From contig JANSYJ010000012.1 in assembly GCA_024742495.1 (NCBI GenBank), positions 10,021 to 74,020 on the forward strand: a stretch of 64,000 nucleotides of DNA, given 5' to 3'. The stretch comes from Bacteroidota bacterium. GTDB taxonomy: Bacteria; Bacteroidota; Bacteroidia; Flavobacteriales; Schleiferiaceae. Shown here in pieces: positions 1 through 64,000 of this stretch (position 1 is its first letter; each line of letters begins with the position of its first letter). The notes under the pieces are model-generated. The model saw only the letters and a list, made by a program, of their open reading frames with translations. It ran no database searches and was not told the DNA's origin. The translations under genes and the position numbers were made by a program.

Positions 1-3000
1 AAAATTTGAACCTGCACTTGTAAAGGTTGATTGGCGCGATTATGCTCAAATTGAAACTCGGTATAAGTGGTAAAGGGATTGGGATAATTTAAAACTCGGT
101 CCAAGGCTAAATCGGCCGATTCGGCCACCACAAATTCGGTAGTCGCTTCTGATGGATTATTGTAAATATCGAAAGCTCGTAAATCCAATTGATAGGCTCC
201 GGGCTCCAAATCGAATAGCTGATAGCGCACCGATCCCGATTTATAGGAATTCAAATCGGCTTCATAAAATTCATTTAGAATAATGGGTTGATCGGAAGCA
301 CGATTTAAAACTGCCCTTAGGTCTTGGCCAATACCATTGCCTACGGTATTAATTCCGCTGCTATCCTGAAGCTCGGCATAAATAAAAGGCTCACTGCCGG
401 TGATACCTCCCCTTACAAAGCTGGCATCATTCATAAATAGTCGAATTGCCGGGCCGGCCTCATCCTCGGGAGCATTTTCATTAAACCCTCCTACAATTAC
501 CGAATCATAAGCACCCGCCGCATCGCGGTTACTCTCATTATCGTAAGCATACATGCTAACCTTTCCGAAACCAAACTGGTAATTGATACCCAGCGGAGCT
601 CTAAATTCTGCACTCCACTGTCCATTGGTAATATCCACCTTACCGCGATAAAGTAAACTGTTTCGCTCCTTAAAATTCAGTGGTGTTCCGATACCGTCAT
701 TGGATAATGTTTGGCGCTGACTCTCCTTGTCGTAGATACTTATATTAAGGATACCATTGAAATCCGTCATCGCTTGGCCATTGGCATCTTGTACCTGTCC
801 ATTTAGTTCTACTAGGGATAGGGCTTTAATGGTATCCTGAGAGGCTACTTTCCCGGAGTTAGCTTGAATATTGCTAAGCGATACGCTGTATTCGGGAATA
901 GCTAGTCTGAGGGCGGGATCCCCGATAAGGGAAAATTTAGACTTGGTGAATCGTGCCTTAACAAAATTGTCATTTTTAGCCGCGCGGATAATTTGTCCTA
1001 AAGTTTGGGGAACTCCATTGGGTCGGGCTAAGATGGTATCGAAAATGGCCTCATTGAGCTGCACCGCATCTTGCACTCCAACCACGCGGGTGGTGGATAA
1101 TAAGGCAATGGCACCTCCGGCAGGATTTAGGATTAATTGCTCGCCAGCTGATACTCTTTTAGGATCATCATAGCGGGTGAACTCACAAGTGATGGTAATG
1201 AATAAACTCAAAGCATCATAGTTGGTCCAAGAGGTAACATCGGATAATTGCAATAGCTTCTCCGAGGAAAGGCCAATTTCCCCGCCATGACCGATATAAT
1301 TTACCAAAATACAGCCTTGCTGCACCGCCCGGAACATATCTCTTTGCGCCTCGGGGTAAGTTTGGCTACCAGTACTGGTTACTTGTTTGTAGGCATCCTG
1401 ATAAATCTTCTCAATATTAAAGGCATTCGAAGCGCTTAAGGCCTGGTCTGCCAATACCTCTGAAGGAGGCACAAACCAGGTGCGCTCCCAAGTTTCATCT
1501 ACATCATCCGTCATTAGGAGAATGCGATTCCTCCACTCACCAAAACGATCCGTGCCTTTGCCATAGTGGCGAACCTTGTTAACGAAGCTTTGTGCCTGAC
1601 TGCGGGAAGCAACTGGTGCGCGACCAATACCCAAATCCATTATTGCCCCACTAAATTGGGTTGCTTCGCCCGGGTCCATGTAGGCAAAATAGTCGTCGGT
1701 AATACTCGATAAGCCTAAGGAGTAACTGTAATTACTCTGCCAGGTAGGCACGTAGTTATTATTACCATTAACCCGATCCTTATAGTCGTATGATGCATCA
1801 CCAAATAGGAGCACATATTTAAACTGATCCGGGGCAGAACGATCGTAAAGACTCTTGATAAAATCTCGGATTGCCGTAAGATCCTGGCCTCCAGCTCCAA
1901 ATTCATTGTAAATCTGGCTGGTGCTTACCACCGCGCTTTGAACATTGTCCTCTTCATTGTGATAAGCAGCTAATTCTTCAGCCTCAGCTAAAAAATTAGG
2001 ATGCACAATGATGATCATTTCGGGCACATCCATGGCACTTAGATTTTGCGGGTCAATCTTTTCGATATAGTCCGGACTATCGAAATTTGATCCACTAAAG
2101 GCGATATAGTCTTTTAATTCGGTGACATCGGCATTAAAGGAATAGCTGCCATCACCAGGAAAGGTTCCATTTACTTTATAGTGATCTCCCAAGCGATTAA
2201 TCTGCCATACCTCAAGGTCACTGGGCGCATTTTCTATTTTAAAATTCGCTACACCCTGTCCTATGCTTCGGCTATCACGAAAGTAGATGCTGGATCCAGC
2301 ACCATTCATATTTAAGCTGCGACGTACGTTTAGTTCAATTTTATCGAGCCAAGCAACACCAGTAGGGTTTGCGCTATTATCGTAGTTTACGTTTAATGTG
2401 ATGTTATCGCCAAGAGCGGTAAAAGTTGTTCGCTGATCAGATCGCTCTACAAAAGCCGGGTAATTCCCCAAAGTTTGGTAAGCGGCAAAGTCATTGCTGA
2501 GGATGTTTTGATTGGCATAACGAGTTTCGAGGCTGGTACCCAATGTAGAGGCTCTTCCAACGGCATCCACTCTTAGGCTAACAGGCTCGTTGCTGAGGAT
2601 ATTCGGAAATACAAAATTGTAATTGTAGCTCAAGGTAAATTCAAAAACATCGCCATACCAAGCTCTGCCCGTTCCCACCAAATTTATAAGATCCTCTTCC
2701 TGTACATCGTAATCATCAAAGCTGCTCACGTTCACCTGAGGATTGCTTAGAGAGTTTAAAACGTTCATAGATTTGGAAGTACCAGCATCGGTGCTTACAA
2801 AAACGTAGTTGTAGTCACGGTATATATTATTGCGGTAATCAAAACGATTATTGCCTGCATTATAAGTCCATTCGTCTGGCCCAAAAGCGAAGAACAGGAG
2901 GTAGTCATTGCCATTAAATAGATTATCGCCATTTACATCTACCAATTTAAAGCCGCGTTCCTGCATCTCCTCGGTTCGAGCTTGGTTAAATGATTCAGGT

Positions 3001-3644
3001 AGTGTTGCGTGATCATTTGCCAAAATCCGAATCTGATCAATGGCCATATCTTCCTGTAACATGCCATTGTTGGACATATAATTGGCGGAAATCTTGTAGA
3101 TGCCCGTTTCAGGAATACGTAATTTATGCCATGTTCCAGTAGCTAATTTGCTGTCTACTATTCCTTTTGCTCTTTTAACAATGGGGAAGCTACTGGCGCG
3201 CGCTCCTTTAAATACTTGCAACTGATAGGATGTAACCCGATAAATTTGACCGTTCTCCTTAAAAAATGGGGTAAAGCAATAGGACAATTGCGAACTGCTT
3301 CTTGAGAAGCCCACTAAGTTTGCTTGCTCTAGATTATTACGCGTGGGTAAGTCTATTGAATTAAATACCGGTGCTTCTTGCTGCGGCAGTCTTTCTGCGC
3401 CAAGCACCACAACACGCACTGAATCACTAGCTCTAAAGCTATTGTTCAAGCTTTCGCAGAATTGCGGGACATCCGCTAATAATTGGTGCTGAACCCCACC
3501 TTTTAAATTAGGGCTGAAATAATTTTGCTCTATTCCAGAAACTGTGGAAGCAGACCATTCCAAGGTTTTATTCTGGTTTTGACTTTGAGCATTGAGCCCA
3601 AAAGCGACTAATAGTAAGGGGGCAAGGAAAAACTTGCTATTCAT
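1..3644 (-). CDS. porU: Type IX secretion system sortase PorU (peptidase C25 family), 3'-partial, runs off the left edge
   Basis: Absent from the ORF track because there is no stop in the window. Manual reverse-strand translation starts at the ATG at 3644..3642, with an in-frame TAG immediately upstream. It gives the signal peptide MNSKFFLAPLLLVAFGLNAQ, and I saw no stop in that frame. Four sites checked by coordinate are all in one frame. They carry C25/gingipain motifs LLFGDASYDYK (1779..1811), YIGHGGE (1278..1298) and ITCEFTRY (1170..1193), plus the start of a T9SS CTD, LNYPNPF (72..92). Confidence 0.85.
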   Translation of the reverse strand, partial: MNSKFFLAPLLLVAFGLNAQSQNQNKTLEWSASTVSGIEQNYFSPNLKGGVQHQLLADVPQFCESLNNSFRASDSVRVVVLGAERLPQQEAPVFNSIDLPTRNNLEQANLVGFSRSSSQLSYCFTPFFKENGQIYRVTSYQLQVFKGARASSFPIVKRAKGIVDSKLATGTWHKLRIPETGIYKISANYMSNNGMLQEDMAIDQIRILANDHATLPESFNQARTEEMQERGFKLVDVNGDNLFNGNDYLLFFAFGPDEWTYNAGNNRFDYRNNIYRDYNYVFVSTDAGTSKSMNVLNSLSNPQVNVSSFDDYDVQEEDLINLVGTGRAWYGDVFEFTLSYNYNFVFPNILSNEPVSLRVDAVGRASTLGTSLETRYANQNILSNDFAAYQTLGNYPAFVERSDQRTTFTALGDNITLNVNYDNSANPTGVAWLDKIELNVRRSLNMNGAGSSIYFRDSRSIGQGVANFKIENAPSDLEVWQINRLGDHYKVNGTFPGDGSYSFNADVTELKDYIAFSGSNFDSPDYIEKIDPQNLSAMDVPEMIIIVHPNFLAEAEELAAYHNEEDNVQSAVVSTSQIYNEFGAGGQDLTAIRDFIKSLYDRSAPDQFKYVLLFGDASYDYKDRVNGNNNYVPTWQSNYSYSLGLSSITDDYFAYMDPGEATQFSGAIMDLGIGRAPVASRSQAQSFVNKVRHYGKGTDRFGEWRNRILLMTDDVDETWERTWFVPPSEVLADQALSASNAFNIEKIYQDAYKQVTSTGSQTYPEAQRDMFRAVQQGCILVNYIGHGGEIGLSSEKLLQLSDVTSWTNYDALSLFITITCEFTRYDDPKRVSAGEQLILNPAGGAIALLSTTRVVGVQDAVQLNEAIFDTILARPNGVPQTLGQIIRAAKNDNFVKARFTKSKFSLIGDPALRLAIPEYSVSLSNIQANSGKVASQDTIKALSLVELNGQVQDANGQAMTDFNGILNISIYDKESQRQTLSNDGIGTPLNFKERNSLLYRGKVDITNGQWSAEFRAPLGINYQFGFGKVSMYAYDNESNRDAAGAYDSVIVGGFNENAPEDEAGPAIRLFMNDASFVRGGITGSEPFIYAELQDSSGINTVGNGIGQDLRAVLNRASDQPIILNEFYEADLNSYKSGSVRYQLFDLEPGAYQLDLRAFDIYNNPSEATTEFVVAESADLALDRVLNYPNPFTTYTEFQFEHNRANQPLQVQVQI

Positions 3645-3852
3645 CTAATTCCTTCTTTAAAGGGTTTCGGCAACAAAACGCCGCTAATATATACTTAGTA
3701 TTCTACAGGCAGCTATATAATACTCTTACGAAAATGGAGTTCTTAAGGTGTGGATGTGTAAAAAATCATTTTATTTGCTTGCTAGGATGTTTTCAAGAGT
3801 AGAACTCTCTTCAATAATTTGTATCATTGTAGCCCCAAACTCTCGTGAGAGG

Positions 3853-4836
3853 ATGAATAAAAGACTACTAACCTTTTTTGCAGTGCTAACTTTAGGTACT
3901 TCTATGTCGCTTCGAGCGCAGGATGCCCACTTTAGTCAGTTTTACGCAAACCCCATGTATTTAAACCCGGCTTTTGCTGGTGTTTCAAAGTGTCCGCGCT
4001 TAAACCTCAATTACCGTAACCAGTATCCGGTATTGAATGTTTATCAAACTTATAGCGCGAGCTACGACCAATATGTCAGTCCATTAAATGGTGGCGTCGG
4101 TATTCTCTTAATGCGCGACGAAGCGGGAGACGGAGCCTTTTCCACTACAGATGCAAGCTTGGTTTATAGTTATCACTTGAAGGCATCGCGTAAATTCAGC
4201 ATCCTAGCAGGTTTCCAAGGTACCTTCCGTCAAATTTCAATCGACTGGGACAACTTTACCTTTCCAGATGAAATTGATCCCTACTATGGTTTTGTTGGTG
4301 AAACAGCAGAGGCCAATCCAGGAAATAACACCGTAAGCGCTTTTGACCTTACAGCAGGTCTTATTGGATATACCGAGCGTTTTTATTTTGGCTTTGTAGC
4401 CTCTCACCTTACGCAGCCAGATGTAAGTTTCTTTGTTCAAGATCGTCTTCCTTTGAAATTTACCGCTCACATGGGCTTTACAATTCCACTAGGCCGTAAG
4501 CGCTTAGTAACCGATCTACAGAATTACCTTATTCCAAATATTGTTTATCAAATTCAAGGGCCCTACGATCAAATCACAACTAGCATGGCATTTTCCCGTG
4601 GCGACTTTAAAGGAGGTTTAGGCTTCCGAAGTAGTACCACAAATCCTGATGCGCTGGTAATATTAGTAGGTTATACGCCTTTAGAAGGCAATTGGGGATT
4701 TGGATATAGTTATGATTATACCATTTCCAGTATTGCCAACAACTTAGGTGGAGCGCATGAATTATCGCTCTCTTACCAATTCCCTTGTCGTGCACCACGC
4801 AAGCGCACCAAGGCAATAAGTTGTCCCAAGTTTTAG
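3853..4836 (+). CDS. PorP/SprF-family type IX secretion system membrane protein
   Basis: The track ORF is 3748..4836 (GTG start). ATG 3853 gives the signal peptide MNKRLLTFFAVLTLGTSMSLRAQ, followed directly by the family hallmark DAHFSQFYANPMYLNPAFAG. The remainder looks beta-barrel-like. It is divergent from porU and upstream of gldJ. Confidence 0.8.
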   Translation: MNKRLLTFFAVLTLGTSMSLRAQDAHFSQFYANPMYLNPAFAGVSKCPRLNLNYRNQYPVLNVYQTYSASYDQYVSPLNGGVGILLMRDEAGDGAFSTTDASLVYSYHLKASRKFSILAGFQGTFRQISIDWDNFTFPDEIDPYYGFVGETAEANPGNNTVSAFDLTAGLIGYTERFYFGFVASHLTQPDVSFFVQDRLPLKFTAHMGFTIPLGRKRLVTDLQNYLIPNIVYQIQGPYDQITTSMAFSRGDFKGGLGFRSSTTNPDALVILVGYTPLEGNWGFGYSYDYTISSIANNLGGAHELSLSYQFPCRAPRKRTKAISCPKF

Positions 4837-4866
4837 TTATATAGTCCTTTAGAATCCTTAGATATT

Positions 4867-6453
4867 ATGAATCGATTGAAAGTTCTTAAATCTTTAAGCC
4901 TTGCGCTCTCAGGAGTATTCCTAATGAGTTCTTGTGGTGGAGATTCCTCCAATACCACAGGTTGGGCCTATAATGATTCCGATAATGGTGGCTTTTTCGT
5001 GAATACTGACTATGAAGGACAAATAACTGGTCCTGGTCTTGTATTTGTTGAAGGCGGCACCTTTACCATGGGTCGTGTTGAACAAGATGTTTACCAAGAT
5101 TGGGATAACATTCCTCGTCAGGTTTCAGTACAGTCTTTTTACATTGATGAAAACGAAATCACCAATACCGATTACCGCGAATACCTTTACTGGATTCGTC
5201 GCGTATTCGATATCGACTACTATCCAGAAATTTTAACCTCAGCTTTACCAGATACTTTAGTTTGGCGCGATGCACTTTCCTACAACGAGATGTATGTAGA
5301 AAACTACTTCCGCCACCCAGCTTATAACTTCTACCCAGTAGTTGGTGTTAGTTGGATTCAAGCGATGAAGTTTTGTAGCTGGAGAACTGACCGTGTAAAC
5401 GAGAACATCCTAATTGACGAAGGTTACTTCAACGAATTCCCCGATCAAGCGGATGCTGATCACTTTAATACAGAAGTGTATTTGTACAAAAGCGGAGAAT
5501 ATACCCAACAGAACAAAGCGGGTAAAGAAGACTTTAATCCAAACAGCCCTTATGGCGATGAAGGCCGTCCGGTGAAAATCGAAGATGGTATTCTTTTACC
5601 TAAGTATCGCCTCCCAACGGAAGCGGAGTGGGAATACGCCGCTTACGGAAACGCAGGTAGTCGTATTTATAACCGAAATGTAGATCAGAATAAATTTACT
5701 TGGAATGGCTCCGCCTCTCGTAACCCAGATCCTGATGTACGTGGAAATATGTTAGCCAACTTTAAGCGCGGTCGTGGTGACTTTATGGGAACCGGTGGCT
5801 GGTTAAATGACCAAGCGGCTACAACCATGCAAGTGAAGTTTTACCCACCTAACGATTATGGCCTTTATGATATGGCAGGTAATGTTGCAGAATGGGTATT
5901 GGATGTTTACCGTCCCCTGTCATTAGAAGACATGCGCGGTTTAAATCCCTTCCGTGGTAACGAATTCCAAACTTGGGATAATGACTATCAAGGCTTAGGA
6001 TCTTTAGAAGTATTACAAGAACCACAGTACGATACCGATTCTAGTATTGTTGCCCTTCCGGGTGAATTACCAAAACGTGAGGTGACCGAAGAGGAAAACT
6101 TAAACCGTCGTAATTACAAGAAATCGGATTACCGCGATAACTTGGATGGTGACAAGGAATCTTCAATCTACTACAATTCGGAAACTGAAGAGGATGAAGC
6201 GTTGATGTATGATTACTCTACCACAACTTTAGTTGGTAATACCACCCGAGTTTATAAAGGCGGCAGCTGGAAAGACAATGCTTATTGGCTAAGTCCAGGA
6301 ACACGTCGTTTCCTCGAGGAAGATCAATCTACCGACTTTATCGGATTCCGATGTGCGATGGACCGCGTAGGATTCCAGAATCTGGAAGAAGATCGCGAGA
6401 AGCAACCTAAGAAACCGAAGCGCGAGAAATTCGAACGCTACAAGTATAACTAA
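4867..6453 (+). CDS. gldJ: Gliding motility lipoprotein GldJ (FGE/sulfatase-modifying-factor-like domain)
   Basis: 528 aa with lipoprotein signal LMSSCGG. FGE-type motifs are RLPTEAEWEYAA, GNVAEWV and YKGGSW. Length and T9SS neighbourhood fit GldJ. Confidence 0.85.
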   Translation: MNRLKVLKSLSLALSGVFLMSSCGGDSSNTTGWAYNDSDNGGFFVNTDYEGQITGPGLVFVEGGTFTMGRVEQDVYQDWDNIPRQVSVQSFYIDENEITNTDYREYLYWIRRVFDIDYYPEILTSALPDTLVWRDALSYNEMYVENYFRHPAYNFYPVVGVSWIQAMKFCSWRTDRVNENILIDEGYFNEFPDQADADHFNTEVYLYKSGEYTQQNKAGKEDFNPNSPYGDEGRPVKIEDGILLPKYRLPTEAEWEYAAYGNAGSRIYNRNVDQNKFTWNGSASRNPDPDVRGNMLANFKRGRGDFMGTGGWLNDQAATTMQVKFYPPNDYGLYDMAGNVAEWVLDVYRPLSLEDMRGLNPFRGNEFQTWDNDYQGLGSLEVLQEPQYDTDSSIVALPGELPKREVTEEENLNRRNYKKSDYRDNLDGDKESSIYYNSETEEDEALMYDYSTTTLVGNTTRVYKGGSWKDNAYWLSPGTRRFLEEDQSTDFIGFRCAMDRVGFQNLEEDREKQPKKPKREKFERYKYN

Positions 6454-6461
6454 GACCTTTA

Positions 6462-6488
6462 CCCCGACCGTAGCGTCGGGGTTTTTTT
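6462..6488 (+). terminator. Rho-independent terminator after gldJ
   Basis: Stem ccccgac (6462..6468) pairs with gtcgggg (6475..6481) across a 6-nt loop, followed by a T7 tract at 6482..6488. The murF ATG follows immediately. Confidence 0.75.
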
Positions 6489-7769
6489 ATGGATATAAGT
6501 AATCTCTACGACCTTTTTATCAGCAGTGAAGGGATTTGTACCGACACGCGTAAGCTACGGCCAGGGCAGCTTTACTTCGCCCTGAAGGGTGATAACTTTA
6601 ATGGCAATCTCTTTGCCGACAAAGCCCTAGAAATGGGAGCGGCCGCCGCAATTGTAGATGAAGCCAAGTATGAAGGTCCAGGCAAGCTTTTAGTTGCGAA
6701 CGCCTTAAAGGCCTTACAAGACTTAGCACTATTCCATCGGCAACAGCTTAGTATTCCAGTAATTGGTTTAACCGGGAGTAATGGCAAAACAACCAGCAAG
6801 GAATTACTAGTTTCTGTTTTGCAGCAAAAATTCGATGTGGCCTATACCGCTGGTAACCTCAACAACCACATTGGAGTTCCACTCAGCCTCTTATCCATAA
6901 ATAGTGAAGCTGAAATTGCGGTGATTGAAATGGGCGCCAATGCCCAAAAAGAAATTGAATTTTTAAGTGCGATCTCCCTTCCCGACATAGGCTTCATCAC
7001 TAACTATGGCAAAGCCCACCTAGAAGGATTTGGCGGCCCCGAAGGAGTAATAAAGGGAAAAAGTGAATTATACGAGAATCTGCGCAAGCGCGGTAAACTG
7101 GCCTGGGTAAACTGCAATGACCCTCTTCAAATTGAAAAGAGTAGCGGAATTGAGCAAAAGCTTTTTGGTGCTGATGAAGCGGCCGACTATCCCGTTTTTC
7201 CAGTTAATGAGATGTCCACCTTTGTAAAGGTAAAGTGGCAGGATCTCATTATTAGTTCCAAGCTAACCGGTGCCTATAATTATACCAATATCGCCATCGC
7301 GATAAGCTTAGGAGCTTATTTTGGATTAAGCCCTGCCCAAGTAAAAGCAGGGATAGAAAACTATCAGCCCTCCAATAATCGCTCTCAGATGGAGGAAGGC
7401 CCGCGAAACCTTTTGGTAAAAGACTATTACAATGCCAATCCCTCTAGCATGGAAGCGGCCCTTAAAAATTTTGATGGCCTGAAAGAACAAGCCAATGCTG
7501 AAAAATGGGTGATTTTAGGTGATATGTTTGAACTCGGTGCCTATGAAGAAGATGAACATCAGCGCATAGCCGATCAGGCATTGGCCAGCGGCTACCAAAA
7601 AACAATATTAGTTGGCAAAGCCTTCGCCAAAACCGTGGGCGCTTCCGAAAAATTTGAAAGCACCGCAGAATTAATCGCTTGGCTGGAAACGCATCAGCCG
7701 AAAGGCAAATTAATACTAGTAAAAGGTAGTAGAGGCATGACTTTGGAAAAAGCTGCTGAACTGCTTTAA
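6489..7769 (+). CDS. murF: UDP-N-acetylmuramoyl-tripeptide--D-alanyl-D-alanine ligase
   Basis: 426 aa. N-terminal DTRKLRPGQLYFALKG and the Mur-ligase P-loop GLTGSNGKTTSKE. Confidence 0.9.
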   Translation: MDISNLYDLFISSEGICTDTRKLRPGQLYFALKGDNFNGNLFADKALEMGAAAAIVDEAKYEGPGKLLVANALKALQDLALFHRQQLSIPVIGLTGSNGKTTSKELLVSVLQQKFDVAYTAGNLNNHIGVPLSLLSINSEAEIAVIEMGANAQKEIEFLSAISLPDIGFITNYGKAHLEGFGGPEGVIKGKSELYENLRKRGKLAWVNCNDPLQIEKSSGIEQKLFGADEAADYPVFPVNEMSTFVKVKWQDLIISSKLTGAYNYTNIAIAISLGAYFGLSPAQVKAGIENYQPSNNRSQMEEGPRNLLVKDYYNANPSSMEAALKNFDGLKEQANAEKWVILGDMFELGAYEEDEHQRIADQALASGYQKTILVGKAFAKTVGASEKFESTAELIAWLETHQPKGKLILVKGSRGMTLEKAAELL

Positions 7770-7779
7770 TAGGCCAAAA

Positions 7780-8205
7780 TTAATTCTCCTTAAAAGTGGC
7801 TGGCCAAATTTCTCCAATCACCTTTTGGAGATAATCTACCCCCAAGGGTTTGGATAGATAATGGTGCACCTCTTTATATTCTTTGGCTTTAGCTCGATCA
7901 TCGGGGTTTTCTGAAGTGCTTAAAATTACGATTTGGGTTTGCTCGCTAAAGTCCATCCCAAGATTTTTATAGGCCTCAATAAAGTCCCAGCCCGTCATTC
8001 CGGGCATGTTTAAATCTAATAAGATGAGGCAGGGCCTAAAAAATACATCCTGCGAATATTTCATCATTTCAAGGCCTGCTTGCGCAGAGTCCACCGTTTG
8101 CACATGTACATTTATATCCAGCTTCTCAATTACTTTTTTATTGAGAAAATGGCTAATTGGATCGTCATCAATTAACAATATCCCCTTCAGCTTTGCATCA
8201 TTCAT
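7780..8205 (-). CDS. Stand-alone CheY-like response regulator (receiver domain only)
   Basis: 141 aa. Acidic pocket LLIDDDP, phospho-acceptor context ILLDLNMPGMTG, and conserved LSTS and LSKP. It overlaps the upstream kinase gene by 8 nt. Confidence 0.85.
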   Translation of the reverse strand: MNDAKLKGILLIDDDPISHFLNKKVIEKLDINVHVQTVDSAQAGLEMMKYSQDVFFRPCLILLDLNMPGMTGWDFIEAYKNLGMDFSEQTQIVILSTSENPDDRAKAKEYKEVHHYLSKPLGVDYLQKVIGEIWPATFKEN

Positions 8206-9490
8206 TCTCCGTAGCTTTTAGGGTAAAATAAAATGTTGTTCCCTTTCCAATTTGGCTTTCAAACCAAATGCTTCCCTCGTGCAGATCCACAATTTTCTTA
8301 GCATAGGCCAAACCTACGCCTAAACCTTCAAAGTTTTCCTGTTTATTTAGTCTTTGAAAAATGGCAAAAACACGCTGCGCATTCGGGCCTGCAATACCAA
8401 TTCCATTATCCCGAAAAGCAAACTCAAAAAAATCTCCCTTCTTTTGAGCGCTAATACTAATGCGAGCCTGACCTCCCTCTCTAAACTTAATGGCATTGGA
8501 AAGCAATTGCTTAAATAAGATCCTGAGTTCTTCCGCGTAGACCTTTAGCTTAGGTAACCCATCTACCTCAATACTCAATTCCCCCTCTTCCCATTGTTTC
8601 TCAAATTCCGTTTTTAAGGATAAGGCAATCTGATTAAGATCTGTTAGTTGCTTGGGCTTTTGGCCCCGTCCAATTCGGGAGTAATTCATAAGCGCCAATA
8701 TTAAGCCACGCATTCGCTTTGCTGCTACTTGCATATAATCCAAATACTGCAACTCTTCCTCTCTAGTTTTGTGCTCTTCTTGCTGGGCGATCTCAATAAA
8801 ACTTGTAATGCTTTGCAGCGGCTCTTGAAGGTCATGGGAGGCGATATGTACAAACTGCTCCAGTTCCTCGTTTTTAGCTTCAATTTTTTGCAAGGCCTTT
8901 TCCAGGTCCCTTTCATACAATTCGGTGGAACGGTTGTAAAACCAAAAGTTAGCGAAGACCCAAAGGAAAAGTAAATTAAACACGATCCCTTGCAGACGCT
9001 CCTGTTCTGCCGCTTTTAGCATCCCCGAGAAATTGATCAAATCGGATTCGAGATACCAAAATAGGAGTAGGTAAATAACAAAAAAGCCAAGGTAAAAAGC
9101 GAATTGGCGGATGGGAAACAGTAACAGTGGAATCACCGCAAAGGCTAAATAGAGGAAATGAGCGGAGCTATTTTTACCGAAAACCCAAGTGAAATAGAAG
9201 AGCCAAATACCAAAACTTAATAACTGTACTATGCGTCCATAGGGTCGCTCATACCTGGCATTCAGTTTTAAGATTATCCAACCACTAAGAAAAACTCCTA
9301 GGGCGCTTAAACTTTGAATTGGTGCATCGAGCCAAATGAAAATGGGAATGAATATAGGAACGAGAAAGAAAACAAATAGGGTAATGAAATTGGAGCGCAG
9401 GATGAATTTCCCTTGCTCGGTCTTCTCTGGGATATGGCTCTTAGCGAAATTATAGAGCCCATTTGAAAAATAACGTATATACTCTACCAT
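8198..9490 (-). CDS. Membrane-bound sensor histidine kinase
   Basis: 430 aa. The N-terminal half has multiple TM helices, followed by a coiled-coil. H-box FVHIASHDLQEPL. ATPase boxes LLSNAIKF, FRDNGIGI and GLGVGLAYAKKIV. Confidence 0.85.
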   Translation of the reverse strand: MVEYIRYFSNGLYNFAKSHIPEKTEQGKFILRSNFITLFVFFLVPIFIPIFIWLDAPIQSLSALGVFLSGWIILKLNARYERPYGRIVQLLSFGIWLFYFTWVFGKNSSAHFLYLAFAVIPLLLFPIRQFAFYLGFFVIYLLLFWYLESDLINFSGMLKAAEQERLQGIVFNLLFLWVFANFWFYNRSTELYERDLEKALQKIEAKNEELEQFVHIASHDLQEPLQSITSFIEIAQQEEHKTREEELQYLDYMQVAAKRMRGLILALMNYSRIGRGQKPKQLTDLNQIALSLKTEFEKQWEEGELSIEVDGLPKLKVYAEELRILFKQLLSNAIKFREGGQARISISAQKKGDFFEFAFRDNGIGIAGPNAQRVFAIFQRLNKQENFEGLGVGLAYAKKIVDLHEGSIWFESQIGKGTTFYFTLKATENE

Positions 9491-9609
9491 TAAGTAGAGA
9501 CAAGGTAAATTTAAATTTCAAAATAGCTGAAAATCAGGCTGGAAATTCTAATATCCTGTTAAGACTAGTATATAAATCTCAAAGTTGTTGATGGCCGAAA
9601 TTACCGAGC

Positions 9610-9640
9610 AAAAAAAAGCCTCTCCAAAAATGAAGAGGCC
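9610..9640 (-). terminator. Rho-independent terminator of the acyl-CoA dehydrogenase gene
   Basis: On the minus strand, stem gcctct/agaggc (9618..9623 with 9634..9639) is followed by a T8 run (the A8 at 9610..9617 on the plus strand). Confidence 0.6.
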
Positions 9641-9663
9641 TTCTTATTAAAAACGATCAATTC

Positions 9664-10806
9664 CTAGTCGGCTAATACCGCTCTAGAAATTACAATTCTT
9701 TGTATTTCGGAAGTACCTTCATAAATCTGAGTAATCTTAGCATCGCGCATCAGGCGCTCAACATGGTATTCCTTAACGTATCCATAGCCACCATGCACTT
9801 GCACCGCTTCTACAGTAGTTTTCATAGCGGTTTCCGAAGCATAAAGCTTGGCCATGGCACTTTCCTTATCGAAGTTCATACCATTGTCCTTCATCCAGGC
9901 GGCCTTTAAACACATTAAGCGAGCGGCATCAATTTCTGTAGCCATATCCGCTAATTTAAAGCCAATCCCCTGGTGCTTGCCAATTTCCTTCCCGAAGGTT
10001 TTACGCTCTTTAGCATATTTAGTAGCTAATTCAAAAGCGCCACTAGCAATACCTAATGCTTGGGCAGCAATGCCAATACGGCCACCGCTTAATACCTTCA
10101 TGGCAAATTTAAAACCGAAGCCATCTTCACCAATTCTATTTTCCTTGGGAACTTTTACATCTTGGAACATCAAAGAGTGGGTATCCGATCCACGGATTCC
10201 CATTTTATCTTCCTTTTTACCAACGGTAAAGCCTTCCATGCCGCGCTCTACAATAAGGCAATTAATACCACGGTGACCTTTTTCAACATCAGTTTGGGCC
10301 ATTACCAGGTATACGCTAGCTGAACCACCATTAGTGATCCAGTTTTTATTACCATTTAAAAGGTAATGATCGCCTTTATCCTCGGCAGTTGTTTTTTGAG
10401 AAGTAGCATCTGAGCCCGCTTCAGGTTCGGATAAGCAAAAAGCGCCGATTACCTCGCCACTGGCTAAAGGTTTTAGGTATTTCTCCTTCTGCTCCTCGGT
10501 TCCAAACTTTTCAAGACCCCAGCATACTAAGCTGTTGTTTACAGACATTACCACCGATGCCGATGCATCTACCTTGGAAATTTCTTCCATTGCCAATACG
10601 TAGGAGATCGTATCTAATCCCGCACCATTGTACTTGGGATCTACCATCATCCCCATAAAACCAAGCTCTCCCATCTTCTTCACCTGCTCCGCAGGGAAAA
10701 TCTGCTTATCATCTCGCTCGATTACACCTGGCAATAATTCGTTTTGCGCAAAGTCACGAGCGGCTTGTTGGATCATTAAATGCTCCTCCGTAAGTTCAAA
10801 ATTCAT
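9664..10806 (-). CDS. Acyl-CoA dehydrogenase (short/butyryl-CoA dehydrogenase-like)
   Basis: 380 aa, full length. Motifs GAFCLSEPEAGSD, VHGGYGY and the C-terminal IYEGTSEIQR. Confidence 0.9.
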   Translation of the reverse strand: MNFELTEEHLMIQQAARDFAQNELLPGVIERDDKQIFPAEQVKKMGELGFMGMMVDPKYNGAGLDTISYVLAMEEISKVDASASVVMSVNNSLVCWGLEKFGTEEQKEKYLKPLASGEVIGAFCLSEPEAGSDATSQKTTAEDKGDHYLLNGNKNWITNGGSASVYLVMAQTDVEKGHRGINCLIVERGMEGFTVGKKEDKMGIRGSDTHSLMFQDVKVPKENRIGEDGFGFKFAMKVLSGGRIGIAAQALGIASGAFELATKYAKERKTFGKEIGKHQGIGFKLADMATEIDAARLMCLKAAWMKDNGMNFDKESAMAKLYASETAMKTTVEAVQVHGGYGYVKEYHVERLMRDAKITQIYEGTSEIQRIVISRAVLAD

Positions 10807-10861
10807 AGTAATAATGTTTAATCTTGTAGCTCTTTTGAGTCGGTTGGCAAAGGTACACTTT

Positions 10862-11944
10862 ATGCCGCAGAAACTTAATAACGAAGGACTATTGAAGGTA
10901 TTGGGATTAATGTCAGGAACCTCGCTCGATGGCTTGGACCTTTGCTTGGTAGAATTCTCCGCTAAGCATCGTACTCAATTTCAGATTCTTGCAAGTGCAA
11001 CCTATTCCTATAGCAAAGCTTGGCAGGAAAAATTAAGCTTCAAACAATTAAGCGCCTGGGAGCTCAGTAATTTAGATTATCAATACAGTCTGCTGCTTGC
11101 GCAATACGTATTGCGATTTTGCAAAGAGCATGGCTTGGAAACAGCTGAAATTGACTTGCTTTCCTCCCATGGACATACATGGTTTCATCAAGCCGAAAAA
11201 GGCATTACCTATCAAATTGGCAATCATCCCAGTTTGGCAGTAGAAACGGGCATGGAGCTAGCTTGCGATTTTAGAAGGCAAGATGTCGCCTTGGGCGGTC
11301 AGGGAGCTCCCCTGGTACCCATTGGCGATCGCGATCTTTTTCCAAATTATGATGCCTGCCTAAATCTCGGAGGCTTTGCCAATATCTCCTTTCAAGAGGA
11401 TTCAAAGCGTATTGCCTATGATATTGGTCCCTGTAATTTGGCTATGAACTCCTATTGCCAAATCTTGGGTTTGCCTTACGATAATGAAGGCACCATTGCC
11501 GCGAGCTTTAAGCATGATAGCGCTCTTTTTAATAAGCTTAACGGCCTGGGCTATTACATCCAATCTGGACCAAAAAGCCTCGGTCGCGAATGGTTGGAAG
11601 AAACTCTACTGCCCTTGGTTGAAGAAACATCGCTCTCACCTGAAGTAAAAATCGCCACCTTAAACCGACATATCGCCTTTCAAATTGCAGCCAGCCTCAA
11701 TAGGCATAAGCTTAAAAAAGTACTGATTAGTGGAGGCGGAGCTTTAAATAAAACCTTAATCGATTCAATAGGTATTTGGGGCGAATTTGATTTGGTAGTG
11801 GCCGAAGCGCAAATTCTACACTTTAAAGAAGCGCTGATTTTCGCCTACCTCGGTTATCTGCATCAGCACAACAAGATTAATGTATTATCCTCCGTAACCG
11901 GTGCAAAAAAGGATCATTGCAGTGGGCAAAAATTCCATCCTTAA
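10862..11944 (+). CDS. anmK: Anhydro-N-acetylmuramic acid kinase
   Basis: The track ORF 10628..11944 begins inside the divergent acad gene. The conserved N-terminus GLMSGTSLDGLD follows ATG 10862. GGQGAPLVP motif present. Confidence 0.8.
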   Translation: MPQKLNNEGLLKVLGLMSGTSLDGLDLCLVEFSAKHRTQFQILASATYSYSKAWQEKLSFKQLSAWELSNLDYQYSLLLAQYVLRFCKEHGLETAEIDLLSSHGHTWFHQAEKGITYQIGNHPSLAVETGMELACDFRRQDVALGGQGAPLVPIGDRDLFPNYDACLNLGGFANISFQEDSKRIAYDIGPCNLAMNSYCQILGLPYDNEGTIAASFKHDSALFNKLNGLGYYIQSGPKSLGREWLEETLLPLVEETSLSPEVKIATLNRHIAFQIAASLNRHKLKKVLISGGGALNKTLIDSIGIWGEFDLVVAEAQILHFKEALIFAYLGYLHQHNKINVLSSVTGAKKDHCSGQKFHP

Positions 11945-12012
11945 ATGATAATGATTAATTGATATCTAGCACCTAGGTTTTTATACTTTTGTTGCCGCCC
12001 AAAAAAGCGTCT

Positions 12013-13239
12013 ATGAAAGACCTATTGAAGATTTACGAAAATAAGCCCGCGGAAATTGTATTCCATTGGCATGACAGTGAAACCACGGCCGAAGGCTGGG
12101 TAGTAATTAACTCTTTACGAGGAGGAGCCGCCGGAGGTGGTACTCGAATGCGCGAAGGCTTAAACGAGCATGAAGTGCTGAGCCTGGCCAAAACCATGGA
12201 GATAAAATTTACCGTTGCTGGCCCTCCGATAGGCGGCGCAAAAAGCGGTATTAATTTTAATCCTAATGACCCTCGTAAGGATGGTGTTCTCCGACGCTGG
12301 TATGCGGCCGTAAAGCCCATTCTTAAGAATTACTATGGTACCGGTGGTGATTTAAATGTTGATGAAATTCACGAGGTAATTCCCATCACTTCTGAACTGG
12401 GTATCGAACATCCACAAGAAGGGGTTTTAGTAGGTCATTTCGCGCCGGAGCCCGAATCCAAAACCCGTAAAATTAAGCAGCTCCAGGAAGGAGTATTGCT
12501 TCCAGTACACAAGCAAGATCTTAGTCCCGGTGAAGCCGGTCGCTATACAGTAGCCGACCTTATTACGGGCTATGGCAGCGCGGAAAGCGTGCGTCACTTT
12601 TATGATATTTACGGCGGTAATGTAAGCGGTAAGCGCGTGATTATCCAAGGTTGGGGAAATGTGGCTTCAGCGGCAGCTTTCTACCTGGCACAACAAGGAG
12701 CCAAAATCGTTGGCATTATTGACCGTGTAGGTGGTTTAATAAATGAAGATGGATTTTCTTTAGAGGAGATTGTTGACTTATATAATGCTCGTAAGGGCAA
12801 TTACCTTATTGCCGATAATCTGATTCCTTTTGATGAAGTAAACGGCACCATTTGGAATATCGGGGCGGAGATTTTTATTCCCGCCGCAGCCTCACGTTTA
12901 ATCAGCAAGGATAATTTAGATCAAATGATTGCCGGCGGACTAGAGGTGATTTCCTCTGGAGCCAACGTGCCTTTTGCCGATACCGAAATTTTTTATGGCC
13001 CTATAGCGGAGTACGCTGATCAAAAGGTAAACTGTATTCCTGATTTTATTTCGAACTGTGGGATGGCCCGGGTGTTTGGATATTTGATGCAAGACAATAT
13101 CGCTTTAAACGATGAAGCCATTTTTGAGGATACCTCAACCGTAATTCGCGACGCTATGGTAGCCACCCATAAACTGCGTTCGGAAAAACTGGAATTAACC
13201 AAAACGGCCTACGAGATTGCACTTAACCAATTAATCTAA
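12013..13239 (+). CDS. Glu/Leu/Phe/Val-family amino-acid dehydrogenase
   Basis: Catalytic Lys box PIGGAKSGI, Rossmann GWGNVASAAAFYLA. The first ATG is at 12013; the track start 11989 is TTG. Confidence 0.8.
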   Translation: MKDLLKIYENKPAEIVFHWHDSETTAEGWVVINSLRGGAAGGGTRMREGLNEHEVLSLAKTMEIKFTVAGPPIGGAKSGINFNPNDPRKDGVLRRWYAAVKPILKNYYGTGGDLNVDEIHEVIPITSELGIEHPQEGVLVGHFAPEPESKTRKIKQLQEGVLLPVHKQDLSPGEAGRYTVADLITGYGSAESVRHFYDIYGGNVSGKRVIIQGWGNVASAAAFYLAQQGAKIVGIIDRVGGLINEDGFSLEEIVDLYNARKGNYLIADNLIPFDEVNGTIWNIGAEIFIPAAASRLISKDNLDQMIAGGLEVISSGANVPFADTEIFYGPIAEYADQKVNCIPDFISNCGMARVFGYLMQDNIALNDEAIFEDTSTVIRDAMVATHKLRSEKLELTKTAYEIALNQLI

Positions 13240-13245
13240 TAAATC

Positions 13246-14652
13246 ATGATTTACACTTTAATGGTGGTCGTTTTTGTGCTCGGCTATATCGCTATCGCCC
13301 TTGAGCATAATATTAAAATCGATAAAGCCGCCTCGGCCCTGGTTACAGGAACCCTTTGCTGGGCACTTTACGTGATTGGAGCGGAAGGAATCATCGATTT
13401 TCAAAGCATACCACATTGGATATCGGACATGTTTGCCGAAGAGAAAAACATTACCGATCAACATGAAATTGTTACACACTATGTAACCGAATTTCAAATC
13501 CTTGAACACCTCGGTGAAATTGCTTCAATTCTATTCTTTCTTTTAGGCGCAATGACCATCGTGGAGCTTATTGATGCGCATGAAGGATTTGCGGTAATTA
13601 CCGATCGAATAAAAACCACCAGTCGCTCCAAACTACTTTGGATCATTTGTATTTTAACTTTCTTCTTCTCTGCTGCCCTGGATAACCTTACTACCTCCAT
13701 TGTGATGGTATCCTTGCTTAAAAAACTAATTGAAGATCAGAAAGATCGCTGGCTATTTGCGGGTATGGTAGTTATTGCTGCTAATGCTGGAGGGGCTTGG
13801 TCTCCCATTGGAGATGTAACCACCACCATGCTTTGGATTGGCGGTCAGATTACCGCCGGTGCGGTAGTTACCCAATTAATATTCCCAAGTTTAATTGCCC
13901 TACTGGTGCCGCTTTTAGTGCTTACCCCGAGAATGAAGGGAAACGTTACTCGTCCGCGCAAAGCGGAAGGCAAAGAGCACTATATAAATCCCACCACAGA
14001 GAAGGAGCGCAATATAGTTTTCGCCGTTGGTGTAGCCGGTTTACTCTTTGTTCCAGTATTTAAAACCTATACCCACCTACCGCCATTTATGGGCATGATG
14101 ATGAGCTTGGGCATACTTTGGAGCATCACTGAAATAATGCATCGCTCTAAAAATCGCGAAACCAAATCCAAGTTATCGGTAATTGGCGTTCTGCGTAAAG
14201 TTGACACCGCTAGTGTACTCTTCTTTCTCGGTATTTTATTAGCTGTGGCTAGCTTGCAATCGGCCGGTCAGCTAGGCGCATTGGCCAATACGCTCGATAC
14301 TTCCATTGGTACTTCCACTGAAAATGGTGTTTACTCGGTAGGGATCATCATCGGTTTACTTTCCGCCATTGTAGATAATGTTCCCTTGGTAGCCGCTTCT
14401 ATGGGTATGTATAATATCGACCCCACTTTAGGAGGACTATTTGCTACAGATGGTCTATTCTGGGAGTTCTTAGCCTATTGTGCCGGAACCGGTGGTTCTG
14501 CTCTTATTATTGGTTCTGCCGCTGGTGTAGCCGTTATGGGACTAGAGAATATTTCTTTTGGATGGTACCTGCGACGCATTAGTCTATTAGCTATTATTGG
14601 CTATTTCGCTGGTGCTGGTGCCTACATCCTCCAATATACTTTGCTTCACTAA
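13246..14652 (+). CDS. nhaD: NhaD-type Na+/H+ antiporter (ArsB/NhaD permease superfamily)
   Basis: 468 aa, polytopic. Motifs AALDNLTTSIVMVSL and AANAGGAWSPIGDVTTTMLW. Confidence 0.75.
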   Translation: MIYTLMVVVFVLGYIAIALEHNIKIDKAASALVTGTLCWALYVIGAEGIIDFQSIPHWISDMFAEEKNITDQHEIVTHYVTEFQILEHLGEIASILFFLLGAMTIVELIDAHEGFAVITDRIKTTSRSKLLWIICILTFFFSAALDNLTTSIVMVSLLKKLIEDQKDRWLFAGMVVIAANAGGAWSPIGDVTTTMLWIGGQITAGAVVTQLIFPSLIALLVPLLVLTPRMKGNVTRPRKAEGKEHYINPTTEKERNIVFAVGVAGLLFVPVFKTYTHLPPFMGMMMSLGILWSITEIMHRSKNRETKSKLSVIGVLRKVDTASVLFFLGILLAVASLQSAGQLGALANTLDTSIGTSTENGVYSVGIIIGLLSAIVDNVPLVAASMGMYNIDPTLGGLFATDGLFWEFLAYCAGTGGSALIIGSAAGVAVMGLENISFGWYLRRISLLAIIGYFAGAGAYILQYTLLH

Positions 14653-14672
14653 AAAACATTTATCATAAAATC

Positions 14673-14714
14673 AATCCCGGCCTAGGTTTAAAAGCTTATC
14701 GCCGGGATTTTTTG
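14673..14714 (+). terminator. Probable terminator after nhaD
   Basis: 9-bp stem aatcccggc (14673..14681) pairs with gccgggatt (14701..14709), followed by a T-run. The loop is long at 19 nt. Confidence 0.5.
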
Positions 14715-14822
14715 CGTTTAGCTGGAGCTGATGCTCTTAACCACCGCTTGTTAATTTCTATTCTGCCAGCCATACGAGGCCGGCCTTCACTCCCGTTATA
14801 TTAGCGTTCAATAATTGTGTAC

Positions 14823-15521
14823 ATGAAACTAAGCTTTCTTCAAATGAGCATGGCTCAAGGTGATAGTCTCTCTTCAGAGCCCGTTGAAAAAACCCTCAGT
14901 ATCTGGGAACTCATCACCAGCGGTGGCCCAGGGGGAATTCTAATAATGACCGTTCTTTTTATATTATCTGTAATTGCAGTTTACATATTTGTGGAACGCT
15001 GGGGCGCGATTAAAAAAGCCAATCGCATGGATAGTAATTTCATGGAGGACATTCGTAAAAACGTACTGGAAGGAAATCTATCCTCTGCACAATCCCTTTG
15101 TCAGCGAGAAGATACTCCCGCTGCGCGAATGATTAATAAAGGGATTTCACGTATTGGCAAGCCCTTGAAAGACATTAATACCGCCATTGAAAACACTGGG
15201 AAATTGGAAGTTTCCTCCTTGGAGAATAATTTACCTACTATGGCTACTATCTCAGGCGCTGCGCCAATGATTGGCTTCTTGGGTACTGTTATCGGAATGA
15301 TTCTCGCCTTCCACGAAATGGCCGCCGCTGGTGGTCAGATTGATATTGAAATGCTAGCGGAAGGAATTTACACCGCCATGACTACAACTGTAGCTGGCCT
15401 TGCAGTAGGTATTATGGCTTATTTGGGCTATAATATTTTAGTAAGTAAGGTGAATAAAACCATTTACAACATGGAGCTTAGAGCTACCGAATTCTTGGAC
15501 CTCCTTAACGAACCCGCTTAA
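14823..15521 (+). CDS. exbB: MotA/TolQ/ExbB proton-channel protein
   Basis: Three TM segments and the conserved GAAPMIGFLGTVIGMILAF. The first ATG is at 14823; the track start 14817 is GTG. Confidence 0.85.
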   Translation: MKLSFLQMSMAQGDSLSSEPVEKTLSIWELITSGGPGGILIMTVLFILSVIAVYIFVERWGAIKKANRMDSNFMEDIRKNVLEGNLSSAQSLCQREDTPAARMINKGISRIGKPLKDINTAIENTGKLEVSSLENNLPTMATISGAAPMIGFLGTVIGMILAFHEMAAAGGQIDIEMLAEGIYTAMTTTVAGLAVGIMAYLGYNILVSKVNKTIYNMELRATEFLDLLNEPA

Positions 15522-15522
15522 G

Positions 15523-15915
15523 ATGGATTTAAAAAGAAGATCCAAGGTTAGTGCCGAATTTAATATGAGTAGTATGACGGACATCGTCTTCCTACTGCTC
15601 ATCTTCTTTATGATTGCCTCTACCCTTGTTACTACCAGTGCCCTGGATTTGGTTTTACCAAAAAGTGACGCCCAAACTGTGAAACGGAAGGACGTAACGG
15701 TAAACATCTCTCCAGATCAGCGGATATCAGTGGGTAATGTTATTGTAAATCAAAGTGAATTAGAAAGAGAGGTATTAAAGCAAACCGCCGGAACCGAAGA
15801 GGCGGTGGTAATACTGCGTGCTGATAAATCCGTACCTTATGAAATGGTAGTAAAGGTTATGGATATCGCCTACCGCAATAAACTTAAAATGATCGCGGCA
15901 ACCGATCCCAGCTAA
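15523..15915 (+). CDS. exbD: ExbD/TolR biopolymer transport protein
   Basis: 130 aa with a single N-terminal TM (MTDIVFLLLIFFMIAS). It starts 1 nt after the exbB stop. Confidence 0.85.
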   Translation: MDLKRRSKVSAEFNMSSMTDIVFLLLIFFMIASTLVTTSALDLVLPKSDAQTVKRKDVTVNISPDQRISVGNVIVNQSELEREVLKQTAGTEEAVVILRADKSVPYEMVVKVMDIAYRNKLKMIAATDPS

Positions 15916-16740
15916 ATGGAAAAGCAAAAAGGACAAAAGAAAAATCGCCGGCGCGCCCTAATGACCACCTTGGTTGTTCACGGTGCCCTATTCATTTTGT
16001 TCTTATTTGTGGGCCTCACCTACTACGATCCTAAACCTGAGGCGGGCATTCTTATTAATTTCGGAAATAGCGATACCGGTCAAGGTGAAGTGTATGAAGC
16101 ACCAAGCACTGGCTCTCCACAAAATCAAAGTAGCACACCAGCCGAAACCCAGGCGGTGCTTACGCAAGATGTGGTAGATGCCCCTAGCATCGATCAAAGT
16201 TCTGCCACTAACAGTCCGGTAGAACCCGATCCAGATCCGGATCAAAGCACCAACAATCCAAACGAAACCCAAAACCAAGATATACCGGATGAGCCGGATC
16301 CGCAACCATCCGAAAGCCTTCAGAACCTTTTAAACAATGCTGCTAGCTCCACTAGCGGAGGTGAAGGTATTACCGAAGGAGCTGGAGATCAAGGCGGCGA
16401 GAATGGCGATCCTAACTCAAATAATTATACCGGTAATGGCGGTGGTGGCAGTGGCGATGGCAATTACCTCTTGGGTAATCGGAAAGCCTTAGCCAAGCCA
16501 AAACCAAATCCCTGTGAGGCTTCTGGCCGCGTGGTGGTAAAAATATATGTAGATCGCAATGGCAAGGTAATTCGCGCCGTGGCGGGAGAAAAAGTACCTG
16601 GCGGCGCAGCAACCACCACTACAAACTCCTGCCTCTTTGATCAGGCCCGAAAGGCAGCCCTAAAAACCACTTGGGAATCGGATCGCGACGCTGCGGTGCA
16701 ACAAAGCGGTTACATCATTTACAATTTTACCAAAAATTGA
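15916..16740 (+). CDS. TonB-like energy transducer
   Basis: N-terminal anchor, then a long D/P/N/Q/S/G low-complexity linker, then a C-terminal TonB-C-like domain (GRVVVKIYVDRNGKVIRA ... SGYIIYNF). The ATG directly abuts the exbD stop. Confidence 0.7.
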   Translation: MEKQKGQKKNRRRALMTTLVVHGALFILFLFVGLTYYDPKPEAGILINFGNSDTGQGEVYEAPSTGSPQNQSSTPAETQAVLTQDVVDAPSIDQSSATNSPVEPDPDPDQSTNNPNETQNQDIPDEPDPQPSESLQNLLNNAASSTSGGEGITEGAGDQGGENGDPNSNNYTGNGGGGSGDGNYLLGNRKALAKPKPNPCEASGRVVVKIYVDRNGKVIRAVAGEKVPGGAATTTTNSCLFDQARKAALKTTWESDRDAAVQQSGYIIYNFTKN

Positions 16741-17969
16741 GTCAATACGCCGAAACGCTGGATTGGCTATTTGCCCAATTACCGATGTATCAAAGAATCG
16801 GTAAAGCCGCCTATAAAGCGGATTTGAGCAATACCTGGCAGCTGATGGAAATCCTCAATCAGCCTCAAAACAGTTTTAAGAGCGTCCATGTAGCGGGTAC
16901 CAATGGCAAGGGTTCCTCCGCGCATATGCTGGCCGCCATTTTTCAGGAAGCGGGCTACAAAACCGGACTTTATACTTCACCGCATTTGGTTGATTTTCGG
17001 GAACGTATAAAAATCAATGGCCAAATGATTTCGGAAGAGGCCGTAATCTCCTTCGTAGATCAACACAAAGATCAGTTTAAAGATATTGGACTGTCGTTTT
17101 TTGAAATGACCGTTGGCTTGGCCTTTGACTGTTTCCGCCAAGAAGAAGTGGATATCGCCATAGTGGAAGTAGGCATGGGAGGCCGCCTCGATAGTACCAA
17201 TGTGCTCTTGCCCGAATTGAGTTTAATTACGCACATTGGATTAGATCATCAAAACTTTTTAGGGGACACATTAGCCAAAATTGCCGCCGAAAAAGGAGGC
17301 ATTATTAAGGAGGCTACTCCGGTAGTGATTAGCGAAAGGCAGGAAGAATGTGACCCGGTTTTTATTGAAATTGCCGCTAAGCAAAAAGCCGCTATTCACT
17401 TTGCCCTAGATGAAGTAGCATCTGCGCGATTATTTATTGACCTCGACCTAAAAGGGGATTATCAAGAACACAATTTAAGAGGCGTTCTTTGCGCTATTGA
17501 TCACCTGGAAGAACAAGGCTGGAAAATTAAATCCTCTGCCGCCAAGGCATTGGCTAAGGTAATTTCGCTTACCGGATTAAGAGGGCGTTGGGAGCTCATC
17601 AATCGGAGACCACTTACTATTTGCGATACCGGCCATAACCAAAGCGGTGTAAGGGCGCTTATGGATCAAATTAAAAAACACTCATTTAGACAATTGCACA
17701 TCATTTGGGGTATGGCTAAGGATAAAGATGTTCGCGATATCCTTAGCCTATTGCCCCCCAGCGCCTTTTTCTATTTCACCCAAGCCGACATTCCCAGGGC
17801 CATGCCCGCCGAAGCGCTTAAACGTGAGGCCTTAAAATTTGGACTAGCCGGAAAAGCCTATCCATCGGTAGCTGCCGCTTATAAGGTCGCAAAAGAGAAT
17901 ACTCTAAATGATGATTTCATCTTTATTGGCGGTAGTACCTTTATTGTAGCAGACTTACTTAAAATTTAA
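16737..17969 (+). CDS. folC: Bifunctional folylpolyglutamate synthase / dihydrofolate synthase
   Basis: The track start 16671 lies inside the tonB-like gene. The conserved N-terminus YAETLDWLFAQLPMYQRIG follows TTG 16737, which overlaps the tonB stop (aTTGA). P-loop VAGTNGKGSS. Confidence 0.8.
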   Translation: MSQYAETLDWLFAQLPMYQRIGKAAYKADLSNTWQLMEILNQPQNSFKSVHVAGTNGKGSSAHMLAAIFQEAGYKTGLYTSPHLVDFRERIKINGQMISEEAVISFVDQHKDQFKDIGLSFFEMTVGLAFDCFRQEEVDIAIVEVGMGGRLDSTNVLLPELSLITHIGLDHQNFLGDTLAKIAAEKGGIIKEATPVVISERQEECDPVFIEIAAKQKAAIHFALDEVASARLFIDLDLKGDYQEHNLRGVLCAIDHLEEQGWKIKSSAAKALAKVISLTGLRGRWELINRRPLTICDTGHNQSGVRALMDQIKKHSFRQLHIIWGMAKDKDVRDILSLLPPSAFFYFTQADIPRAMPAEALKREALKFGLAGKAYPSVAAAYKVAKENTLNDDFIFIGGSTFIVADLLKI

Positions 17970-17990
17970 GAACAATTAGAATTAAGCACT

Positions 17991-18520
17991 ATGCCCATAA
18001 AAGTGCTTTCACGCTGCCGCTTTCTTTCAATCTGCATTTTCATCAGCTTTAAGCTGCAAGCCCAGCAAAGCGACAGCACCCGTATTGAGATACCCGATTA
18101 CTAATACGTAGTAGAACGCTACGATAGTACTTTGCAAAAAGTTTAATGGATTACCATTATACCGATTTATGGGATTTTGACAATGATGGCTTGAAGGATG
18201 AGATACGCTTTATCAGCAATGGTGGGGCTCATGCCTATTATTACCTTCAAATATTCTTGAGCTCAGAACAAGAGTTATATAGTTTCAGAAGCTTTTATAT
18301 TGACATGCCTTAGCTCTTTGAGGCGGATGAATTACTTGAGTTTATTCCCTTTTTGGTTTTGGACTTTGATCAAGATGGTGTGGATGAAATCTACCTCAAT
18401 CTCAACAATCACTTTGCGAGCATCCCTGCCGAGCTTCGTTCTAAAGGCATTAAAAGCAAAAAAATACGCATCGACTATGAAAATGGCGAGTTGAGGCTTA
18501 GCGACATAAAGCCAAAATGA
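17991..18520 (+). pseudogene. Decayed small-protein genes with two in-frame premature stops and duplicated DFDxDG motifs
   Basis: ORF A runs 17991..18146 and starts with the signal-like MPIKVLSRCRFLSICIFISFKLQAQ. It is broken by TAA at 18102 and ends in a TAATG overlap with ATG 18146. ORF B runs 18146..18520 and is broken by TAG at 18311..18313. Both halves of ORF B are protein-like (WDFDNDGLKDEIRF and LDFDQDGVDEIYL). Confidence 0.55.
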
Positions 18521-18605
18521 AGCTCATAAATTTAGATATACTTAGCTTTAGGGGCGGAAGTCAGACAAGCGATAACGGCTGAGACCGCTTAAAATCCCTT
18601 CTAGC

Positions 18606-20291
18606 ATGATTAGAGCCTATATCATTTACCTATCCTTAATGGCCAGTTTATGGTCATGTAAAAAGGATTCCGAAGATCCTGCGGTGAGCGGCAGTGGCGA
18701 ACAAGTTTATTACAATGGCCAGATTTACACCTTAAACCCCAATCAGGTTTGGGCCGATGCCATGCTGGTTCGGGATGGCAAAATCGTAGTTATTGGCGAA
18801 GAAACTGAAGTTCGTAGTCAAGCCTCAGCGCAAGCGCAAATAATTGACCTTCAATCGAAAATGGTAATGCCCGGCATCCATGATGTGCACTTACATCCTA
18901 TGGAAGCAGCATCCACCAATTTTCAATTTTCCTTAAGCGCCAATATTAGCGATCCCGAAAATTATAAAGCCGAAGTACAGCAAGCCTTAAGCAACCATGC
19001 TAATGCCAATTGGCTTCTTGGTTGGGGCTTTGATATTTATACGCTCTTGGATGCTAATCGTCCCCCTATTGAAATCCTAGATGATATATCGACTAGCAAG
19101 CCGATTGCTATAATGGAACTTAGCTCACATTCAATATGGGTGAATTCCAAAGCCTTGGAATTAGCGGGAATTGATGAGCAAAGTGCTAATCCTGTTGGCG
19201 GTGTTATAATGAAAGATGAGGATGGTTTCCCAAATGGTATTCTTATGGATAATGCGGGAAATTTGGTCGTTGACCTTGCGATTGCATCCATTCCCAATGC
19301 CGAGCAAAATGATTACGACGGATTGGTGAATTATGCCCTCCCGGAATTGGCTAAAAATGGGATTACTTCTATTTGTGATGCACGCACTTATTGGAAGCGA
19401 AATCATCATCTAACCTGGCAAAGAGTAGAAGATGAAGGCCTACTAACGGCAAGAGTTAATTTAGGCCTTTGGGTTTATCCCAATGAGGATGACATGACTC
19501 AACTTAGCACCTTGCAATCCCTGTATTCTAATGAGGCCAATAGCTTCCTAAAAATTAATCAAATTAAGCTTTACGCTGATGGCATTATCATTAATACAAC
19601 CGCTGCCATGCAAAGCAACTACCTCATCGATCTATTTCAGTTGCCGACGAATAATGGTATCAATTATGTGTCGGAAAATCGCATAATACAATATATCGCA
19701 AGCCTGGAACCAATTGGCTTCGATTTTCATATTCACGCCATAGGAAATAGAGGAGTGCATGAAGCGCTAAACGCGATTGAACAAGGGAGTAATGGTAATG
19801 GCCGACATCGCTTAACTCATGTTGAGTATGTTTCTCCGAGTGACATTCCTCGTTTTAGTCAACTAAATGTTACTGCCGATGCCCAAGTGGTGGGTCATTT
19901 TGCCCAGCCAGGTCACTGGCATAACAATGATTCTTTAGTGCATTCAAATTTGAATAATGCCATCATTCCGATCAAGAGCCTACAGCAAGCAAGTGCAAGA
20001 ATTACCCTCAGTAGTGATTGGGATGTTAGCAGTTTAAATCCTTTTATTGGTATCCAAAATGCCCTGACTAGAGTGCCACAGGAACTCACATTAACACAAG
20101 CCCTAAAAGCTTATACTCTAAATGGCGCTTACCTCATGCGACAAGAGCAGGTGGTAGGCAGCTTAGAGCCCGGCAAGGAAGCCGATTTCATTGTGCTCAG
20201 TCAAAACTTGTTTAATATTCCCGTTCAGCAAATTGCTCAAACGGAAGTTTTAAAAACCTATTTAAGTGGGGAATTAATTTACCAGCGCTAA
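18606..20291 (+). CDS. Amidohydrolase-family metallohydrolase lipoprotein (YtcJ-like)
   Basis: 561 aa. Lipobox LWSCKK and metal-binding PGIHDVHLHP. Later His residues fall in FHIHAIGN and LTHVEY. Confidence 0.75.
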   Translation: MIRAYIIYLSLMASLWSCKKDSEDPAVSGSGEQVYYNGQIYTLNPNQVWADAMLVRDGKIVVIGEETEVRSQASAQAQIIDLQSKMVMPGIHDVHLHPMEAASTNFQFSLSANISDPENYKAEVQQALSNHANANWLLGWGFDIYTLLDANRPPIEILDDISTSKPIAIMELSSHSIWVNSKALELAGIDEQSANPVGGVIMKDEDGFPNGILMDNAGNLVVDLAIASIPNAEQNDYDGLVNYALPELAKNGITSICDARTYWKRNHHLTWQRVEDEGLLTARVNLGLWVYPNEDDMTQLSTLQSLYSNEANSFLKINQIKLYADGIIINTTAAMQSNYLIDLFQLPTNNGINYVSENRIIQYIASLEPIGFDFHIHAIGNRGVHEALNAIEQGSNGNGRHRLTHVEYVSPSDIPRFSQLNVTADAQVVGHFAQPGHWHNNDSLVHSNLNNAIIPIKSLQQASARITLSSDWDVSSLNPFIGIQNALTRVPQELTLTQALKAYTLNGAYLMRQEQVVGSLEPGKEADFIVLSQNLFNIPVQQIAQTEVLKTYLSGELIYQR

Positions 20292-20373
20292 GGTTTTAAC
20301 TTCAATTTCTCCAATTGCAATTAAAAGGAAATGCCATCAGGCTTTCGCCTTTTATCTTAAAAAAGAAAAAGAA

Positions 20374-20835
20374 ATGGACTCCTATAAAAAAAGACGCATT
20401 CAGTTTAAAGAAGTGGTATCCCTAAAGGATTGGAAAATTAAAGTCTATTGCATCTCCAAGGAGGATCAGTTTCAACACCCTGACTATTATAAACAGGCCA
20501 TAGCCAAGATTCCTAGCTGGCTAGAAATGAAAAACAGCTTTAATAGCCGTGATGATAAAATTGGATTTCTAATCCTTCACGCTGGCAATGAAGGTATTTT
20601 CGCGATTATAAATTGGTGGATTGACCGCCATATGATGAACAGTCATATATTTTTAAGCACTTATAAAAAGCTCGATCAGTTCCAGAAAATATCCGGAGAT
20701 GGCCTCGCCCCTTGTATATGGGAATTAGAAGTAATCAATCATGAAAGAGTCTCCTGGACTAAGCATGTATTGCAAGCAATGCCCGAGCCTAATTTCCAAG
20801 CTTACGCTGATGACATCATCAATAAAGTTGTATGA
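20374..20835 (+). CDS. Hypothetical protein
   Basis: 153-aa ORF with no motif I can name. Its stop overlaps the next ATG (ATGA). Confidence 0.55.
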   Translation: MDSYKKRRIQFKEVVSLKDWKIKVYCISKEDQFQHPDYYKQAIAKIPSWLEMKNSFNSRDDKIGFLILHAGNEGIFAIINWWIDRHMMNSHIFLSTYKKLDQFQKISGDGLAPCIWELEVINHERVSWTKHVLQAMPEPNFQAYADDIINKVV

Positions 20836-21293
20836 GTTTTAAATACCAAATACGCCCCATTAAAAGCAGTGACCTTCCCGAGCTCATTGAACTGTGTAGG
20901 CTCCATGCCGAATTTGAGAAAAGCGATTATAAGGGCGATCACAAAGCTGAGGCTTTGGCCAAGCATTTATTCGCAGAGTCGCCTAGCCTTTATGGATTAG
21001 TAATTGAAGGAGAAAGCAAACTCTTGGGCTACAGCACTTTCATGCCGCAGTTTGCTACCTGGGATGCCGAATTCTATCTATACATGGACTGCCTTTACAT
21101 CCGTGCCGAAGCGCGCAGTAAAGGAATTGGTGAAGCTTTAATAGCGCGCATAAAAATGGAAGCCGTGAGCCTAAATTGTAAAACCATACAGTGGCAAACG
21201 CCGGCCTTCAACAAGAGAGCCATGAAATTTTACGAGCGACTTGGCGCCTATGGCAAAGACAAAGTACGCTATTTCCTTGATGTAAAAACTTAA
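20832..21293 (+). CDS. GNAT-family N-acetyltransferase
   Basis: 153 aa. Acetyl-CoA binding region RSKGIGEALIARI and C-terminal AMKFYERLG. Confidence 0.8.
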   Translation: MSFKYQIRPIKSSDLPELIELCRLHAEFEKSDYKGDHKAEALAKHLFAESPSLYGLVIEGESKLLGYSTFMPQFATWDAEFYLYMDCLYIRAEARSKGIGEALIARIKMEAVSLNCKTIQWQTPAFNKRAMKFYERLGAYGKDKVRYFLDVKT

Positions 21294-21362
21294 AGGCATT
21301 TCCCGAGTAAAAAGGATAAACTTTGCTTAGCTTTCAAAACTAATGCAGGATAAAAATTGAAC

Positions 21363-22265
21363 ATGACGAAAGAAAACTACCCCAATCAAGAAGGCAAGAT
21401 TATTATTGTTACCGGCGCAAACACAGGCCTAGGTTATGAAACAAGCCTTGAGCTCGCTCGAAAAGGAGCCCTAGTTGTAATGGCTTGTCGAAATCTCGAA
21501 AAAGCCAATAAGGCCAAATCACAAATTTTAGAAATTGTAGCAAATGCCAAGCTTGATGCTTTGCAAATTGACTTGAGTAGTTTAAAATCGGTGCGATCTT
21601 TTGCAAAAGCCTTTTTAGCAAAATACAATCGACTAGACCTTCTTATTAATAATGCCGGGGTAATGATGCCGCCCTACTCAAAAACCGAAGATGGCTTTGA
21701 ATTGCAATTCGGTGCCAACTACTTAGGTCACTTTTTACTCACGCGCTTATTATTGGACACCATTGTAAAAACGGAGGATTCCCGCATCGTCACCTTAAGT
21801 TCACTGGTGCATAAAAACGCTAAAATAAATTTCGATGACCTTCAATCGGAATTAAAGTATTCCGCCTCGGCGGCCTATGGGCAGTCGAAATTGGCCTGCC
21901 TAGTATTTAACTACGAGCTGCAAAGGCGACTGGAGGAAAATGCTTTTACCAATACCATTTCTACTGCGGCGCATCCCGGAATTGCCACCACCGAATTAAG
22001 TAGGCATATGCCCAAGCTACTCTATTTTGCCCTCCGCTATACCATTGCACCATTTATTACCCACGCCCCTAGTGAAGGTGCCAAACCAACACTTATGGCG
22101 GCTATGGGGAAAGCTCATGGCGGGGACTATTTTGGCCCCACTGGTATTGGCGAAATGAAAGGAAAACCAGGTCTCGCTAAGTCCACGGAAGAAGCACGAG
22201 ATCCGAAATTGGCTCAAAAATTATGGGCGGTTTCCGAGGAATTAGTAGGTGAGAAATTTCTATAA
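21363..22265 (+). CDS. Short-chain dehydrogenase/reductase (retinol-dehydrogenase-like)
   Basis: TGANTGLG cofactor motif, NNAG, and catalytic YGQSK. The first ATG is at 21363. Confidence 0.85.
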
Positions 22266-22308
22266 CGAAGCTTCACAATTTAATGGAGCCTCAGGGCCTC
22301 AGTTCCTT

Positions 22309-23259
22309 ATGGAGGATAAAATCAAGCAGTTAATTTTAAAAAGCACCAAGGCGGAAGCGATTGCTACAATTGAACCGATTCAGAAATTATGGAGCGACTA
22401 CGGTGAAATTTCCCGCATCCATCTCATCGGATCAAGCATGGAGTCTATTATTCTAAAGCATATAATAGTACCTGATGAACTTAATCACCCCCGCGCATGG
22501 AATAGTGATCTCGCCCATCAGCGCAAGTTAAAATCCTACCAAGTAGAGAAAAGGTGGTATTACGGCAAAAGTGGGGAGAGCAAGGCCCGCTTACCGGCAT
22601 GTTTGCATGCTGAAGAACTGGCGAATGAAATGCTCTTGTTGCTTGAAGACCTCAATCCGGCTGGCTATTCCATTCGGCGAACAGAGGTGAACTGGAACGA
22701 ATTTGAATCCTGTATAAGCTGGCTGGCAAAATTCCATGCTTCCTATATTGGGCAATCTGCAGCGGGACTTTGGCCAATAGGTACCTACTGGCATTTGGCT
22801 ACCCGGCCCCAAGAATTAGCGGCGCTACAAGACGAGGCACTAAAAGAAGCTGCCCCCTTAATAGATGCGAAGCTAACTGGAGCAAAATTCCAAACCATTG
22901 TTCACGGTGATGCTAAATTGGCCAACTTTTGTTTCTCAAAATCTGGGGATGTCGCGGGCGTCGACTTTCAATATGTGGGGGGCGGTTGTGGCATGAAAGA
23001 CCTGGCCTATTTTGTAGGTAGTTGCTTGGATGAGGCTGATTGTGAAAAATTGGAAGACCATATACTCGATCTTTACTTCAGCCATTTGCATCAGGCATTG
23101 CCTGCGGAAAACAAAGCCCTAGAAAGGGAATGGCGCGAACTATATCCTTATGCTTGGGCAGATTTCCATCGTTTTCTAAAAGGCTGGAGTCCTAATCATT
23201 GGAAGATAAATAGCTACAGTGAAAGGCAATGTCAGAAAGTAATAGAAAGCCTTCATTAA
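22309..23259 (+). CDS. Aminoglycoside/choline/ecdysteroid-kinase-like phosphotransferase
   Basis: Brenner motif [11 protein letters not shown] and Mg-binding VDFQYVG. ATG 22309 lies downstream of the SDR stop. Confidence 0.7.
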
Positions 23260-24101
23260 TGGATTTAAACGCACTTTGCAAAACCGCCATTGAGGCCGCA
23301 ATTAAAGCGGGAGAATTTATTCAATCGAAAAGAAATGAGAAGCTTCAAGTGCTACAAAAAAAAGGCGGTAGTTCCTATGCCTCTCAAGTAGTTACAGAAG
23401 TCGATCGGCAGGCGGAAGCCATAATTATATCTCATTTGGAACCGAGCTTTAAGCATGATATCGCACTTTTAAGTGAGGAACGTGAGGATGATGGCGGTCG
23501 TTTTCTAAAAAAATGTTTTTGGTGTATTGATCCCCTAGACGGCACCCTGTCCTTTATAAAAGGACTGGTCGGATATTCGGTTTCCATTGGCTTAGTGGCA
23601 AAGGATGGCAGTCCCCTAATTGGCGTGGTTTACGATCCCAATACAAAAAACTTGTACCACAGTATAAAGGATCAAGGCGCATTTAAAAACCATCGAAAAT
23701 GGCTCCCTAATCAGGATGGTCTTTACCTTAGTTATATTGGTGATAGACCCATAAAAGACAGCCCGAAAGCAGCGGAACTGGAGCAGCAAATTCAAGCATA
23801 CCTCAACAAATTAGGCCTTAAAGAATGTAAGCGATTTAGCAGTGCTGGTGCTGTATTAAATGCTATTAGTTTGGTTGAAAAAGGTCCCGCGATTATGATT
23901 AAACCTCCAAAAAAGAATTTGGGTGGTGGTAGCATTTGGGATTATGCGGCAACGGCTTGCCTCTTTCAAGAACTGGGATTGCAGGCAACAAATTATTACG
24001 GAAAGCGCTTAGATCTTAATAAACTTGAAAACAGCTTTATGAATCACGAGGGTGTGCTCTATGCGAATTTACCCGAAGGAATAAGAAGGACCAGAAATTA
24101 A
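23259..24101 (+). CDS. Inositol monophosphatase / CysQ-like phosphatase family protein
   Basis: LSEERED metal site and WCIDPLDGT motif. ATG 23259 overlaps the kinase stop (TAATG). Confidence 0.75.
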   Translation: MDLNALCKTAIEAAIKAGEFIQSKRNEKLQVLQKKGGSSYASQVVTEVDRQAEAIIISHLEPSFKHDIALLSEEREDDGGRFLKKCFWCIDPLDGTLSFIKGLVGYSVSIGLVAKDGSPLIGVVYDPNTKNLYHSIKDQGAFKNHRKWLPNQDGLYLSYIGDRPIKDSPKAAELEQQIQAYLNKLGLKECKRFSSAGAVLNAISLVEKGPAIMIKPPKKNLGGGSIWDYAATACLFQELGLQATNYYGKRLDLNKLENSFMNHEGVLYANLPEGIRRTRN

Positions 24102-24137
24102 AAAGCAATCCTAATTCCGAATACCTTTAACTCTGAA

Positions 24138-24800
24138 ATGTTTTTAGCAGCCTCTAGCAATACAAAATCTACAAATCCATTTGGAGGTCAAGCCAAAGTA
24201 CTGGGCTATGGGATAATAATGCTTATCTTAGGCAGTAGAGCATTTGGCCAATGTGCTGCTCTATCGCTTATTGGCGACAGTATAAACTTTGAGGGTGTAA
24301 ACATTTTTTACTATCAGCATAATGATCAGGTCCGAATTAAATATGCCTACCAAGGCTTTGAACTTAATTTGGGCGACAGCCTTGCCTTTGATTGTAACAC
24401 CCGATACAATCCGAGCGTTCCAAAGGCCACTTGGCGCAACGACTATTATATCGGTTTCACCAGCGGCTGCGGTAGCTCTTGCTTTGCCAATTATCTTCTA
24501 CCCTTGCAGTCTGGACTTAACTTTCAGGAAGCGGGACAGCTACTGATCGATACCACCAAAACGATATATGTAAGTATTTACAAAACTATAGATAAGCTCC
24601 TCCCCTATGTGGAGGTTAAGAACCATTTGAGTCAAAAAAGCCAGACCTTTAATTTAAATTCCGGGAGCTTCCCAGTGGCCATCCCCTTAGAATATTTGGA
24701 TTATTCAGTGGCGCATCCAAAAGGATTTAAATATGAAAATTCCACGCTCAGCCTTTTCCTTAGGGATGGCCAAAAACTGGACTTTGAAATTGAGCTTTAA
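24138..24800 (+). CDS. Hypothetical protein
   Basis: 220-aa ORF with no recognisable motif. The start is uncertain. Confidence 0.45.
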   Translation: MFLAASSNTKSTNPFGGQAKVLGYGIIMLILGSRAFGQCAALSLIGDSINFEGVNIFYYQHNDQVRIKYAYQGFELNLGDSLAFDCNTRYNPSVPKATWRNDYYIGFTSGCGSSCFANYLLPLQSGLNFQEAGQLLIDTTKTIYVSIYKTIDKLLPYVEVKNHLSQKSQTFNLNSGSFPVAIPLEYLDYSVAHPKGFKYENSTLSLFLRDGQKLDFEIEL

Positions 24801-24831
24801 AACCTTCAAGGCCGCATCAAAAATCAGTAAC

Positions 24832-25452
24832 ATGAAAAAATTATTCTTCCCAGTAAGCTTTAGTCTTTTACTCATTTCATGTTCCGAGGAAGAGCCGATC
24901 TCTGAAGCCTGTGCCTTTCCGGAGGTAGACCGATCGGTTAACTTAAATTTCTCGGCTATCATCCCTATAGTCGGCTCTGAGAGCTGGACCTACACCGATT
25001 CTTTGTGGGAAAATGGCATCTTCCAAGCGGCAGAAGAAACTAATTTAGAAATTACCAAGGTCTATCAACTCGGAAGCCTGGCAGCAATTGAGTTTTCGAG
25101 TATCCTTCCACTACTTAGCATTCGTAATGACACCATGTATGCCACACGTTTAAATCCTGGCCCAAAGGAAAATGCTTGCTATGAATTACTATATCCTATG
25201 TTCTTTAAAGCTGGCGATTCGGTGCAGGTAGATGATGATCCTAGCGATAAATATGTTTACCCCATCAACGAAATAATCAATACGCCTATTGGCAACTTTA
25301 GTCAGAATGTTGTTTACCGAGAAGCGGACATCTTTGAAGTAATTCTCAATGAAAACGCAGGGGTTTTAAGAATCACCTTCTTTGTATATAATGCTGATGG
25401 TCTTCGACAAAAACGCCGCAGCTTAGATTTAATTAGTTACAGCGTGCAATAA
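24832..25452 (+). CDS. Hypothetical lipoprotein
   Basis: ATG 24832 gives MKKLFFPVSFSLLLISCSEEE (lipobox). The track ORF extends upstream into the previous gene. Confidence 0.55.
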   Translation: MKKLFFPVSFSLLLISCSEEEPISEACAFPEVDRSVNLNFSAIIPIVGSESWTYTDSLWENGIFQAAEETNLEITKVYQLGSLAAIEFSSILPLLSIRNDTMYATRLNPGPKENACYELLYPMFFKAGDSVQVDDDPSDKYVYPINEIINTPIGNFSQNVVYREADIFEVILNENAGVLRITFFVYNADGLRQKRRSLDLISYSVQ

Positions 25453-25543
25453 TAGCGGCATCCATTAGTTTTGAAAACTTTAAAGCTGGAAGTTGCTGAT
25501 TTGAGCCATCAATTGGAGCTTCGGCAAGAATGAAAAGGAAAAA

Positions 25544-26542
25544 ATGCGAAAGATAATTAGCTATGCAATTTTAGGACTATTCACTTTGCTTTTGGCCTGT
25601 GAGCGAGATGAAGGAGATTCAAGAGTAGTAATACCCGATTTTAATTATCCGCAAACGGTAGTTTTTAATCCAAGCTTGTCCTCCTATAGAATATTTACCG
25701 GGAACCCAGCTAGTTTAGTTCCAGATTCCAGTTTTCAACTACTTGAACTGAATGCTAGCTTATACTCTGACTACAGTTCGAAACAACGCTTAGTAAGCAT
25801 TCCCGAAGGCACCGAAATTAGCAAGCAAGCGGATGGCGCCCTTAGTTTCCCTGATGGCAGCATCCTGGTAAAGACCTTCTACTATTGGAATGACGCCCGA
25901 GATACCAGTTTAGGAAAACGGATTATCGAGAGTCGGCTATTAATTAAAGAGCGTAATACCTGGAATGCCGCCAGCTACCTTTGGGATAGTACTCAAACTG
26001 AAGCCTATTTGCGCCTTGATGGACATGACCTCCCGATAAGCTGGGTGAATGCCAGTGGCCAAAATAGGTCAACCATGTACCATGTCCCCAATGAAAATGA
26101 ATGCATTGCTTGTCATCAGTCAAACGACAAAATGAGTCCATTGGGGCCAAAGCTCCGAAATTTAAACCGCCAAGTGGAGCGCAATGGCAGCAGCTTAAAC
26201 CAAATTCAACATCTTCAAAACCTCGGACTTCTTAGCAATTTTGATTTGAGTGAAGTCAGTGAAATTATCGACTATAATGACCCAAGCCAGAGCCTTAGCA
26301 GCCGCGGACGGTCCTACTTAGAGATGAATTGCGCTCACTGCCATAATCCAAGCGGATGGGATCCTGCAGCGAGGCAAGATCTCGATTTCCGCTACAGCAC
26401 GCCCTTCGCGCAAAGTGGAATTGGTGCGGAAAAAGATCGCATATCCGACTTACTTCGTTCCGGGGAAATGCCCTTTATCGGCACAACTCTGCGGCATGAA
26501 GAAGGACTAAGCTTAATGATAAATTACTTAAACAGTTTATAG
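25544..26542 (+). CDS. Putative lipoprotein with two CxxCH haem-c binding motifs
   Basis: Signal plus lipobox LLLACERDE. NECIACHQS and MNCAHCHNP were read directly from the DNA. Confidence 0.6.
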   Translation: MRKIISYAILGLFTLLLACERDEGDSRVVIPDFNYPQTVVFNPSLSSYRIFTGNPASLVPDSSFQLLELNASLYSDYSSKQRLVSIPEGTEISKQADGALSFPDGSILVKTFYYWNDARDTSLGKRIIESRLLIKERNTWNAASYLWDSTQTEAYLRLDGHDLPISWVNASGQNRSTMYHVPNENECIACHQSNDKMSPLGPKLRNLNRQVERNGSSLNQIQHLQNLGLLSNFDLSEVSEIIDYNDPSQSLSSRGRSYLEMNCAHCHNPSGWDPAARQDLDFRYSTPFAQSGIGAEKDRISDLLRSGEMPFIGTTLRHEEGLSLMINYLNSL

Positions 26543-26548
26543 GCCTTT

Positions 26549-27352
26549 TTAGCCCTCCTTTATCCAACGGAAGTTTTGTTGAAACTGATCGCCGATTACT
26601 CGGATCAAATAAACCCCTGGCACTAGCTTTTCCATTGGGATTTCTAGTTCTGTAGCGGCAGCTTGATATTCTGCTAAAAGCGCACCATTTAGGCTAAAAA
26701 CCTGAATAACTTGAATAAGCTCAGCGCTTTTAACTTGGAAATTCCGCGTCCCAGGATTGGGATATAATTCAATTTGTGGCAGACTAATTTCCTCCTCACT
26801 AAGAGAAGCCGCTGGTCCAAAAATATTATCAAAGTATATTACCTGATCCGATGTACGGGCCTGAAAGTCGGGGAATACCACTAATTGATCATAGGCAGGT
26901 GTAAGCCCAATGTGACTGGAAAAATCAAAGGTAATTTGCTCCCATTCATTAGTCTTGGTATTGGGAACTTTAATCTCTCCTAAAGACCAACCATCTGGTC
27001 GTACTAACTTTATTCCAACATCACTTATCTCCGTTTTCCAAACCATAATTCGGATTTGAGCATTATTGGCGTCAATAAGAAAGGAGCCGGTTCCAGCACC
27101 GTGTAAGGTTTCGCAGCCGGCCCAGGGATTACCTGCTTGTAGGGCGGTAAACTTTGCTACCGTGGCGGAAGTATTTAAACCGCTGGGATCAGGGTTAGCC
27201 ACTATTTCTAAAGCTGGATTAGAATCATTTTCAAAAACCGTCCAGGTCCAGGCTGCCCCTTCCCCATTAGCTTCGAAATCGATTGGACCGTTTTGGGCAT
27301 TTATAAATAAAGGCGCTAATAATGCGCCCATGATCTTGTAAATTTTTAGCAT
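26549..27352 (-). CDS. Secreted protein with T9SS C-terminal sorting domain
   Basis: ATG at 27352 gives MLKIYKIMGALLAPLFINAQ. The C-terminus IELYPNPGTRNFQV...GVYLIRV is a type-A T9SS CTD. Confidence 0.7.
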   Translation of the reverse strand: MLKIYKIMGALLAPLFINAQNGPIDFEANGEGAAWTWTVFENDSNPALEIVANPDPSGLNTSATVAKFTALQAGNPWAGCETLHGAGTGSFLIDANNAQIRIMVWKTEISDVGIKLVRPDGWSLGEIKVPNTKTNEWEQITFDFSSHIGLTPAYDQLVVFPDFQARTSDQVIYFDNIFGPAASLSEEEISLPQIELYPNPGTRNFQVKSAELIQVIQVFSLNGALLAEYQAAATELEIPMEKLVPGVYLIRVIGDQFQQNFRWIKEG

Positions 27353-27474
27353 GTTTTGTTGTTTTCGAACACGAGGTCCATTTCGTCTAAAGGTATAGCT
27401 AATAGTCTTTGGTACCAAAAGAAGGCCTACCTTTATCTGATGCGGCTACTATTCCTTTCTAAGAACATCCTCTA

Positions 27475-28215
27475 ATGGAGCTCACGATAATGAAAAACAA
27501 AAGCTTTCTTTTAGTCTGTGCAAGCTTATTCTTTCTTCCTCATTTGATAGGACAGCAGTATGCTACATTCAGCACGGATTCCGCTTTTGCTCTTCGCTGG
27601 TATTCTGAAGAAAAGGGTGGCTATGACCCCCAAATTAATGAGCAAGTTTGGATTATTAGAGGCAAGGAATTGCGCTATGGCTCAAAGGCCTTAAAGGTTG
27701 AGATCATCCCCGGTAAAACCGATACCATTCTTTTTAAAGCATATAGGCGACCTCATTTCGATACCATTATCTGCTTTATAAATGAGGCCAAACATTTTCA
27801 GTTTCAATTTAATCCTTGCTGTGGAGCCTTTAATGTGAAGGAAGAGGGCCAAAGAGGATTCTTCCGTGCAAGCATTATCTATCGCCTAAAAGGAGAAAGC
27901 AGCAAATCCTATTTAGGCACTTTAGGTGAAACGGGAATCCTACTTAAGTCGGGAGAAGCAAATACATTGAAGCCATTTTGCCGCAGTGCCATGAGCCCCA
28001 ATGTTTATCCGATTAGCTTTCGAGAAATAGAAATTTGCCGCAGCACCAATTGCGAGGAAGGCACTTGTTTACAAGGAGAGGCTGAGCCAGAATTAAACTT
28101 CAGTTACACTACTATTTCCAGTAAATTGAACTGTCTTTTTATGCCGCTTAGCGCGGAAGCCCTAGTGGTTACTTATGATCCCATTTCTGGTAAAATAGAA
28201 TTAAAAACGCATTGA
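27475..28215 (+). CDS. Hypothetical secreted Cys-rich protein
   Basis: Signal-like MKNKSFLLVCASLFFLPHLIGQ, with an alternative start at 27490. No family recognised. Confidence 0.5.
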   Translation: MELTIMKNKSFLLVCASLFFLPHLIGQQYATFSTDSAFALRWYSEEKGGYDPQINEQVWIIRGKELRYGSKALKVEIIPGKTDTILFKAYRRPHFDTIICFINEAKHFQFQFNPCCGAFNVKEEGQRGFFRASIIYRLKGESSKSYLGTLGETGILLKSGEANTLKPFCRSAMSPNVYPISFREIEICRSTNCEEGTCLQGEAEPELNFSYTTISSKLNCLFMPLSAEALVVTYDPISGKIELKTH

Positions 28216-28787
28216 TGAAAAATGAATACTACCATCAAAAAGCTTCCGTTGAGGAATATATTAATCTGGCCAAGGATGTAAACAGTCGCGGCCTAATTGA
28301 AAAACTGCAGGCCTATTTAAAGCCGCAGAGCAAGGTCTTGGAAATAGGTTCTGGCCCGGGCACTGATTGGCAAATTTTAAGTGAAAACTTTCAGGTAATT
28401 GGTTCCGACTATTCGACCTTATTCGTAGAACGCTTGCAAAGGCTTAATCCGAAAGGCAGCTTTTTACAACTGGATGCCATTAGTTTAGAATGTGATCAAC
28501 ACTTTGATGCCCTCTATTCCAATAAAGTTTTTCAGCATCTTGATGAAGATGAGCTTGAGCAGTCCCTGCTTCGTCAAAAGGAAATCCTAACTAAGGCGGG
28601 CGTAGTTTGCCATTCTTTTTGGCGTGGACAAGGCAGCGAAAACTTTAAAGGTATGCAAGTGCATTATCGCGAGAAAGTAGAGCTAAAAAAGCACTTTGAA
28701 AAGCACTTTGAAATTTTACTTTTAGAAAGCTATGCTGAATTTGAAAAAGATGACTCCTTGGTGATTATTGGGCGATTGAAAGGCTGA
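28215..28787 (+). CDS. Class I SAM-dependent methyltransferase
   Basis: Motif I VLEIGSGPGTDW. The ATG overlaps the upstream stop (TGATG). Confidence 0.75.
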   Translation: MKNEYYHQKASVEEYINLAKDVNSRGLIEKLQAYLKPQSKVLEIGSGPGTDWQILSENFQVIGSDYSTLFVERLQRLNPKGSFLQLDAISLECDQHFDALYSNKVFQHLDEDELEQSLLRQKEILTKAGVVCHSFWRGQGSENFKGMQVHYREKVELKKHFEKHFEILLLESYAEFEKDDSLVIIGRLKG

Positions 28788-28841
28788 TTGCACAAACATT
28801 TGCCATTATATTTAGACTTAAGTTTAAAAGAAGACAGCCCG

Positions 28842-29093
28842 ATGAACGACAAAACAGAACCCTTATCCGATCAGGATCTTTTGCAACAAGTAGCCCGGGC
28901 TAAATCTGGGAAAACCTACGACTCGGTGATTTTCGGTTTTTTAGTGGGGGTTTCCATTTACAGCATTTTAAATCATGGATTTGGCTTATTAACCTTTCTC
29001 CCCCTGCTTTGGCTTCCGGTAATAAACCGAAACTCCAAGAAGAGAAAAGCCCTGGAGGAAGAGATGGAAAAACGAGGCCTTAAAAACAGCTAG
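28842..29093 (+). CDS. Small membrane protein, hypothetical
   Basis: ATG 28842; the track start 28788 is TTG. Two predicted TM helices and a basic C-terminus. Confidence 0.4.
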   Translation: MNDKTEPLSDQDLLQQVARAKSGKTYDSVIFGFLVGVSIYSILNHGFGLLTFLPLLWLPVINRNSKKRKALEEEMEKRGLKNS

Positions 29094-29096
29094 CAC

Positions 29097-29555
29097 ATGA
29101 TTTGGAGATTCATCGTTTTCGCATTACTCAACTTTGGCGCCCTTGCTATAGGCGGCTTTTTCACCGGCCCGGGCGTTTCCTCAGAATGGTATCAAAGCTT
29201 GGCTAAAGCGCCATGGACACCACCCGGTTGGGTTTTTGGTTTCGCCTGGACCAGCATAATGATCTGCTTTAGCTTTTACCTTAGCCTACTTTGGCCCAAA
29301 GTAAAAGCGCGACAAAGCTTAATAGTGTTATATGCAGCGCAATGGCTACTGAACGTCGCCTGGAATCCGCTGTTTTTTCACTTTCGTGAAGTTGAATTTG
29401 CCCTCATTGTAATTAGTACCCTAACATTACTAGTCTTTGGCTTTTTATATGGCTACCGAAAACTGTTTTCTTGGCAAAGCCTCCTAGTCCTGCCCTATTT
29501 CATTTGGTTGCTCATCGCTAGTTCATTAAATGGCTATATCTTCCTACAGAATTAA
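29097..29555 (+). CDS. tspO: TspO/MBR tryptophan-rich sensory protein
   Basis: 152 aa with 5 TM helices. Trp-rich signature WYQSLAKAPWTPPGWVFGFAWT. Confidence 0.85.
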   Translation: MIWRFIVFALLNFGALAIGGFFTGPGVSSEWYQSLAKAPWTPPGWVFGFAWTSIMICFSFYLSLLWPKVKARQSLIVLYAAQWLLNVAWNPLFFHFREVEFALIVISTLTLLVFGFLYGYRKLFSWQSLLVLPYFIWLLIASSLNGYIFLQN

Positions 29556-29708
29556 TCAATCTCCCATGTTGTGTTTCATGCGAAAAAAAGCCAGCCGCGC
29601 ATTTTAGCACATTTGGTTTTTGCCAACGCCCTTTGCCAATCCTGAAAAACCAAAAGAGCTAAAATCTCCCTACGATCAAAATGAAGATAAATCAGCTTCC
29701 CTAACACA

Positions 29709-29794
29709 TTGTCCCAATTTTTATAGAAATTCGGGACAAGCTTTAAGTCGGAAACAATTGAATTGTCCCAATTAACTACTATTTTTGGGACAAT
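29709..29794. promoter_or_regulatory. Putative AbiEi operator: two inverted repeats sharing the half-site TTGTCCC
   Basis: IR1 is ttgtccc (29709..29715) with gggacaa (29733..29739). IR2 is a perfect 10-bp pair, attgtcccaa (29762..29771) with ttgggacaat (29785..29794). IR2 covers a TAnnTTTG-type box (tatttttg, 29780..29787) and the abiEi ATG at 29793. Confidence 0.55.
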
Positions 29795-30374
29795 GATAGA
29801 CTTGAATGTAATAGAAAGCAAGGTTGATAAAGGCGATATATTCTTTATCTCAGACTTTACGGAACTTGGCAACTATGAAGCTGTACGTAAGTCTTTACAG
29901 CGGTTGACTAAAGACGGAAAAGTAGAACGCATGGCGAAAGGAATCTACTTTTTACCTAAAAAACATGAGCGTTTAGGTATTATTTATCCTCATGCAGAGC
30001 AAATAGCAAAAGCTATAGCTAAACGTGACAAAGCAAGAATAATAGCTACAGGTTCTACAGCACTGAACCTATTAGGTCTATCGACCCAAATCCCTTTGAA
30101 AGTCGTGTTCTTAACAGATGGCTCAGCTCGAAAGATTAATGTGGGGAAACAAACAATAGAATTCAAAAAAACAAACCCTAAAAATTTGAGCATTGAACAC
30201 CGACTAACCAATCTGGTAATTCAAGGGTTGAAAGCGATTGGTGAAAAGAATGTTACACAAGAACAGCTTCAACAAATACAATCGATAATAGACCAAAGTG
30301 ATGAACGTGAACTTGTTTATCAAAACCTGAAAAATGCTCCAGTTTGGATTCAGAAAATAATTTTAAGCAAATGA
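29793..30374 (+). CDS. abiEi: Type IV toxin-antitoxin system AbiEi-family antitoxin (DUF6088-type)
   Basis: Motifs FISDFTELGNYEAVRKSLQRLTKDGKVERMAKGIYFLPK and GSTALNLLGLSTQIP. It sits immediately upstream of, and overlaps, abiEii. Confidence 0.8.
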   Translation: MIDLNVIESKVDKGDIFFISDFTELGNYEAVRKSLQRLTKDGKVERMAKGIYFLPKKHERLGIIYPHAEQIAKAIAKRDKARIIATGSTALNLLGLSTQIPLKVVFLTDGSARKINVGKQTIEFKKTNPKNLSIEHRLTNLVIQGLKAIGEKNVTQEQLQQIQSIIDQSDERELVYQNLKNAPVWIQKIILSK

Positions 30375-31354
30375 AGAATTGGCTTACACTACCAAAAGAG
30401 GAACAAGTAGAATTGTTTACGCAAATCGGTGTAAAAACCAATCTCCCACCACAAGCTGTTGAGAAAGATGCTTGGGTTAGCCTAATGCTTCGAATGATAT
30501 TTACTTCAGAATTAACAGATCATTTAATATTTAAAGGAGGAACTTCATTAAGCAAGGCATTCAACTTAATTCAACGATTTTCAGAAGATATTGACTTAGG
30601 TATAGATCGAAAACATTTAGGTTTTGATGGTGATTTATCGAAAGGACAAATTCGAAAATTGAGAAGAGCTTGCCACAAATTCGTTTCTCAGGATTTAACC
30701 GAACTACTCAAAAAACAACTTACCAGCTATGGTGTTGACGAGAGTTTATATAAAGTTGTAGTTGAAAACACACAAGTATCTGACCAAGACCCTGAAACTA
30801 TTAAAGTCAATTACCAATCTCTATTCGGAGAAATATCCTATCTCCCAAAAAGAGTTTTGATAGAAGTTAGTGCAAGGTCTTTAATTGAACCTAATCAGGA
30901 GGTTGCTATTAACTCACTTATTGATGAACACTATCCCGAAACAGATTTTATAGAGGGAGAATTTGTAGTAAGTGCAACCAATCCGCAAAAAACATTTTTA
31001 GAGAAGCTAATTCTGTTGCATGAAGAATTTGAGAAGCCAGTTGAAAAAATAAGGCATTTAAGAATGTCAAGGCATTTCTATGACATTGGGCAAATCCTAG
31101 ACTCTGAATTTGGGCAAGAAGCCCTAAAGAATAAAGAGCTTTTTGAAAGTATCATTAATCATAGAAAAGTGCTGACGCCAATGAAAACTACTGATTATGA
31201 AACGCTGACTTTACAAAGCCTAAATGTCATTCCACCAGATAAACATCTGAGCAACTATAAATCAGATTACAAAGAAATGCAAAGCAGCATGATACATGGT
31301 GAATCACTTGATTTTGATGAACTAATTGAAAAAATTACAAACGCATTGAAATAA
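30371..31354 (+). CDS. abiEii: AbiEii/AbiGii-family nucleotidyltransferase toxin
   Basis: Hallmark FKGGTSLSKAFNLIQRFSEDIDLG. ATG 30371 overlaps the abiEi stop (ATGA). Confidence 0.85.
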   Translation: MKNWLTLPKEEQVELFTQIGVKTNLPPQAVEKDAWVSLMLRMIFTSELTDHLIFKGGTSLSKAFNLIQRFSEDIDLGIDRKHLGFDGDLSKGQIRKLRRACHKFVSQDLTELLKKQLTSYGVDESLYKVVVENTQVSDQDPETIKVNYQSLFGEISYLPKRVLIEVSARSLIEPNQEVAINSLIDEHYPETDFIEGEFVVSATNPQKTFLEKLILLHEEFEKPVEKIRHLRMSRHFYDIGQILDSEFGQEALKNKELFESIINHRKVLTPMKTTDYETLTLQSLNVIPPDKHLSNYKSDYKEMQSSMIHGESLDFDELIEKITNALK

Positions 31355-31358
31355 CAAT

Positions 31359-31559
31359 TTGTCAGAAGATCACAAAAAGATACTAGAACAGCAGCTTTGG
31401 AATATAGCCAATACGCTTAGGGGAAAAATGAATGCGGACGAATTCCGTGATTACATATTGGGATTCATTTTCTACAAATACTTGAGTGAGAATATGGAAA
31501 TCTTCGCCAACGAAATATTGAAGCAAAACGCAATCAGCCCGAGGGTACCCTCGGGCTGA
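31359..31559 (+). pseudogene. hsdM: Type I restriction-modification methylase HsdM, N-terminal stub only
   Basis: LEQQLWNIANTLRGKMNADEFRDYILGFIFYKYLSE is the HsdM N-terminal domain. Similarity ends after about 55 codons, and the frame stops inside a palindrome. No hsdS or hsdR follows. Confidence 0.8.
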
Positions 31560-31562
31560 TTG
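31531..31562. repeat. Perfect 32-nt palindrome at the hsdM truncation point
   Basis: caatcagcccgagggt/accctcgggctgattg is a 16+16 perfect inverted repeat centred on GGTACC. Confidence 0.9.
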
Positions 31563-31684
31563 AAAACAATGATATCTTTGATAATGTCAATTAACTAACA
31601 GTTCTGATCAAGGGAAGCCTACAGCCAGACAATCTCGAAGCTCGACAAGGTGAAATAAGGATCTATGATAATGCGAAGGGATTT

Positions 31685-31891
31685 ATGGCAATGTGCTGTC
31701 CTTACGTGGTGACTGAGGAACGATATATTCTCCTTGAAAAAGAAATTGGAGAGTTTGAATTGTTGGAAACCTTCAATCCTAAGAATTTCAGAATAGAAAA
31801 CTATGAAGATCGACTGATACTGAACTTTTGGAATAATAGGGAAGACAATGAAAAAATTGAAATAAAAAAACAAGGGTACAACAAAAATTAA
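31685..31891 (+). CDS. Hypothetical small protein (weak call)
   Basis: 68-aa E/K/N-rich ORF in an AT-rich stretch. It is more protein-like than the overlapping antisense ORF. No start lies upstream. Confidence 0.25.
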   Translation: MAMCCPYVVTEERYILLEKEIGEFELLETFNPKNFRIENYEDRLILNFWNNREDNEKIEIKKQGYNKN

Positions 31892-32083
31892 ACGTAAGTC
31901 GGCTTTATTACCGAATCGATTCGATATCGTTTTGAATATCCACAAGGAATCGACTAATTCTTAAACGAATAATCAAGGCCATGATGGAGGGTCACAAGTA
32001 AATTTGAAAAACTCCCCAATGAATATTCTTACTAACTTACACGGGAGCGGACATCCTATAAAAACAACCTTAACTAAACTTGA

Positions 32084-32521
32084 TTGACCTTGAAAAACCT
32101 GAACAAATTTGCCTTTTCCTTTATTCTTCTCTTCTTTCTTATTGGCTGTAATCAAAGGCCCAGTGTTAGTGAGGGGGAGTCCAAATTTCTTTCTTTTCAG
32201 ACAAGCAGTACGGAGATAAGACAAGTCCTTGAGAGCTTTGAACCGCTCGTCCAACATAATGTGAAGAATTGGGAAGTACTTGAAAAAGTAGCCGAGTTTT
32301 ATTTACTGAGCCAGTCCCTTACTAAAACCAAAGAAACCTGGATCTACGCTATTCCCTTAGAGATGAAGAATGGTAAGGTTGAAATAGCTAGCAGCCAATA
32401 CCTACATGCTTGCAACTGTGATGAACTTTCTTTAGAGATTTTTCTGTTTTCCAAGAATGAAATTCTTGGTTGTAAGGAACATGATCATAAACTAATGAGT
32501 GGTCCTATAGCCGCTAGTTAA
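32084..32521 (+). CDS. Hypothetical lipoprotein
   Basis: TTG start; signal plus lipobox FILLFFLIGCNQ. Confidence 0.45.
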   Translation: MTLKNLNKFAFSFILLFFLIGCNQRPSVSEGESKFLSFQTSSTEIRQVLESFEPLVQHNVKNWEVLEKVAEFYLLSQSLTKTKETWIYAIPLEMKNGKVEIASSQYLHACNCDELSLEIFLFSKNEILGCKEHDHKLMSGPIAAS

Positions 32522-32540
32522 AACATAAGTCCCATTTGAA

Positions 32541-33005
32541 ATGGCCTCAGTCCATTTTTCACTCAAGGCCTCAATCAAATATTTAGGCTTGCTTATCGCC
32601 ACTGGCGCTGCAGGCCTATTAATTTGGTTAAACAGCCGTCCAGTGGAAACCGAAGCCCAAACGAATGCACGATTATTCATTTCTCTGGTGCTGGGTATTT
32701 TGCTAATTGCACGTCCGCTTTATCAAATTTATAATCAATCGATTTTAGAATATCGCGAGGGACAATGGTTTTACCACCGGCTATTATCACCGCAAGCAAA
32801 GCCATTGGAAAAGGAGGCTATTAAGAGTATCGAATTCCTGAAATTTAATCTACCCCTTTATGGATTGGGGCATCGGAAGATTCTCATTAAAATGAAGGCA
32901 GGGAAGGTCTTGAAATTTCACTCAAAGGAAATCCAAGGTTTTGATCAATTAGCAGCATTAATTCAAAAACAGTTTGGCGGGCTCCTAAGCAAAAAAGAAT
33001 TTTAG
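32541..33005 (+). CDS. Hypothetical membrane protein
   Basis: Two N-terminal TM helices followed by a soluble domain. No family recognised. Confidence 0.45.
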   Translation: MASVHFSLKASIKYLGLLIATGAAGLLIWLNSRPVETEAQTNARLFISLVLGILLIARPLYQIYNQSILEYREGQWFYHRLLSPQAKPLEKEAIKSIEFLKFNLPLYGLGHRKILIKMKAGKVLKFHSKEIQGFDQLAALIQKQFGGLLSKKEF

Positions 33006-33078
33006 CTTTTCGCTTTATTAAGATGACTGTGGATAAGAAATTGTCCTAGGCTTGCTTTTCATAAAAGCCCCAATAATT

Positions 33079-33771
33079 CTATTTGCTCAAAACATTAGCA
33101 AGCTCATAAAGCACTAAAAACAAGCGGTGGCTCTTCGCTTGCAGGGGTCGAAATTCCGAATGGCGAAAATCCAATAGGCCCGGTTTCTTATCCTTGCTCT
33201 CGAGCTTACCAATATGAAATTGCCCCTCATCCCAGAGCAGCACCTTTTTATACAGGGCTACCGGCCAATCCTTTGGATCTTTTAGTTCGCGTACGATTAG
33301 TAATTCCAATGCCCTGCCTTCCTCATTTATCCAAGGCATACCAGCGTGGGGCTCAAAGCTGAGATAATCCGACTTAATACCCGGCAAGGGCAAATTTAAT
33401 TTCAGAAACTGATCGAGCTCCAGTCCATTAAAATAGTCGTTTCGTTTTTCAGAGCTTATGAACCAAACTGGAGCGAAGCTTTGCGGCATCTTGGTTGGCC
33501 TAAGCTGATTAGCCGCGTTTTTCACATAATCCTTCTTAAAGATGTCGAAATGAAAAAGGTCGTTTACCGAAAGCTCCTTATTGAGAAGGTCATCGGTAGA
33601 AATACCAAAATGCTTAGCAATTTCTATCAATGTTGCTATTTTTGGTTCCGCCCTTCCTTCTTCATAAGCGCCAATACTGGCTCTCTTTAATTCGAATAAA
33701 TCCGCGAAATCACTCTGATTCAAGTTTTTAACCGACCTTATCTTCTTTATATTCTTCCCAACGTATGACAT
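33079..33771 (-). CDS. XRE-family HTH transcriptional regulator with C-terminal domain
   Basis: N-terminal HTH NLNQSDFADLFELKRASIGAYEEGRAEPKIATLIEIAKHFGIS. It is divergent from the pspA-type operon. Confidence 0.8.
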   Translation of the reverse strand: MSYVGKNIKKIRSVKNLNQSDFADLFELKRASIGAYEEGRAEPKIATLIEIAKHFGISTDDLLNKELSVNDLFHFDIFKKDYVKNAANQLRPTKMPQSFAPVWFISSEKRNDYFNGLELDQFLKLNLPLPGIKSDYLSFEPHAGMPWINEEGRALELLIVRELKDPKDWPVALYKKVLLWDEGQFHIGKLESKDKKPGLLDFRHSEFRPLQAKSHRLFLVLYELANVLSK

Positions 33772-33962
33772 AGCACTGAAAATATTTTTGCTAATTTTTT
33801 TGGCAATACTAAAAATGTTAGTATATTAGCACGGTAAAACTAATAATAATAACATGAAAACGGTATTAAAGCTCCTAAATCGACTTTTTGCCCCGCCAAA
33901 AAATCCTAATTTGGTACCTATCTACGCTAAGCAAGAATCGATAAACCAAAACAGTAAAAAAC

Positions 33963-34358
33963 ATGGATAATTATTTCGAACGAGTAAAGAGCTTCCTCCT
34001 AGATTTGGATTATAATATCACCTACGAAAGCGCCGAAGAGGAGGTTTTTGTAGTGGAGAATGCCGACGCTGGCATGCATAATTTAGTTATTGCCGTTGCA
34101 GAGCCCATCATAATCATGGAGCAATATCTCTTCGAACTAAAAGACAACAAACCCGAGGTATTCCAAAAGTTATTGGTGAAAAACCGCGATATCGTACATG
34201 GGGCCTTCGCTTTAGATGAAGCAGGTTATAAAGTAGTGTTTCGCGACACCCTACAACTGGAAAACCTAGACCAAAATGAGATCGAGGGCTCATTAAACTC
34301 CCTTGAACTGCTCCTCAGTGAGTATTCCGACGAATTAATAGAATTTTCAAAAAACTAA
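33963..34358 (+). CDS. YjfI/YbjN-like small cytosolic protein
   Basis: 131 aa and acidic. N-terminal FERVKSFLLDLDYNI...E and C-terminal LEGSLNSLELLLSEY match the pattern of the YbjN/DUF2170 chaperone-like family. It sits directly upstream of a PspA homologue, as yjfI does for yjfJ in E. coli. Confidence 0.55.
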   Translation: MDNYFERVKSFLLDLDYNITYESAEEEVFVVENADAGMHNLVIAVAEPIIIMEQYLFELKDNKPEVFQKLLVKNRDIVHGAFALDEAGYKVVFRDTLQLENLDQNEIEGSLNSLELLLSEYSDELIEFSKN

Positions 34359-34361
34359 GAC

Positions 34362-35084
34362 ATGAGTATTTTCAAACGCATCTTTAGCATCGGTAAAGCC
34401 GAAACAAATGCTGCCCTCAACAAATTAGAGGACCCCATTAAAATGACCGAACAAGGCATCCGCGATCTTAAAATGGATCTCGATAAAGCCTTACAGAGTT
34501 TGGCTGAAATCAAAGCCTTATCCATTCGTTCTCGCAACGACGCGAACACCTATCAGGCGAAAGCCAAAGATTACGAAAAGAAGGCAATTGCCCTTTTACA
34601 AAAAGTAGAGAAAGGTGAACTAGAAGGTGCCGAAGGCGATCGTTTGGCCGGTGAAGCTTTAAACCGCAAAAAAGAAAACGATAGCCTAATGTTACAAGCT
34701 AAAACCGACAAGGAGAAGTTTGATGGCAACATCGACAGCATGGAGAGTAAGATTAAGCGCTTACGCCAGCAAATTAGTCAGTACGAAAACGAGCTGAAAA
34801 CCTTAAAAGCTCGAGTAAAGGTGAGTACCGCTACCAAAAACATCAACAAGCAAATGGCGCAAATCGATTCATCGAGCACCATGAGTATGTTGGAACGTAT
34901 GAAAGACAAAGTAGCGGAAGAAGAAGCACTGGCCGAAAGCTATGGTGATATCGCCAACGAAAGTCGCAGTTTAGATGAGGAATTAGATCGTGCCTTAGAA
35001 GACAGCAACCCTGCAAGCGACGACTTAGCCGCCCTAAAAGCTAAGATGGGGCTGAACAAAGACGAAGAAAAAGACGAAAACTAA
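34362..35084 (+). CDS. PspA/IM30-family protein (YjfJ-like; ESCRT-III superfamily)
   Basis: 240 aa. N-terminal MSIFKRIFSIGKAETNAALNKLEDPIKMTEQGIRDLKMDL followed by a continuous coiled coil, typical of PspA/IM30. Confidence 0.85.
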   Translation: MSIFKRIFSIGKAETNAALNKLEDPIKMTEQGIRDLKMDLDKALQSLAEIKALSIRSRNDANTYQAKAKDYEKKAIALLQKVEKGELEGAEGDRLAGEALNRKKENDSLMLQAKTDKEKFDGNIDSMESKIKRLRQQISQYENELKTLKARVKVSTATKNINKQMAQIDSSSTMSMLERMKDKVAEEEALAESYGDIANESRSLDEELDRALEDSNPASDDLAALKAKMGLNKDEEKDEN

Positions 35085-35107
35085 AACCAGTCTGCTAAAA
35101 CCAAGCA

Positions 35108-35755
35108 ATGAGTGAATTCCTGAATTACATCTTTATTGGAGCTAATGCCGTACCCACGGCATTACTCCTCTTCGTAGTCTTATATTGGATTATTGTAATC
35201 TTTGGCGCCCTAGGTACCGACTTTTTAGATTTCGATATTGATATAGATGCCGATGGTTCTGCCGACCTGGATATGGATGGTGAGGGATTAGAAGTTTCTT
35301 GGTTTAATAATGTCTTGCAGTTCTTTAACCTTGGGAAGATCCCCTTTATGATCTGGCTATCTTTCGTTAGCCTACCGGCGTGGATCTTAAGCGTTAATAT
35401 TAACGGACTCCTCGGTTTTGAAAGCTTCATCCCCGGCTTTTTAGTATTTCTTGCCGCCCTATTTGTAAGCCTCTTCCTGGCGAAATTTTTAACCTGGCCC
35501 TTTGTCAAGTTTTTCGAAAAACTAGATGAGGACACCAAAGCCAAGGAAATTGTAGGCCGCGTAGGCACCGTTACCAGTAAGGCCAGCGGCAGTAGCCGTG
35601 GAATGGCGGAAATAAATTATGATGGCACCTTTTTAAGGATGATGATCCGATGCAGCGAAGGCCAAGAGGCCGAAAAAGGCAGCCAAGTGCTTTTCATCCG
35701 AAAGCTAAACGACCGCGGGGTGTATCTCGTGGAACCCTATACATCAATCGATTAA
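35108..35755 (+). CDS. YqiJ/NfeD-like membrane protein
   Basis: An N-terminal TM is followed by the acidic loop DFLDFDIDIDADGSADLDMDGEG, then TM helices, then a C-terminal OB-like segment (GRVGTVTS...GSQVLFIRK). It sits upstream of a flotillin, as in E. coli yqiJK. Confidence 0.6.
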   Translation: MSEFLNYIFIGANAVPTALLLFVVLYWIIVIFGALGTDFLDFDIDIDADGSADLDMDGEGLEVSWFNNVLQFFNLGKIPFMIWLSFVSLPAWILSVNINGLLGFESFIPGFLVFLAALFVSLFLAKFLTWPFVKFFEKLDEDTKAKEIVGRVGTVTSKASGSSRGMAEINYDGTFLRMMIRCSEGQEAEKGSQVLFIRKLNDRGVYLVEPYTSID

Positions 35756-35771
35756 TCAAAATTCAAACTCT

Positions 35772-37946
35772 ATGGAAATATTCCAAAACTCCTTGACCGT
35801 CTCCATTATAGTCGGTGTTGTGCTGATCTTCGGGATCATCGCCCTCTTCTCAAAATTTTACTACAAAGCTTCGCAAGGTCAAGCCTTAGTGCGCACCGGT
35901 GTTGGCGGTATAAAGGTTTCCTTTAATGGACTGATCGTAATTCCAGTTTTGCATAAAATTGAGATTATGGACATTTCGCTTAATACCATTACGATTGAGC
36001 GAAAAGGCAAGGATGGATTGGTATGTAAAGACAATTTAAGAGCCGACATTAGTGTTGCTTTTTACGTTCGTGTAAATGAAATGCAGCAGGATGTGAAACG
36101 GGTAGCCCAATCGGTAGGTTGTAGCCGAGCATCTTCTAAAGATGCCCTAAGATTACTCTTCGACGCTAAGTTCTCTGAAGCCCTTAAAACGGTAGGTAAG
36201 AAGTTTGAATTTGTAGATCTCTACAATCAAAGGGATGAGTTCCGTAAGGAGATAATCGACATTATTGGCACCGACCTCAACGGTTATATCTTGGACGATG
36301 CGGCCATCGACTTCCTTGAGCAAACCCCGCTTGATTCCTTAGACCCCAACAATATTTTGGATGCTGAGGGTATTAAAAAGATTACCGAGATCACCGCTCG
36401 TGAGGCCGTGAAATCGAACTACATACAAAGGGATAAAGAGAAAACCTTAAAACAACAGGATGTAGAAGCGCGTGAAGCCATTTTAGTCTTAGAAAGACAA
36501 TTAGCCGAATCGGAGGAAAAGCAGAAACGTGAAATCGCCAATGTACACGCTCGGGAACAAGCAGAAATTGATCGGGTAAATGAAGAAGAACGCCTGAAAG
36601 CGGAAAGCGCCCGAATTGCCACCGAAGAAGAACTACAAGTAGCGGAGGAAAATAAACTTCGTCAAGTAATTGTAGCCTCTAAAAACAAGGAGCGTACGGA
36701 GGCCATTGAAACCGAAAGGGTTGAAAAAGATCGCCAATTAGAAGTTACTGAGCGCGAGCGGATTGTTACCCTTACTCAAATTGAAAAAGAAAAGGCGATT
36801 GAAGAGGAGCGTAAGAATATTCAAGAAGTGATTCGCGAAAGAGTAGCGATTGAAAAAACCGTAGTTGACGAAGAGGAACGCATCAAAGATACCCGTGAAT
36901 TTGCCGCAGCCGAACGATTGAAGAAAGTGACCCTCACCGAGGCCGAACAAAGAGCCGAAGCCGCATTGGTTGAAGAAATTAAACGCGCCGAAGCCTCTAA
37001 GCAGTCAGCCGAATTCTTAGCGAAGAAATTAATTATTGATGCCGAAGCGGAACAGCAAAGTGCCACTCAAAAAGCGGAGGCTATTAAAACCTTAGCGGAA
37101 GCAGAAGCGGCCCGTGAAGCCGCCAAAGGAATGGCCGAAGCGCAAGTAATGGAAGCCAAAGCTGCCGCTCGTGAGAAGCAGGGTGAGGCGGAAGCAAGCG
37201 TACTGGAAGATCAAGCGATGGCCGAAGCGAAAGGCATTGAAGCGAAATCGAATGCTCAAGCTGAATCAGATTTAAGAATTGGTAAAGCAGCGGCTGATGT
37301 AAGCAAAGCCCAAGGTTTAGCGGAAGCGGAAGTAATTCGCGAAAAAGCAGAAGCCGAGAAATCCAAAGGATTGGCAGATGCCCAAGTACTACTTGAAAAA
37401 GCACAAGCAGAAGCAGAAGGCATTGACCGTAAAGCCAAAGCCATGAAAACCTTTAATGATGCCGGTAAGGAGCATGAAGAGTTTAAACTGCGCTTGGATA
37501 AAGACCTTAAAATTGAATTGGCTGGCATTAACATCCAAAAGGATATTGCTGATGCCCAGGCCGAAGTGATGTCGGAAGCCTTAAAGAGCGCTAACATCGA
37601 TATTGTCGGAGGCGATCAAGTTTTCTTCGATAAAATCATTGGCGCCATTACCCAAGGTAAGAGCATGGATCGCACCGTGAACAACAGCGAAATTTACAGT
37701 GAAATTAAAGGGCAACTGCTTGACGCAGATGGCAAGAGTTTAATTGATCAGGTGCGAAGCATATTTGCCGAATCGGGACTAAAAAGTGAAGATATCCGCA
37801 ATTTATCGGTAGCGGTATTCCTCAATCGCTTAATGCAACAAACCGATGATCCGCTGAAGAAAAGCAACCTGCAACAAATGTTGGAGCTCGCTCGTAAATC
37901 GGGAATCGGAAACAACTCAATTCAAGACTTAGGCATTATAAATTAA
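35772..37946 (+). CDS. Flotillin-family SPFH/Band-7 protein (YqiK-like)
   Basis: 724 aa. N-terminal TM, SPFH domain (QALVRTGVGG...ISLNTITIE...), about 350 aa of E/A/K-rich coiled coil, and a flotillin-type C-terminus. Confidence 0.85.
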   Translation: MEIFQNSLTVSIIVGVVLIFGIIALFSKFYYKASQGQALVRTGVGGIKVSFNGLIVIPVLHKIEIMDISLNTITIERKGKDGLVCKDNLRADISVAFYVRVNEMQQDVKRVAQSVGCSRASSKDALRLLFDAKFSEALKTVGKKFEFVDLYNQRDEFRKEIIDIIGTDLNGYILDDAAIDFLEQTPLDSLDPNNILDAEGIKKITEITAREAVKSNYIQRDKEKTLKQQDVEAREAILVLERQLAESEEKQKREIANVHAREQAEIDRVNEEERLKAESARIATEEELQVAEENKLRQVIVASKNKERTEAIETERVEKDRQLEVTERERIVTLTQIEKEKAIEEERKNIQEVIRERVAIEKTVVDEEERIKDTREFAAAERLKKVTLTEAEQRAEAALVEEIKRAEASKQSAEFLAKKLIIDAEAEQQSATQKAEAIKTLAEAEAAREAAKGMAEAQVMEAKAAAREKQGEAEASVLEDQAMAEAKGIEAKSNAQAESDLRIGKAAADVSKAQGLAEAEVIREKAEAEKSKGLADAQVLLEKAQAEAEGIDRKAKAMKTFNDAGKEHEEFKLRLDKDLKIELAGINIQKDIADAQAEVMSEALKSANIDIVGGDQVFFDKIIGAITQGKSMDRTVNNSEIYSEIKGQLLDADGKSLIDQVRSIFAESGLKSEDIRNLSVAVFLNRLMQQTDDPLKKSNLQQMLELARKSGIGNNSIQDLGIIN

Positions 37947-37952
37947 GACCAA

Positions 37953-37976
37953 GGGTCGGTTTAAAGGTACCGACCC
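37953..37976 (+). promoter_or_regulatory. Intercistronic 8-bp GC-rich hairpin between the flotillin and AAA+ genes (no T-tract)
   Basis: gggtcggt (37953..37960) pairs with accgaccc (37969..37976) across an 8-nt loop. It lies in the largest gap (45 nt) of the operon. Confidence 0.3.
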
Positions 37977-37991
37977 ATTCCTAAACCAAAC

Positions 37992-40900
37992 ATGGCCGAA
38001 AAAAGCAATATATCAGATTCAAACTCTTTGGAGACGGGCGCCTATACTATTATTCGCGAACGCCTTCAAAATAATGGCAAGGATCTTCAAGCGCGATTAA
38101 AGCAGCTAAATGATGAGCGTCGTCTCGTATTTGGGGCCACCGATACGCGGCTAATCGCCAATGAGCGCATAAGCACCGAACACAATTGTTTGGCACGCGA
38201 TATAGTACCGGTGGGTAATGACTTTTTTTGGTTTGGCTATAATGTTCAAATCGGCCTTAAAGCCGAAACCCATATTTCCGATGTGTTTAGCATTTACCGC
38301 TACGATCGAGAAAACCATCGCTTTCAAAGCACTGAAAGTCCCATTTTTGAGGATCCACAGTTTCAACTCGACTTTCAAAACCTCTACCAATATTACCGCG
38401 AAACGCGATTTAGCAAATTCGCCTTAATCGGTCCCTACCTATTTATGGTGTTTCAGGTGGGTAAGAAGAGAGAGGACATAAAAACCTTTAAATGGGCCCT
38501 GAAAGATGGCGCCTATCACTATGTTGATAATCGCAGCGACCATGAATTTCGCTTTCCCGAACAACATCAATTTAAATGGACTAAGGTAAACCGCGATATG
38601 CACCGCAAAGGACTGCATCCGCATATCTCCATATCGGATCGGCTTTTTGTAGAAACCATCGGTGGCGATCTCACTTTAAAAGTTGAGGACAATACCAATA
38701 GTGGCAAGGGCATTTACAGTGAAGCGGTAGATAATGCGGACCAGACTTTGGATGATGCCGATATCTCTTTTGCCGAAGTAGGAAATATCATCTTACTTAA
38801 GATTCAGCCTTATCTGGAGGATGATTATCGCTACATCATTTTTAATGAGAAAATTCAAGAAGCCAAGCGGGTTGATGCCATTAAAGATGCCTGTGTACTG
38901 CTGCCGGAGGACCAAGGTTTAATTTTCGCCAAAGGCTATTACATCCAAAGTGGTGAAGTGAAGCTTTTTGACAATGAGCTGCAGGGTATGCAGTTTGAAA
39001 AGCGCATTAATTCACCTAATGGTGAGGATGTACTCTATGTCTTCTATCAGCCCGAAAGCGGCACCTATGCCTTAATGCGCTACAATCTCATTGAGCAAGA
39101 AGTAAGCACGCCCATCATTTGCAGTGGCTACAGTCTCTTTGAAGATGGGGAAATGATTTACTTCCGAGCGGAGGAAGAGCAAACAAAGCATCATCTTATA
39201 CAGATTTGGCAAACCCCCTTTTACTCCCCCAATCGCCAAAACGAAGCTAGTAATGACTCCTACCTAGCAAAATTGGGAAATAAGGAAATTGTGCGGGCCA
39301 TGTCGGAATCGAGGGAACTCCTAAAACTAGTTTATAAAGAAGATAACTACCAAGGCCTATACAACGACCTAACTAAGAAAAGCTCCGATATCCTTGACAG
39401 CTACCATTGGTTAGGCTCCGAAGAAGCTTATCAGCTGGAAGCTCCCTTATTGCAAATTAGAGACACGGCTAAAAGTGCCATTGACGAGTACGAAAAGGTT
39501 GTTCAACTTAAGAAAGATAGCAGCCGTTTATACGAAGCCTTTGAGGCTGATTGCCAAAAGAAGTTAAGAGCTCTAAAAGCGGGATTAGGAAATCATATTG
39601 ATGCCTATGTAAAACGCATGGCGGAAATTCGCAGCAGTCGCGGTGAACTCCTCGGTCTTAAGGATTTACCCTATGTAAATACCGAAGGCCTTAATGAGCT
39701 GGAAGAAAAGTTGGCAGAAGCTTCTGAGCATTTAGCTGCTGAAACGGCAAATTTCTTGGTAAAGGAAAAAGCCCTTAATCCTTATCGTGATAAACTCGAT
39801 CAACTGGTAAAGAATTCCGAGGCTCTTCAAAAATCAATTGATGCCAAGAAGCTAGAAGAAGAAAGCCTTCAACTGTCTCAAGAATTGGAGATGCTTATCG
39901 AAACGGTGAGTAATTTACAAATTGAGGACGCCACCCAATCTACCGAGATCATTGACCGGATTTCGGATTTATACGCCGCCTTTAATCAGGCCAAAGCTGG
40001 AATTAAACGCAGTAGAAAAGAATTGGTACTGCGTGAAAGCGCCAGTGAGTTTAAGGCTCAATTGCGTTTGGCCGATCAGAGCTTGAGCAATTTTATTGAA
40101 TTGGCCGATGAACCGGAAAAATGCGATAGCTATCTCAATAAAATGATGATACAGCTGGAGGAGCTGGAAAGTCGTTTTTCCGAATCGGAGGAATTCCTCG
40201 ATCAAATTTCAAATTTAAGAGACGAGGTTTACAACACCTTCGAAACCAAAAAAATACAGCTTAAGGAAGCCCGTAATCGTCGCGCCTTAAAGCTCAGCGA
40301 ATCAGGGAAACGCATTTTGGAAGGCATTCAGCGTCGCCTACAGAATATGGCTAGCAGCGCGGAAATACAGTCCTACTATGCCTCTGACTTTATGGTCTTA
40401 AAATTAAGAGACCAGGCCAAGGCATTAGTGGAATTGGGCGACTCCGTGAAAGCGGATGAATTGGAAAGTCAATTGAAATCGACTTATGAAGATGCCCTTC
40501 GCCAATTAAAAGATCGGCAAGAGCTGTATGCAGATGGCGATAAACTAATCCAACTTGGAAAGCATCGCTTTAGCGTAAACCATCAGGAAATAGATCTTTC
40601 CTTGGTTCAAAGAGAAAATGGAATTTTTTTACACATAAACGGTACTGGCTTTTTTGAAGCGATTGAAAGTGATGATTTAGAAGCTTGTAGACCGGTGTGG
40701 GAACAACATCTGCGCAGTGAAAATGAGCGGGTATATAGAGCCGAGTTTTTGGCCTATTCCATTTTTAAAGCCGCTAAAGTTGGTGAGGAAAGCTGGAATT
40801 TAAAGGAGCTTCATCAACTCGCGCATCAGGAACTTTTACCCCAAGTTCAAAAAGAAATGTCCAGCCGTTTTCAGGAAGCTTATGTAAAAGGGGTGCACGA

Positions 40901-42920
40901 TGAAGATGCGAGCAAAATCTTAGAAGGACTTCTAAAACTACACTTTGAACTTGGACTCTTACGTCATCCTGCCAAAGCAAGGCTATGGGCCCTTTATACC
41001 TGGGACTTTGTTTTAAGCAAGGAGCAAAAGCAAGCGATTAAAGAAGAATTTAATCATGTAAAAAGCATTTTACAATTCTTCCCAAACAGCACTAGTTTTA
41101 AAAGTAGCAAGGAGGCCTTAGCCGAAATTTTGCAATCCGATTCAGCCACAGCCCAGCTCTTAAAGGCTGATGCCAATCAGTTGGATGCCGCGGTAGATTT
41201 TTGCTTTGACTGGCTGAGTCAATCCGAGGCCCTGGCTTTTTCTCAGGAAGCACGAACTTTAGTGGATGCCTTTCAATCAAAGCTGCGAAAAAGCCAAGCC
41301 CTAAAACGTTTTGAGGCCGATTGCAAGCAACAGGCAGATGAACATTGGAGTCAAGCTATAAAACGCATTCACACCTGGCTTGCCGCCTTTACGAGTTCTA
41401 GTGCGCTTAACATTAATGAGGATCACTTCTTGGAGGCTGCCTACTTACTGGGCCTTTCCAAATTAGATGCCGAGCAAGGTCATGTGCATCATACCCAGCT
41501 GGAAATCGACAATATGCGCGGCGAACATCCAAATATTGTGGAAGGTAGCTTAAGCATCGATTACCGCGAATTAGAGGAACGCCTCCAATTCTTTAGTGCG
41601 GAAACAATTCCCTTATACGAGCGCTTTCAAAATATCAAGAAAGAGCTATTAAGAGCGGAACGTCGCAAAATGGGTCTATCCGAATTTAAACCTCGGATTA
41701 TGAGTTCATTCGTGCGTAATGAATTACTGGATGAAGTTTACCTTCCCATGATTGGCGATAACCTTGCAAAGCAGATTGGAGCGGCGGGTAAGGATAAGCG
41801 TACCGACTTAATGGGCATGCTCCTGCTCATCTCTCCTCCCGGTTATGGTAAAACCACCTTGATGGAGTATATCGCCGCCAGGCTGGGATTAGTGTTCATG
41901 AAAATTAACGGTCCTGCTCTTGGTCACGATGTAAAAAGCGTTGATCCCGAAGGGGCGCCAAATGCCGGAGCTAGAGAAGAACTCTATAAGCTGAATTTAG
42001 CCTTTGAGATGGGCGACAATGTGATGATCTATCTCGATGATATTCAACATTGTAATCCCGAGTTTCTTCAAAAATTCATTAGCCTTTGTGATGCCCAACG
42101 AAAAATTGAAGGGGTGTATAAAGGTGAGGCAAAAACCTACGACTTCCGCGGAAAGAAAGTGGCGGTGATTATGGCAGGTAACCCTTATACCGAAAGCGGA
42201 GATAAGTTTCAGATTCCGGATATGCTTGCCAACCGTGCCGATATTTACAATTTAGGAGATATTATTGGCGGCAAAGCAGAGGCCTTTGAATTAAGCTATA
42301 TTGAAAATAGCCTCAGCTCCAACCGCAGCTTGGCTCGTTTAGCGGATAAACCACGGGCAGATTTAAAATCCTTTCTAAGGGCGGCGGTAGATAATCAGCA
42401 GGACCTAGACCTCAAAGACAATTACAGCGCCACCGAAAAAGAAGAGCTATTAAAAGTCCTCCGATTAGCCTATGAGGTGCGCCGTATCGTATTAATGGTT
42501 AACCAGCGCTATATTCATTCTGCCGGTCAGGCCGATGCCTTTAGAAGTGAACCGCCTTTTAAGTTACAAGGTTCCTACCGCGATATGAATAAGCTCTGCG
42601 AAAAGCTAAGTGCCATGATGAATGAATCGGAGCTGGAGCAGATTTTACTATCCCATTATGAAAACGAATCGCAAACTCTAACTCAAGGAGCGGAGTTCAA
42701 TTTCCTTCGCCTCAAGCAGCTTTTGGAGAAAAGCACGCCCGAAGAGGAAGAGCGATTGGCGGAAATATTAAAAGCCTATCAAAAACAGCAGCAAGCCAAG
42801 GGTTATGGCTCTAATCAGGTGGCGCCCATTGTAGAGCGCTTAGAGCAGATGGGCTTCGGACTGCAGGAGCTGGTGCGCATATTTGAAAACGAAAACAAAC
42901 TAAACACTAAAAAAGAATGA
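37992..42920 (+). CDS. 1642-aa protein: N-terminal beta-rich region, long coiled-coil, single C-terminal AAA+ ATPase module
   Basis: Uninterrupted ORF. Walker A LLISPPGYGKTT (K codon 41850..41852). Walker B VMIYLDDIQH (DD at 42036..42041). Sensor-1-like VIMAGNPYT and Arg motif LANRADIYNLGD. Confidence 0.8.
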   Translation: MAEKSNISDSNSLETGAYTIIRERLQNNGKDLQARLKQLNDERRLVFGATDTRLIANERISTEHNCLARDIVPVGNDFFWFGYNVQIGLKAETHISDVFSIYRYDRENHRFQSTESPIFEDPQFQLDFQNLYQYYRETRFSKFALIGPYLFMVFQVGKKREDIKTFKWALKDGAYHYVDNRSDHEFRFPEQHQFKWTKVNRDMHRKGLHPHISISDRLFVETIGGDLTLKVEDNTNSGKGIYSEAVDNADQTLDDADISFAEVGNIILLKIQPYLEDDYRYIIFNEKIQEAKRVDAIKDACVLLPEDQGLIFAKGYYIQSGEVKLFDNELQGMQFEKRINSPNGEDVLYVFYQPESGTYALMRYNLIEQEVSTPIICSGYSLFEDGEMIYFRAEEEQTKHHLIQIWQTPFYSPNRQNEASNDSYLAKLGNKEIVRAMSESRELLKLVYKEDNYQGLYNDLTKKSSDILDSYHWLGSEEAYQLEAPLLQIRDTAKSAIDEYEKVVQLKKDSSRLYEAFEADCQKKLRALKAGLGNHIDAYVKRMAEIRSSRGELLGLKDLPYVNTEGLNELEEKLAEASEHLAAETANFLVKEKALNPYRDKLDQLVKNSEALQKSIDAKKLEEESLQLSQELEMLIETVSNLQIEDATQSTEIIDRISDLYAAFNQAKAGIKRSRKELVLRESASEFKAQLRLADQSLSNFIELADEPEKCDSYLNKMMIQLEELESRFSESEEFLDQISNLRDEVYNTFETKKIQLKEARNRRALKLSESGKRILEGIQRRLQNMASSAEIQSYYASDFMVLKLRDQAKALVELGDSVKADELESQLKSTYEDALRQLKDRQELYADGDKLIQLGKHRFSVNHQEIDLSLVQRENGIFLHINGTGFFEAIESDDLEACRPVWEQHLRSENERVYRAEFLAYSIFKAAKVGEESWNLKELHQLAHQELLPQVQKEMSSRFQEAYVKGVHDEDASKILEGLLKLHFELGLLRHPAKARLWALYTWDFVLSKEQKQAIKEEFNHVKSILQFFPNSTSFKSSKEALAEILQSDSATAQLLKADANQLDAAVDFCFDWLSQSEALAFSQEARTLVDAFQSKLRKSQALKRFEADCKQQADEHWSQAIKRIHTWLAAFTSSSALNINEDHFLEAAYLLGLSKLDAEQGHVHHTQLEIDNMRGEHPNIVEGSLSIDYRELEERLQFFSAETIPLYERFQNIKKELLRAERRKMGLSEFKPRIMSSFVRNELLDEVYLPMIGDNLAKQIGAAGKDKRTDLMGMLLLISPPGYGKTTLMEYIAARLGLVFMKINGPALGHDVKSVDPEGAPNAGAREELYKLNLAFEMGDNVMIYLDDIQHCNPEFLQKFISLCDAQRKIEGVYKGEAKTYDFRGKKVAVIMAGNPYTESGDKFQIPDMLANRADIYNLGDIIGGKAEAFELSYIENSLSSNRSLARLADKPRADLKSFLRAAVDNQQDLDLKDNYSATEKEELLKVLRLAYEVRRIVLMVNQRYIHSAGQADAFRSEPPFKLQGSYRDMNKLCEKLSAMMNESELEQILLSHYENESQTLTQGAEFNFLRLKQLLEKSTPEEEERLAEILKAYQKQQQAKGYGSNQVAPIVERLEQMGFGLQELVRIFENENKLNTKKE

Positions 42921-43468
42921 GCTTATTCGGTAATTTATTTGGCTCCAAAAAGGAGGAAGAACCCAATCCATTTGGGCGTACGCCGGCCGACTTAGACCAG
43001 GGTTTTATTTTTGAATACGACCTTCAAAGCTGGGAAGTTATGGCCGTGTATGAATACGACTGGGGCGATGAAAACTTCAGCAAGGAGTTTAAGGTGAGTG
43101 ATGGCACAAACACCTATTTCCTTTCGGTGGAAGACGACGATCAATTGGAAATGACCTGGAGTCAGAAAATCTCCTTGAACGCCATAGAAGGGCGAATTGC
43201 CAGTCAAATTGAAGAAAATGAACGACCGCCAGAGAGCCTCGTTTATGAAGGAAAAACTTTTTATTTGGAAGAAGAAAGTGCTGGCTATTTTCATGAGAAA
43301 GGCAGCGGCGAAGAGGCCTGGACGGAATTTATGGTTTGGGACTATTTCGATAAAAAGGAAGAAACTTCCCTGAGCATTGAACAATGGGGACCACGATCTT
43401 TTGAAGCATCCTATGGTAAGGTGCTAAAGAATCACGAAATTTCGGACATCCTACCAAGGCAACAATAA
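42917..43468 (+). CDS. DUF4178-like protein
   Basis: 183 aa. The pattern FEYDLQSWEVMAVYEYDWGDE...YFLSVEDDD is repeated in WTEFMVWDYFD...LSIEQW. ATGA overlap with the AAA+ gene. Confidence 0.5.
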   Translation: MSLFGNLFGSKKEEEPNPFGRTPADLDQGFIFEYDLQSWEVMAVYEYDWGDENFSKEFKVSDGTNTYFLSVEDDDQLEMTWSQKISLNAIEGRIASQIEENERPPESLVYEGKTFYLEEESAGYFHEKGSGEEAWTEFMVWDYFDKKEETSLSIEQWGPRSFEASYGKVLKNHEISDILPRQQ

Positions 43469-43469
43469 A

Positions 43470-44237
43470 ATGAGACAAGTACACAAATTCCTTAGCATTT
43501 TAACTCTGGTCCTTGTGGCCCAAGCTTGCGGACCTGGCAGTCCAAGCTTTGTTAAAAATCCCCTTGATGACATCGTGAAAGAACTAAGTGAAGTTCCAAA
43601 CTTCAGTATCATTCTTTACGATATGAATTTTGATGAGGCCACGGAGCAGTATCAACATCAATATCGGATTCTAAAAGAGCCCCAGGGCGCGGATACCATA
43701 GAAACGGAAACCACCGACTGGAAGCAAGTAAGCCCCGAATATTTCAATGAGCACATTGAAAATATGGGCATGACCATCGTTTCAAAATCTAATGGCACGG
43801 TCGACAAAAAGGTAAGTCCTCCGGGTTATAATCAATATGTAGGCAATGAAAAATACGGACAATGGAGCCAAAACTCAGATGGCACCAGCTTTTGGGAATT
43901 CTATGGCAAATATGCCTTTCTCCGCAGTATGCTTGGTTTTGGTTACTCTCCTATTTACTATGGGGGCTGGAATGATTACCGACGGAATTATTACCCCTAC
44001 GGTAGAACCTATTACGGCCAAGGCTCAAACGGAAGAAACAGGTATGGAACCAATAGCACCCATAATCAGAGCCGAAGTAAAGCCTCAACCTGGAGTGGTA
44101 AAAACCAAGACTTTAAAAACAAAGTCCGCAGTAGAGCCCAAAGAAGCTCCAGTAGAACTAGCAAAAGAAGTCGTTCCGGATCGCGCTACCGCAGTGGATC
44201 CAGCAGTCGCGGACGTGGATTTGGCGGTGGTAAATAA
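43470..44237 (+). CDS. Lipoprotein with Tyr/Gly-rich middle and Arg/Ser/Gly-rich tail (YjfM-like)
   Basis: Lipobox LVAQACGPG. The C-terminus ...SRTSKRSRSGSRYRSGSSSRGRGFGGGK resembles the tail of E. coli YjfM (from my memory of that sequence). Confidence 0.5.
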   Translation: MRQVHKFLSILTLVLVAQACGPGSPSFVKNPLDDIVKELSEVPNFSIILYDMNFDEATEQYQHQYRILKEPQGADTIETETTDWKQVSPEYFNEHIENMGMTIVSKSNGTVDKKVSPPGYNQYVGNEKYGQWSQNSDGTSFWEFYGKYAFLRSMLGFGYSPIYYGGWNDYRRNYYPYGRTYYGQGSNGRNRYGTNSTHNQSRSKASTWSGKNQDFKNKVRSRAQRSSSRTSKRSRSGSRYRSGSSSRGRGFGGGK

Positions 44238-44254
44238 TCCTAAAACTAAACAGA

Positions 44255-45136
44255 ATGACTACAGAGATCCTCAGCAACGAATGGGCCAACGACCTTCTCC
44301 TCTTCAGTATTTATTTGGTAAGTTCCCTACTCCTACTCTACCTTGGTAAATGGGCTTTTAAAATTACCAAAGCGAGCATTAATCCTGCTCACGAAATGGT
44401 GGAGAAAGATAATCTCGCCTTTAGCTTCGCCTATACCGGATATTTTGCCGGCTTACTATTAGCCGTTGGTTCGGCGGTTTATGGCGATTCCCTAGGTTTA
44501 TTAACCGACTTGGAAGACATGGCCATTTTCGGTCTGCTGGCCATCGTGCTACTCAATCTTTCTTCTTTAATTATTGATAAAATCACCCTCCGTAAATTTT
44601 CGATTTGGAAAGAAATTACTGAAGACCGCAATGCGGGAATGGGTATTATTGAAGGGGCGAATTATGTGGCCAGTGGTTTAATAATATTTGGAGCAATTAC
44701 CGGCGAAAGCGGTAATCTGCTTTTTGGTATTTATACCGCCGTAGCTTATTGGGCAATCGGACAGGTGCTTATCATTTTAGCCACTGCCATTTACAATCGC
44801 TTTATGCCCTACTCTCTTCACGATGAGATTGAAAAGGATAATAATGCTGCGGGCCTTGCCTTTGCAGGTTTAATTATTGCGGTGGCCAATTTAATTCGCA
44901 ATGGACTAATGGGCGACTTTGCATCTTGGGATGAAACCCTTATTGAAGTAGCTTATGAAACCGGAATCGGCCTAATTATTTTACCGCTAATTCGCACCTT
45001 GGTCGATCGAATACTATTGCCTGGTCGCAAATTAAGTGATGAAATTGCGGGCCAAGAAAAGCCCAATGTAGGGGCAGGATTAATAGAGGCCTTTGGCTAT
45101 ATCGGCGGTTCAGTCTTAATTATTTGGTGTATCTAA
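44255..45136 (+). CDS. Polytopic membrane protein with four DUF350 (YjfL-like) repeats
   Basis: About 8 TM helices. Four repeats begin EKDNLAFSFAYTGYFAG, EDRNAGMGIIEGANYVASG, EKDNNAAGLAFAGLIIAVA and EKPNVGAGLIEAFGYIGG. Confidence 0.6.
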   Translation: MTTEILSNEWANDLLLFSIYLVSSLLLLYLGKWAFKITKASINPAHEMVEKDNLAFSFAYTGYFAGLLLAVGSAVYGDSLGLLTDLEDMAIFGLLAIVLLNLSSLIIDKITLRKFSIWKEITEDRNAGMGIIEGANYVASGLIIFGAITGESGNLLFGIYTAVAYWAIGQVLIILATAIYNRFMPYSLHDEIEKDNNAAGLAFAGLIIAVANLIRNGLMGDFASWDETLIEVAYETGIGLIILPLIRTLVDRILLPGRKLSDEIAGQEKPNVGAGLIEAFGYIGGSVLIIWCI

Positions 45137-45137
45137 A

Positions 45138-46685
45138 TTGGCATTAAGGCGATCCCCTTTTTTAAAGCTTGCCCTTTTTGCAACCGGCTTATCGGGCATC
45201 GTAGCGGAGTATATCCTCTCTACCTTGGCCACTTACTTTATTGGCGATTCGGCAGTACAATGGTCGCTAATAGTTTCGGTGATGCTCTTTTCCATGGGCC
45301 TAGGCTCGCGCATTAGCAAATACCTCGAAGGGAATCTGCTCATTAAATTCATCGGGGTAGAATTTGCCCTGAGCATTTTAGTGTCTTTCTCCTCCTTGGT
45401 GGCCTATACCGCCGCCGGACTCACCGAATATGTAGCCTTAATCATTTACGGAATGAGCATTTTAATCGGCCTGCTCATTGGGCTAGAAATTCCCTTGGTA
45501 ATTCGGCTAAACGAAGAGTTTGAGAGCTTGAAAGTGAATGTCGCCTCGGTGATGGAAAAAGACTATTTAGGCTCCTTAGTCGGTGGTTTATTTTTTGCTT
45601 TTGTTGGTCTCCCCCTAATTGGATTAACCTACACCCCATTTATACTCGGCTTTATTAATTTGATGGTGGCCCTTGGCCTATTCCTTAGTGTGCGCGGCGA
45701 CCTTGCCCTTAAATTTAAAAGACGCATTGTATTTGCCTCTTCCCTTATTGTGGTCATTATGTTGGGGGGAATACTAAAGGCCGAACCGATAATCCTCTTT
45801 GGTGAGCAAGCGCGCTATAAAGATCGAGTGGTATTCTCCGCTGAAAGCAAGTATCAGAAAATTGTGATCACCCAATGGAAGGACCATTATTGGCTTTACC
45901 TTAATGGAAATCAACAACTCAGCTCCCTCGACGAGCAAAAATACCACGAGGCCTTAGTTCATCCTGCCGCTCATTTAGCGCATCAAATTAAGGATGTACT
46001 GGTTTTAGGCGGTGGCGACGGATGCGCGGCCCGAGAGCTTTTAAAATACCCGGAATTACAAAGTATTACTATAGTTGATTTAGACTCCATGATGACCGGT
46101 TTAGCGCAGCGTCATCCGATTTTAACCGATTTAAATCACAATGCTTTAAATCATAAAAAGGTGAAGATTGTCAATTCCGATGCCTTCAACTATATGGAGC
46201 GGGAAAAGCAGCTTTACGATTTAATCATTGTAGATCTTCCTGATCCGCGTTCCGTTGAACTCAACCGTATGTACACTAGTGAGTTTTATCGTTTATGTCA
46301 TTTAAAGCTCCGTCCGCATGGCGCTTTAATCACCCAAGCTGGCAGTCCCTATTTTGCTACTAAAGCTTTTCAATGCATTTCCAAAACCATGAGCTCGGCT
46401 GGTTTTGAGTCCTTGGCGCTGCACAATCACGTGCTTACCTTAGGCGAGTGGGGCTGGGTGCTGGGGCAGAAATCCGAATGGACCCAAGGACAATTAAAGG
46501 AAAGGGCACGCCAGCTTCAGTTTAAGGACATTGAAACCAATTGGTTAAATAATGAAGCCATGTTGCTTATGAGCTCCTTTGGGAAGAATATTTATTTTGA
46601 GGTGAAGGACAGTATAAAGGTGAATCACATCCAAGACCCGGTACTGTATCGCTATTATTTAAAAGGCAACTGGGATCTCTATTAA
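45138..46685 (+). CDS. Membrane-anchored spermidine-synthase-like polyamine aminopropyltransferase
   Basis: TTG start 1 nt after the previous stop. An N-terminal region of about 210 aa is polytopic. The SpeE-type domain carries VLVLGGGDGCAAREL, DLIIVDLPDP and ITQAGSPYF. Confidence 0.75.
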   Translation: MALRRSPFLKLALFATGLSGIVAEYILSTLATYFIGDSAVQWSLIVSVMLFSMGLGSRISKYLEGNLLIKFIGVEFALSILVSFSSLVAYTAAGLTEYVALIIYGMSILIGLLIGLEIPLVIRLNEEFESLKVNVASVMEKDYLGSLVGGLFFAFVGLPLIGLTYTPFILGFINLMVALGLFLSVRGDLALKFKRRIVFASSLIVVIMLGGILKAEPIILFGEQARYKDRVVFSAESKYQKIVITQWKDHYWLYLNGNQQLSSLDEQKYHEALVHPAAHLAHQIKDVLVLGGGDGCAARELLKYPELQSITIVDLDSMMTGLAQRHPILTDLNHNALNHKKVKIVNSDAFNYMEREKQLYDLIIVDLPDPRSVELNRMYTSEFYRLCHLKLRPHGALITQAGSPYFATKAFQCISKTMSSAGFESLALHNHVLTLGEWGWVLGQKSEWTQGQLKERARQLQFKDIETNWLNNEAMLLMSSFGKNIYFEVKDSIKVNHIQDPVLYRYYLKGNWDLY

Positions 46686-46686
46686 G

Positions 46687-47007
46687 ATGGAAGAAAGTAA
46701 GATCTACAACTACCGAATCTGGCTGGCCAAAAGCGAAACAGTCCCTCTTAAAAACAAGATTGAAGAGATGCTTAAAGCGGCGGGCTACGGCATAGTTGGT
46801 TTTAGCGAACATCACTTTCAACCGCAGGGCTATACCTGCACATGGCTGCTCAGTGAAAGTCACTGCGCCTTGCACACCTTTCCCGAGGAAGGTCGCTCCT
46901 ACATTGAGTTAAGTGGCTGCTCGGAAGCCAAGAATAGTCACTTTGTGAAGGCCGCCAATGCTGCATGGAAAGATTATATTCGCAAGGCGCTACAATCCGT
47001 TTGTTAA
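46687..47007 (+). CDS. Pyruvoyl-dependent S-adenosylmethionine decarboxylase proenzyme (SpeH/SpeD-like, short form)
   Basis: Self-cleavage/active-site motif LLSESHCALHTFPEEG, with Glu-Ser at 46855..46860. 106 aa. It starts 1 nt after the speE-like stop. Confidence 0.7.
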   Translation: MEESKIYNYRIWLAKSETVPLKNKIEEMLKAAGYGIVGFSEHHFQPQGYTCTWLLSESHCALHTFPEEGRSYIELSGCSEAKNSHFVKAANAAWKDYIRKALQSVC

Positions 47008-48008
47008 TGAAAAAGCATTTTTTAGTCCTATTTCTTTTTTGCTTCACGATCAGCAATGCCCAAGAATCCAAGTACGCCATTATTATTCACGGCGGGGCCG
47101 GAAATGGTTTAGTTCCAGGAAACTATAATGAAGTGCAAACTGCGGCTTTTCATCACGCTCTTAATGCCGCTCTCGCACGAGGAGACTCTGCCCTGGCCGC
47201 TGGGGCGGATGCACTTGATGTTGTGAGTTTGGTGATACAGGTTTTGGAGAACGATTCCCTTTTTAATGCCGGCAAGGGTGCGGTACTTACCTATGAAGCT
47301 AAGGCCTCCTTAGACGCCAGTATTATGGATGGTGCCAGTTTGGAAGCTGGCGCCGTAGCGGGTGTTTCTTGTATTAAAAACCCCATTACCGCAGCCTTAA
47401 GTGTACTGCGTCATTCGCCACATGTTATTCTTAGCGGAGCTGGCGCAGATCGCTATGCCCAGGAGAAAGGTAGTATATGTGTGGATCCTTCCTACTTTAT
47501 AATCCCTAGTAAGCTTAAGACAATAAAACGCATCCGCAAGGAGCAAGAAGCCCTGGATAGCGCTCAAAATCATAAAATGGGAACGGTTGGTTGCGTGGTG
47601 CGAGACCGCGAGGGGAACATTGCCGCTGGAACTTCTACCGGAGGTATGATGGCCAAGCGTTACGGTAGAATTGGCGATTCACCAATTGTGGGCGCTGGAA
47701 CCTATGCCAATAATTCTTCCGCGGGGATAAGCTGCACCGGGCATGGCGAATACTTTATTCGCAATGTAATCGCCTTTCAGGTCGCTAATCGGGTAGACCT
47801 AATTGAAGAATCGGGACAAGAGGCCGCCGATTATATGATTCACGATGTACTGAGCAGTCAAAAAGCCTTTGGCGGCTTAATAGGCATTGACCGCAATGGG
47901 GAGCTTTTTTACAGCTTTAATACCACTGGTATGTTAAGAGGTTTTAAGCGCGAAGGTGAAAAAGCCCAAACCTATATTTTCAGCCTCGAAATTGAGGGAG
48001 ACAATTGA
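47007..48008 (+). CDS. Isoaspartyl peptidase / L-asparaginase (Ntn hydrolase), secreted
   Basis: ATG 47007 overlaps the previous stop (TAATG). Signal MKKHFLVLFLFCFTISNAQ, IIHGGAG, and autoprocessing site HKMGTVGCV. Confidence 0.8.
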   Translation: MKKHFLVLFLFCFTISNAQESKYAIIIHGGAGNGLVPGNYNEVQTAAFHHALNAALARGDSALAAGADALDVVSLVIQVLENDSLFNAGKGAVLTYEAKASLDASIMDGASLEAGAVAGVSCIKNPITAALSVLRHSPHVILSGAGADRYAQEKGSICVDPSYFIIPSKLKTIKRIRKEQEALDSAQNHKMGTVGCVVRDREGNIAAGTSTGGMMAKRYGRIGDSPIVGAGTYANNSSAGISCTGHGEYFIRNVIAFQVANRVDLIEESGQEAADYMIHDVLSSQKAFGGLIGIDRNGELFYSFNTTGMLRGFKREGEKAQTYIFSLEIEGDN

Positions 48009-48111
48009 TTCTCAAAATGTTGCTCCTGTAACTAAATTTTCTGTGATTTTTTAAGCCGAATATGCCACCCAAAAGAAAAAAGCATTCTATATTTGCCGTC
48101 CCAAAACGGAA

Positions 48112-48186
48112 GGGCGCTTAGCTCAGCTGGTTCAGAGCACCTCGTTTACACCGAGGGGGTCGGGGGTTCGAATCCCTCAGCGCCCA
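48112..48186 (+). tRNA. tRNA-Val (anticodon UAC)
   Basis: A 75-nt cloverleaf folded by hand. Acceptor GGGCGCT/AGCGCCC, D stem GCTC/GAGC, anticodon stem CCTCG/CGAGG with loop TTTACAC, T arm GGGGG-TTCGAAT-CCCTC, discriminator A. CCA is not encoded. Confidence 0.9.
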
Positions 48187-48713
48187 CAAAGAAAAAGAAA
48201 CCTACACGCAAGTGTGGGTTTTTTTTATGCTCAGGAGCCAAGCTTGCTTGAGCGAAAGGGCATAAAAAAAAACCCAGAAGGCCAAAGGCCGTAGGTTTAT
48301 TTTTCTTTGGGTACAAGGGCCAATATAATGGGATCGCGAAGCAATCCCTCAGCGCCCACAAAGAAAAAGAAACCTACACGCAGGTGTGGGTTTTTTTTAT
48401 GCCCTGGAGCCAAGCTCGCTTGAGCGAACTGGACATATAAAAAACCCAGAAGGCCCAAGGCCGTAGGTTTGTTTTTCTTTGGGTACAAGGGCCAAAATAA
48501 TGGGATCGCGAAGCAATCCCTCAGCGCCCACAAAGAATAAGAAACCTACACGCAAGTGTGGGTTTTTTTTATGCTCAGGAGCCAAGCTCGCTTGAGCGAA
48601 AGGGCATATAAAAAACCCAGAAGGCCGAAGGCCGTAGGTTTGCTTTTCTTTGGGTACAAGGGCCAACATAATAGTATCGCGAAGCAATCCCTCAGCCAAG
48701 CTCGCTTGAGTGA
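48171..48713. repeat. Tandem array (3 full units of 172, 172 and 171 bp, plus one deleted unit) seeded by the 3' end of tRNA-Val
   Basis: Units start at 48171, 48343, 48515 and 48686, each with aatccctcagcgcccaca (tRNA nt 60-75 plus trailer). Each full unit contains two hairpins. Units 1 and 3 differ at about 10 positions. Confidence 0.9.
48201..48226 (+). terminator. Rho-independent terminator of tRNA-Val
   Basis: cctacac-gcaa-gtgtggg is followed by a T8 run (48219..48226). Confidence 0.8.
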
Positions 48714-48921
48714 TCTTTTAATTCTGGTTAATCGAGGGCGGGGAAATTGAATAAGCAAAGGTCACTAAGAATCAATAAACCCGTCTGATTTTTAGGCATT
48801 AAAGATAATTTCATAATTTCCCTCTGTGAAATAACTTTGGTGGCTCTTGAATGAATTCGTAATTTCGCAGGCCTCCCAGAAATCTATTTCTTATTCACTA
48901 TGAACCAGTATAAATAACCGT

Positions 48922-49374
48922 ATGCAAGACTTAGGGATTGATCTTCAGTTACTGGATTATGGGGTTGTGGATAACAATCAAATCAACATTTCTGAACTGC
49001 TTCAAATAACCTACCTGAGAGGTCAAGAAGATGCATTAAAGAAATTGGAAACAACTTTGAAAGAGAATCTTCAACAAGCAGCCCAAGCCTCAGGCCTGCT
49101 TAAAGAAAAGCTCGAGAATAAGAAGGTTCACATTCATAACATGTACTTGAAAGTAATCAGTATTAATCAGTTTCGATGTTTAGTAATTGTTGATCGCTCA
49201 AGCTACTTTAATAAGCAAAGCAGGGAAAATGCCTACAGAATTGGGAATCAAATCAACTCTACAAACAATAGAATTGATTTAGATTTTAATTTTATGGCTT
49301 TCTCGGAAAATATTGAGGAGGTTAATATCACTTCCGACGGTTACTATTTCAAACATGAGTTCGCGGAAATATAA
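48922..49374 (+). CDS. Hypothetical protein
   Basis: 150-aa ORF in an AT-richer stretch downstream of the tRNA array. No motif recognised. Confidence 0.4.
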   Translation: MQDLGIDLQLLDYGVVDNNQINISELLQITYLRGQEDALKKLETTLKENLQQAAQASGLLKEKLENKKVHIHNMYLKVISINQFRCLVIVDRSSYFNKQSRENAYRIGNQINSTNNRIDLDFNFMAFSENIEEVNITSDGYYFKHEFAEI

Positions 49375-49798
49375 TGCATTTGATCACGGAGGTCATAATT
49401 TAAAAGTCCATCAAGCGCTTTGTGGCTTAGACATTCCCTGCGCTGATTGGCAGATTACCACCGCCTTTTACTCATCCCTCAAATTTCTGGAAGGAACTTT
49501 ATTCCCGAATAATTATGAGCATCCAAATGCAAAGTCGGGCATAAGCGCTTTTGAAACATTTCAGCAATACCACCGAGCATACAGTCAAGCTGGGGGCGTG
49601 CATAGTTCGAGACATCAAGTCATGAAAAGACTTGCACAAGAACATACCAATGAAGACGTTGGTTTTAGATTCAAAGAACTCCACGAACTGAGCAATGGTG
49701 CACGATACACCAACTATCAAGTAGAAGCTGAGGAGCTAGCTCTAGCGAAGGAATCCTTAGAAGTTGTTAGACTTTATTGCGTCGAAAACCAAGCCTAG
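49355..49798 (+). CDS. Hypothetical helical protein with an Rx4H motif (possible HEPN-like, weak)
   Basis: ATG 49355 overlaps the upstream ORF by 20 nt. KRLAQEH gives R-x4-H. The helical composition is consistent with HEPN but not diagnostic. Confidence 0.35.
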   Translation: MSSRKYNAFDHGGHNLKVHQALCGLDIPCADWQITTAFYSSLKFLEGTLFPNNYEHPNAKSGISAFETFQQYHRAYSQAGGVHSSRHQVMKRLAQEHTNEDVGFRFKELHELSNGARYTNYQVEAEELALAKESLEVVRLYCVENQA

Positions 49799-50015
49799 TT
49801 GCGTTTCAGACTCTCATTACCCTTCCTTTTTGCAGCACAATCTACAATCATTGAACTTAATTTCTTGCTGTGAATTTTCAACTATTCCTTTTCAATAACC
49901 TTAGACAAAAGGAGCTTCCATCTTAGAATAGGCTAAACTCTCTATCAGAAAATTGGCAAAAAACCCAATCCGCATATAGACCGCCTACCTACAGCATAAG
50001 CATTAAATTTGCAGG

Positions 50016-50564
50016 ATGTGGCAAGAACCTATACCTGAAGAACTCTACAACGAAGATTCCAAAAAACCTCATCAGCATTGCAAAATATGCGCGAAGGATC
50101 TCCAAGCCGGAGAGCCTTATGCCATTCAAAAGGTTTTTAAAAACTATCCCGACCAGGAGCAAGCCCAGGCCCTCTTTGATTTTGCAATGTGCCAAACTTG
50201 CCTACAAGAAGCCCGAGCGGAACTAAGCAAAGAGTCGCGCCAAAATGTAGATGCCTTTATGCTCAAAGGCTTGCAGGAGCTTAATGAAAATGAAGAAAGC
50301 CCAAAGGATCGTTATCAATCCCATCGCTGCACCCTAAGCGGTAAAAACCTTAAAGAAGTAGGGGAATACCAATTAATGGCGGTTTGCCAAGGCGATCAAA
50401 TACTAGAGAGCCCCATCTGCTTAAGCGATGACATATTAGAAGAAATTCAAGGCCTCTTATCGCAAGAAAGTAAAGATGAACTTAATCGATTTACCGAAAA
50501 CAACTTTGGCTGGCCACCCGAACTTAAAAAGGCCTTAATCGATGGCGATATAGTTTTACTCTAA
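50016..50564 (+). CDS. Hypothetical protein with CxxC...CxxC zinc-ribbon-like N-terminus
   Basis: HCKICAKDL and MCQTCLQE pairs. 182 aa. Confidence 0.5.
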   Translation: MWQEPIPEELYNEDSKKPHQHCKICAKDLQAGEPYAIQKVFKNYPDQEQAQALFDFAMCQTCLQEARAELSKESRQNVDAFMLKGLQELNENEESPKDRYQSHRCTLSGKNLKEVGEYQLMAVCQGDQILESPICLSDDILEEIQGLLSQESKDELNRFTENNFGWPPELKKALIDGDIVLL

Positions 50565-50566
50565 GT

Positions 50567-51331
50567 TTAGAATTTCACTAAAATACCATTATCGAGCTTA
50601 TAGGTAAGATTGGGAATATTTGGATCTACCACCGGCTGAGCATCGTAATTTAAACTCGCCGACACCGTAAAGGCCCAATGCTCACCAAGCTTAAAACTCA
50701 ATTGATTTTGCAGGCTCAGCCGCCAATCCGACCAGTCTTCGAAGCGCGGCTGATAATAGCTGACTAATGTCCAATTGAATTGTTCTTTATACTTCCACAG
50801 TAAACTCACATAAGAACTGAGCCGCCAGTCGTAATGCTGAATATCATTAAACATCTCCTTATCCGATTCATACATGAGCAGGTGACCCGTATGAAATTGG
50901 AAGGAACCTTTTTGGTCGACCCCAAAGCGAGGTCCAATGCCAAATAATGCTCTTTGCTCAATGCGCAAGGGTCGGTCGGTTTGCACTTGCCCAAAAGCTT
51001 CCAATTCGGTGAGATTCGATAAACTGCGCACATAACGAAGGTGAATAAAACCCGCTTGAGCAAAATTTATGTCCTCCGAAAAATTAAAATGAAGCGAATT
51101 GAGCAGCAGCAATTGATTTTTCCCGCGATAGTAACGCAGCAAGAAATCATTCTCGATATCCACTACTTGATCGGTATTTCTAAAAACACTAAAACTGAGA
51201 TTATCCTGAAACAACCAAAGACTCGTATCGGTTTTAAACCGCAGTTGCTCAATATTTACAATTTGGGCCTGCAGAGCACCAAAGAGCAAACTAAAAAACA
51301 GAACTTTGCGTATTAATAAGGGAATAGACAT
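50567..51331 (-). CDS. Outer-membrane beta-barrel protein (DUF481/YdiY-like?)
   Basis: Signal peptide ...LLFGALQAQ, alternating amphipathic strands, and a C-terminal ...NGILVKF ending in an aromatic residue. Confidence 0.5.
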   Translation of the reverse strand: MSIPLLIRKVLFFSLLFGALQAQIVNIEQLRFKTDTSLWLFQDNLSFSVFRNTDQVVDIENDFLLRYYRGKNQLLLLNSLHFNFSEDINFAQAGFIHLRYVRSLSNLTELEAFGQVQTDRPLRIEQRALFGIGPRFGVDQKGSFQFHTGHLLMYESDKEMFNDIQHYDWRLSSYVSLLWKYKEQFNWTLVSYYQPRFEDWSDWRLSLQNQLSFKLGEHWAFTVSASLNYDAQPVVDPNIPNLTYKLDNGILVKF

Positions 51332-51487
51332 GGTGCAAAAATAAATAGTCCCGGCAATACCGAGACTATTTAGACCCGAAGGTCATGTCATGAAACATTT
51401 GAAAACTCTACTCCCTCCAAATATAAGCGCTTTGTGCTTAAAAACAAATAACGCAATAAGCTGATTAATAATAATATAGAATTTTAC

Positions 51488-52102
51488 ATGTTGAAATACA
51501 GCGCAAAAATATTCTTAGCCCTTACCTTCCTTGCCACGAGCTTAAACCTTGAGGCACAGGATGCCAAGGGAACGGAACTAAAAGGAAAGATAGAACAGTT
51601 CCTAGCCGATCATGCAGATAGCTACAAGAAAAAACACCTGAATCTTAAGATGAGAGAGATTGGTGGATTGGAGAATGAACCCTTTGCCTGGAAGGAGTTT
51701 TTCCGCTTAGAAAGCAATGAGGAATATGAGAACACTTTGGGATATGAAACTGAGCGGGAATACTATTTCTTGTTTTACCACTACGAAACCGAATTGGACC
51801 GCAAGTATGCCTTAAAATTTTGGATGGAAGATTTTATCGAAGGAGAGACTATTCGCCCTTCCCGACCGAAGCGATCTTACGACTATGCCAAGCCTAGCAT
51901 CATCCTAATTAACCCTACTAACATCATCATCCTAACCTACGATTGTAAGTATTTTGATGAATACGATTTTGAAGATTGGCAGGATAAGATGATTGAATAC
52001 TTTGGCGACAAGAGTGAGACCATGGTTATAGAATTGGAGTGCAACGGGCCCCTAAACTGGACCAAAAATGCACCCGATCCTAAAATCAGAGAGCTCTTTT
52101 AA
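51488..52102 (+). CDS. Hypothetical secreted protein
   Basis: Signal peptide ...TSLNLEAQD. No family recognised. Confidence 0.5.
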   Translation: MLKYSAKIFLALTFLATSLNLEAQDAKGTELKGKIEQFLADHADSYKKKHLNLKMREIGGLENEPFAWKEFFRLESNEEYENTLGYETEREYYFLFYHYETELDRKYALKFWMEDFIEGETIRPSRPKRSYDYAKPSIILINPTNIIILTYDCKYFDEYDFEDWQDKMIEYFGDKSETMVIELECNGPLNWTKNAPDPKIRELF

Positions 52103-52103
52103 T

Positions 52104-52706
52104 TTAGGAATTATCGCGCATCTGCGCCAAGCGCCCCTCCAATAGGTTTAGGTATTTATTAAAGGTTTTACGATTCATCCAGCGTGCGGCCCAATGCGAT
52201 AGCGGCGTAATTACAATTAACAGAATTACCAGGGTAATTAAAATTCGGGTGTCTCCCAAGGCCTCTTCCAAGCTGCGTTTTTGCAATAAGCTTAAAAAGA
52301 ATCCACTAGCGGCCGAAATGGGATATAAGACCAAACCAGCCATTTCCTCCTGGCGAATGGTTTCTTTAATATTTGAGATATAAGCTTCCAAGGTTGACAT
52401 TGAGTCGCCGCTGCCCATATCGAAGCTTTTCGCTTTTTGATAGCGTTTGATAAAGAATATCAGGCCCACTATATGCGCTATGGTAATAATGCCAAATAAT
52501 AATTGCGGCAACCAACTGTCCACGTAAAACATCGCGGCGATATACAAGGGCGTAAAGAGAATGGTGAAGGCAATTTTCCAGGCCATTCGCTTATTTAGCT
52601 TGCGCACGGCATCCTCACTCTTAAGGTTTAAGCCCGCTCGTATCTCAGCACCGGTAAGGCGCTCTTCCTGTTCAGGGAGCGATTTCCAGGTATCTTCAAT
52701 TTTCAT
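52104..52706 (-). CDS. Membrane protein co-transcribed with the ECF sigma factor (possible anti-sigma/partner)
   Basis: 200 aa with 4 TM helices. It overlaps the sigma gene stop by 11 nt. Confidence 0.45.
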   Translation of the reverse strand: MKIEDTWKSLPEQEERLTGAEIRAGLNLKSEDAVRKLNKRMAWKIAFTILFTPLYIAAMFYVDSWLPQLLFGIITIAHIVGLIFFIKRYQKAKSFDMGSGDSMSTLEAYISNIKETIRQEEMAGLVLYPISAASGFFLSLLQKRSLEEALGDTRILITLVILLIVITPLSHWAARWMNRKTFNKYLNLLEGRLAQMRDNS

Positions 52707-53184
52707 TTTCTTCGGTCTTGATTGCGTTTTTCAACTTGTCTTTGATTCGGTGCAGGCGCACAGCGAGGTGGTTTTTACTAATACCCGATATCATGGCTAT
52801 TTCCTCATTGGCATAGCCGTCTAAATGAAGCATGATTACCAATTTCTCCGCATCATTTAAGTTTCGGATATGGGCCATTAAAAGCGCTCGCTCATCACCG
52901 GAAGGGGCAACCTGCCAATCGCTTTCAAAGCCTTCTTGTTCCTTGCGATCTTTTTTCTTGTGGGTTAAGGCCGTGTTTAAGGCTACCCGATACAACCAAG
53001 TTGAAAACTTGGAATCTCCCTTAAAGCGACCATAAGACCGCCAGGCCTGGTAAACTACTTCCTGCCTTAAATCCTGTTCATCGGTACTGTTCTTGGCATA
53101 AATGCGGGTCACCTTATAGATGATGCCGCTATGCTCCTCGATCAGTTTTACAAATTCAGCCTCCTTATCCACGCTCAAGTTCAA
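52696..53184 (-). CDS. ECF-type RNA polymerase sigma-70 factor
   Basis: Region 2 is DLRQEVVYQAWRSYGRFKGDSKFSTWLYRVALNTAL. Region 4 is HLDGYANEEIAMISGISKNHLAVRLHRIKDKL. Confidence 0.85.
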   Translation of the reverse strand: MNLSVDKEAEFVKLIEEHSGIIYKVTRIYAKNSTDEQDLRQEVVYQAWRSYGRFKGDSKFSTWLYRVALNTALTHKKKDRKEQEGFESDWQVAPSGDERALLMAHIRNLNDAEKLVIMLHLDGYANEEIAMISGISKNHLAVRLHRIKDKLKNAIKTEENEN

Positions 53185-54048
53185 TCAATTCAAAGCGGTG
53201 AATTTAAAACCTTTCGCTTGCAATAGTTTAATCAAGCCCTTTTCCCCCGGTAAATGCAAGGCGCCAACGGCTATAAATAATCCTCCTTCTTGCAAGGGTT
53301 CTTCCAAGGAAACAATCCAATTCTTATTCCGATCGTCAATCATTACTTCCATCGATTCGCTCTCGCCATCAAAGTCCATGGAGCTGGCATATAAGCCATC
53401 AAGATCATTATCGAAATAGGCATTTAAAATACCCATCATCACATCGCTGCCCTTTTGATCTTCCTTTACAATGTCCAGTAAATCTGTAAGCTGCTCTTCT
53501 ATAGTTTGACTGCCAAACAGAATTTCGAACTGCTCCTTCATTGTTTCCAATTTAATGAGCTCCTTGCCCTCCAACTTGGCATTTCTTGCGAAGTACATAT
53601 CCATCGGTAAACCACCATATATCAGGGAATCCGGGGTGAGCTTTTCCGCCAAAGCCACAGAATAACTGGTGCTAAGCACCATGGGTTTCATTATATCAAA
53701 CATCATTAAATCCATGCCTAAAATGGGCTCTAACTCCTTTTTCAAAAGTTGATAATCGGCACTGTCGGTCATTTCTTTTAAGGAGTAGCCGGGCATCATC
53801 ATTAGGCTGGCGAACTCCACTAGCTTGCTGCTATCTATAACCGTTTCTACCACCACTTTTTGTGAAGCTTTATAGGCTTCCATAACCGCAGGTCGTTCTT
53901 TAAAATAATCGGCTCCTAATAAATGGTAAGTGCCATAGAGGTAGGATACTTTCCCTTGGGGAGATTCGATTTTCCACAATAATGAATTTTGTGCTTGGGT
54001 GGGAATGGCAACAACAAAGAGGAGGAAAGCAAAAAATGCCTTTTTCAT
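53185..54048 (-). CDS. TraB/GumN-family protein
   Basis: Signal peptide, then LLWKIESPQGKVSYLYGTYHL, and C-terminal FIAVGALHLPGEKGL. These are typical TraB/GumN motifs. Its stop directly abuts the sigma start. Confidence 0.75.
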   Translation of the reverse strand: MKKAFFAFLLFVVAIPTQAQNSLLWKIESPQGKVSYLYGTYHLLGADYFKERPAVMEAYKASQKVVVETVIDSSKLVEFASLMMMPGYSLKEMTDSADYQLLKKELEPILGMDLMMFDIMKPMVLSTSYSVALAEKLTPDSLIYGGLPMDMYFARNAKLEGKELIKLETMKEQFEILFGSQTIEEQLTDLLDIVKEDQKGSDVMMGILNAYFDNDLDGLYASSMDFDGESESMEVMIDDRNKNWIVSLEEPLQEGGLFIAVGALHLPGEKGLIKLLQAKGFKFTALN

Positions 54049-54256
54049 AATTAGGATGTTTTTATACCATTAGTGCTTTATGATCCGCAAATATTACAGG
54101 AACCTAAAAAAAAAAATTAGCCCCCGCTTTTCAAAAGCCCTCCGCAGTTTAAGAAAGCGCAATGAAATCCCTTTGAATTGTTTTAATTTCAGCGCTTCAA
54201 ACAATTTAAACTCCTGAGAATTATCTTTAGTGACCTTGCAACAAATTCACCTTCCT

Positions 54257-55690
54257 ATGAAAAAAGCCTTAGTCCTTCTCTTCCTTTTCGCAAACATCAC
54301 CGTCCATGCTCAGGGCTTAATCAGCGAAAGCTTAAACCAGAGCCACCAGCATGAACATAATGGCAATGCTATTAACAGCCCGCTTTGTGGTTCGCATTTG
54401 TTGATGAAACACCAAGATCAGAAAAGTCCAGGCTTTATTGATGCCTCCAATGCGGCCTTAAAGAAAGTGATATACCAAATAGAGCGCCAGGCGAAAAGCA
54501 GCAAGGCCACCCTAAGTGTTCCAGTTGTTTTCCATGTAGTTTACAATAATTCCGATGAGAATTTACCAGACTCGGTGATCTTTAATCAACTACAGGCCCT
54601 AAATGACAATTTCAGTCGCCAGAATGCAGACACCGCCAGCCTTCGCAGCGTTTTTGAACCCTATGTAGGAAATCCCCAAATAGAATTTGTACTCGCCTCG
54701 CAAAGTCCGGATGGCAGTCCCACCAATGGCATTACCCGCACTAATACTAATGTAGAGCATTTCGGAGGCATATTGCCTTATGCCGGCAACCAGACCGCTC
54801 AAATTCAGCAATGGGTAAACGATAGTTTGTTTTACAATTTCTTTCGAATTACTGAAGATAGTTTAGGTGGCATTAGCGCTTGGGATACGGAGCGCTATCT
54901 TAATATTTGGATTGGAGACTTAAGAATTTTTGAGCCCATGATTAATAATTTCGAAGAACTTGTGCTTTTAGGCTTGGCACCTCCTCCCCCCTCTCATCCA
55001 AGTTTTACGGGCCTGGGCTTCGACACCTTAGCCTTGCAACAAGGAGTGCTGATGCATTATGTGGCCATTGGTCCTAATAATCCGATTAGCTATCCTGCGC
55101 CTTATACCGCCTTAAACAATACTGTATCTAAGGGCGATTTACTCTCGCATGAAGTAGGACACTATTTGGGATTAAGGCATATTTGGGGCGATGGTGCTTG
55201 CCTGGCCGACGATTTTATTTTCGACACTCCGCTTTCCGATAATTCTAATCAGTTTACCGGAAATAAAAACAGAAACAGCTGTGTGGATAGCATTGACGGT
55301 CAGGACTTACCCGATATGGTAGAGAATTTTATGGACTACAGCAGCGATGATTGTTTAAACTCCTTCACCGCCGATCAAGCTTCGGTAATGCGCGCGACCC
55401 TTTTTACTTACCGACCCAATGCATTTACCATCGGCGCGGAAGAAATTCCTTTGACCACTAGCCTTAAGCTTTATCCTAATCCCAGTAAAGGAATTGTTTA
55501 CCTAAACCCATCAGGCCCCAGCCAAGAATATAGGGTAAGCGTTTACCAAGTTTCTGGAAAACTGATGAGCAGCCATTACTTTGCAAAGGGCGAAAGCCTT
55601 AGTCTTAGCTTACCCGAAACCAAAGGCCTGTACCTTATAAAGGTTTATAGCCAAGATGATTGGGCAACATTTAAGGTCTTGCGGGACTAA
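54257..55690 (+). CDS. M43 (pappalysin/cytophagalysin-like) zinc metalloprotease with T9SS C-terminal domain
   Basis: HEVGHYLGLRHIWGD (HExxHxxGxxH). CTD LKLYPNPSKGIVYL...GLYLIKV. ATG 54257 gives MKKALVLLFLFANITVHAQ. Confidence 0.8.
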   Translation: MKKALVLLFLFANITVHAQGLISESLNQSHQHEHNGNAINSPLCGSHLLMKHQDQKSPGFIDASNAALKKVIYQIERQAKSSKATLSVPVVFHVVYNNSDENLPDSVIFNQLQALNDNFSRQNADTASLRSVFEPYVGNPQIEFVLASQSPDGSPTNGITRTNTNVEHFGGILPYAGNQTAQIQQWVNDSLFYNFFRITEDSLGGISAWDTERYLNIWIGDLRIFEPMINNFEELVLLGLAPPPPSHPSFTGLGFDTLALQQGVLMHYVAIGPNNPISYPAPYTALNNTVSKGDLLSHEVGHYLGLRHIWGDGACLADDFIFDTPLSDNSNQFTGNKNRNSCVDSIDGQDLPDMVENFMDYSSDDCLNSFTADQASVMRATLFTYRPNAFTIGAEEIPLTTSLKLYPNPSKGIVYLNPSGPSQEYRVSVYQVSGKLMSSHYFAKGESLSLSLPETKGLYLIKVYSQDDWATFKVLRD

Positions 55691-56004
55691 GGGCAAGAAC
55701 TCTTTATAAGACCTTAAAGACTCAGGTCATAAGCAAAGGGGCTGGCAGCGAGGGCTCTTTAAATGGGCCCAGATTCTTTGGCTTGCCCTTTTGGAGATAA
55801 AGTGAAATTTGGAGCTATACAATCTGGCTTAATGCCCAATTGATGATTAGCTAGCTAAGCGGGCTAAGAATTTAAGGCACGCCATTGCCTTAGTCACAGC
55901 ACTGATTTAAAGCTTTTTAGCTTTCCCGTCAAAAAAAATCCTGCCCAGCCTTTTTTTAAAAACGCTACAAGCCTTATTTTGAGCCTTCTAAAAACCCTAC
56001 AAAC

Positions 56005-59000
56005 TTGAAAACTGCTTACCGCCTCCTGTTGGTGCTTTGTCTTGCACCCCTATTCCATTCCGCACAATCTGAAAATTGGCACTTTAGTTCCATTGATACG
56101 ATTAGCTTAGGCATTGAGATGCACAATCGTTCATCCTACGATAGTGCCATTGCGATGTTTAGTAAAATTCATCCCGGCGATACCAATTACGACCTGGCCC
56201 TCTACGAAAAAGCCTATAGCCTTTACAATGCCGAACGCTATGAGGAAGCCCTCAAAATTGGCCGCCAAGGTTATGACAGAAATGGCGAATTGAATATTGA
56301 ATTTGCCACGGTAATTGGAAATAGCCTCGATGAACTGGGAATGGCCGAAGAAGCAAAAGCCACCTACGATAGTGCCATCCATAAATTTCCCGGTAGCGCC
56401 AAACTCTATTACAACCGAGGGGTAGCTCACCTTGGAAAAGAACGTTGGGAATTGGGTTTCAATGATCTTAAAAAAGCAATTGAACTAAACCCCTACCACG
56501 CTTCTTCACATTATCAGCTAGCTCGCTATGCCCTATACAATGGCAATTTCACTCAATCTCTTTTATCCCTAGGTTATTACTTTATTTCGGAGCCTGCTTC
56601 GGGTCGCACCAATTCCATACTGCAAGTGTTTAATACCGCCTTATCGGAAAAAACAGAACTTGAAGCTATTGATTACGATTTTGACCCCAAAGGAACTTAT
56701 GCCAAGAGTGATCGCCTGATAAAAAGTTATGCGGCCCTAAGAGATGCTTATGATATTGATTCGGATGCCAATTTCCCCTTGATCAAGCAAATGCACTTGG
56801 CTATTACTCAATCGGCCAAGCTTAAGAACAAAACAGATTTTTGGGCCATGTACTACCTGCCCTATTACAAGAAAGTTATAGAGGAGGATCAGTTTGAAGT
56901 TTTTAGCTATTTGCTTTCACTAAGCATACAGAATGAATACTACAGCAAATTAGTAGAGAAGAACATCGACGACATTAAGGAATTGGTGAACTGGAATTCC
57001 AGCTTCGTGCGCGACCACCATGGCCTGCATCCTTTAGACTATAAAAAAGGTGCTGAGATGGTGAAGTTTTATTTTCATGACGGAACTTCGGGTATTAGTG
57101 CCCGCGGGAAAGTAGATGACCAAGAACGCCCCATTGGAACCTACCAATTTTATTATGCTGGCGGCGGACTGAGTGGCAAAGGCGAGCTAAATAAAGAGGG
57201 CCTTCGCACGGGCACCTTCTACAACTACCACCCTAATGGCAGCTTAAAAGAGGAAGGAATTTACAGCGATGGCGAATTAGATGGCCCCAGTAAAGAGTAT
57301 CATGAAAATGGCGCTCCAGCAATCTTCGCCGACTTTAAAGCAGGTAAGCTTAATGGAGAAGCAACTATTTATGATGAAAATGGTGCCAAGTCGAGGGTTT
57401 TTACTTTTAAGGACAATATCCCGGTGGATACCTTATACCTCTATCATAGCAATGGGCAACTAAAAGCTAAAATTCCTTTTAAGGATGGTACGGAAAACGG
57501 CAAAGCCACCTATTATCATGAAGATGCCAGTCTCTTATCGCATATCACTTTAAAAGCAGGGGAGCGCAGCGGTCCGGCTGAGTTTTATTTCTCCAATGGC
57601 CAACTGGATGTAAAGGCGGTTTATAATGAAGCCGGGAAATTTAATGGTCCCTATGAATCCTATCATTCCAATGGACAATTATATGAGGCAGGCACTTATG
57701 TAGATGGCATTAGAGTTGGCAACTGGAAAAACTATAATCCCGATGGAAAACAGATAGCAGAGCGGAGTTTTGATGAGCGCGGTAAAAAAACCGGTACTGA
57801 AATCTACTACGATGATAAAGGACGTAAGAGTGAACTATTTCAATACAAAAAGGAAGAAATGGTTTATTTTGAAGACTATGATTTGACCGGGGCGATTCAA
57901 GCTAAAGGCAAGGCAAAACGCGGGATTCTAAACTATCGGGATTTAGACTTGTACGGCAGTCTTTTAAAAGAAGGCCCTTTAGACGAAACCCACCGAATTG
58001 GCGAGTGGAAGGAATACAGCCAATACGGGAAAATCTTACGAAAAATCACCTATACAGAAGAGGGCGAATACGAGGGGAAATATATAGACTATCACGCTTC
58101 TAATGGCGAAATCTCCTCCCAATTCATCTACCAGAAGGATACCCTGCATGGGCCTTATTTTTACCAATATTCTTCCGGACAGGTGAGTTCAGAAGGCAGC
58201 TATTATAAGGGCAATCGCCAAGGACTAAGACTAAGCTATTTTCCGAATGGTGTAATTGAAACAGAATCTTTTTATGTGAATGGCCGCTATAATGGTCCGC
58301 GTAAATACTATGATCCTGTAGGGCAACTCAAGAGGATTGAATACTATAAGGAAGGAACCATCACCAAGATGGAAACCTACTGGAAAGACTCGCTGGTGGA
58401 TGTCGCCATAATGAAGGATCCCTTGCAGATGCTAAGCCTAAAATACCCCAATGGACAAGTAGCCTTTGAAATAAACCGCACCGGCCGAAATTTCCAGGGT
58501 AAGGCCAATTGGTATTTTGGTAATGGTCAGCTAGAAATCGAAGCCCAGTATATTGATGGGAATCGCGATGGGATGTATAAAACCTATTATCCGAACGGAC
58601 AGCTACGCAGCGAAGGCGCTTATGACCTAGGCAAGCAAATTGGCGAGTGGAAATACTATCATGAAAATGGTGCCCTCGATGAAATTGTGCGCTTTGTAGA
58701 GGGCGAACAACATGGTCCAAATCCGGAGTACAATGAAGCCGGCATAAGAGTGGACAGCCTAAATTATGTATTTGATGAGCTGGATGGCAACCGTTATTTC
58801 TATACGCAAGAAGGAGAGCTTCAGCATGTTCGGGTTTATGACTTAGGTAAAATTATTGGCTGGCGAAAGCTTAAAGCTGATGGCAGCCTTAGTGAACTTA
58901 TTCCCTTAGAGAATGGCACTGGATCAGTAAAGGCCCTTTTTCCAAATGGAAAAGTAGCGATGGAATACAGCTTGGAGAAGGGCTTTTTTACCGAAGCGCC

Positions 59001-59289
59001 TTATAAAACCTATTACAGCAATGGCCAATTAGAATCAGAGATTCAACATAAGAATGGTGAAAATAATGGCTTTGAGCGAAAATACTATGCTAATGGGCAG
59101 TTAGAGTCGGAAGTGGAATACCTAAATGACTATAAAAATGGCGAGGAGAAAAGGTATCATGCCAATGGACAATTGGCTAAAAAAATTAGCTGGGTGCATG
59201 GCAAGCTTCAAGGACGAGTAAGTAGCTATGACGAAAATGGCAAAGAAATTAGTAGCTTCCTTTATATAGCAGATGACCTTTATGAATAA
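56005..59289 (+). CDS. Large secreted TPR + MORN/YwqK-repeat protein
   Basis: 1094 aa, TTG start, signal ...PLFHSAQS. N-terminal TPR-like helices are followed by more than 20 tandem repeats of the G-x-Y-x-x-Y-[HY]-x-N-G-Q-L type. Confidence 0.75.
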   Translation: MKTAYRLLLVLCLAPLFHSAQSENWHFSSIDTISLGIEMHNRSSYDSAIAMFSKIHPGDTNYDLALYEKAYSLYNAERYEEALKIGRQGYDRNGELNIEFATVIGNSLDELGMAEEAKATYDSAIHKFPGSAKLYYNRGVAHLGKERWELGFNDLKKAIELNPYHASSHYQLARYALYNGNFTQSLLSLGYYFISEPASGRTNSILQVFNTALSEKTELEAIDYDFDPKGTYAKSDRLIKSYAALRDAYDIDSDANFPLIKQMHLAITQSAKLKNKTDFWAMYYLPYYKKVIEEDQFEVFSYLLSLSIQNEYYSKLVEKNIDDIKELVNWNSSFVRDHHGLHPLDYKKGAEMVKFYFHDGTSGISARGKVDDQERPIGTYQFYYAGGGLSGKGELNKEGLRTGTFYNYHPNGSLKEEGIYSDGELDGPSKEYHENGAPAIFADFKAGKLNGEATIYDENGAKSRVFTFKDNIPVDTLYLYHSNGQLKAKIPFKDGTENGKATYYHEDASLLSHITLKAGERSGPAEFYFSNGQLDVKAVYNEAGKFNGPYESYHSNGQLYEAGTYVDGIRVGNWKNYNPDGKQIAERSFDERGKKTGTEIYYDDKGRKSELFQYKKEEMVYFEDYDLTGAIQAKGKAKRGILNYRDLDLYGSLLKEGPLDETHRIGEWKEYSQYGKILRKITYTEEGEYEGKYIDYHASNGEISSQFIYQKDTLHGPYFYQYSSGQVSSEGSYYKGNRQGLRLSYFPNGVIETESFYVNGRYNGPRKYYDPVGQLKRIEYYKEGTITKMETYWKDSLVDVAIMKDPLQMLSLKYPNGQVAFEINRTGRNFQGKANWYFGNGQLEIEAQYIDGNRDGMYKTYYPNGQLRSEGAYDLGKQIGEWKYYHENGALDEIVRFVEGEQHGPNPEYNEAGIRVDSLNYVFDELDGNRYFYTQEGELQHVRVYDLGKIIGWRKLKADGSLSELIPLENGTGSVKALFPNGKVAMEYSLEKGFFTEAPYKTYYSNGQLESEIQHKNGENNGFERKYYANGQLESEVEYLNDYKNGEEKRYHANGQLAKKISWVHGKLQGRVSSYDENGKEISSFLYIADDLYE

Positions 59290-61201
59290 ATCTCACCACC
59301 TCTTACTGGCTCTCATTTGCAGCTTAGGCCTATATGGCCAGAAGCCCAGCGAGCTTATTGCCAGCTATGCCGATAAAGATGCCGTGCGCCTCGAAGGAAG
59401 TAATAAAACTACCCTCAGCGTAAAGGATGATAAAATACTAATCACCAAACGCTATTCGGCCAAAACCTTCCTTAATACCAAAGGGGTGAACGGCCGTGGC
59501 GAGGTTTCACTAAAGTACGAGCCTCCCTTTAGTGAAATTACCGACATCGACGCCTATACCCTGGTGCCCGACTTTGATCGGGATAAATACAATAAGCAGA
59601 AGGTGCGCGATATTATTGATCGCAAGATGATTGATGAAGACGTTTTTCACGATGGTACCCGGGCCAAGTCTTTCACCTTTAAGGGAATGATGGAAGGCGC
59701 GATTACTGTTTTAGAATATGAGGAGGAATACCACGAACCCTTCCTGGTTGGTCGCGAAGTTTTTGACCCCCATATTTATTCTAAAACCCACACCTTCAGC
59801 TTAGAGGTAGAAAAGGGTATTGAAATAGAATACAGCTACTTTAACAGCGATAGTAGCTTTTACAATTACTGGACTGAGGAAAAACGGGGTGGCATTGTGC
59901 ATCATTGGAAAATTGATGAAATGGAAACCCGAAAATATGAAGAAGGATCGCCATCGGGCTTGTATGTTAGTCCGCACATTGTTTACCGCATTAAATCCTA
60001 TGTTAAATCGGACGGGCAGGTAGAAAAGGTATTGGGAAATGTAGATGATTTGCACCGCTACTACCAAAATTTTATTGATGACCTCAGCGCGCCAAATGAA
60101 GAATTAAAGGCCATTACCGACAGCTTGGTAAAAGGCATCAGCGATCCTCGCGCCAAAGCAAAGGCCATTTACGATTGGGTTAATCGCTCTATCCGCTATA
60201 TCGCTTTTGAAGACGGTTATGGTGGCTTTAAGCCTCGGGATGCAAACTTCGTATGCACCAAGCGCTATGGCGATTGTAAGGACATGAGTAACCTGATGGT
60301 GCAAATGATGAATTATGTGGGCCTGGATGCCTACCACGTTTGGATTGGCACCCGCGATATTCCCTATACCTATGAGGAAGTACCAACCGGGCTATCCGAT
60401 AACCACATGATTGCCGCTGTAAAGTTGGAAGGTGAAATTTACTTTTTAGATGCCACCAACAAAATGCTGCCCTTCCCCTATCAAAGTAGCTTTACCCAAG
60501 GAAAGCAAGCCTTAATAAACCTGGGGCCGGATGACTACCTTTTAAAAACTGTTCCGGTTTTAGATCATCATTTAAATGATGATACCGACTCCTGTTTTAT
60601 TACACTCGATGGCAGCAGCTTCATTGGAAAAGGCAGCAAGCACTATGGTATATACAATCGTGCCCAAGCCCTGCGCTTATTGGAGCGAAAGGATGATGAA
60701 GCTTTTGAAGATTGGCTGAATGCCGATTTGGAAAAAGGCGATAATCGCTGCAAATCTGAATTGCTAGATTACCAAATTAGCGATGAAGGTTTTAAGGTAA
60801 ACTACAGCATGAACCTGAAGGATTATGCACGAGTGGTTGGCAATAAAACCATCATTAATTTTAACCTACAGCCCTTCCTATCCAATTACCTATTGGAAGA
60901 AGATCGGAAGAACCCCATGGAATTGGTAAACACTTTATTGGTGAAGCGCTACTATGAGCTTGAGATTCCCGAAGGACAAGCGGTGAATTATCTGCCTGAA
61001 AACAGTGCCTTCGATCATCCTAAATTCTCCTACTTCATCACTTATAAAAGCGAAGGAGACAAAATTATTTATGAAATTGAAGTCGCTTTAAAAAGCCTCT
61101 TTATTGAAACCAGTGATCAAAAAGACTGGAACCTCTTTATTCGCAGCTTACGTAAAAGCTATCAACAAACTTTAATCCTTAGCCCTGATGACCAAAAATA
61201 A
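59282..61201 (+). CDS. DUF3857-like / transglutaminase-like cysteine-protease-fold protein
   Basis: ATG 59282 gives MNKSHHLLLALICSLGLYGQ and overlaps the upstream stop. Transglutaminase core RYGDCKDMSNLMVQMM. Confidence 0.65.
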   Translation: MNKSHHLLLALICSLGLYGQKPSELIASYADKDAVRLEGSNKTTLSVKDDKILITKRYSAKTFLNTKGVNGRGEVSLKYEPPFSEITDIDAYTLVPDFDRDKYNKQKVRDIIDRKMIDEDVFHDGTRAKSFTFKGMMEGAITVLEYEEEYHEPFLVGREVFDPHIYSKTHTFSLEVEKGIEIEYSYFNSDSSFYNYWTEEKRGGIVHHWKIDEMETRKYEEGSPSGLYVSPHIVYRIKSYVKSDGQVEKVLGNVDDLHRYYQNFIDDLSAPNEELKAITDSLVKGISDPRAKAKAIYDWVNRSIRYIAFEDGYGGFKPRDANFVCTKRYGDCKDMSNLMVQMMNYVGLDAYHVWIGTRDIPYTYEEVPTGLSDNHMIAAVKLEGEIYFLDATNKMLPFPYQSSFTQGKQALINLGPDDYLLKTVPVLDHHLNDDTDSCFITLDGSSFIGKGSKHYGIYNRAQALRLLERKDDEAFEDWLNADLEKGDNRCKSELLDYQISDEGFKVNYSMNLKDYARVVGNKTIINFNLQPFLSNYLLEEDRKNPMELVNTLLVKRYYELEIPEGQAVNYLPENSAFDHPKFSYFITYKSEGDKIIYEIEVALKSLFIETSDQKDWNLFIRSLRKSYQQTLILSPDDQK

Positions 61202-63176
61202 AACGCTTTGCCTCCTTTTAATTCTTCTTGGATTTAGCCTTACGGCCCAAGATTGGGAACCCTATTTCGATTATGAAAGCTATGACTGGCAGGAAGATCA
61301 GGCTGTTTACGACAAAGTAGTTGATGATAGCACATCGGCGGTAGTGGTATTTGAGAAACTCCTTTACAACTATAGTTATACCGATGAGAATATCCTGGTG
61401 ATGGATCGCCTTTATCACCGCAGGGTTTATATTAATAGCACCCGAGCTTTAGAGGAGTTTAACCGCAAATACATTCCAACCGGAGAAGGCAGCGAGCTGT
61501 TAAAGTTCCGGGCCCGGGCCATTAATGCCGGCAAGGAAATAGAAATTGATGAAGATGATATCCAAACGGGAACTTTGGAAGACAGCGAGGAAGAGTACGA
61601 CTATTTTGCTTTTGAAGGCTTAGAGCTTGGCTCCGAGGTGGAGTATTATTATGTAAATCGTTTTAGGCCCAATACCAATGGCTTAATGATCACCTACCAG
61701 GAGGACATCGCGATTGAGAATTTTGAAATTGAAGTTATCACCCCCTGGAATCTCATTTTTGCAGCCAAGGTTTACAATCTCCCAGATTCGGTGCAAAACG
61801 ATACCAGCATTGAGAATGAAAACCGCCTTTACCTGCATACCTCGGTACCCGCTTTTGAAGCGGAAAGCGTAAGTCCTGAGGATGCCCTCAAAGGTAGAAT
61901 CATCTTTAAACTCGATCAAAACCTTTATACCGGAGATCGGGATATTACCTCTTACAACTATACGGCTCAAAATGTTGCTTCTTTCCTAAGTTCGGAGCTC
62001 GACCGCAAGGCTAAAAAGGTGATAAAGAAAGAAGCTGAAAATGCCCAGGAATATCTATTGGAAGAGTATCCCGATTTTTCCGTGGCCAGCAGGGTTGAGC
62101 ATTATATAAAAGACAATTACAATTACTACGATGCCGCGGCTCCACAGTTGAGCGATATAGAGTTTATGGAAGAATCCAAGGTATTTAATACTGTAGGAGC
62201 GGTTCGTTTGTATGGGAAGATTTTCGATTATCTCGAAATCCCTTATCAATTTGTGTACACCACCAATCGCAACAATCTTTATTTTGATGAAGACTTTGCC
62301 AGCAACAACTACCTCAGCCAAGAGTTAATTTACCTCGCGGATGAAGAGCTCTATATTGATCCAACCGAGGTGATGTCGCGCAATGGAGTAATGAACTTCA
62401 ATTTTACTGGAAACAAGGGATTGTTTATCGAGCGTGAGCTTTTGGGAGATGAATACGTGGCCACTACTTCCATTAATGAAATCCCTTACAGGCCTGCTTC
62501 TTTTACCAGCGACACCATTAAGGCTAAGGTGGTATTTGGACCAGACATGCTCGACAATAAGGTGGAAGTATATCGGGCCCTTACCGGTTATTCCGCTCGC
62601 TCCTACCAGGGCATATTTGAGCTTATTGAAGATGAGGATGATTTGAAGGAGATTAAAGAATCCTTGGTGAGCTATATTGATGAAGAAGCCAAAGTGGATG
62701 ATTTAGAGGTCACTAATGCCAAGGCCATTTATTTAGGCGTAAAACCCCTACAAGCTAGGGCCAGTTTATCCGATTTCCGTTTTATGGAAAGTGCTGGTCA
62801 GGATTTACTGCTTAATGTAGGCAAGCTTATTGGTCCGCAAATGACCATGTATGATGAAGACTCGGTGCGCGATTTTGATATTTACAATCCTTTTTCTCGG
62901 GCTTATTACCGCAGCATAGAATTTGCTATTCCGGCGGGCTATAAACTGGCAAATCCCGAAAAATTACGCTTCGATGAAAAGTTGCTAATTGAAGGGGAAA
63001 TTAAAGCCATTTTCAAATCAGACTACCGTATTGAAGGCAATACCGTGGTGGTGATTATTGAAGAATGGTATGAGGATCAGATCTATCCCAAGGAATATTT
63101 CCAAGAATATTTAAAGGTGATCAATGCTGCAGCCGACTTTAATAAAGTAAGCGTGCTGCTGGAAAAAGAAGTTTAG
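61188..63176 (+). CDS. Secreted protein, probable DUF3857/DUF3858-type partner of the upstream gene
   Basis: 662 aa, signal ...LGFSLTAQD, 14-nt overlap with the upstream gene. The family assignment is tentative. Confidence 0.5.
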   Translation: MTKNKTLCLLLILLGFSLTAQDWEPYFDYESYDWQEDQAVYDKVVDDSTSAVVVFEKLLYNYSYTDENILVMDRLYHRRVYINSTRALEEFNRKYIPTGEGSELLKFRARAINAGKEIEIDEDDIQTGTLEDSEEEYDYFAFEGLELGSEVEYYYVNRFRPNTNGLMITYQEDIAIENFEIEVITPWNLIFAAKVYNLPDSVQNDTSIENENRLYLHTSVPAFEAESVSPEDALKGRIIFKLDQNLYTGDRDITSYNYTAQNVASFLSSELDRKAKKVIKKEAENAQEYLLEEYPDFSVASRVEHYIKDNYNYYDAAAPQLSDIEFMEESKVFNTVGAVRLYGKIFDYLEIPYQFVYTTNRNNLYFDEDFASNNYLSQELIYLADEELYIDPTEVMSRNGVMNFNFTGNKGLFIERELLGDEYVATTSINEIPYRPASFTSDTIKAKVVFGPDMLDNKVEVYRALTGYSARSYQGIFELIEDEDDLKEIKESLVSYIDEEAKVDDLEVTNAKAIYLGVKPLQARASLSDFRFMESAGQDLLLNVGKLIGPQMTMYDEDSVRDFDIYNPFSRAYYRSIEFAIPAGYKLANPEKLRFDEKLLIEGEIKAIFKSDYRIEGNTVVVIIEEWYEDQIYPKEYFQEYLKVINAAADFNKVSVLLEKEV

Positions 63177-63467
63177 GACTGCGGGGGCAGTAGATTGACT
63201 AAACGATCAAAGACCGCTGTCCAGCCCTTATAAAAGCCCATTTTTTCCTCTTGCTGGCAATACCCAGAGCTGGGATGCACTGTCTTAAAGGTGAATTTAG
63301 AGAGCCACATTTTCGGTCATGGGTTTAATTTGGCGGTGCTCACTATTTTTTGACGTGGAATAATGGGGGAATTATACTTGTTTGAATAGCTTTAATAATT
63401 CAGTTTTAAGGGTACTTAAAGTAAACCATTCAGTCTGAGATTTCTTCACATTCTGTCTAGCTCATTC

Positions 63468-63968
63468 CTATTGATTCAGCCTAATACTACCTTCCTCATT
63501 AATACTAAGGATTGCTTTTTCAAAATCTCGGTTCTTCTTATCCCAAAACTTCTGGTTGATATTGATAAGTGATGGCACACATGTCCAAAAGGCATCTAAA
63601 GGGTACCTATCTCTCTGTCTGAAATCACGAACTAAAACAAGGTAATCTAGATTCCGATAGTTAATATAAAGTTTTGTGTCTCTGTAGAAAAGGCCATATT
63701 TCGACTTTCTCTTAACCATCAAATTGAGTATATCTCCTTCTCTTATATTCGCTGGAAGAGGAATTTTAAATGTGAAGCCAGTAATAGGATCAACTGTCTT
63801 AGATGTGTTTTCCATTTTTACCGTATATATTAAAGAATCATAGTAAAACCTGAATGTTTCATCTTTAAAATAACCTATTACATGGATTATTAAACTATCC
63901 TGAGCTTTAACCGAAACCACAAATAGTGACATTATTATTATAAATACTATGTACTTTAATTTGTTCAT
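63468..63968 (-). CDS. Hypothetical secreted protein
   Basis: 166 aa, AT-rich, with signal peptide MNKLKYIVFIIIMSLFVVSVKAQ. Confidence 0.45.
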   Translation of the reverse strand: MNKLKYIVFIIIMSLFVVSVKAQDSLIIHVIGYFKDETFRFYYDSLIYTVKMENTSKTVDPITGFTFKIPLPANIREGDILNLMVKRKSKYGLFYRDTKLYINYRNLDYLVLVRDFRQRDRYPLDAFWTCVPSLININQKFWDKKNRDFEKAILSINEEGSIRLNQ

Positions 63969-64000
63969 TATTGCAATATTTAGATTATTTATTCTAAGCT

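Follow-up and report, generated by a model that had tools for sequence, protein, structure and literature searches.

Gene content of the locus

Within the window, the 64,000-nucleotide stretch of DNA analyzed here, ten open reading frames lie on the + strand from 33963 to 47007, at the same coordinates as in a preceding sequence-only reading of this DNA. They are separated in gene order by 3, 23, 16 and 45 nt, a 4-nt overlap, and 1, 17, 1 and 1 nt, and the ORF listing places every claimed gap and overlap, as well as an eleventh overlapping gene, where that reading had them. The proposed ten-gene unit was nevertheless drawn too short, as it comprises 11 genes in the lineage of the window plus a divergent regulator. 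Nine of the ten proposed domain assignments are supported by Pfam or NCBIfam profiles, PspA, SPFH and DUF350 among them, the YqiJ assignment having a weak match below cut-off.

The first gene (33963..34358, +) encodes a 131-aa CesT/Tir-like chaperone, a YjfI analogue, which is covered over its full length by PF22550 CesT_Tir_1 (1.6e-53); the YbjN profile gives 20.8 bits, under its cut-off. Among the loci compared, CesT is invariably paired with PspA, here a 240-aa protein (34362..35084, +) of the PspA/IM30 family and ESCRT-III superfamily (PF04012 PspA_IM30, 1e-40, 140 bits for a cut-off of 33.9). It is a YjfJ-like paralogue, orthology to E. coli PspA being ruled out by a score of 55 on the TIGR02977 equivalog, the cut-off of which is 243. 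The next gene (35108..35755, +) encodes a 215-aa YqiJ/YuaF (NfeD-like) membrane protein with hydrophobic segments at approximately residues 18–36 and 78–136, for which YqiJ_N reaches 19.3 bits, short of its cut-off (23), and NfeD gives E = 0.22. It is followed by a membrane-anchored SPFH/Band-7 flotillin-like protein of 724 aa (35772..37946, +), with a single N-terminal TM segment (residues 8–26) and a long E/A/K-rich coiled coil. Band_7 was detected at residues 32–172 (2e-13) when the N-terminal 232 aa were scanned alone; neither the whole protein nor its C-terminal 160 aa gave a Pfam match, and a PDB sequence search returned zero matches.

The giant AAA+ protein (1642 aa, 37992..42920, +) is composed of DUF3686 (residues 31–472), DUF7902 (residues 593–677), a long helical region and one AAA+ module (~1277–1420, Pfam AAA/AAA_5). 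Its Walker A (PPGYGKTT), Walker B (IYLDDIQH) and sensor-1 (AGNP) motifs and the Arg in ANRAD are invariant among 12–18 homologues. The Walker B motif carries Asp-Asp in place of Asp-Glu, and an aromatic pore loop could not be recognized. The AlphaFold2 (AF2) model of residues 1151–1642 has a pLDDT of 71.8; Foldseek matched it to NorQ, CbbQ (MoxR class), RuvB and Clp with E ~5e-6 and low TM scores, and a solved relative of the N-terminal 1200 aa was not found. The protein has more than 5600 homologues, mostly labeled 'DNA repair ATPase'.

The downstream DUF4178 protein (183 aa, 42917..43468, +; PF13785, 9.4e-23) shows 33 invariant columns in alignment A2. It has no TM segment, signal peptide or hydrophobic segment and is predicted to be cytoplasmic. 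Next comes a 255-aa lipoprotein (43470..44237, +), of the Ctha_1186 type of Ravi et al., with zero Pfam or NCBIfam matches; it carries a signal sequence and a lipobox, ...LVAQA/C, which satisfies the PROSITE rule. Its conserved, basic, Ser/Arg-rich tail terminates in ...RGRGFGGGK, with K216 (FKxxV), R235, R239, R247, R249 and the C-terminal GxGK as conserved positions, and the last 60 aa of 62 distinct homologues contain 8–18 K+R and 0–3 D+E. This conserved basic tail ending in G-K is a new lead. The following integral membrane protein (293 aa, 44255..45136, +) consists of two DUF350 units (PF03994, 2.7e-51) with at least six hydrophobic segments in a crude scan, and is termed 8TM YjfL-family by Ravi et al. 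(PMC11237479).

The membrane-anchored aminopropyltransferase SpeE (45138..46685, +) combines ~7 N-terminal TM helices (residues 8–216) with a catalytic domain (residues 228–515), which the charge pattern suggests to face the periplasm. It matches PF01564 Spermine_synth (5e-35), the polyamine aminopropyltransferase profile NF002956/PRK03612 (551 bits, cut-off 472) and, with 44.7, also exceeds the cut-off of 40 of NF037959, the fused MFS/spermidine synthase. Its TTG start codon is supported by the PRK03612 profile, which aligns from residue 6, by homologues aligning from residues 1–5, and by the existence of many homologues 513–519 aa in length. The GGGDG and D-L-P-D-P motifs are invariant, and the AF2 model (pLDDT 84.6) finds Thermus triamine/agmatine aminopropyltransferase and thermospermine synthase as top Foldseek matches. 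The 106-aa SpeD (46687..47007, +) is a class-1b-type S-adenosylmethionine decarboxylase proenzyme homologue (PF02675 AdoMet_dc, 1e-13, 52 bits for a cut-off of 25; TIGR03330 47, below 75.7), which retains, when compared with 1tlu and 2iii, the E-S processing site, the next His and the Cys (LLSESHCALHTFPE...SGC). From their sequences, the two enzymes look catalytically competent.

The eleventh gene (47007..48008, +) encodes a secreted 333-aa Asparaginase_2 of the Ntn-hydrolase isoaspartyl peptidase/asparaginase type (PF01112, 7e-97). Within the ORF 46965–48008, the internal ATG at 47007 (M15) precedes the signal peptide MKKHFLVLFLFCFTISNAQ and shares 1 nt with the stop codon of SpeD; the same start is chosen by gene callers in relatives. 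The gene occupies this position in loci L081, L082, L084, L087–L089 and L090 and is missing from other clades, its operon link being lineage-specific.

Divergent regulator and putative promoter region

A 230-aa regulator of the XRE/Cro type is encoded divergently ahead of CesT (33079..33771, −; Pfam HTH_19 1.7e-11, HTH_3 3.9e-10), with an uncharacterized C-terminal domain. A homologous divergent gene is found at this place in 46 loci, in short operon forms, which lack the YqiJ-flotillin-AAA+ genes, and in long forms alike, and its product is likely the operon repressor. In Dokdonia, the regulator position is described as '<-cHTH+Protease' (Ravi et al., PMC11237479), whereas no protease domain is detected by Pfam in the regulator of the window.

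The regulator start adjoins a conserved, putative promoter/operator block (33786..33845, +), also present upstream of both short and long forms. It contains TGCTAA (33789)-N5-TTGGCA (33800) and a palindrome-like CTAAAAATGTTAG at 33809–33821, flanked by the TTTG/TTGGCA element and TATATTAG (33822–33829). TTGGCA-16-TATATT (33800–33827) agrees with the sigma-70-like consensus at 10/12 positions, and alignment of the first 85 nt beside the regulator start from 44 distinct loci gave the consensus TTTTGCTAAT.TT.T..GC-AA.TCTAAAA.T.-TTAGTA. On the strength of these consensus matches, the block may be read as a Bacteroidota −33/−7 promoter with an operator in its spacer.

Terminator-like sites are not commoner on either strand than in shuffled sequence. 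The 45-nt flotillin/AAA+ gap holds a GC-rich hairpin (GGGTCGGT-N8-ACCGACCC, 37953..37976) without a T-run after it on the + strand. A hairpin of different sequence lies at this junction in L081, and the gap is only 9 nt long in L082.

Conservation and joining of three modules

The operon can be read as three modules. Module 1 would be the CesT/Tir-like chaperone and the YjfJ-type PspA, an ESCRT-III-fold membrane-binding polymer; module 2 the YqiJ/NfeD-like protein, the SPFH/flotillin scaffold and the giant propeller-coiled-coil-AAA+ protein; and module 3 the DUF4178 protein, the lipoprotein, the 8TM DUF350 protein and the 7TM-anchored aminopropyltransferase, with the AdoMet decarboxylase as presumed source of decarboxylated AdoMet. 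The entire block is retained at 71–81% identity in L081, L082, L084 (the cultured Croceimicrobium hydrocarbonivorans) and L087–L089, with different outer flanks, and an identical gene order recurs in three clades that stand apart in the AAA+ tree (the window with L081 and L082; L004, L006 and L033; L036). Such retention between differing flanks, together with recurrence in at least three clades, places the arrangement beyond chance adjacency.

Among 64 AAA+-anchored genome loci whose upstream sequence extends for 4.5 kb or more, the YqiJ-flotillin-AAA+ triad is found in 61: 55 have a co-directional YqiJ homologue upstream, ahead of the SPFH gene, and 6 have flotillin alone. The triad ranges over Bacteroidota, Planctomycetota, Verrucomicrobiota, Desulfobacterota, Kiritimatiellota, Omnitrophota and Clostridia. 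A CesT-PspA pair upstream of the AAA+ gene is confined to 22 of these 64 loci, every one from Bacteroidota. Since the triad is either present or missing as one whole cassette between pspA and the DUF4178 gene, the ATPase belongs with the flotillin and is not, as first proposed, a separate insert between modules.

In a sample of 74 distinct DUF4178-anchored metagenome loci, pspA is directly upstream in 32. The AAA+ gene lies upstream at a distance of no more than 2.6 kb in 16 and of 3.6–4.8 kb in at least three others. The short form occurs in the window's own lineage (L090; identity 78% for CesT, 84% for PspA, 79% for SpeE and 61% for the asparaginase). Of 74 informative species-representative loci anchored on the AAA+ gene, just 4 have module 3 downstream at a distance of up to 2.6 kb, so that the merger is a minority state; it is nonetheless found in at least three Bacteroidota clades, C. 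hydrocarbonivorans included. In Owenweeksia, an ORFan island of ~14 kb lies between modules 2 and 3, indicating that direct adjacency is dispensable, and some loci stop after DUF350, with SpeE not nearby.

Ravi et al. 2024 (PMC11237479) describe CesT/Tir-PspA with YqiJ, Band-7/flotillin and a β-propeller-AAA+ protein and, as a separate class, CesT/Tir-PspA with DUF4178, lipoprotein, DUF350 and 7TM-SpeE. The window is a merger of both operon types about one common CesT-PspA pair. The idea of two merged modules is thus borne out by a real and recurrent merger, but the modules and the giant ATPase were already known, as the caveat on previously noted associations had correctly anticipated; the merged form alone is absent from the list in that source. 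These genes and those of the E. coli yjf operon are not orthologous: the first gene here encodes CesT_Tir_1 and not DUF2170, DUF4178 occupies the DUF2491 slot, and the lipoprotein is not DUF1190. The SpeE/SpeD pair does take the slot of the ATP-grasp enzyme of yjfIJKLMC, as suggested.

A probable envelope-stress operon and its alternatives

Judged from sequence and gene order, the locus is probably a single repressor-controlled envelope-stress operon in the metagenome-assembled genome of an Owenweeksiaceae-like marine member of the Bacteroidota, built of three modules that each also exist separately. The regulator would keep the operon repressed until the envelope is damaged, and the chaperone would keep PspA soluble until needed. 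Flotillin/YqiJ cages may mark or organize the patch of inner membrane that is damaged and bring PspA to it, as in B. subtilis, where PspA recruitment depends on the SPFH protein YdjI (PMC8581546). The AAA+ protein could drive assembly or recycling of flotillin polymers, perhaps also of PspA polymers, by ATP hydrolysis; this action on polymers is a guess, in view of the Asp-Asp Walker B, the lack of a recognizable pore loop and of a close solved clade. The aminopropyltransferase set may raise the positive charge of the envelope, through a polyamine or an aminopropylated non-putrescine acceptor at the membrane.

The modules could instead be independent and merely co-transcribed for convenience, their adjacency being mechanistically meaningless. 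The triad without PspA (38/64 loci), the short form without the triad (32 loci), the isolated Lipo-DUF350-SpeE of Catalinimonas L085, the Owenweeksia insertion and the scarcity of mergers at AAA+ loci all speak for this. We consider it unlikely, however, because the triad occupies the pspA/DUF4178 junction without exception in at least three clades, the genes of the window are tightly spaced with the 4-nt AAA+/DUF4178 overlap, and a common CesT-PspA pair and a common regulator/operator are found independently with the triad and with the aminopropyl module, as expected from a shared effector.

The fused MFS/spermidine-synthase family was reportedly proposed by Li et al. in 2019 to aminopropylate a non-putrescine substrate, and related membrane SpdSyn fusions are said, in the same study, to have yielded no spermidine and failed to complement an E. 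coli speE mutant. The postulated local polyamine production, compatible with intact catalytic residues, is therefore uncertain and is not established, given also the NF037959 score. That the pair is an ordinary housekeeping pathway at the end of a stress operon, releasing free spermidine, would agree with the equivalog score, the intact active sites and the best structural matches, which are genuine polyamine aminopropyltransferases. This appears quite improbable to us, as SpeE is fused to ~7 TM helices and exceeds the fused-synthase cut-off, the lipoprotein and DUF350 nearly always precede it, SpeD is missing from the clusters of L004, L006 and L033, and Ravi et al. (PMC11237479) refer to Li et al. 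2019 when they mention 'aminopropylation of other substrates'. An anti-phage defense system, evoked by the 'phage shock' protein, the large NTPase, an AbiEii toxin gene 2.6 kb upstream and weak domain-level PADLOC matches (SpeE to mad2, AAA+ to mad8), is very improbable, as the gene set fits zero PADLOC system models, the matches concern generic methyltransferase-fold and AAA+ domains, and in relatives the block keeps a conserved chromosomal position among housekeeping neighbors, where AbiEii adjacency is not conserved.

Gene layout and protein families of the operon

The ORF listing of the window contains ten plus-strand ORFs running from 33963 to 47007, with successive gaps of 3, 23, 16 and 45 nt, a 4-nt overlap, and gaps of 1, 17, 1 and 1 nt, and it reproduces each ORF, gap and overlap given by the sequence-only reading. 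The eleventh gene, which that reading had held possible, is present: its ATG at 47007 overlaps the stop codon of the tenth gene by one base and is followed by a signal peptide, and the product is a secreted Asparaginase_2 (Pfam/NCBIfam). The TTG start of the ninth gene, speE, at 45138 is the right one since the PRK03612 profile of NCBIfam aligns from residue 6, the homologous loci align from residues 1–5, and many database homologues are 513–519 aa long.

The first gene encodes a CesT_Tir_1 protein (1.6e-53; Pfam/NCBIfam), while YbjN, part of the label originally given to it, matches only weakly. The second product matches PspA_IM30 (PF04012) over residues 2–228 of 240 with 140.2 bits, against a gathering score of 33.9. 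Its scores with the two E. coli PspA equivalogs, 55 vs 243 bits for TIGR02977 and 39 vs 336 for NF007974, are far under both cut-offs, which places it in the paralogous YjfJ-like branch. The third product reaches 19.3 bits with YqiJ_N, below the cut-off of 23, and E=0.22 with NfeD; it is mainly synteny and topology that point, weakly, to YqiJ. For the flotillin-like product of the fourth gene, a full-length Pfam scan gave no match, while the N-terminal 232 aa scanned alone match Band_7 (51.2 bits vs 23.6, 2e-13) at residues 32–172, behind a transmembrane (TM) segment at residues 8–26. The C-terminal 160 aa have no Pfam match to the Flot domain PF15975 at E up to 1; Ravi et al. annotate a 'TM-Flotillin' by profile-profile searches in the tables of PMC11237479. 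A PDB sequence search found nothing for the flotillin-like or the CesT-like protein.

The fifth gene (37992–42920) encodes a giant protein with DUF3686, DUF7902 and AAA/AAA_5 matches, the sixth a DUF4178 protein, the seventh (43470–44237) a lipoprotein whose family is covered by no Pfam or NCBIfam model, and the tenth (speD) an AdoMet_dc protein. Gene 8 belongs to DUF350, as proposed earlier, the four units counted there corresponding to two copies of the current 133-residue model. The PspA, SPFH and DUF350 assignments of the sequence-only reading are all supported by Pfam, the SPFH one through the Band_7 match of the N-terminal 232 aa alone. SpeE, the product of gene 9, matches Spermine_synth (PF01564, 121 bits) and lies above the cut-offs of both PRK03612 (NF002956, 551 vs 472 bits) and the fused MFS/spermidine-synthase family NF037959 (44.7 vs 40).

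Distribution of the merged gene order and relation to described operons

The CesT/Tir-PspA pair is the core of several operon classes described by Ravi et al. 2024 (mSystems, PMC11237479), and the window shares its families with two of them as they appear in the text and tables of that paper. Group 1 (prototype Dokdonia donghaensis IS97_2772 / ANH61663.1) comprises a divergent cHTH gene followed by CesT_Tir, PspA, YqiJ/YuaF, a Band-7, coiled-coil and flotillin protein, and a β-propeller, coiled-coil and AAA+ protein. The window has the same order and belongs to this group, the β-propeller of DUF3686 being an annotation of Ravi et al.; we found the group 1 form in 22 Bacteroidota loci. The tabulated group 1 row stops at the AAA+ gene, whereas the window runs on unbroken to DUF4178, lipoprotein, DUF350, SpeE, SpeD and Asparaginase_2. 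Group 2 (Shewanella oneidensis SO_3763-3766 / AAN56746.1) has in common with the window the Ctha_1186 lipoprotein with its low-complexity tail, YjfL/DUF350, a 7TM-fused spermine/spermidine synthase, a CesT/Tir-type protein, PspA and DUF4178, so that the window also belongs here by its families, in a different gene order. The tabulated Shewanella prototype reads Lipo-DUF350-SpeE-CesT(DUF2170)-PspA-DUF4178-RHH, whereas the Bacteroidota operons read CesT_Tir_1-PspA, then the YqiJ-flotillin-AAA+ triad where present, then DUF4178-Lipo-DUF350-SpeE-SpeD, with a divergent HTH regulator instead of RHH. In the third class listed, which resembles that of E. coli, the enzyme is of the ATP-grasp type. Classes 1 and 2 are fused in the window around a single CesT-PspA pair; the spermine entries in the supplement of PMC11237479 consist of Shewanella operon rows and a domain table, with no merged row among them.

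A first survey started from the AAA+ protein and took a single genome for each GTDB species; among its best 80 loci, 64 had at least 4.5 kb of upstream sequence. Both YqiJ and flotillin lie upstream of the AAA+ gene in 55 of these 64, the YqiJ-like gene preceding the SPFH gene on the same strand, and flotillin alone does so in 6. Such triads span Bacteroidota, Planctomycetota, Verrucomicrobiota, Desulfobacterota, Kiritimatiellota, Omnitrophota and Clostridia, while the CesT-PspA pair with a divergent regulator is also present at only 22 of the 64 loci, all from Bacteroidota. The ATPase accompanies flotillin rather than PspA. It is therefore not a lone ATPase inserted between two modules, as first proposed, but the third member of a YqiJ-flotillin-AAA+ cassette.

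The DUF4178-lipoprotein-DUF350-SpeE genes, which we call the aminopropyl module, lie within 2.6 kb downstream of the AAA+ gene at only 4 of 74 informative loci, absence within a 10-kb flank being a lower bound because in Owenweeksia (L001 14960–24887, L083 1–7730; OZ243107.1) the module was found ~14 kb downstream of the AAA+ gene on the same strand. None of the ORFs in the intervening island has a Pfam family; two of them encode proteins of 1116 and 701 aa. In Owenweeksia, SpeD is followed by genes for a phage-type integrase and a TIR-domain protein. The four loci are L004 from Roseivirga, L006, L033 from Flammeovirgaceae, and L036 from a Flavobacteriaceae MAG. In a neighbor-joining tree of the AAA+ proteins, merged loci fall into three separate clades, one with the window, L081 and L082, one with L004, L006 and L033, and one with L036, and we accordingly rejected the idea that merged operons are confined to the lineage of the window. 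The adjacency of the modules, noticed in a single contig, is in this way borne out by a merged gene order that recurs in at least three clades. That independent systems are merely juxtaposed is an explanation to which the rarity of the merged form and the wide spread of the triad without CesT-PspA lend some color; given this recurrence and the conserved control region described below, we consider it unlikely.

A second survey, anchored on DUF4178 in metagenome contigs, gave 80 loci, 74 of them distinct. The short form, with pspA directly upstream of DUF4178, accounts for 32 of the 74 and has a divergent regulator followed by CesT-PspA-DUF4178-Lipo-DUF350-SpeE(-SpeD). The long form, with the AAA+ gene at most 2.6 kb upstream of DUF4178, accounts for 16, and at least three more have it at 3.6–4.8 kb; 14 were too short to be judged and the remainder have other neighbors. 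A short form exists even in the lineage of the window itself (L090), with identities of 78% for CesT, 84% for PspA, 79% for SpeE and 61% for Asparaginase_2. The coexistence of both forms shows that YqiJ-flotillin-AAA+ behaves as a cassette, present or absent at a fixed pspA/DUF4178 junction, and these natural variants, which differ in the triad, lend themselves to direct comparison.

The AAA+ protein of the window is 100% identical to one from a "Bacteroidetes bacterium" MAG. Relatives at 71–81% identity (L081, L082, L087–L089) keep the regulator, the ten genes and Asparaginase_2, and their outer flanks differ. The entire block is also kept in Croceimicrobium hydrocarbonivorans (Owenweeksiaceae, Flavobacteriales; complete genome CP060139.1, at about 1,078,763–1,091,600). 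The tail of the operon is more variable: it consists of SpeD and Asparaginase_2 in the window lineage; in the Flavobacteriaceae MAG, a TrkA-N/Ion_trans_2 K+ channel gene (L036 10494–11507) overlaps the end of SpeD; and in Roseivirga (L004 19741–24658) SpeD is missing, and a convergent cluster is found instead that contains another membrane SpeE-like gene, one for a flavin amine oxidase and two unknown genes. Lipo-DUF350-SpeE stands alone in Catalinimonas, and DUF4178-Lipo-DUF350 also occurs without an adjacent SpeE.

When compared with E. coli yjfIJKLMC and yqiJK, the window shows analogous slots: a chaperone-like protein, a PspA paralogue, a soluble unknown protein, DUF350, a lipoprotein and a polyamine-related enzyme in the former, and an NfeD-like protein plus flotillin in the latter. 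However, the E. coli DUF2170, DUF2491, DUF1190 and ATP-grasp proteins are unmatched in the window, which carries CesT_Tir_1, DUF4178, a different lipoprotein and SpeE/SpeD; the two E. coli operons are separate, and no DUF3686 AAA+ gene stands beside yqiJK. PspA and DUF350 are the only shared families; the locus is analogous, not orthologous, to yjfIJKLMC. A pair like that of the window is found in Pseudomonas aeruginosa bacABCDEF (from PA3732; 'biofilm-associated cluster'), a multi-gene operon in which the YjfI-family BacA, known from its crystal structure, directly precedes the PspA homologue BacB; bac mutants have biofilm, rhamnolipid secretion, swarming and virulence phenotypes, and BacB goes up on osmotic shock (PMC10948618). 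That operon differs in being proteobacterial, in having DUF2170 rather than CesT_Tir_1 and a putative sigma-54 promoter, and in lacking a homologue of spermidine synthase within it or nearby (PMC10948618). In B. subtilis pspA-ydjGHI, an SPFH protein is co-encoded with PspA and is needed to link PspA to the membrane (PMC8581546; PMC9239133), but this protein, YdjI, is soluble, has YdjG/H as partners and, unlike its counterpart in the window, is accompanied by neither AAA+ nor polyamine genes.

The constituent associations were thus already published in 2024, as the text of PMC11237479 documents. The text and tables of that paper do not list the merged 11-gene form and its recurrence in at least three clades, nor the cassette behavior of the triad, the conserved operator block and the conserved lipoprotein tail.

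The DUF3686 ATPase and the membrane-bound SpeE

The AAA+ module of the giant protein scores 28.8 vs 22 bits with AAA_5 and 28.2 vs 21.2 with AAA. Its Walker A (PPGYGKTT), Walker B (LDDIQH), sensor-1 (AGNP, with the Asn) and ANRAD motifs are invariant in the homologues; the Walker B is Asp-Asp, not Asp-Glu, and the Arg of ANRAD is a candidate arginine finger. No aromatic pore-loop motif is recognizable between Walker A and Walker B. In the AF2 model of the C-terminal part (pLDDT 71.8), Foldseek finds probability 1.0 to NorQ, RuvB and CbbQ, a loose resemblance to MoxR-class NorQ/CbbQ, RuvB and Clp; these matches are generic with low TM scores, and no clade can be assigned. Single-sequence and profile searches of the PDB gave Walker-A-level matches only, and no PDB entry resembles the N-terminal 1200 residues by sequence. 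The family counts >5600 homologues, commonly labeled 'DNA repair ATPase' or 'MoxR-like ATPase'. The former name looks wrong because all 61 informative neighborhoods are a flotillin/YqiJ membrane context; we found no link to DNA-repair genes or DNA-binding domains other than the weak RuvB P-loop similarity, and the name is apparently a legacy one.

Bacterial PspA and Vipp1 are relatives of ESCRT-III, and the window resembles the archaeal and eukaryotic ESCRT-III/Vps4 systems in that an ESCRT-III-fold polymer is encoded with an AAA+ ATPase. The window ATPase, however, does not specifically resemble Vps4 in sequence or fold and co-varies with flotillin, not with PspA. We rejected a Vps4-like ATPase, as Pfam finds no MIT domain, the similarity to classical AAA proteins is at the Walker A level only, and the aromatic pore loop is missing; according to a 2025 review, bacteria appear to lack a Vps4-like ATPase (PMC7619361).

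SpeE carries the catalytic motifs GGGDG (G291–G295) and D-L-P-D-P (D366/D369-P370), invariant in 36 sequences. Its AF2 model (pLDDT 84.6) has ~7 N-terminal helices followed by a domain that best matches Thermus triamine/agmatine aminopropyltransferase and thermospermine synthase (fold matches 1uir, 3anx and 6bq6); Foldseek returned only soluble SpeE structures and no match to the TM domain. SpeD, aligned to the Thermotoga maritima and Aquifex AdoMetDC, retains LLSES-HCALH...SGC, that is, the Glu-Ser processing site and the catalytic His and Cys, and scores 52 vs 25 bits with PF02675 and 47 with TIGR03330, below the cut-off of 75.7. Since SpeD homologues can be neofunctionalized to ornithine or arginine decarboxylases (PMC10407285), AdoMet is its likely, not proven, substrate.

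A membrane-fused SpdSyn-like enzyme accompanied by AdoMetDC and DUF350 is also seen in the clusters of MFS-SpdSyn fusions with class 1b AdoMetDC and DUF350. The window SpeE passes the NF037959 cut-off for these fusions, yet its best family is PRK03612 and it has ~7 TM helices. The MFS-SpdSyn clusters studied by Li et al. reportedly yield no spermidine and fail to complement an E. coli speE mutant. In the text of PMC11237479, Ravi et al. refer to Li et al. 2019 when they bring up "aminopropylation of other substrates". The intact catalytic motifs of both proteins would suit housekeeping spermidine synthesis by SpeE and SpeD; literature on the related fused family argues, by analogy, against a putrescine-to-spermidine reaction by this SpeE, and we hold the housekeeping explanation to be distinctly improbable.

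The charge distribution of SpeE residues 1–230 (45138–45830) is strongly asymmetric, with a total of ~12 K/R on the N-terminus and the even-numbered loops and ~0 on the odd-numbered ones. Averaged over 36 homologues, K+R amounts to 1.9 at the N-terminus and to 1.3, 3.0 and 3.3 in loops 2–3, 4–5 and 6–7, as compared with 0, 0.03 and 0 in loops 1–2, 3–4 and 5–6. By the positive-inside rule, these counts indicate an N-in, C-out arrangement, and the catalytic domain would be periplasmic given seven helices; in the DSSP assignment of the AF2 model, TM5 and TM6 appear as a single helix, so that the number of crossings may be 6 instead of 7. A periplasmic domain would need exported decarboxylated AdoMet.

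The tail of the lipoprotein (44058–44237) is strongly basic and Ser/Arg-rich in all 62 distinct homologues. It is more than low complexity: an invariant lysine in FKxxV, four Arg and a C-terminal G-x-G-K are conserved. The globular part carries the motif PPGYxxYVGNxxYGxW...GxSFWxFYG. Silaffin peptides are Ser/Lys-rich and their lysines carry polyamines; the lipoprotein tail resembles them and could serve to accept aminopropyl groups or to bind polyanions. We entertain, as a long shot, that a periplasmic 7TM SpeE aminopropylates an envelope-bound acceptor, decarboxylated AdoMet being exported through its own TM domain or DUF350. The Ser/Arg/Lys tail of the co-encoded lipoprotein would be the most attractive candidate acceptor, although the tail is kept at loci without an adjacent SpeE, which weakens the acceptor idea and in particular that of an obligatory SpeE substrate. 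If true, bacteria would possess a protein-polyamination system with which to tether positive charge to a damaged envelope, encoded in one operon together with a polymer of ESCRT-III type, a cage of flotillin and an AAA+ remodeller of a new class. The membrane-bound set of SpeE, SpeD, DUF350 and lipoprotein occurs widely, and identification of its acceptor would establish a new kind of envelope modification.

Control region, proposed mechanism and flanking sequences

A regulator with HTH_3/HTH_19 matches (Pfam) is encoded divergently upstream of the operon at 33079–33771; Pfam detects the HTH alone and no S24 protease domain. Homologues outside the window lineage (e.g. L004 3974–4771, in Roseivirga) are longer, ~250–265 aa, and by eye look like an S24/LexA-like barrel in which the catalytic GDSM serine is replaced (GSEMEY), with a C-terminal coiled coil; the C-terminal domain of the window-lineage regulators differs from that of the other lineages.

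The divergent intergenic region spans 191 nt and contains, adjoining the regulator start codon, a block (33786–33845) that is conserved across 44 distinct loci, short-form and long-form alike. It is made up of three elements: TGCTAA-N5-TTGGCA (GCTCAA-N3-TTGAGC in other loci), a CTAAAA-N-TTTTAG-type palindrome, and TAtATTnG. The best sigma-70 match of the whole region, TTGGCA-16-TATATT, lies at 33800–33827, while sigma-70 promoter and intrinsic-terminator scans performed no better than on shuffled sequence. Bacteroidota promoters follow the pattern TTTG / TAnnTTTG. The bases at 33800–33827 would fit it at a 20-nt spacing, with the palindrome in the spacer, which is a classic repressor position. 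The first convincing terminator hairpins occur after a tRNA-Val gene, downstream of the eleventh gene. Within the operon, a GC-rich hairpin occupies the flotillin/AAA+ gap (37953–37976); the close relative L081 also has a hairpin at this junction (9955–9985), with another sequence, and in a second relative, L082, the gap is only 9 nt long and without one. The hairpin may adjust the proportion of upstream and downstream products or be an mRNA processing, stability or attenuation element.

Overall, we read the locus as one repressor-controlled envelope-stress operon, which is probably correct, with much lower confidence in the individual steps. The observation of the sequence-only reading is confirmed, and its interpretation is supported in part. 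The divergent HTH repressor would hold the operon off until membrane damage induces it. The CesT-like chaperone would keep the PspA paralogue assembly-incompetent until its release at the membrane, where SPFH cages formed by YqiJ and flotillin might organize the site of damage and bring in PspA, a role modeled on that of YdjI in B. subtilis (PMC8581546). The AAA+ protein may assemble or recycle flotillin/PspA polymers, and the SpeD/SpeE/DUF350/lipoprotein/DUF4178 set could bring aminopropyl-derived positive charge to the envelope. A role in phage defense is highly improbable, as no PADLOC defense-system model matches the gene set and the matches obtained are generic, at the level of domains.

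An operon of this type sets PspA, flotillin and a large AAA+ protein behind one conserved promoter region. Because it is present in the cultured and fully sequenced C. hydrocarbonivorans, a possible remodeling of bacterial flotillin or PspA polymers by an ATPase becomes directly testable. Its practical value is limited, as the associations were published in 2024 and function is entirely a matter of inference.

Outside the operon and 2.6 kb upstream of it, at 30344–31354, there is a toxin gene of the AbiEii nucleotidyltransferase family (type IV TA / abortive infection), which is not conserved beside the operon in relatives. On the downstream side, the tRNA-Val(TAC) gene at 48112–48187 is followed by a 172-bp × 3.1 tandem array (48171–48696, 93% matches) that begins inside the 3′ end of the tRNA. 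Croceimicrobium has no such insert at the corresponding place, between Asparaginase_2 and the conserved genes that follow it downstream. Each 172-bp unit contains a hairpin and a T-run, and the array resembles a series of att-like scars left by an integrating element.

Follow-up and report, generated by a model that had tools for sequence, protein, structure and literature searches.

Gene neighbourhoods from eight phylum-level groups make flotillin, and not PspA, the constant partner of the 1642-aa AAA+ protein encoded in the window (the whole 64,000-nucleotide stretch of Bacteroidota DNA that was analysed). The core unit is a three-gene NfeD-flotillin-AAA+ module, to which PspA is a lineage-specific addition in Bacteroidota. 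Judging from its sequence the protein is a member of a widespread bacterial DUF3686 + DUF7902 + AAA family, and the reading that we favour, with a probability of about one half, is that of a soluble cytoplasmic ATPase for flotillin-centred assembly or remodelling, encoded by the third gene of an ancient membrane module.

Flotillins and PspA are much-studied bacterial membrane organisers, and how their assembly and disassembly are controlled is poorly understood. SPFH proteins such as flotillin and HflK/C form closed cages, shown for flotillins on the membrane (PMC11260169), and the question at stake is how the cages open or turn over; no ATPase shown to act on flotillin was found in a literature search. 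A conserved, widespread AAA+ gene fixed beside flotillin is a concrete and genetically tractable candidate, with cultured hosts in Flavobacterium, Chryseobacterium, Bacteroides, Streptomyces and Pseudoalteromonas.

Both the association and a general hypothesis of ESCRT-like action are already in print. Ravi et al. 2024 (mSystems, PMC11237479; bioRxiv 2020) described a 'beta-propeller + coiled-coil + AAA-ATPase' protein in CesT/Tir-PspA-YqiJ/YuaF-flotillin operons, with Dokdonia donghaensis as an example, and proposed ESCRT-like, ATP-dependent remodelling for the CesT-PspA-flotillin-AAA+ operon. The window is another instance, alike in domain architecture and gene order (divergent HTH regulator included), and the remodelling idea is thus not new. 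What is added is not a discovery but a refined anatomy (a D-D Walker B, a non-aromatic pore loop, a pre-sensor-1 hairpin and a globular middle domain) and, through the counts given below, a clearer partner assignment. Literature searches on flotillin, NfeD, AAA+ and SPFH returned only Ravi et al. for this protein, those combining DUF3686, PF12458 or 'DNA repair ATPase' with flotillin returned nothing, and no experimental work on members of the family was found.

The operon and the constant partner

The AAA+ gene (37992..42920, + strand) starts with ATG, and its stop codon overlaps the next start as ATGA at 42917-42920. Upstream on the same strand lie genes for a CesT/Tir-like chaperone (131 aa, 33963..34358; Pfam CesT_Tir_1, E 1.6e-53), the ESCRT-III-like PspA/IM30 (240 aa, 34362..35084; Pfam PspA_IM30, E 9.8e-41), a YqiJ/YuaF (short NfeD)-like protein (215 aa, 35108..35755; weak Pfam YqiJ_N and NfeD matches) and a flotillin-like protein (724 aa, 35772..37946). 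Three hydrophobic stretches in the YqiJ/YuaF-like protein correspond to three TM segments, and are followed by a C-terminal OB-like domain. The flotillin-like protein has one N-terminal TM segment, an SPFH/Band_7 domain, a long E/A-rich coiled coil and a conserved C-terminal region. Its Band_7 match (E 1.8e-13) was found only when residues 1-230 were scanned alone, the full-length scan giving no match, and a sequence search against the PDB gave none. In its conservation profile no conserved extreme C-terminal tail stands out as a docking motif. The 45-nt spacer between the flotillin and AAA+ genes holds a perfect 8-bp hairpin (37953..37976) without a T-run on the + strand. Ahead of the operon an XRE-type HTH regulator (230 aa, 33079..33771, - strand; Pfam HTH_19/HTH_3) is divergently transcribed. 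Its C-terminal part is 'cHTH+Protease' according to Ravi et al. (Table S3; PMC11237479), and a homologue of ~250 aa is found on the minus strand upstream of CesT in 22/31 Bacteroidota loci.

Downstream, all on the + strand, follow genes for a DUF4178 protein (183 aa, 42917..43468), translationally coupled to the AAA+ gene via the ATGA overlap, a predicted lipoprotein (255 aa, 43470..44237) with a signal peptide ending in VAQAC, and a DUF350/YjfL-family multi-TM protein (293 aa, 44255..45136; domain match and TM prediction). These are succeeded by a multi-TM domain fused to a spermidine-synthase-like polyamine aminopropyltransferase (515 aa, 45138..46685; Pfam Spermine_synth and NCBIfam PRK03612, the latter with E 2e-165), and by an S-adenosylmethionine decarboxylase-like protein (AdoMetDC; 106 aa, 46687..47007; domain matches). 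The lipoprotein corresponds to the 'novel lipoprotein' in the second operon type of Ravi et al. (PMC11237479). In the window's lineage their first operon is joined to this second type (DUF4178, lipoprotein, DUF350/YjfL, TM-spermidine synthase), and in the window and in locus L085 the genes of the joined operon plus AdoMetDC all run in one direction as a single string, in part with translational coupling. A promoter and terminator scan, by which Bacteroidota promoters are not covered, gave counts at or below shuffled expectation.

These assignments uphold the sequence-only reading in placing the gene in a co-directional membrane-stress operon with PspA and flotillin; PspA_IM30 and SPFH/flotillin-like genes lie upstream, and DUF4178, DUF350 (YjfL-like) and spermidine synthase genes downstream. 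The reading had also stressed the coupling to the downstream genes; the ATGA overlap is indeed present, but the DUF4178/YjfL/polyamine genes are linked only among close relatives (the window, L085, L004, L027 and L029).

The linkage sample comprised 67 loci from eight phylum-level groups, i.e. 63 with enough flanking sequence and four distant ones; the 80 genome loci belong to the top-scoring relatives (43-56% identity), to which just four contexts from more distant members were added. Flotillin was directly upstream of the AAA+ gene and on the same strand in 60/63 loci and in all four distant ones (64/67), so that the overwhelming majority of the sampled homologues lie beside a flotillin gene. 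A YqiJ/NfeD-like 3-TM gene preceded flotillin in 57/63 and again 4/4 (61/67). PspA, on the other hand, adjoined the locus in 24/31 Bacteroidota and 0/36 non-Bacteroidota gene neighbourhoods, and CesT was found at 22/31 Bacteroidota and 0/32 other loci. Outside Bacteroidota the triad is flanked by unrelated housekeeping genes. It is from these numbers, with PspA restricted to Bacteroidota, that the NfeD-flotillin-AAA+ core unit follows. The two-gene core, with flotillin behind a short NfeD/YqiJ-like TM protein, is likewise known from YqiJK of E. coli and YuaF-FloT of B. subtilis, and only some NfeD-flotillin operons carry the third, AAA+ gene (Ravi et al., PMC11237479). The window flotillin differs in belonging to a distinct longer subfamily (~650-725 aa) with a poor full-length Pfam Band_7 score.

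The same counts bear on the central proposal of the sequence-only reading, namely an ATPase partner for the ESCRT-III-like PspA. Because the PspA linkage is limited to Bacteroidota, this partnership reduces to a secondary, lineage-specific association. A Vps4-like ATPase that dismantles or remodels PspA, the ESCRT-III homologue of bacteria, and that flotillin merely helps to localise, would agree with the co-directional operon shared with PspA and the CesT-like chaperone in the window and in 24 of the 31 Bacteroidota loci. It would also agree with the ability of SPFH proteins to bring PspA to the membrane (YdjI of B. subtilis; cited in PMC10936438 and PMC9239133), and with the ESCRT-like roles suggested by Ravi et al. 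for PspA-associated AAA+ proteins (PMC11237479). However, PspA does not adjoin the gene in 36/36 non-Bacteroidota and 7/31 Bacteroidota loci while the AAA+ module stays near-invariant, and the CesT-PspA pair also joins operon types without this ATPase (Ravi et al., PMC11237479). Taken together with the features of the AAA+ module described below, this makes the PspA-directed alternative quite unlikely.

Domain architecture and family

Every tested defining feature of the DUF3686-DUF7902-AAA+ family was found in the window protein, i.e. propeller, DUF7902 helices, motifs and gene position. Pfam DUF3686 (PF12458) matches residues 31-472 with E 3e-189 and full profile coverage, DUF7902 (PF25472) matches residues 593-677 with E 1e-25, and AAA/AAA_5 match with E ~1e-6. 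No TM segment is predicted, in line with a soluble protein. The family exceeds 5600 proteins at 90% clustering and is present in at least 588 species genomes. Its N-domain has 708 representatives at 50% clustering, always at the N-terminus of proteins of ~1550-2040 aa. The phylum-level groups covered are Bacteroidota, Planctomycetota, Verrucomicrobiota, Desulfobacterota, Clostridia, Actinomycetota, Myxococcota and Gammaproteobacteria.

In the AF2 model the region matched by DUF3686 folds as a beta-propeller (aa 53-407, 38148..39212, + strand; pLDDT 85) of ~29 strands in about seven blades, preceded by a helix (aa 12-47). The first ~420 residues had been described as beta-rich with no nameable motif; the first point is confirmed, and the region can now be given both a family name, DUF3686, and a modelled fold. 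A helical arm follows (aa 424-845, 39261..40526, +), with 12 helices of 15-58 residues separated by short breaks and including DUF7902. The middle region (aa 852-1227, 40545..41672, +; pLDDT 86.8 in the AF2 model) has no Pfam or PDB sequence match, and is modelled as a five-strand beta domain, an all-alpha domain (aa 916-1161), a beta element and a long linker helix. Of the ~750 residues of coiled coil previously suggested, the long helices at about aa 424-845 therefore stand, but aa 852-1227 consist of beta structure, a globular all-alpha domain and the linker helix. The AAA+ alpha/beta core (aa 1244-1423, 41721..42260, +) is delimited by Pfam, motifs, the AF2 model and Foldseek, and the lid plus C-terminal helical extension (aa 1424-1642, 42261..42917, +) by alignment and the AF2 model.

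Foldseek matches of the propeller were to the DCAF1 WD40 domain, IFT-A, the clathrin terminal domain and prolyl-oligopeptidase propellers (E 6e-6 to 1e-3). A nucleotide-switched structural scaffold or coat-like protein, polymerising on or tethering flotillin domains and using AAA+ as an oligomerisation or ATP-switch domain, could account for such an architecture, since a propeller followed by a long helical region is, in overall architecture, reminiscent of clathrin, IFT-A and nucleoporins. Foldseek alignments with IFT-A subunits, with clathrin heavy chain and with a nucleoporin run over ~900-1100 columns. A large non-ATPase mass (~1240 residues), the abundance of the family in Planctomycetota and Verrucomicrobiota, and the D-D Walker B without an aromatic pore loop are further points in favour. 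However, the long alignments score TM 0.08-0.18, so that only the propeller is convincingly matched and the coat-like alternative is kept at low confidence. Moreover, the helices are long and coiled-coil-like and form no solenoid, and the invariance of sensor 1, Arg finger and sensor 2 residues points to hydrolysis being important. We consider a coat-like role unlikely.

Motifs and clade of the AAA+ module

The open reading frame and four motifs given in the sequence-only reading were all confirmed: Walker A LLISPPGYGKTT (aa 1278-1289, nt 41823-41858), Walker B VMIYLDDIQH (aa 1344-1353, nt 42021-42050), sensor 1 VIMAGNPYT (aa 1392-1400, nt 42165-42191; sensor residue N1397) and LANRADIYNLGD (aa 1412-1423, nt 42225-42260), which holds the Arg-finger candidate R1415. 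In addition, an invariant QGSYR (aa 1526-1530, nt 42567-42581) is a sensor-2 candidate, and the AF2 model alone shows a pre-sensor-1 beta-hairpin (aa 1371-1384, nt 42102-42143). SPPGYGKT, DDIQH, GNPxT, NR and QGSYR all occur without variation in 26 family members that share 29-45% identity, which points to a functional nucleotide site under strong selection rather than a chance match.

Two features set the site apart. The Walker B catalytic position is an invariant Asp (D-D, YLDD) and not Glu in the 26-member family alignment, and the pore-loop-1 region KINGPALGHxVTSLDP is devoid of aromatic residues. As read from the alignment, the two argue against a canonical translocase, and a Vps4-style threading motor is consequently not the obvious expectation. 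The Asp could still allow hydrolysis, or another acidic residue could substitute.

Compared with Vps4, the likeness lies in an AAA+ ATPase gene next to an ESCRT-III-superfamily PspA in Bacteroidota, as in Vps4/CdvC-ESCRT-III, and ATP-dependent control of a membrane-bound polymer is plausible. However, Vps4 has an N-terminal MIT domain where the window protein has a helix and a beta-propeller (no Pfam MIT match), and it combines a canonical hhhhDE Walker B with an aromatic pore loop 1. The classical AAA clade lacks the pre-sensor-1 hairpin that is modelled here, and the only classical-clade sequence matches in the PDB search were VCP and Rix7, over the P-loop alone. By fold, as judged from the predicted model, the module is not nearest to the classical clade of Vps4, katanin and spastin. 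The missing MIT domain, this fold placement and the D-D Walker B without an aromatic pore loop all count against a PspA-directed machine. The PspA linkage of the family is also missing outside Bacteroidota. The window ATPase is at most a functional analogue of Vps4, not a homologous system.

The nearest solved folds in Foldseek were RuvB, ClpB/ClpA-D2 and MCM, the RuvB and ClpB-D2 likeness being generic (E ~1e-5, target-normalised TM 0.35-0.6). A MoxR/dynein-like module had been proposed from motif spacing, and this is not established. A MoxR/AAA_5 relationship (CbbQ, NorQ, RavA) is suggested by the AAA_5 match (28.8 bits against a cut-off of 22, aa 1277-1400) and by NorQ and CbbQ among the fold matches. 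The window motif AGNPYTE...IPDMLANR also resembles the MoxR pattern ATQNP...LDRF. However, PF00004 AAA scores an equal 28.2 bits, making the AAA_5 match non-discriminating, NorQ and CbbQ rank only 32 and 40, and the AF2 model has no helix-2 insert, with a confident 14-residue loop (pLDDT >90) between strand 2 and helix 2. A VWA partner gene, a MoxR feature, was absent from the window operon and from the Pfam-annotated neighbourhoods L081-L086.

The protein is named 'DNA repair ATPase' by NCBI and UniRef, and Pfam describes DUF3686 as 'ATPase involved in DNA repair'; RuvB is furthermore the best, albeit weak, match in sequence and fold. A repair ATPase of the SbcC/Rad50/RecN or RuvB kind is nevertheless extremely improbable. 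As the sequence-only reading held, this is an AAA+ protein with a single module rather than an ABC ATPase of the SMC/Rad50 type: the whole 1642-aa protein has one P-loop, with neither a second P-loop (and none N-terminal) nor a second Walker-B-like motif or nucleotide-binding half, and no ABC signature (LSGGQ). NCBIfam, PDB and motif scans gave no DNA-repair family match to the N-terminal and central regions, with no SMC, Rad50 or RecN match for aa 1-1200 in the former two, and none of the NCBIfam models was informative for the ATPase. Searching the PDB by sequence with the C-terminal module, aa 1-1200 and the 26-sequence family profile returned only P-loop-region matches to VCP, Rix7 and RuvB. 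The RuvB matches span only the generic P-loop region, at 20-23 bits against cut-offs near 290, and at the loci examined the neighbours are consistently membrane proteins, never repair genes. The name has probably spread, we infer, from spurious coiled-coil similarity; the result corrects this propagated misannotation, which extends to thousands of database entries.

A possible flotillin-handling machine

The scheme that we favour builds on the observed domain architecture, motif conservation, gene linkage and phyletic pattern; the flotillin interaction, oligomeric state, ATPase kinetics and direction of action that it contains are putative. Flotillin, with its N-terminal TM anchor and paired with the NfeD-like protein, would oligomerise into an SPFH scaffold at the cytoplasmic side of the membrane, and onto this scaffold the AAA+ protein may dock via its N-terminal beta-propeller and helical arm. 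By binding ATP, and probably by hydrolysing it slowly or under regulation (as suggested by the D-D Walker B and a pore loop without aromatic residues), the protein would then govern how the scaffold is assembled, turned over or loaded with clients. It would thus be a nucleotide-gated assembly or remodelling factor, not a processive threading motor of the Vps4/ClpB type. In Bacteroidota the triad appears to have gained the CesT-PspA pair and the divergent HTH regulator upstream, and in the window's lineage the polyamine module (DUF4178, lipoprotein, YjfL, TM-spermidine synthase and AdoMetDC) downstream. In that lineage the ATPase probably serves a larger envelope-stress operon, where PspA may be a co-operating or secondary client.

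Precedents for an SPFH scaffold working with an AAA+ machine exist in HflK/C-FtsH (PMC12048511, PMC13220708). Prohibitin with m-AAA and SLP2 with YME1L are related assemblies of an SPFH scaffold and an AAA+ protease. The window's family would share with them the pairing of the two at the membrane, here predicted from gene linkage in 64/67 loci, and its conservation across phyla. The window ATPase differs from the HflK/C-FtsH type in having no protease domain or TM segment and in carrying a propeller and ~800 residues of helical and other domains, and its partner is a flotillin-type SPFH protein with an NfeD-like protein. As a tentative extension, the triad might be a dedicated non-proteolytic machine in which the propeller-armed AAA+ protein assembles, opens or dismantles flotillin cages, coupled in Bacteroidota to PspA and polyamine synthesis. 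If true, no earlier example of a nucleotide-driven regulator acting on a flotillin scaffold would be known from any domain of life.

An anti-phage or conflict system acting via membrane perturbation would fit the defence-type genes near some loci (AbiEi/AbiEii in the window, CBASS-like genes at L085) and a weak PADLOC match to mad8 (E 6e-5), but we regard it as very improbable. The mad8 match spans only the generic AAA+ core, the flanking genes vary between genomes and are mostly housekeeping genes, the three-gene order is conserved over eight phylum-level groups, and no effector nuclease or toxin domain was detected with Pfam. The defence idea was rejected, as PADLOC gave only this generic match and coiled-coil noise for PspA.

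Two minor observations concern the surroundings. The AbiEi/AbiEii pair is located at 29763-31354 within the window, and a 38-aa upstream ORF is conserved only in the closest relative.

Architecture and ATPase site of the AAA+ protein

The open reading frame at 37992..42920 (+) is real: it starts with ATG, encodes 1642 aa and overlaps the start of the next gene in the sequence ATGA, and the four motifs quoted in the sequence-only reading were found at exactly the nucleotides reported there. An identical protein from a Bacteroidota MAG is on record (P0001), and NCBI names it "DNA repair ATPase". Clustering at 90% identity gives more than 5600 clusters for the family, which occurs in at least 588 species genomes; its N-domain is carried by 708 representatives (50% identity), always at the N-terminus, in proteins of about 1550-2040 aa.

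Pfam assigns DUF3686 (PF12458) to aa 31-472 (E 3e-189) and DUF7902 to aa 593-677 (E 1e-25), with weak AAA/AAA_5 matches at aa 1277-1400 (E about 1e-6). AlphaFold2, run on alignments of 77 sequences, gave two models with mean pLDDT values of 85.0 (aa 1-870) and 86.8 (aa 840-1642). In these models a helix (aa 12-47) precedes a beta-propeller of about 29 strands (aa 53-407). Residues 424-845 form twelve long helices interrupted by short breaks. Next come a small beta domain of five strands (aa 852-890) and a domain made up entirely of alpha-helices (aa 916-1161), then a beta element and a long linker helix that runs to aa 1227. The AAA+ core occupies aa 1244-1423, and a lid with a helical extension reaches the C-terminus. 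The N-terminal region, earlier described as beta-rich with no nameable motif, is indeed beta-rich, but can now be named DUF3686 and modeled as a propeller. Foldseek matched it to the seven-bladed propellers of DCAF1 WD40, the clathrin terminal domain, prolyl oligopeptidase and IFT-A (E 6e-6 to 1e-3). The coiled coil of about 750 residues proposed earlier holds for about 420 residues of long helices, but the following 375 or so form folded domains. No hydrophobic segment was found in the AAA+ protein, which is therefore expected to be soluble.

A single P-loop (SPPGYGKT) and a single Walker-B-like motif (MIYLDD) occur in the whole protein, which lacks an ABC signature. In an alignment of 26 full-length members (29-45% identity) the Walker A motif S-P-P-G-Y-G-K-T, the Walker B motif D1349-D1350-I-Q-H, the sensor 1 G-N1397-P, N-R1415 at the Arg-finger position and Q-G-S-Y-R1530 at the sensor-2 position are all invariant. 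Throughout the family the module differs from a canonical threading motor in two respects: Walker B has Asp and not Glu at the catalytic position, and the pore loop that connects strand 2 with helix 2 (KINGPALGHxVTSLDP) lacks an aromatic residue. Because of these two features a switch-like or slow ATPase appears more likely than a threader of the Vps4/ClpB type. DnaA, a slow and regulated ATPase, has a similar IDDIQF motif, a likeness that serves as a lead only. We consider it unlikely that the protein acts as a structural, coat-like nucleotide switch.

The modeled AAA+ core has a beta-hairpin ahead of the sensor-1 strand and no visible helix 2 insert, and Foldseek matched the C-terminal part to RuvB, ClpB/ClpA-D2 and MCM, with NorQ and CbbQ lower down (E about 1e-5 to 3e-4). 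Together these suggest a place in the pre-sensor-1-hairpin group, close to ATPases of the HslU/Clp/Lon/RuvB type. The predicted model and fold matches do not place the module in the classical Vps4 clade, nor do they clearly indicate the MoxR/dynein-like assignment suggested previously.

The database name would make the protein a DNA-repair ATPase. It is given to many members in NCBI and UniRef and echoed by the Pfam description of DUF3686 ("ATPase involved in DNA repair"), but no feature that we found supports it. The protein has no second nucleotide-binding half and no matches to SMC, Rad50 or RecN, in agreement with the earlier view that it is not a split-ABC protein, and its genomic context is consistently membrane-related, so that a repair function is extremely improbable.

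The operon and its conservation

In the window a divergently transcribed XRE-type HTH regulator (33079..33771, -) is followed on the plus strand by genes for a CesT_Tir_1 chaperone (from 33963), PspA_IM30 (from 34362), a YqiJ/NfeD-like protein with three TM segments (from 35108), a flotillin-like protein consisting of a TM segment, an SPFH domain and a long E/A-rich coiled coil (35772..37946), the AAA+ protein, DUF4178 (from 42917), a lipoprotein (from 43470), DUF350 of the YjfL family (from 44255), a TM-fused spermidine synthase (from 45138) and AdoMetDC (from 46687). The SPFH/Band_7 domain of the flotillin was detected by hmmscan with aa 1-230 alone (E 1.8e-13) and missed on the full-length protein. 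The flotillins of the homologous loci L082-L086 were likewise missed on full-length scans and, as in the window, the domain is absent from the precomputed Pfam tables; the long coiled coil probably triggers a composition-bias correction that hides it.

In the best 80 genome loci, out of the at least 588 species genomes, ORFs were called and compared by iterated HMM searches that started from the window proteins and by all-against-all clustering; linkage was counted in the 63 loci whose upstream sequence exceeds 3.2 kb. The flotillin gene lies directly upstream of the AAA+ gene on the same strand in 60 of these 63 loci, and a YqiJ-like gene is present in 57. PspA and CesT were found in 24 and 22, respectively, of the 31 Bacteroidota loci, and in none of the 32 loci from Planctomycetota, Verrucomicrobiota, Desulfobacterota and Clostridia; their linkage is thus confined to Bacteroidota. 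Outside Bacteroidota, Pfam scans of ten loci showed only unrelated housekeeping genes flanking the triad. The order YqiJ-like, flotillin, AAA+ also holds in all four distant members (about 30-35% identity; Ilumatobacter, Streptomyces, Pseudoalteromonas and Polyangiales), with flotillins confirmed by an SPFH HMM made in this analysis (E below 1e-90) and no PspA at these four loci.

The polyamine module downstream was seen, among the loci analyzed, only in the window, L085, L004, L027 and L029. L085, a 75%-identical relative, has the identical 11-gene layout; L086 (54% identity) has HTH, phospholipase D, CesT, PspA, YqiJ-like, flotillin and AAA+ genes, and no polyamine genes at the locus. Since the flotillin and YqiJ-like linkage holds across phyla, whereas the PspA-CesT and polyamine linkages are lineage-limited, the invariant unit is the three-gene NfeD-flotillin-AAA+ module. 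PspA-CesT is a Bacteroidota-specific addition, and the coupled DUF4178 and YjfL genes have a narrower spread still. The operon setting claimed earlier accordingly stands for flotillin but for PspA only within Bacteroidota, and the ATGA overlap behind the proposed translational coupling to DUF4178 is present but belongs to this narrower linkage. Family membership and gene linkage of the AAA+ protein are near certain.

Partner and proposed function

Ravi et al. 2024 (mSystems, PMC11237479; bioRxiv 2020) described an operon of CesT/Tir-PspA and three further genes, including a YqiJ/YuaF 3-TM protein, noted that shortened operons lacking PspA have a wider distribution, and proposed ESCRT-like, ATP-dependent membrane dynamics. 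Their second operon type holds DUF4178, lipoprotein, DUF350 and TM-spermidine-synthase genes; the window lineage fuses the two types, and their Table S3 lists a Dokdonia donghaensis locus with the window's gene order, including a divergent "cHTH+Protease" regulator. The ESCRT-like idea of the sequence-only reading is thus reasonable but not novel, and literature searches yielded no experiments on the family.

In that idea the AAA+ protein is a PspA-specific analogue of Vps4. PspA does accompany it in most Bacteroidota loci, but the comparative data favor flotillin as the primary partner, and the PspA-specific role is rather improbable. The earlier reading is therefore partly supported and is to be re-centered on flotillin. 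We propose, with a probability of about 0.5, that the AAA+ protein serves the flotillin/NfeD scaffold from the cytoplasm, as an assembly or remodelling factor gated by nucleotide. The propeller and helical arm would mediate its recruitment to this scaffold, and PspA may be a co-operating or secondary client in Bacteroidota. There is precedent in HflK/C-FtsH, where SPFH cages and AAA+ machines work together (PMC12048511, PMC13220708), and in the closed cages formed by flotillins (PMC11260169). A role as a defence system is very unlikely. The window reveals no new kind of system and adds one member to a family described earlier by comparative genomics, a family that makes a good experimental target for the control of flotillin scaffolds.

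Further observations at the loci

The XRE-type regulator is kept with the PspA-containing operon form (22 of 31 Bacteroidota loci), and its listing by Ravi et al. as "cHTH+Protease" points to a self-cleaving repressor of the LexA/CI type that controls the operon. A 38-aa ORF (33854..33970, +), whose end overlaps the CesT start codon (33963) via ATGGATAA, has a counterpart in L085 (5921-6037, 66% identity) and none detectable in other loci; it may either encode a leader peptide or have arisen by chance. The 45 nt that separate the flotillin stop codon from the AAA+ start codon contain a GC-rich, perfect 8-bp hairpin (GGGTCGGT-N8-ACCGACCC, 37953..37976) with no T-run on the coding strand, which may be an element for the processing, stability or attenuation of the mRNA. 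About a dozen loci (L005, L009, L016, L018, L019, L034 and L039 among them) carry lineage-specific small genes at this junction, including ones for predicted lipoproteins or TM proteins and, at L009 and L034, IS200-like transposases; insertions are tolerated there and linkage is kept.

Downstream, the genes at 56005..63176 (+), encoding a 1094-aa TPR and MORN-repeat protein, a DUF3857/transglutaminase-like protein and a 662-aa protein without Pfam match, are unrelated to the AAA+ finding. An overlapping pair of AbiEi-like antitoxin (DUF6088/AbiEi_3_N) and AbiEii nucleotidyltransferase toxin genes (29763..31354, +) lies upstream of the operon's regulator, at a distance of about 2.6 kb. In L085, the closest complete relative, CBASS-like genes (SAVED, Prok-JAB, E1/E2-like ThiF) are found downstream of the operon, about 7 kb away (22313-24968). 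An Asparaginase_2 gene of the isoaspartyl peptidase family adjoins the operon, on differing sides, in the window (46965..48008), L085 (19064-20065) and L086 (2747-3670), and in L086 it also adjoins genes for cyanophycin synthetase and a Peptidase_S51 (cyanophycinase-family) protein.
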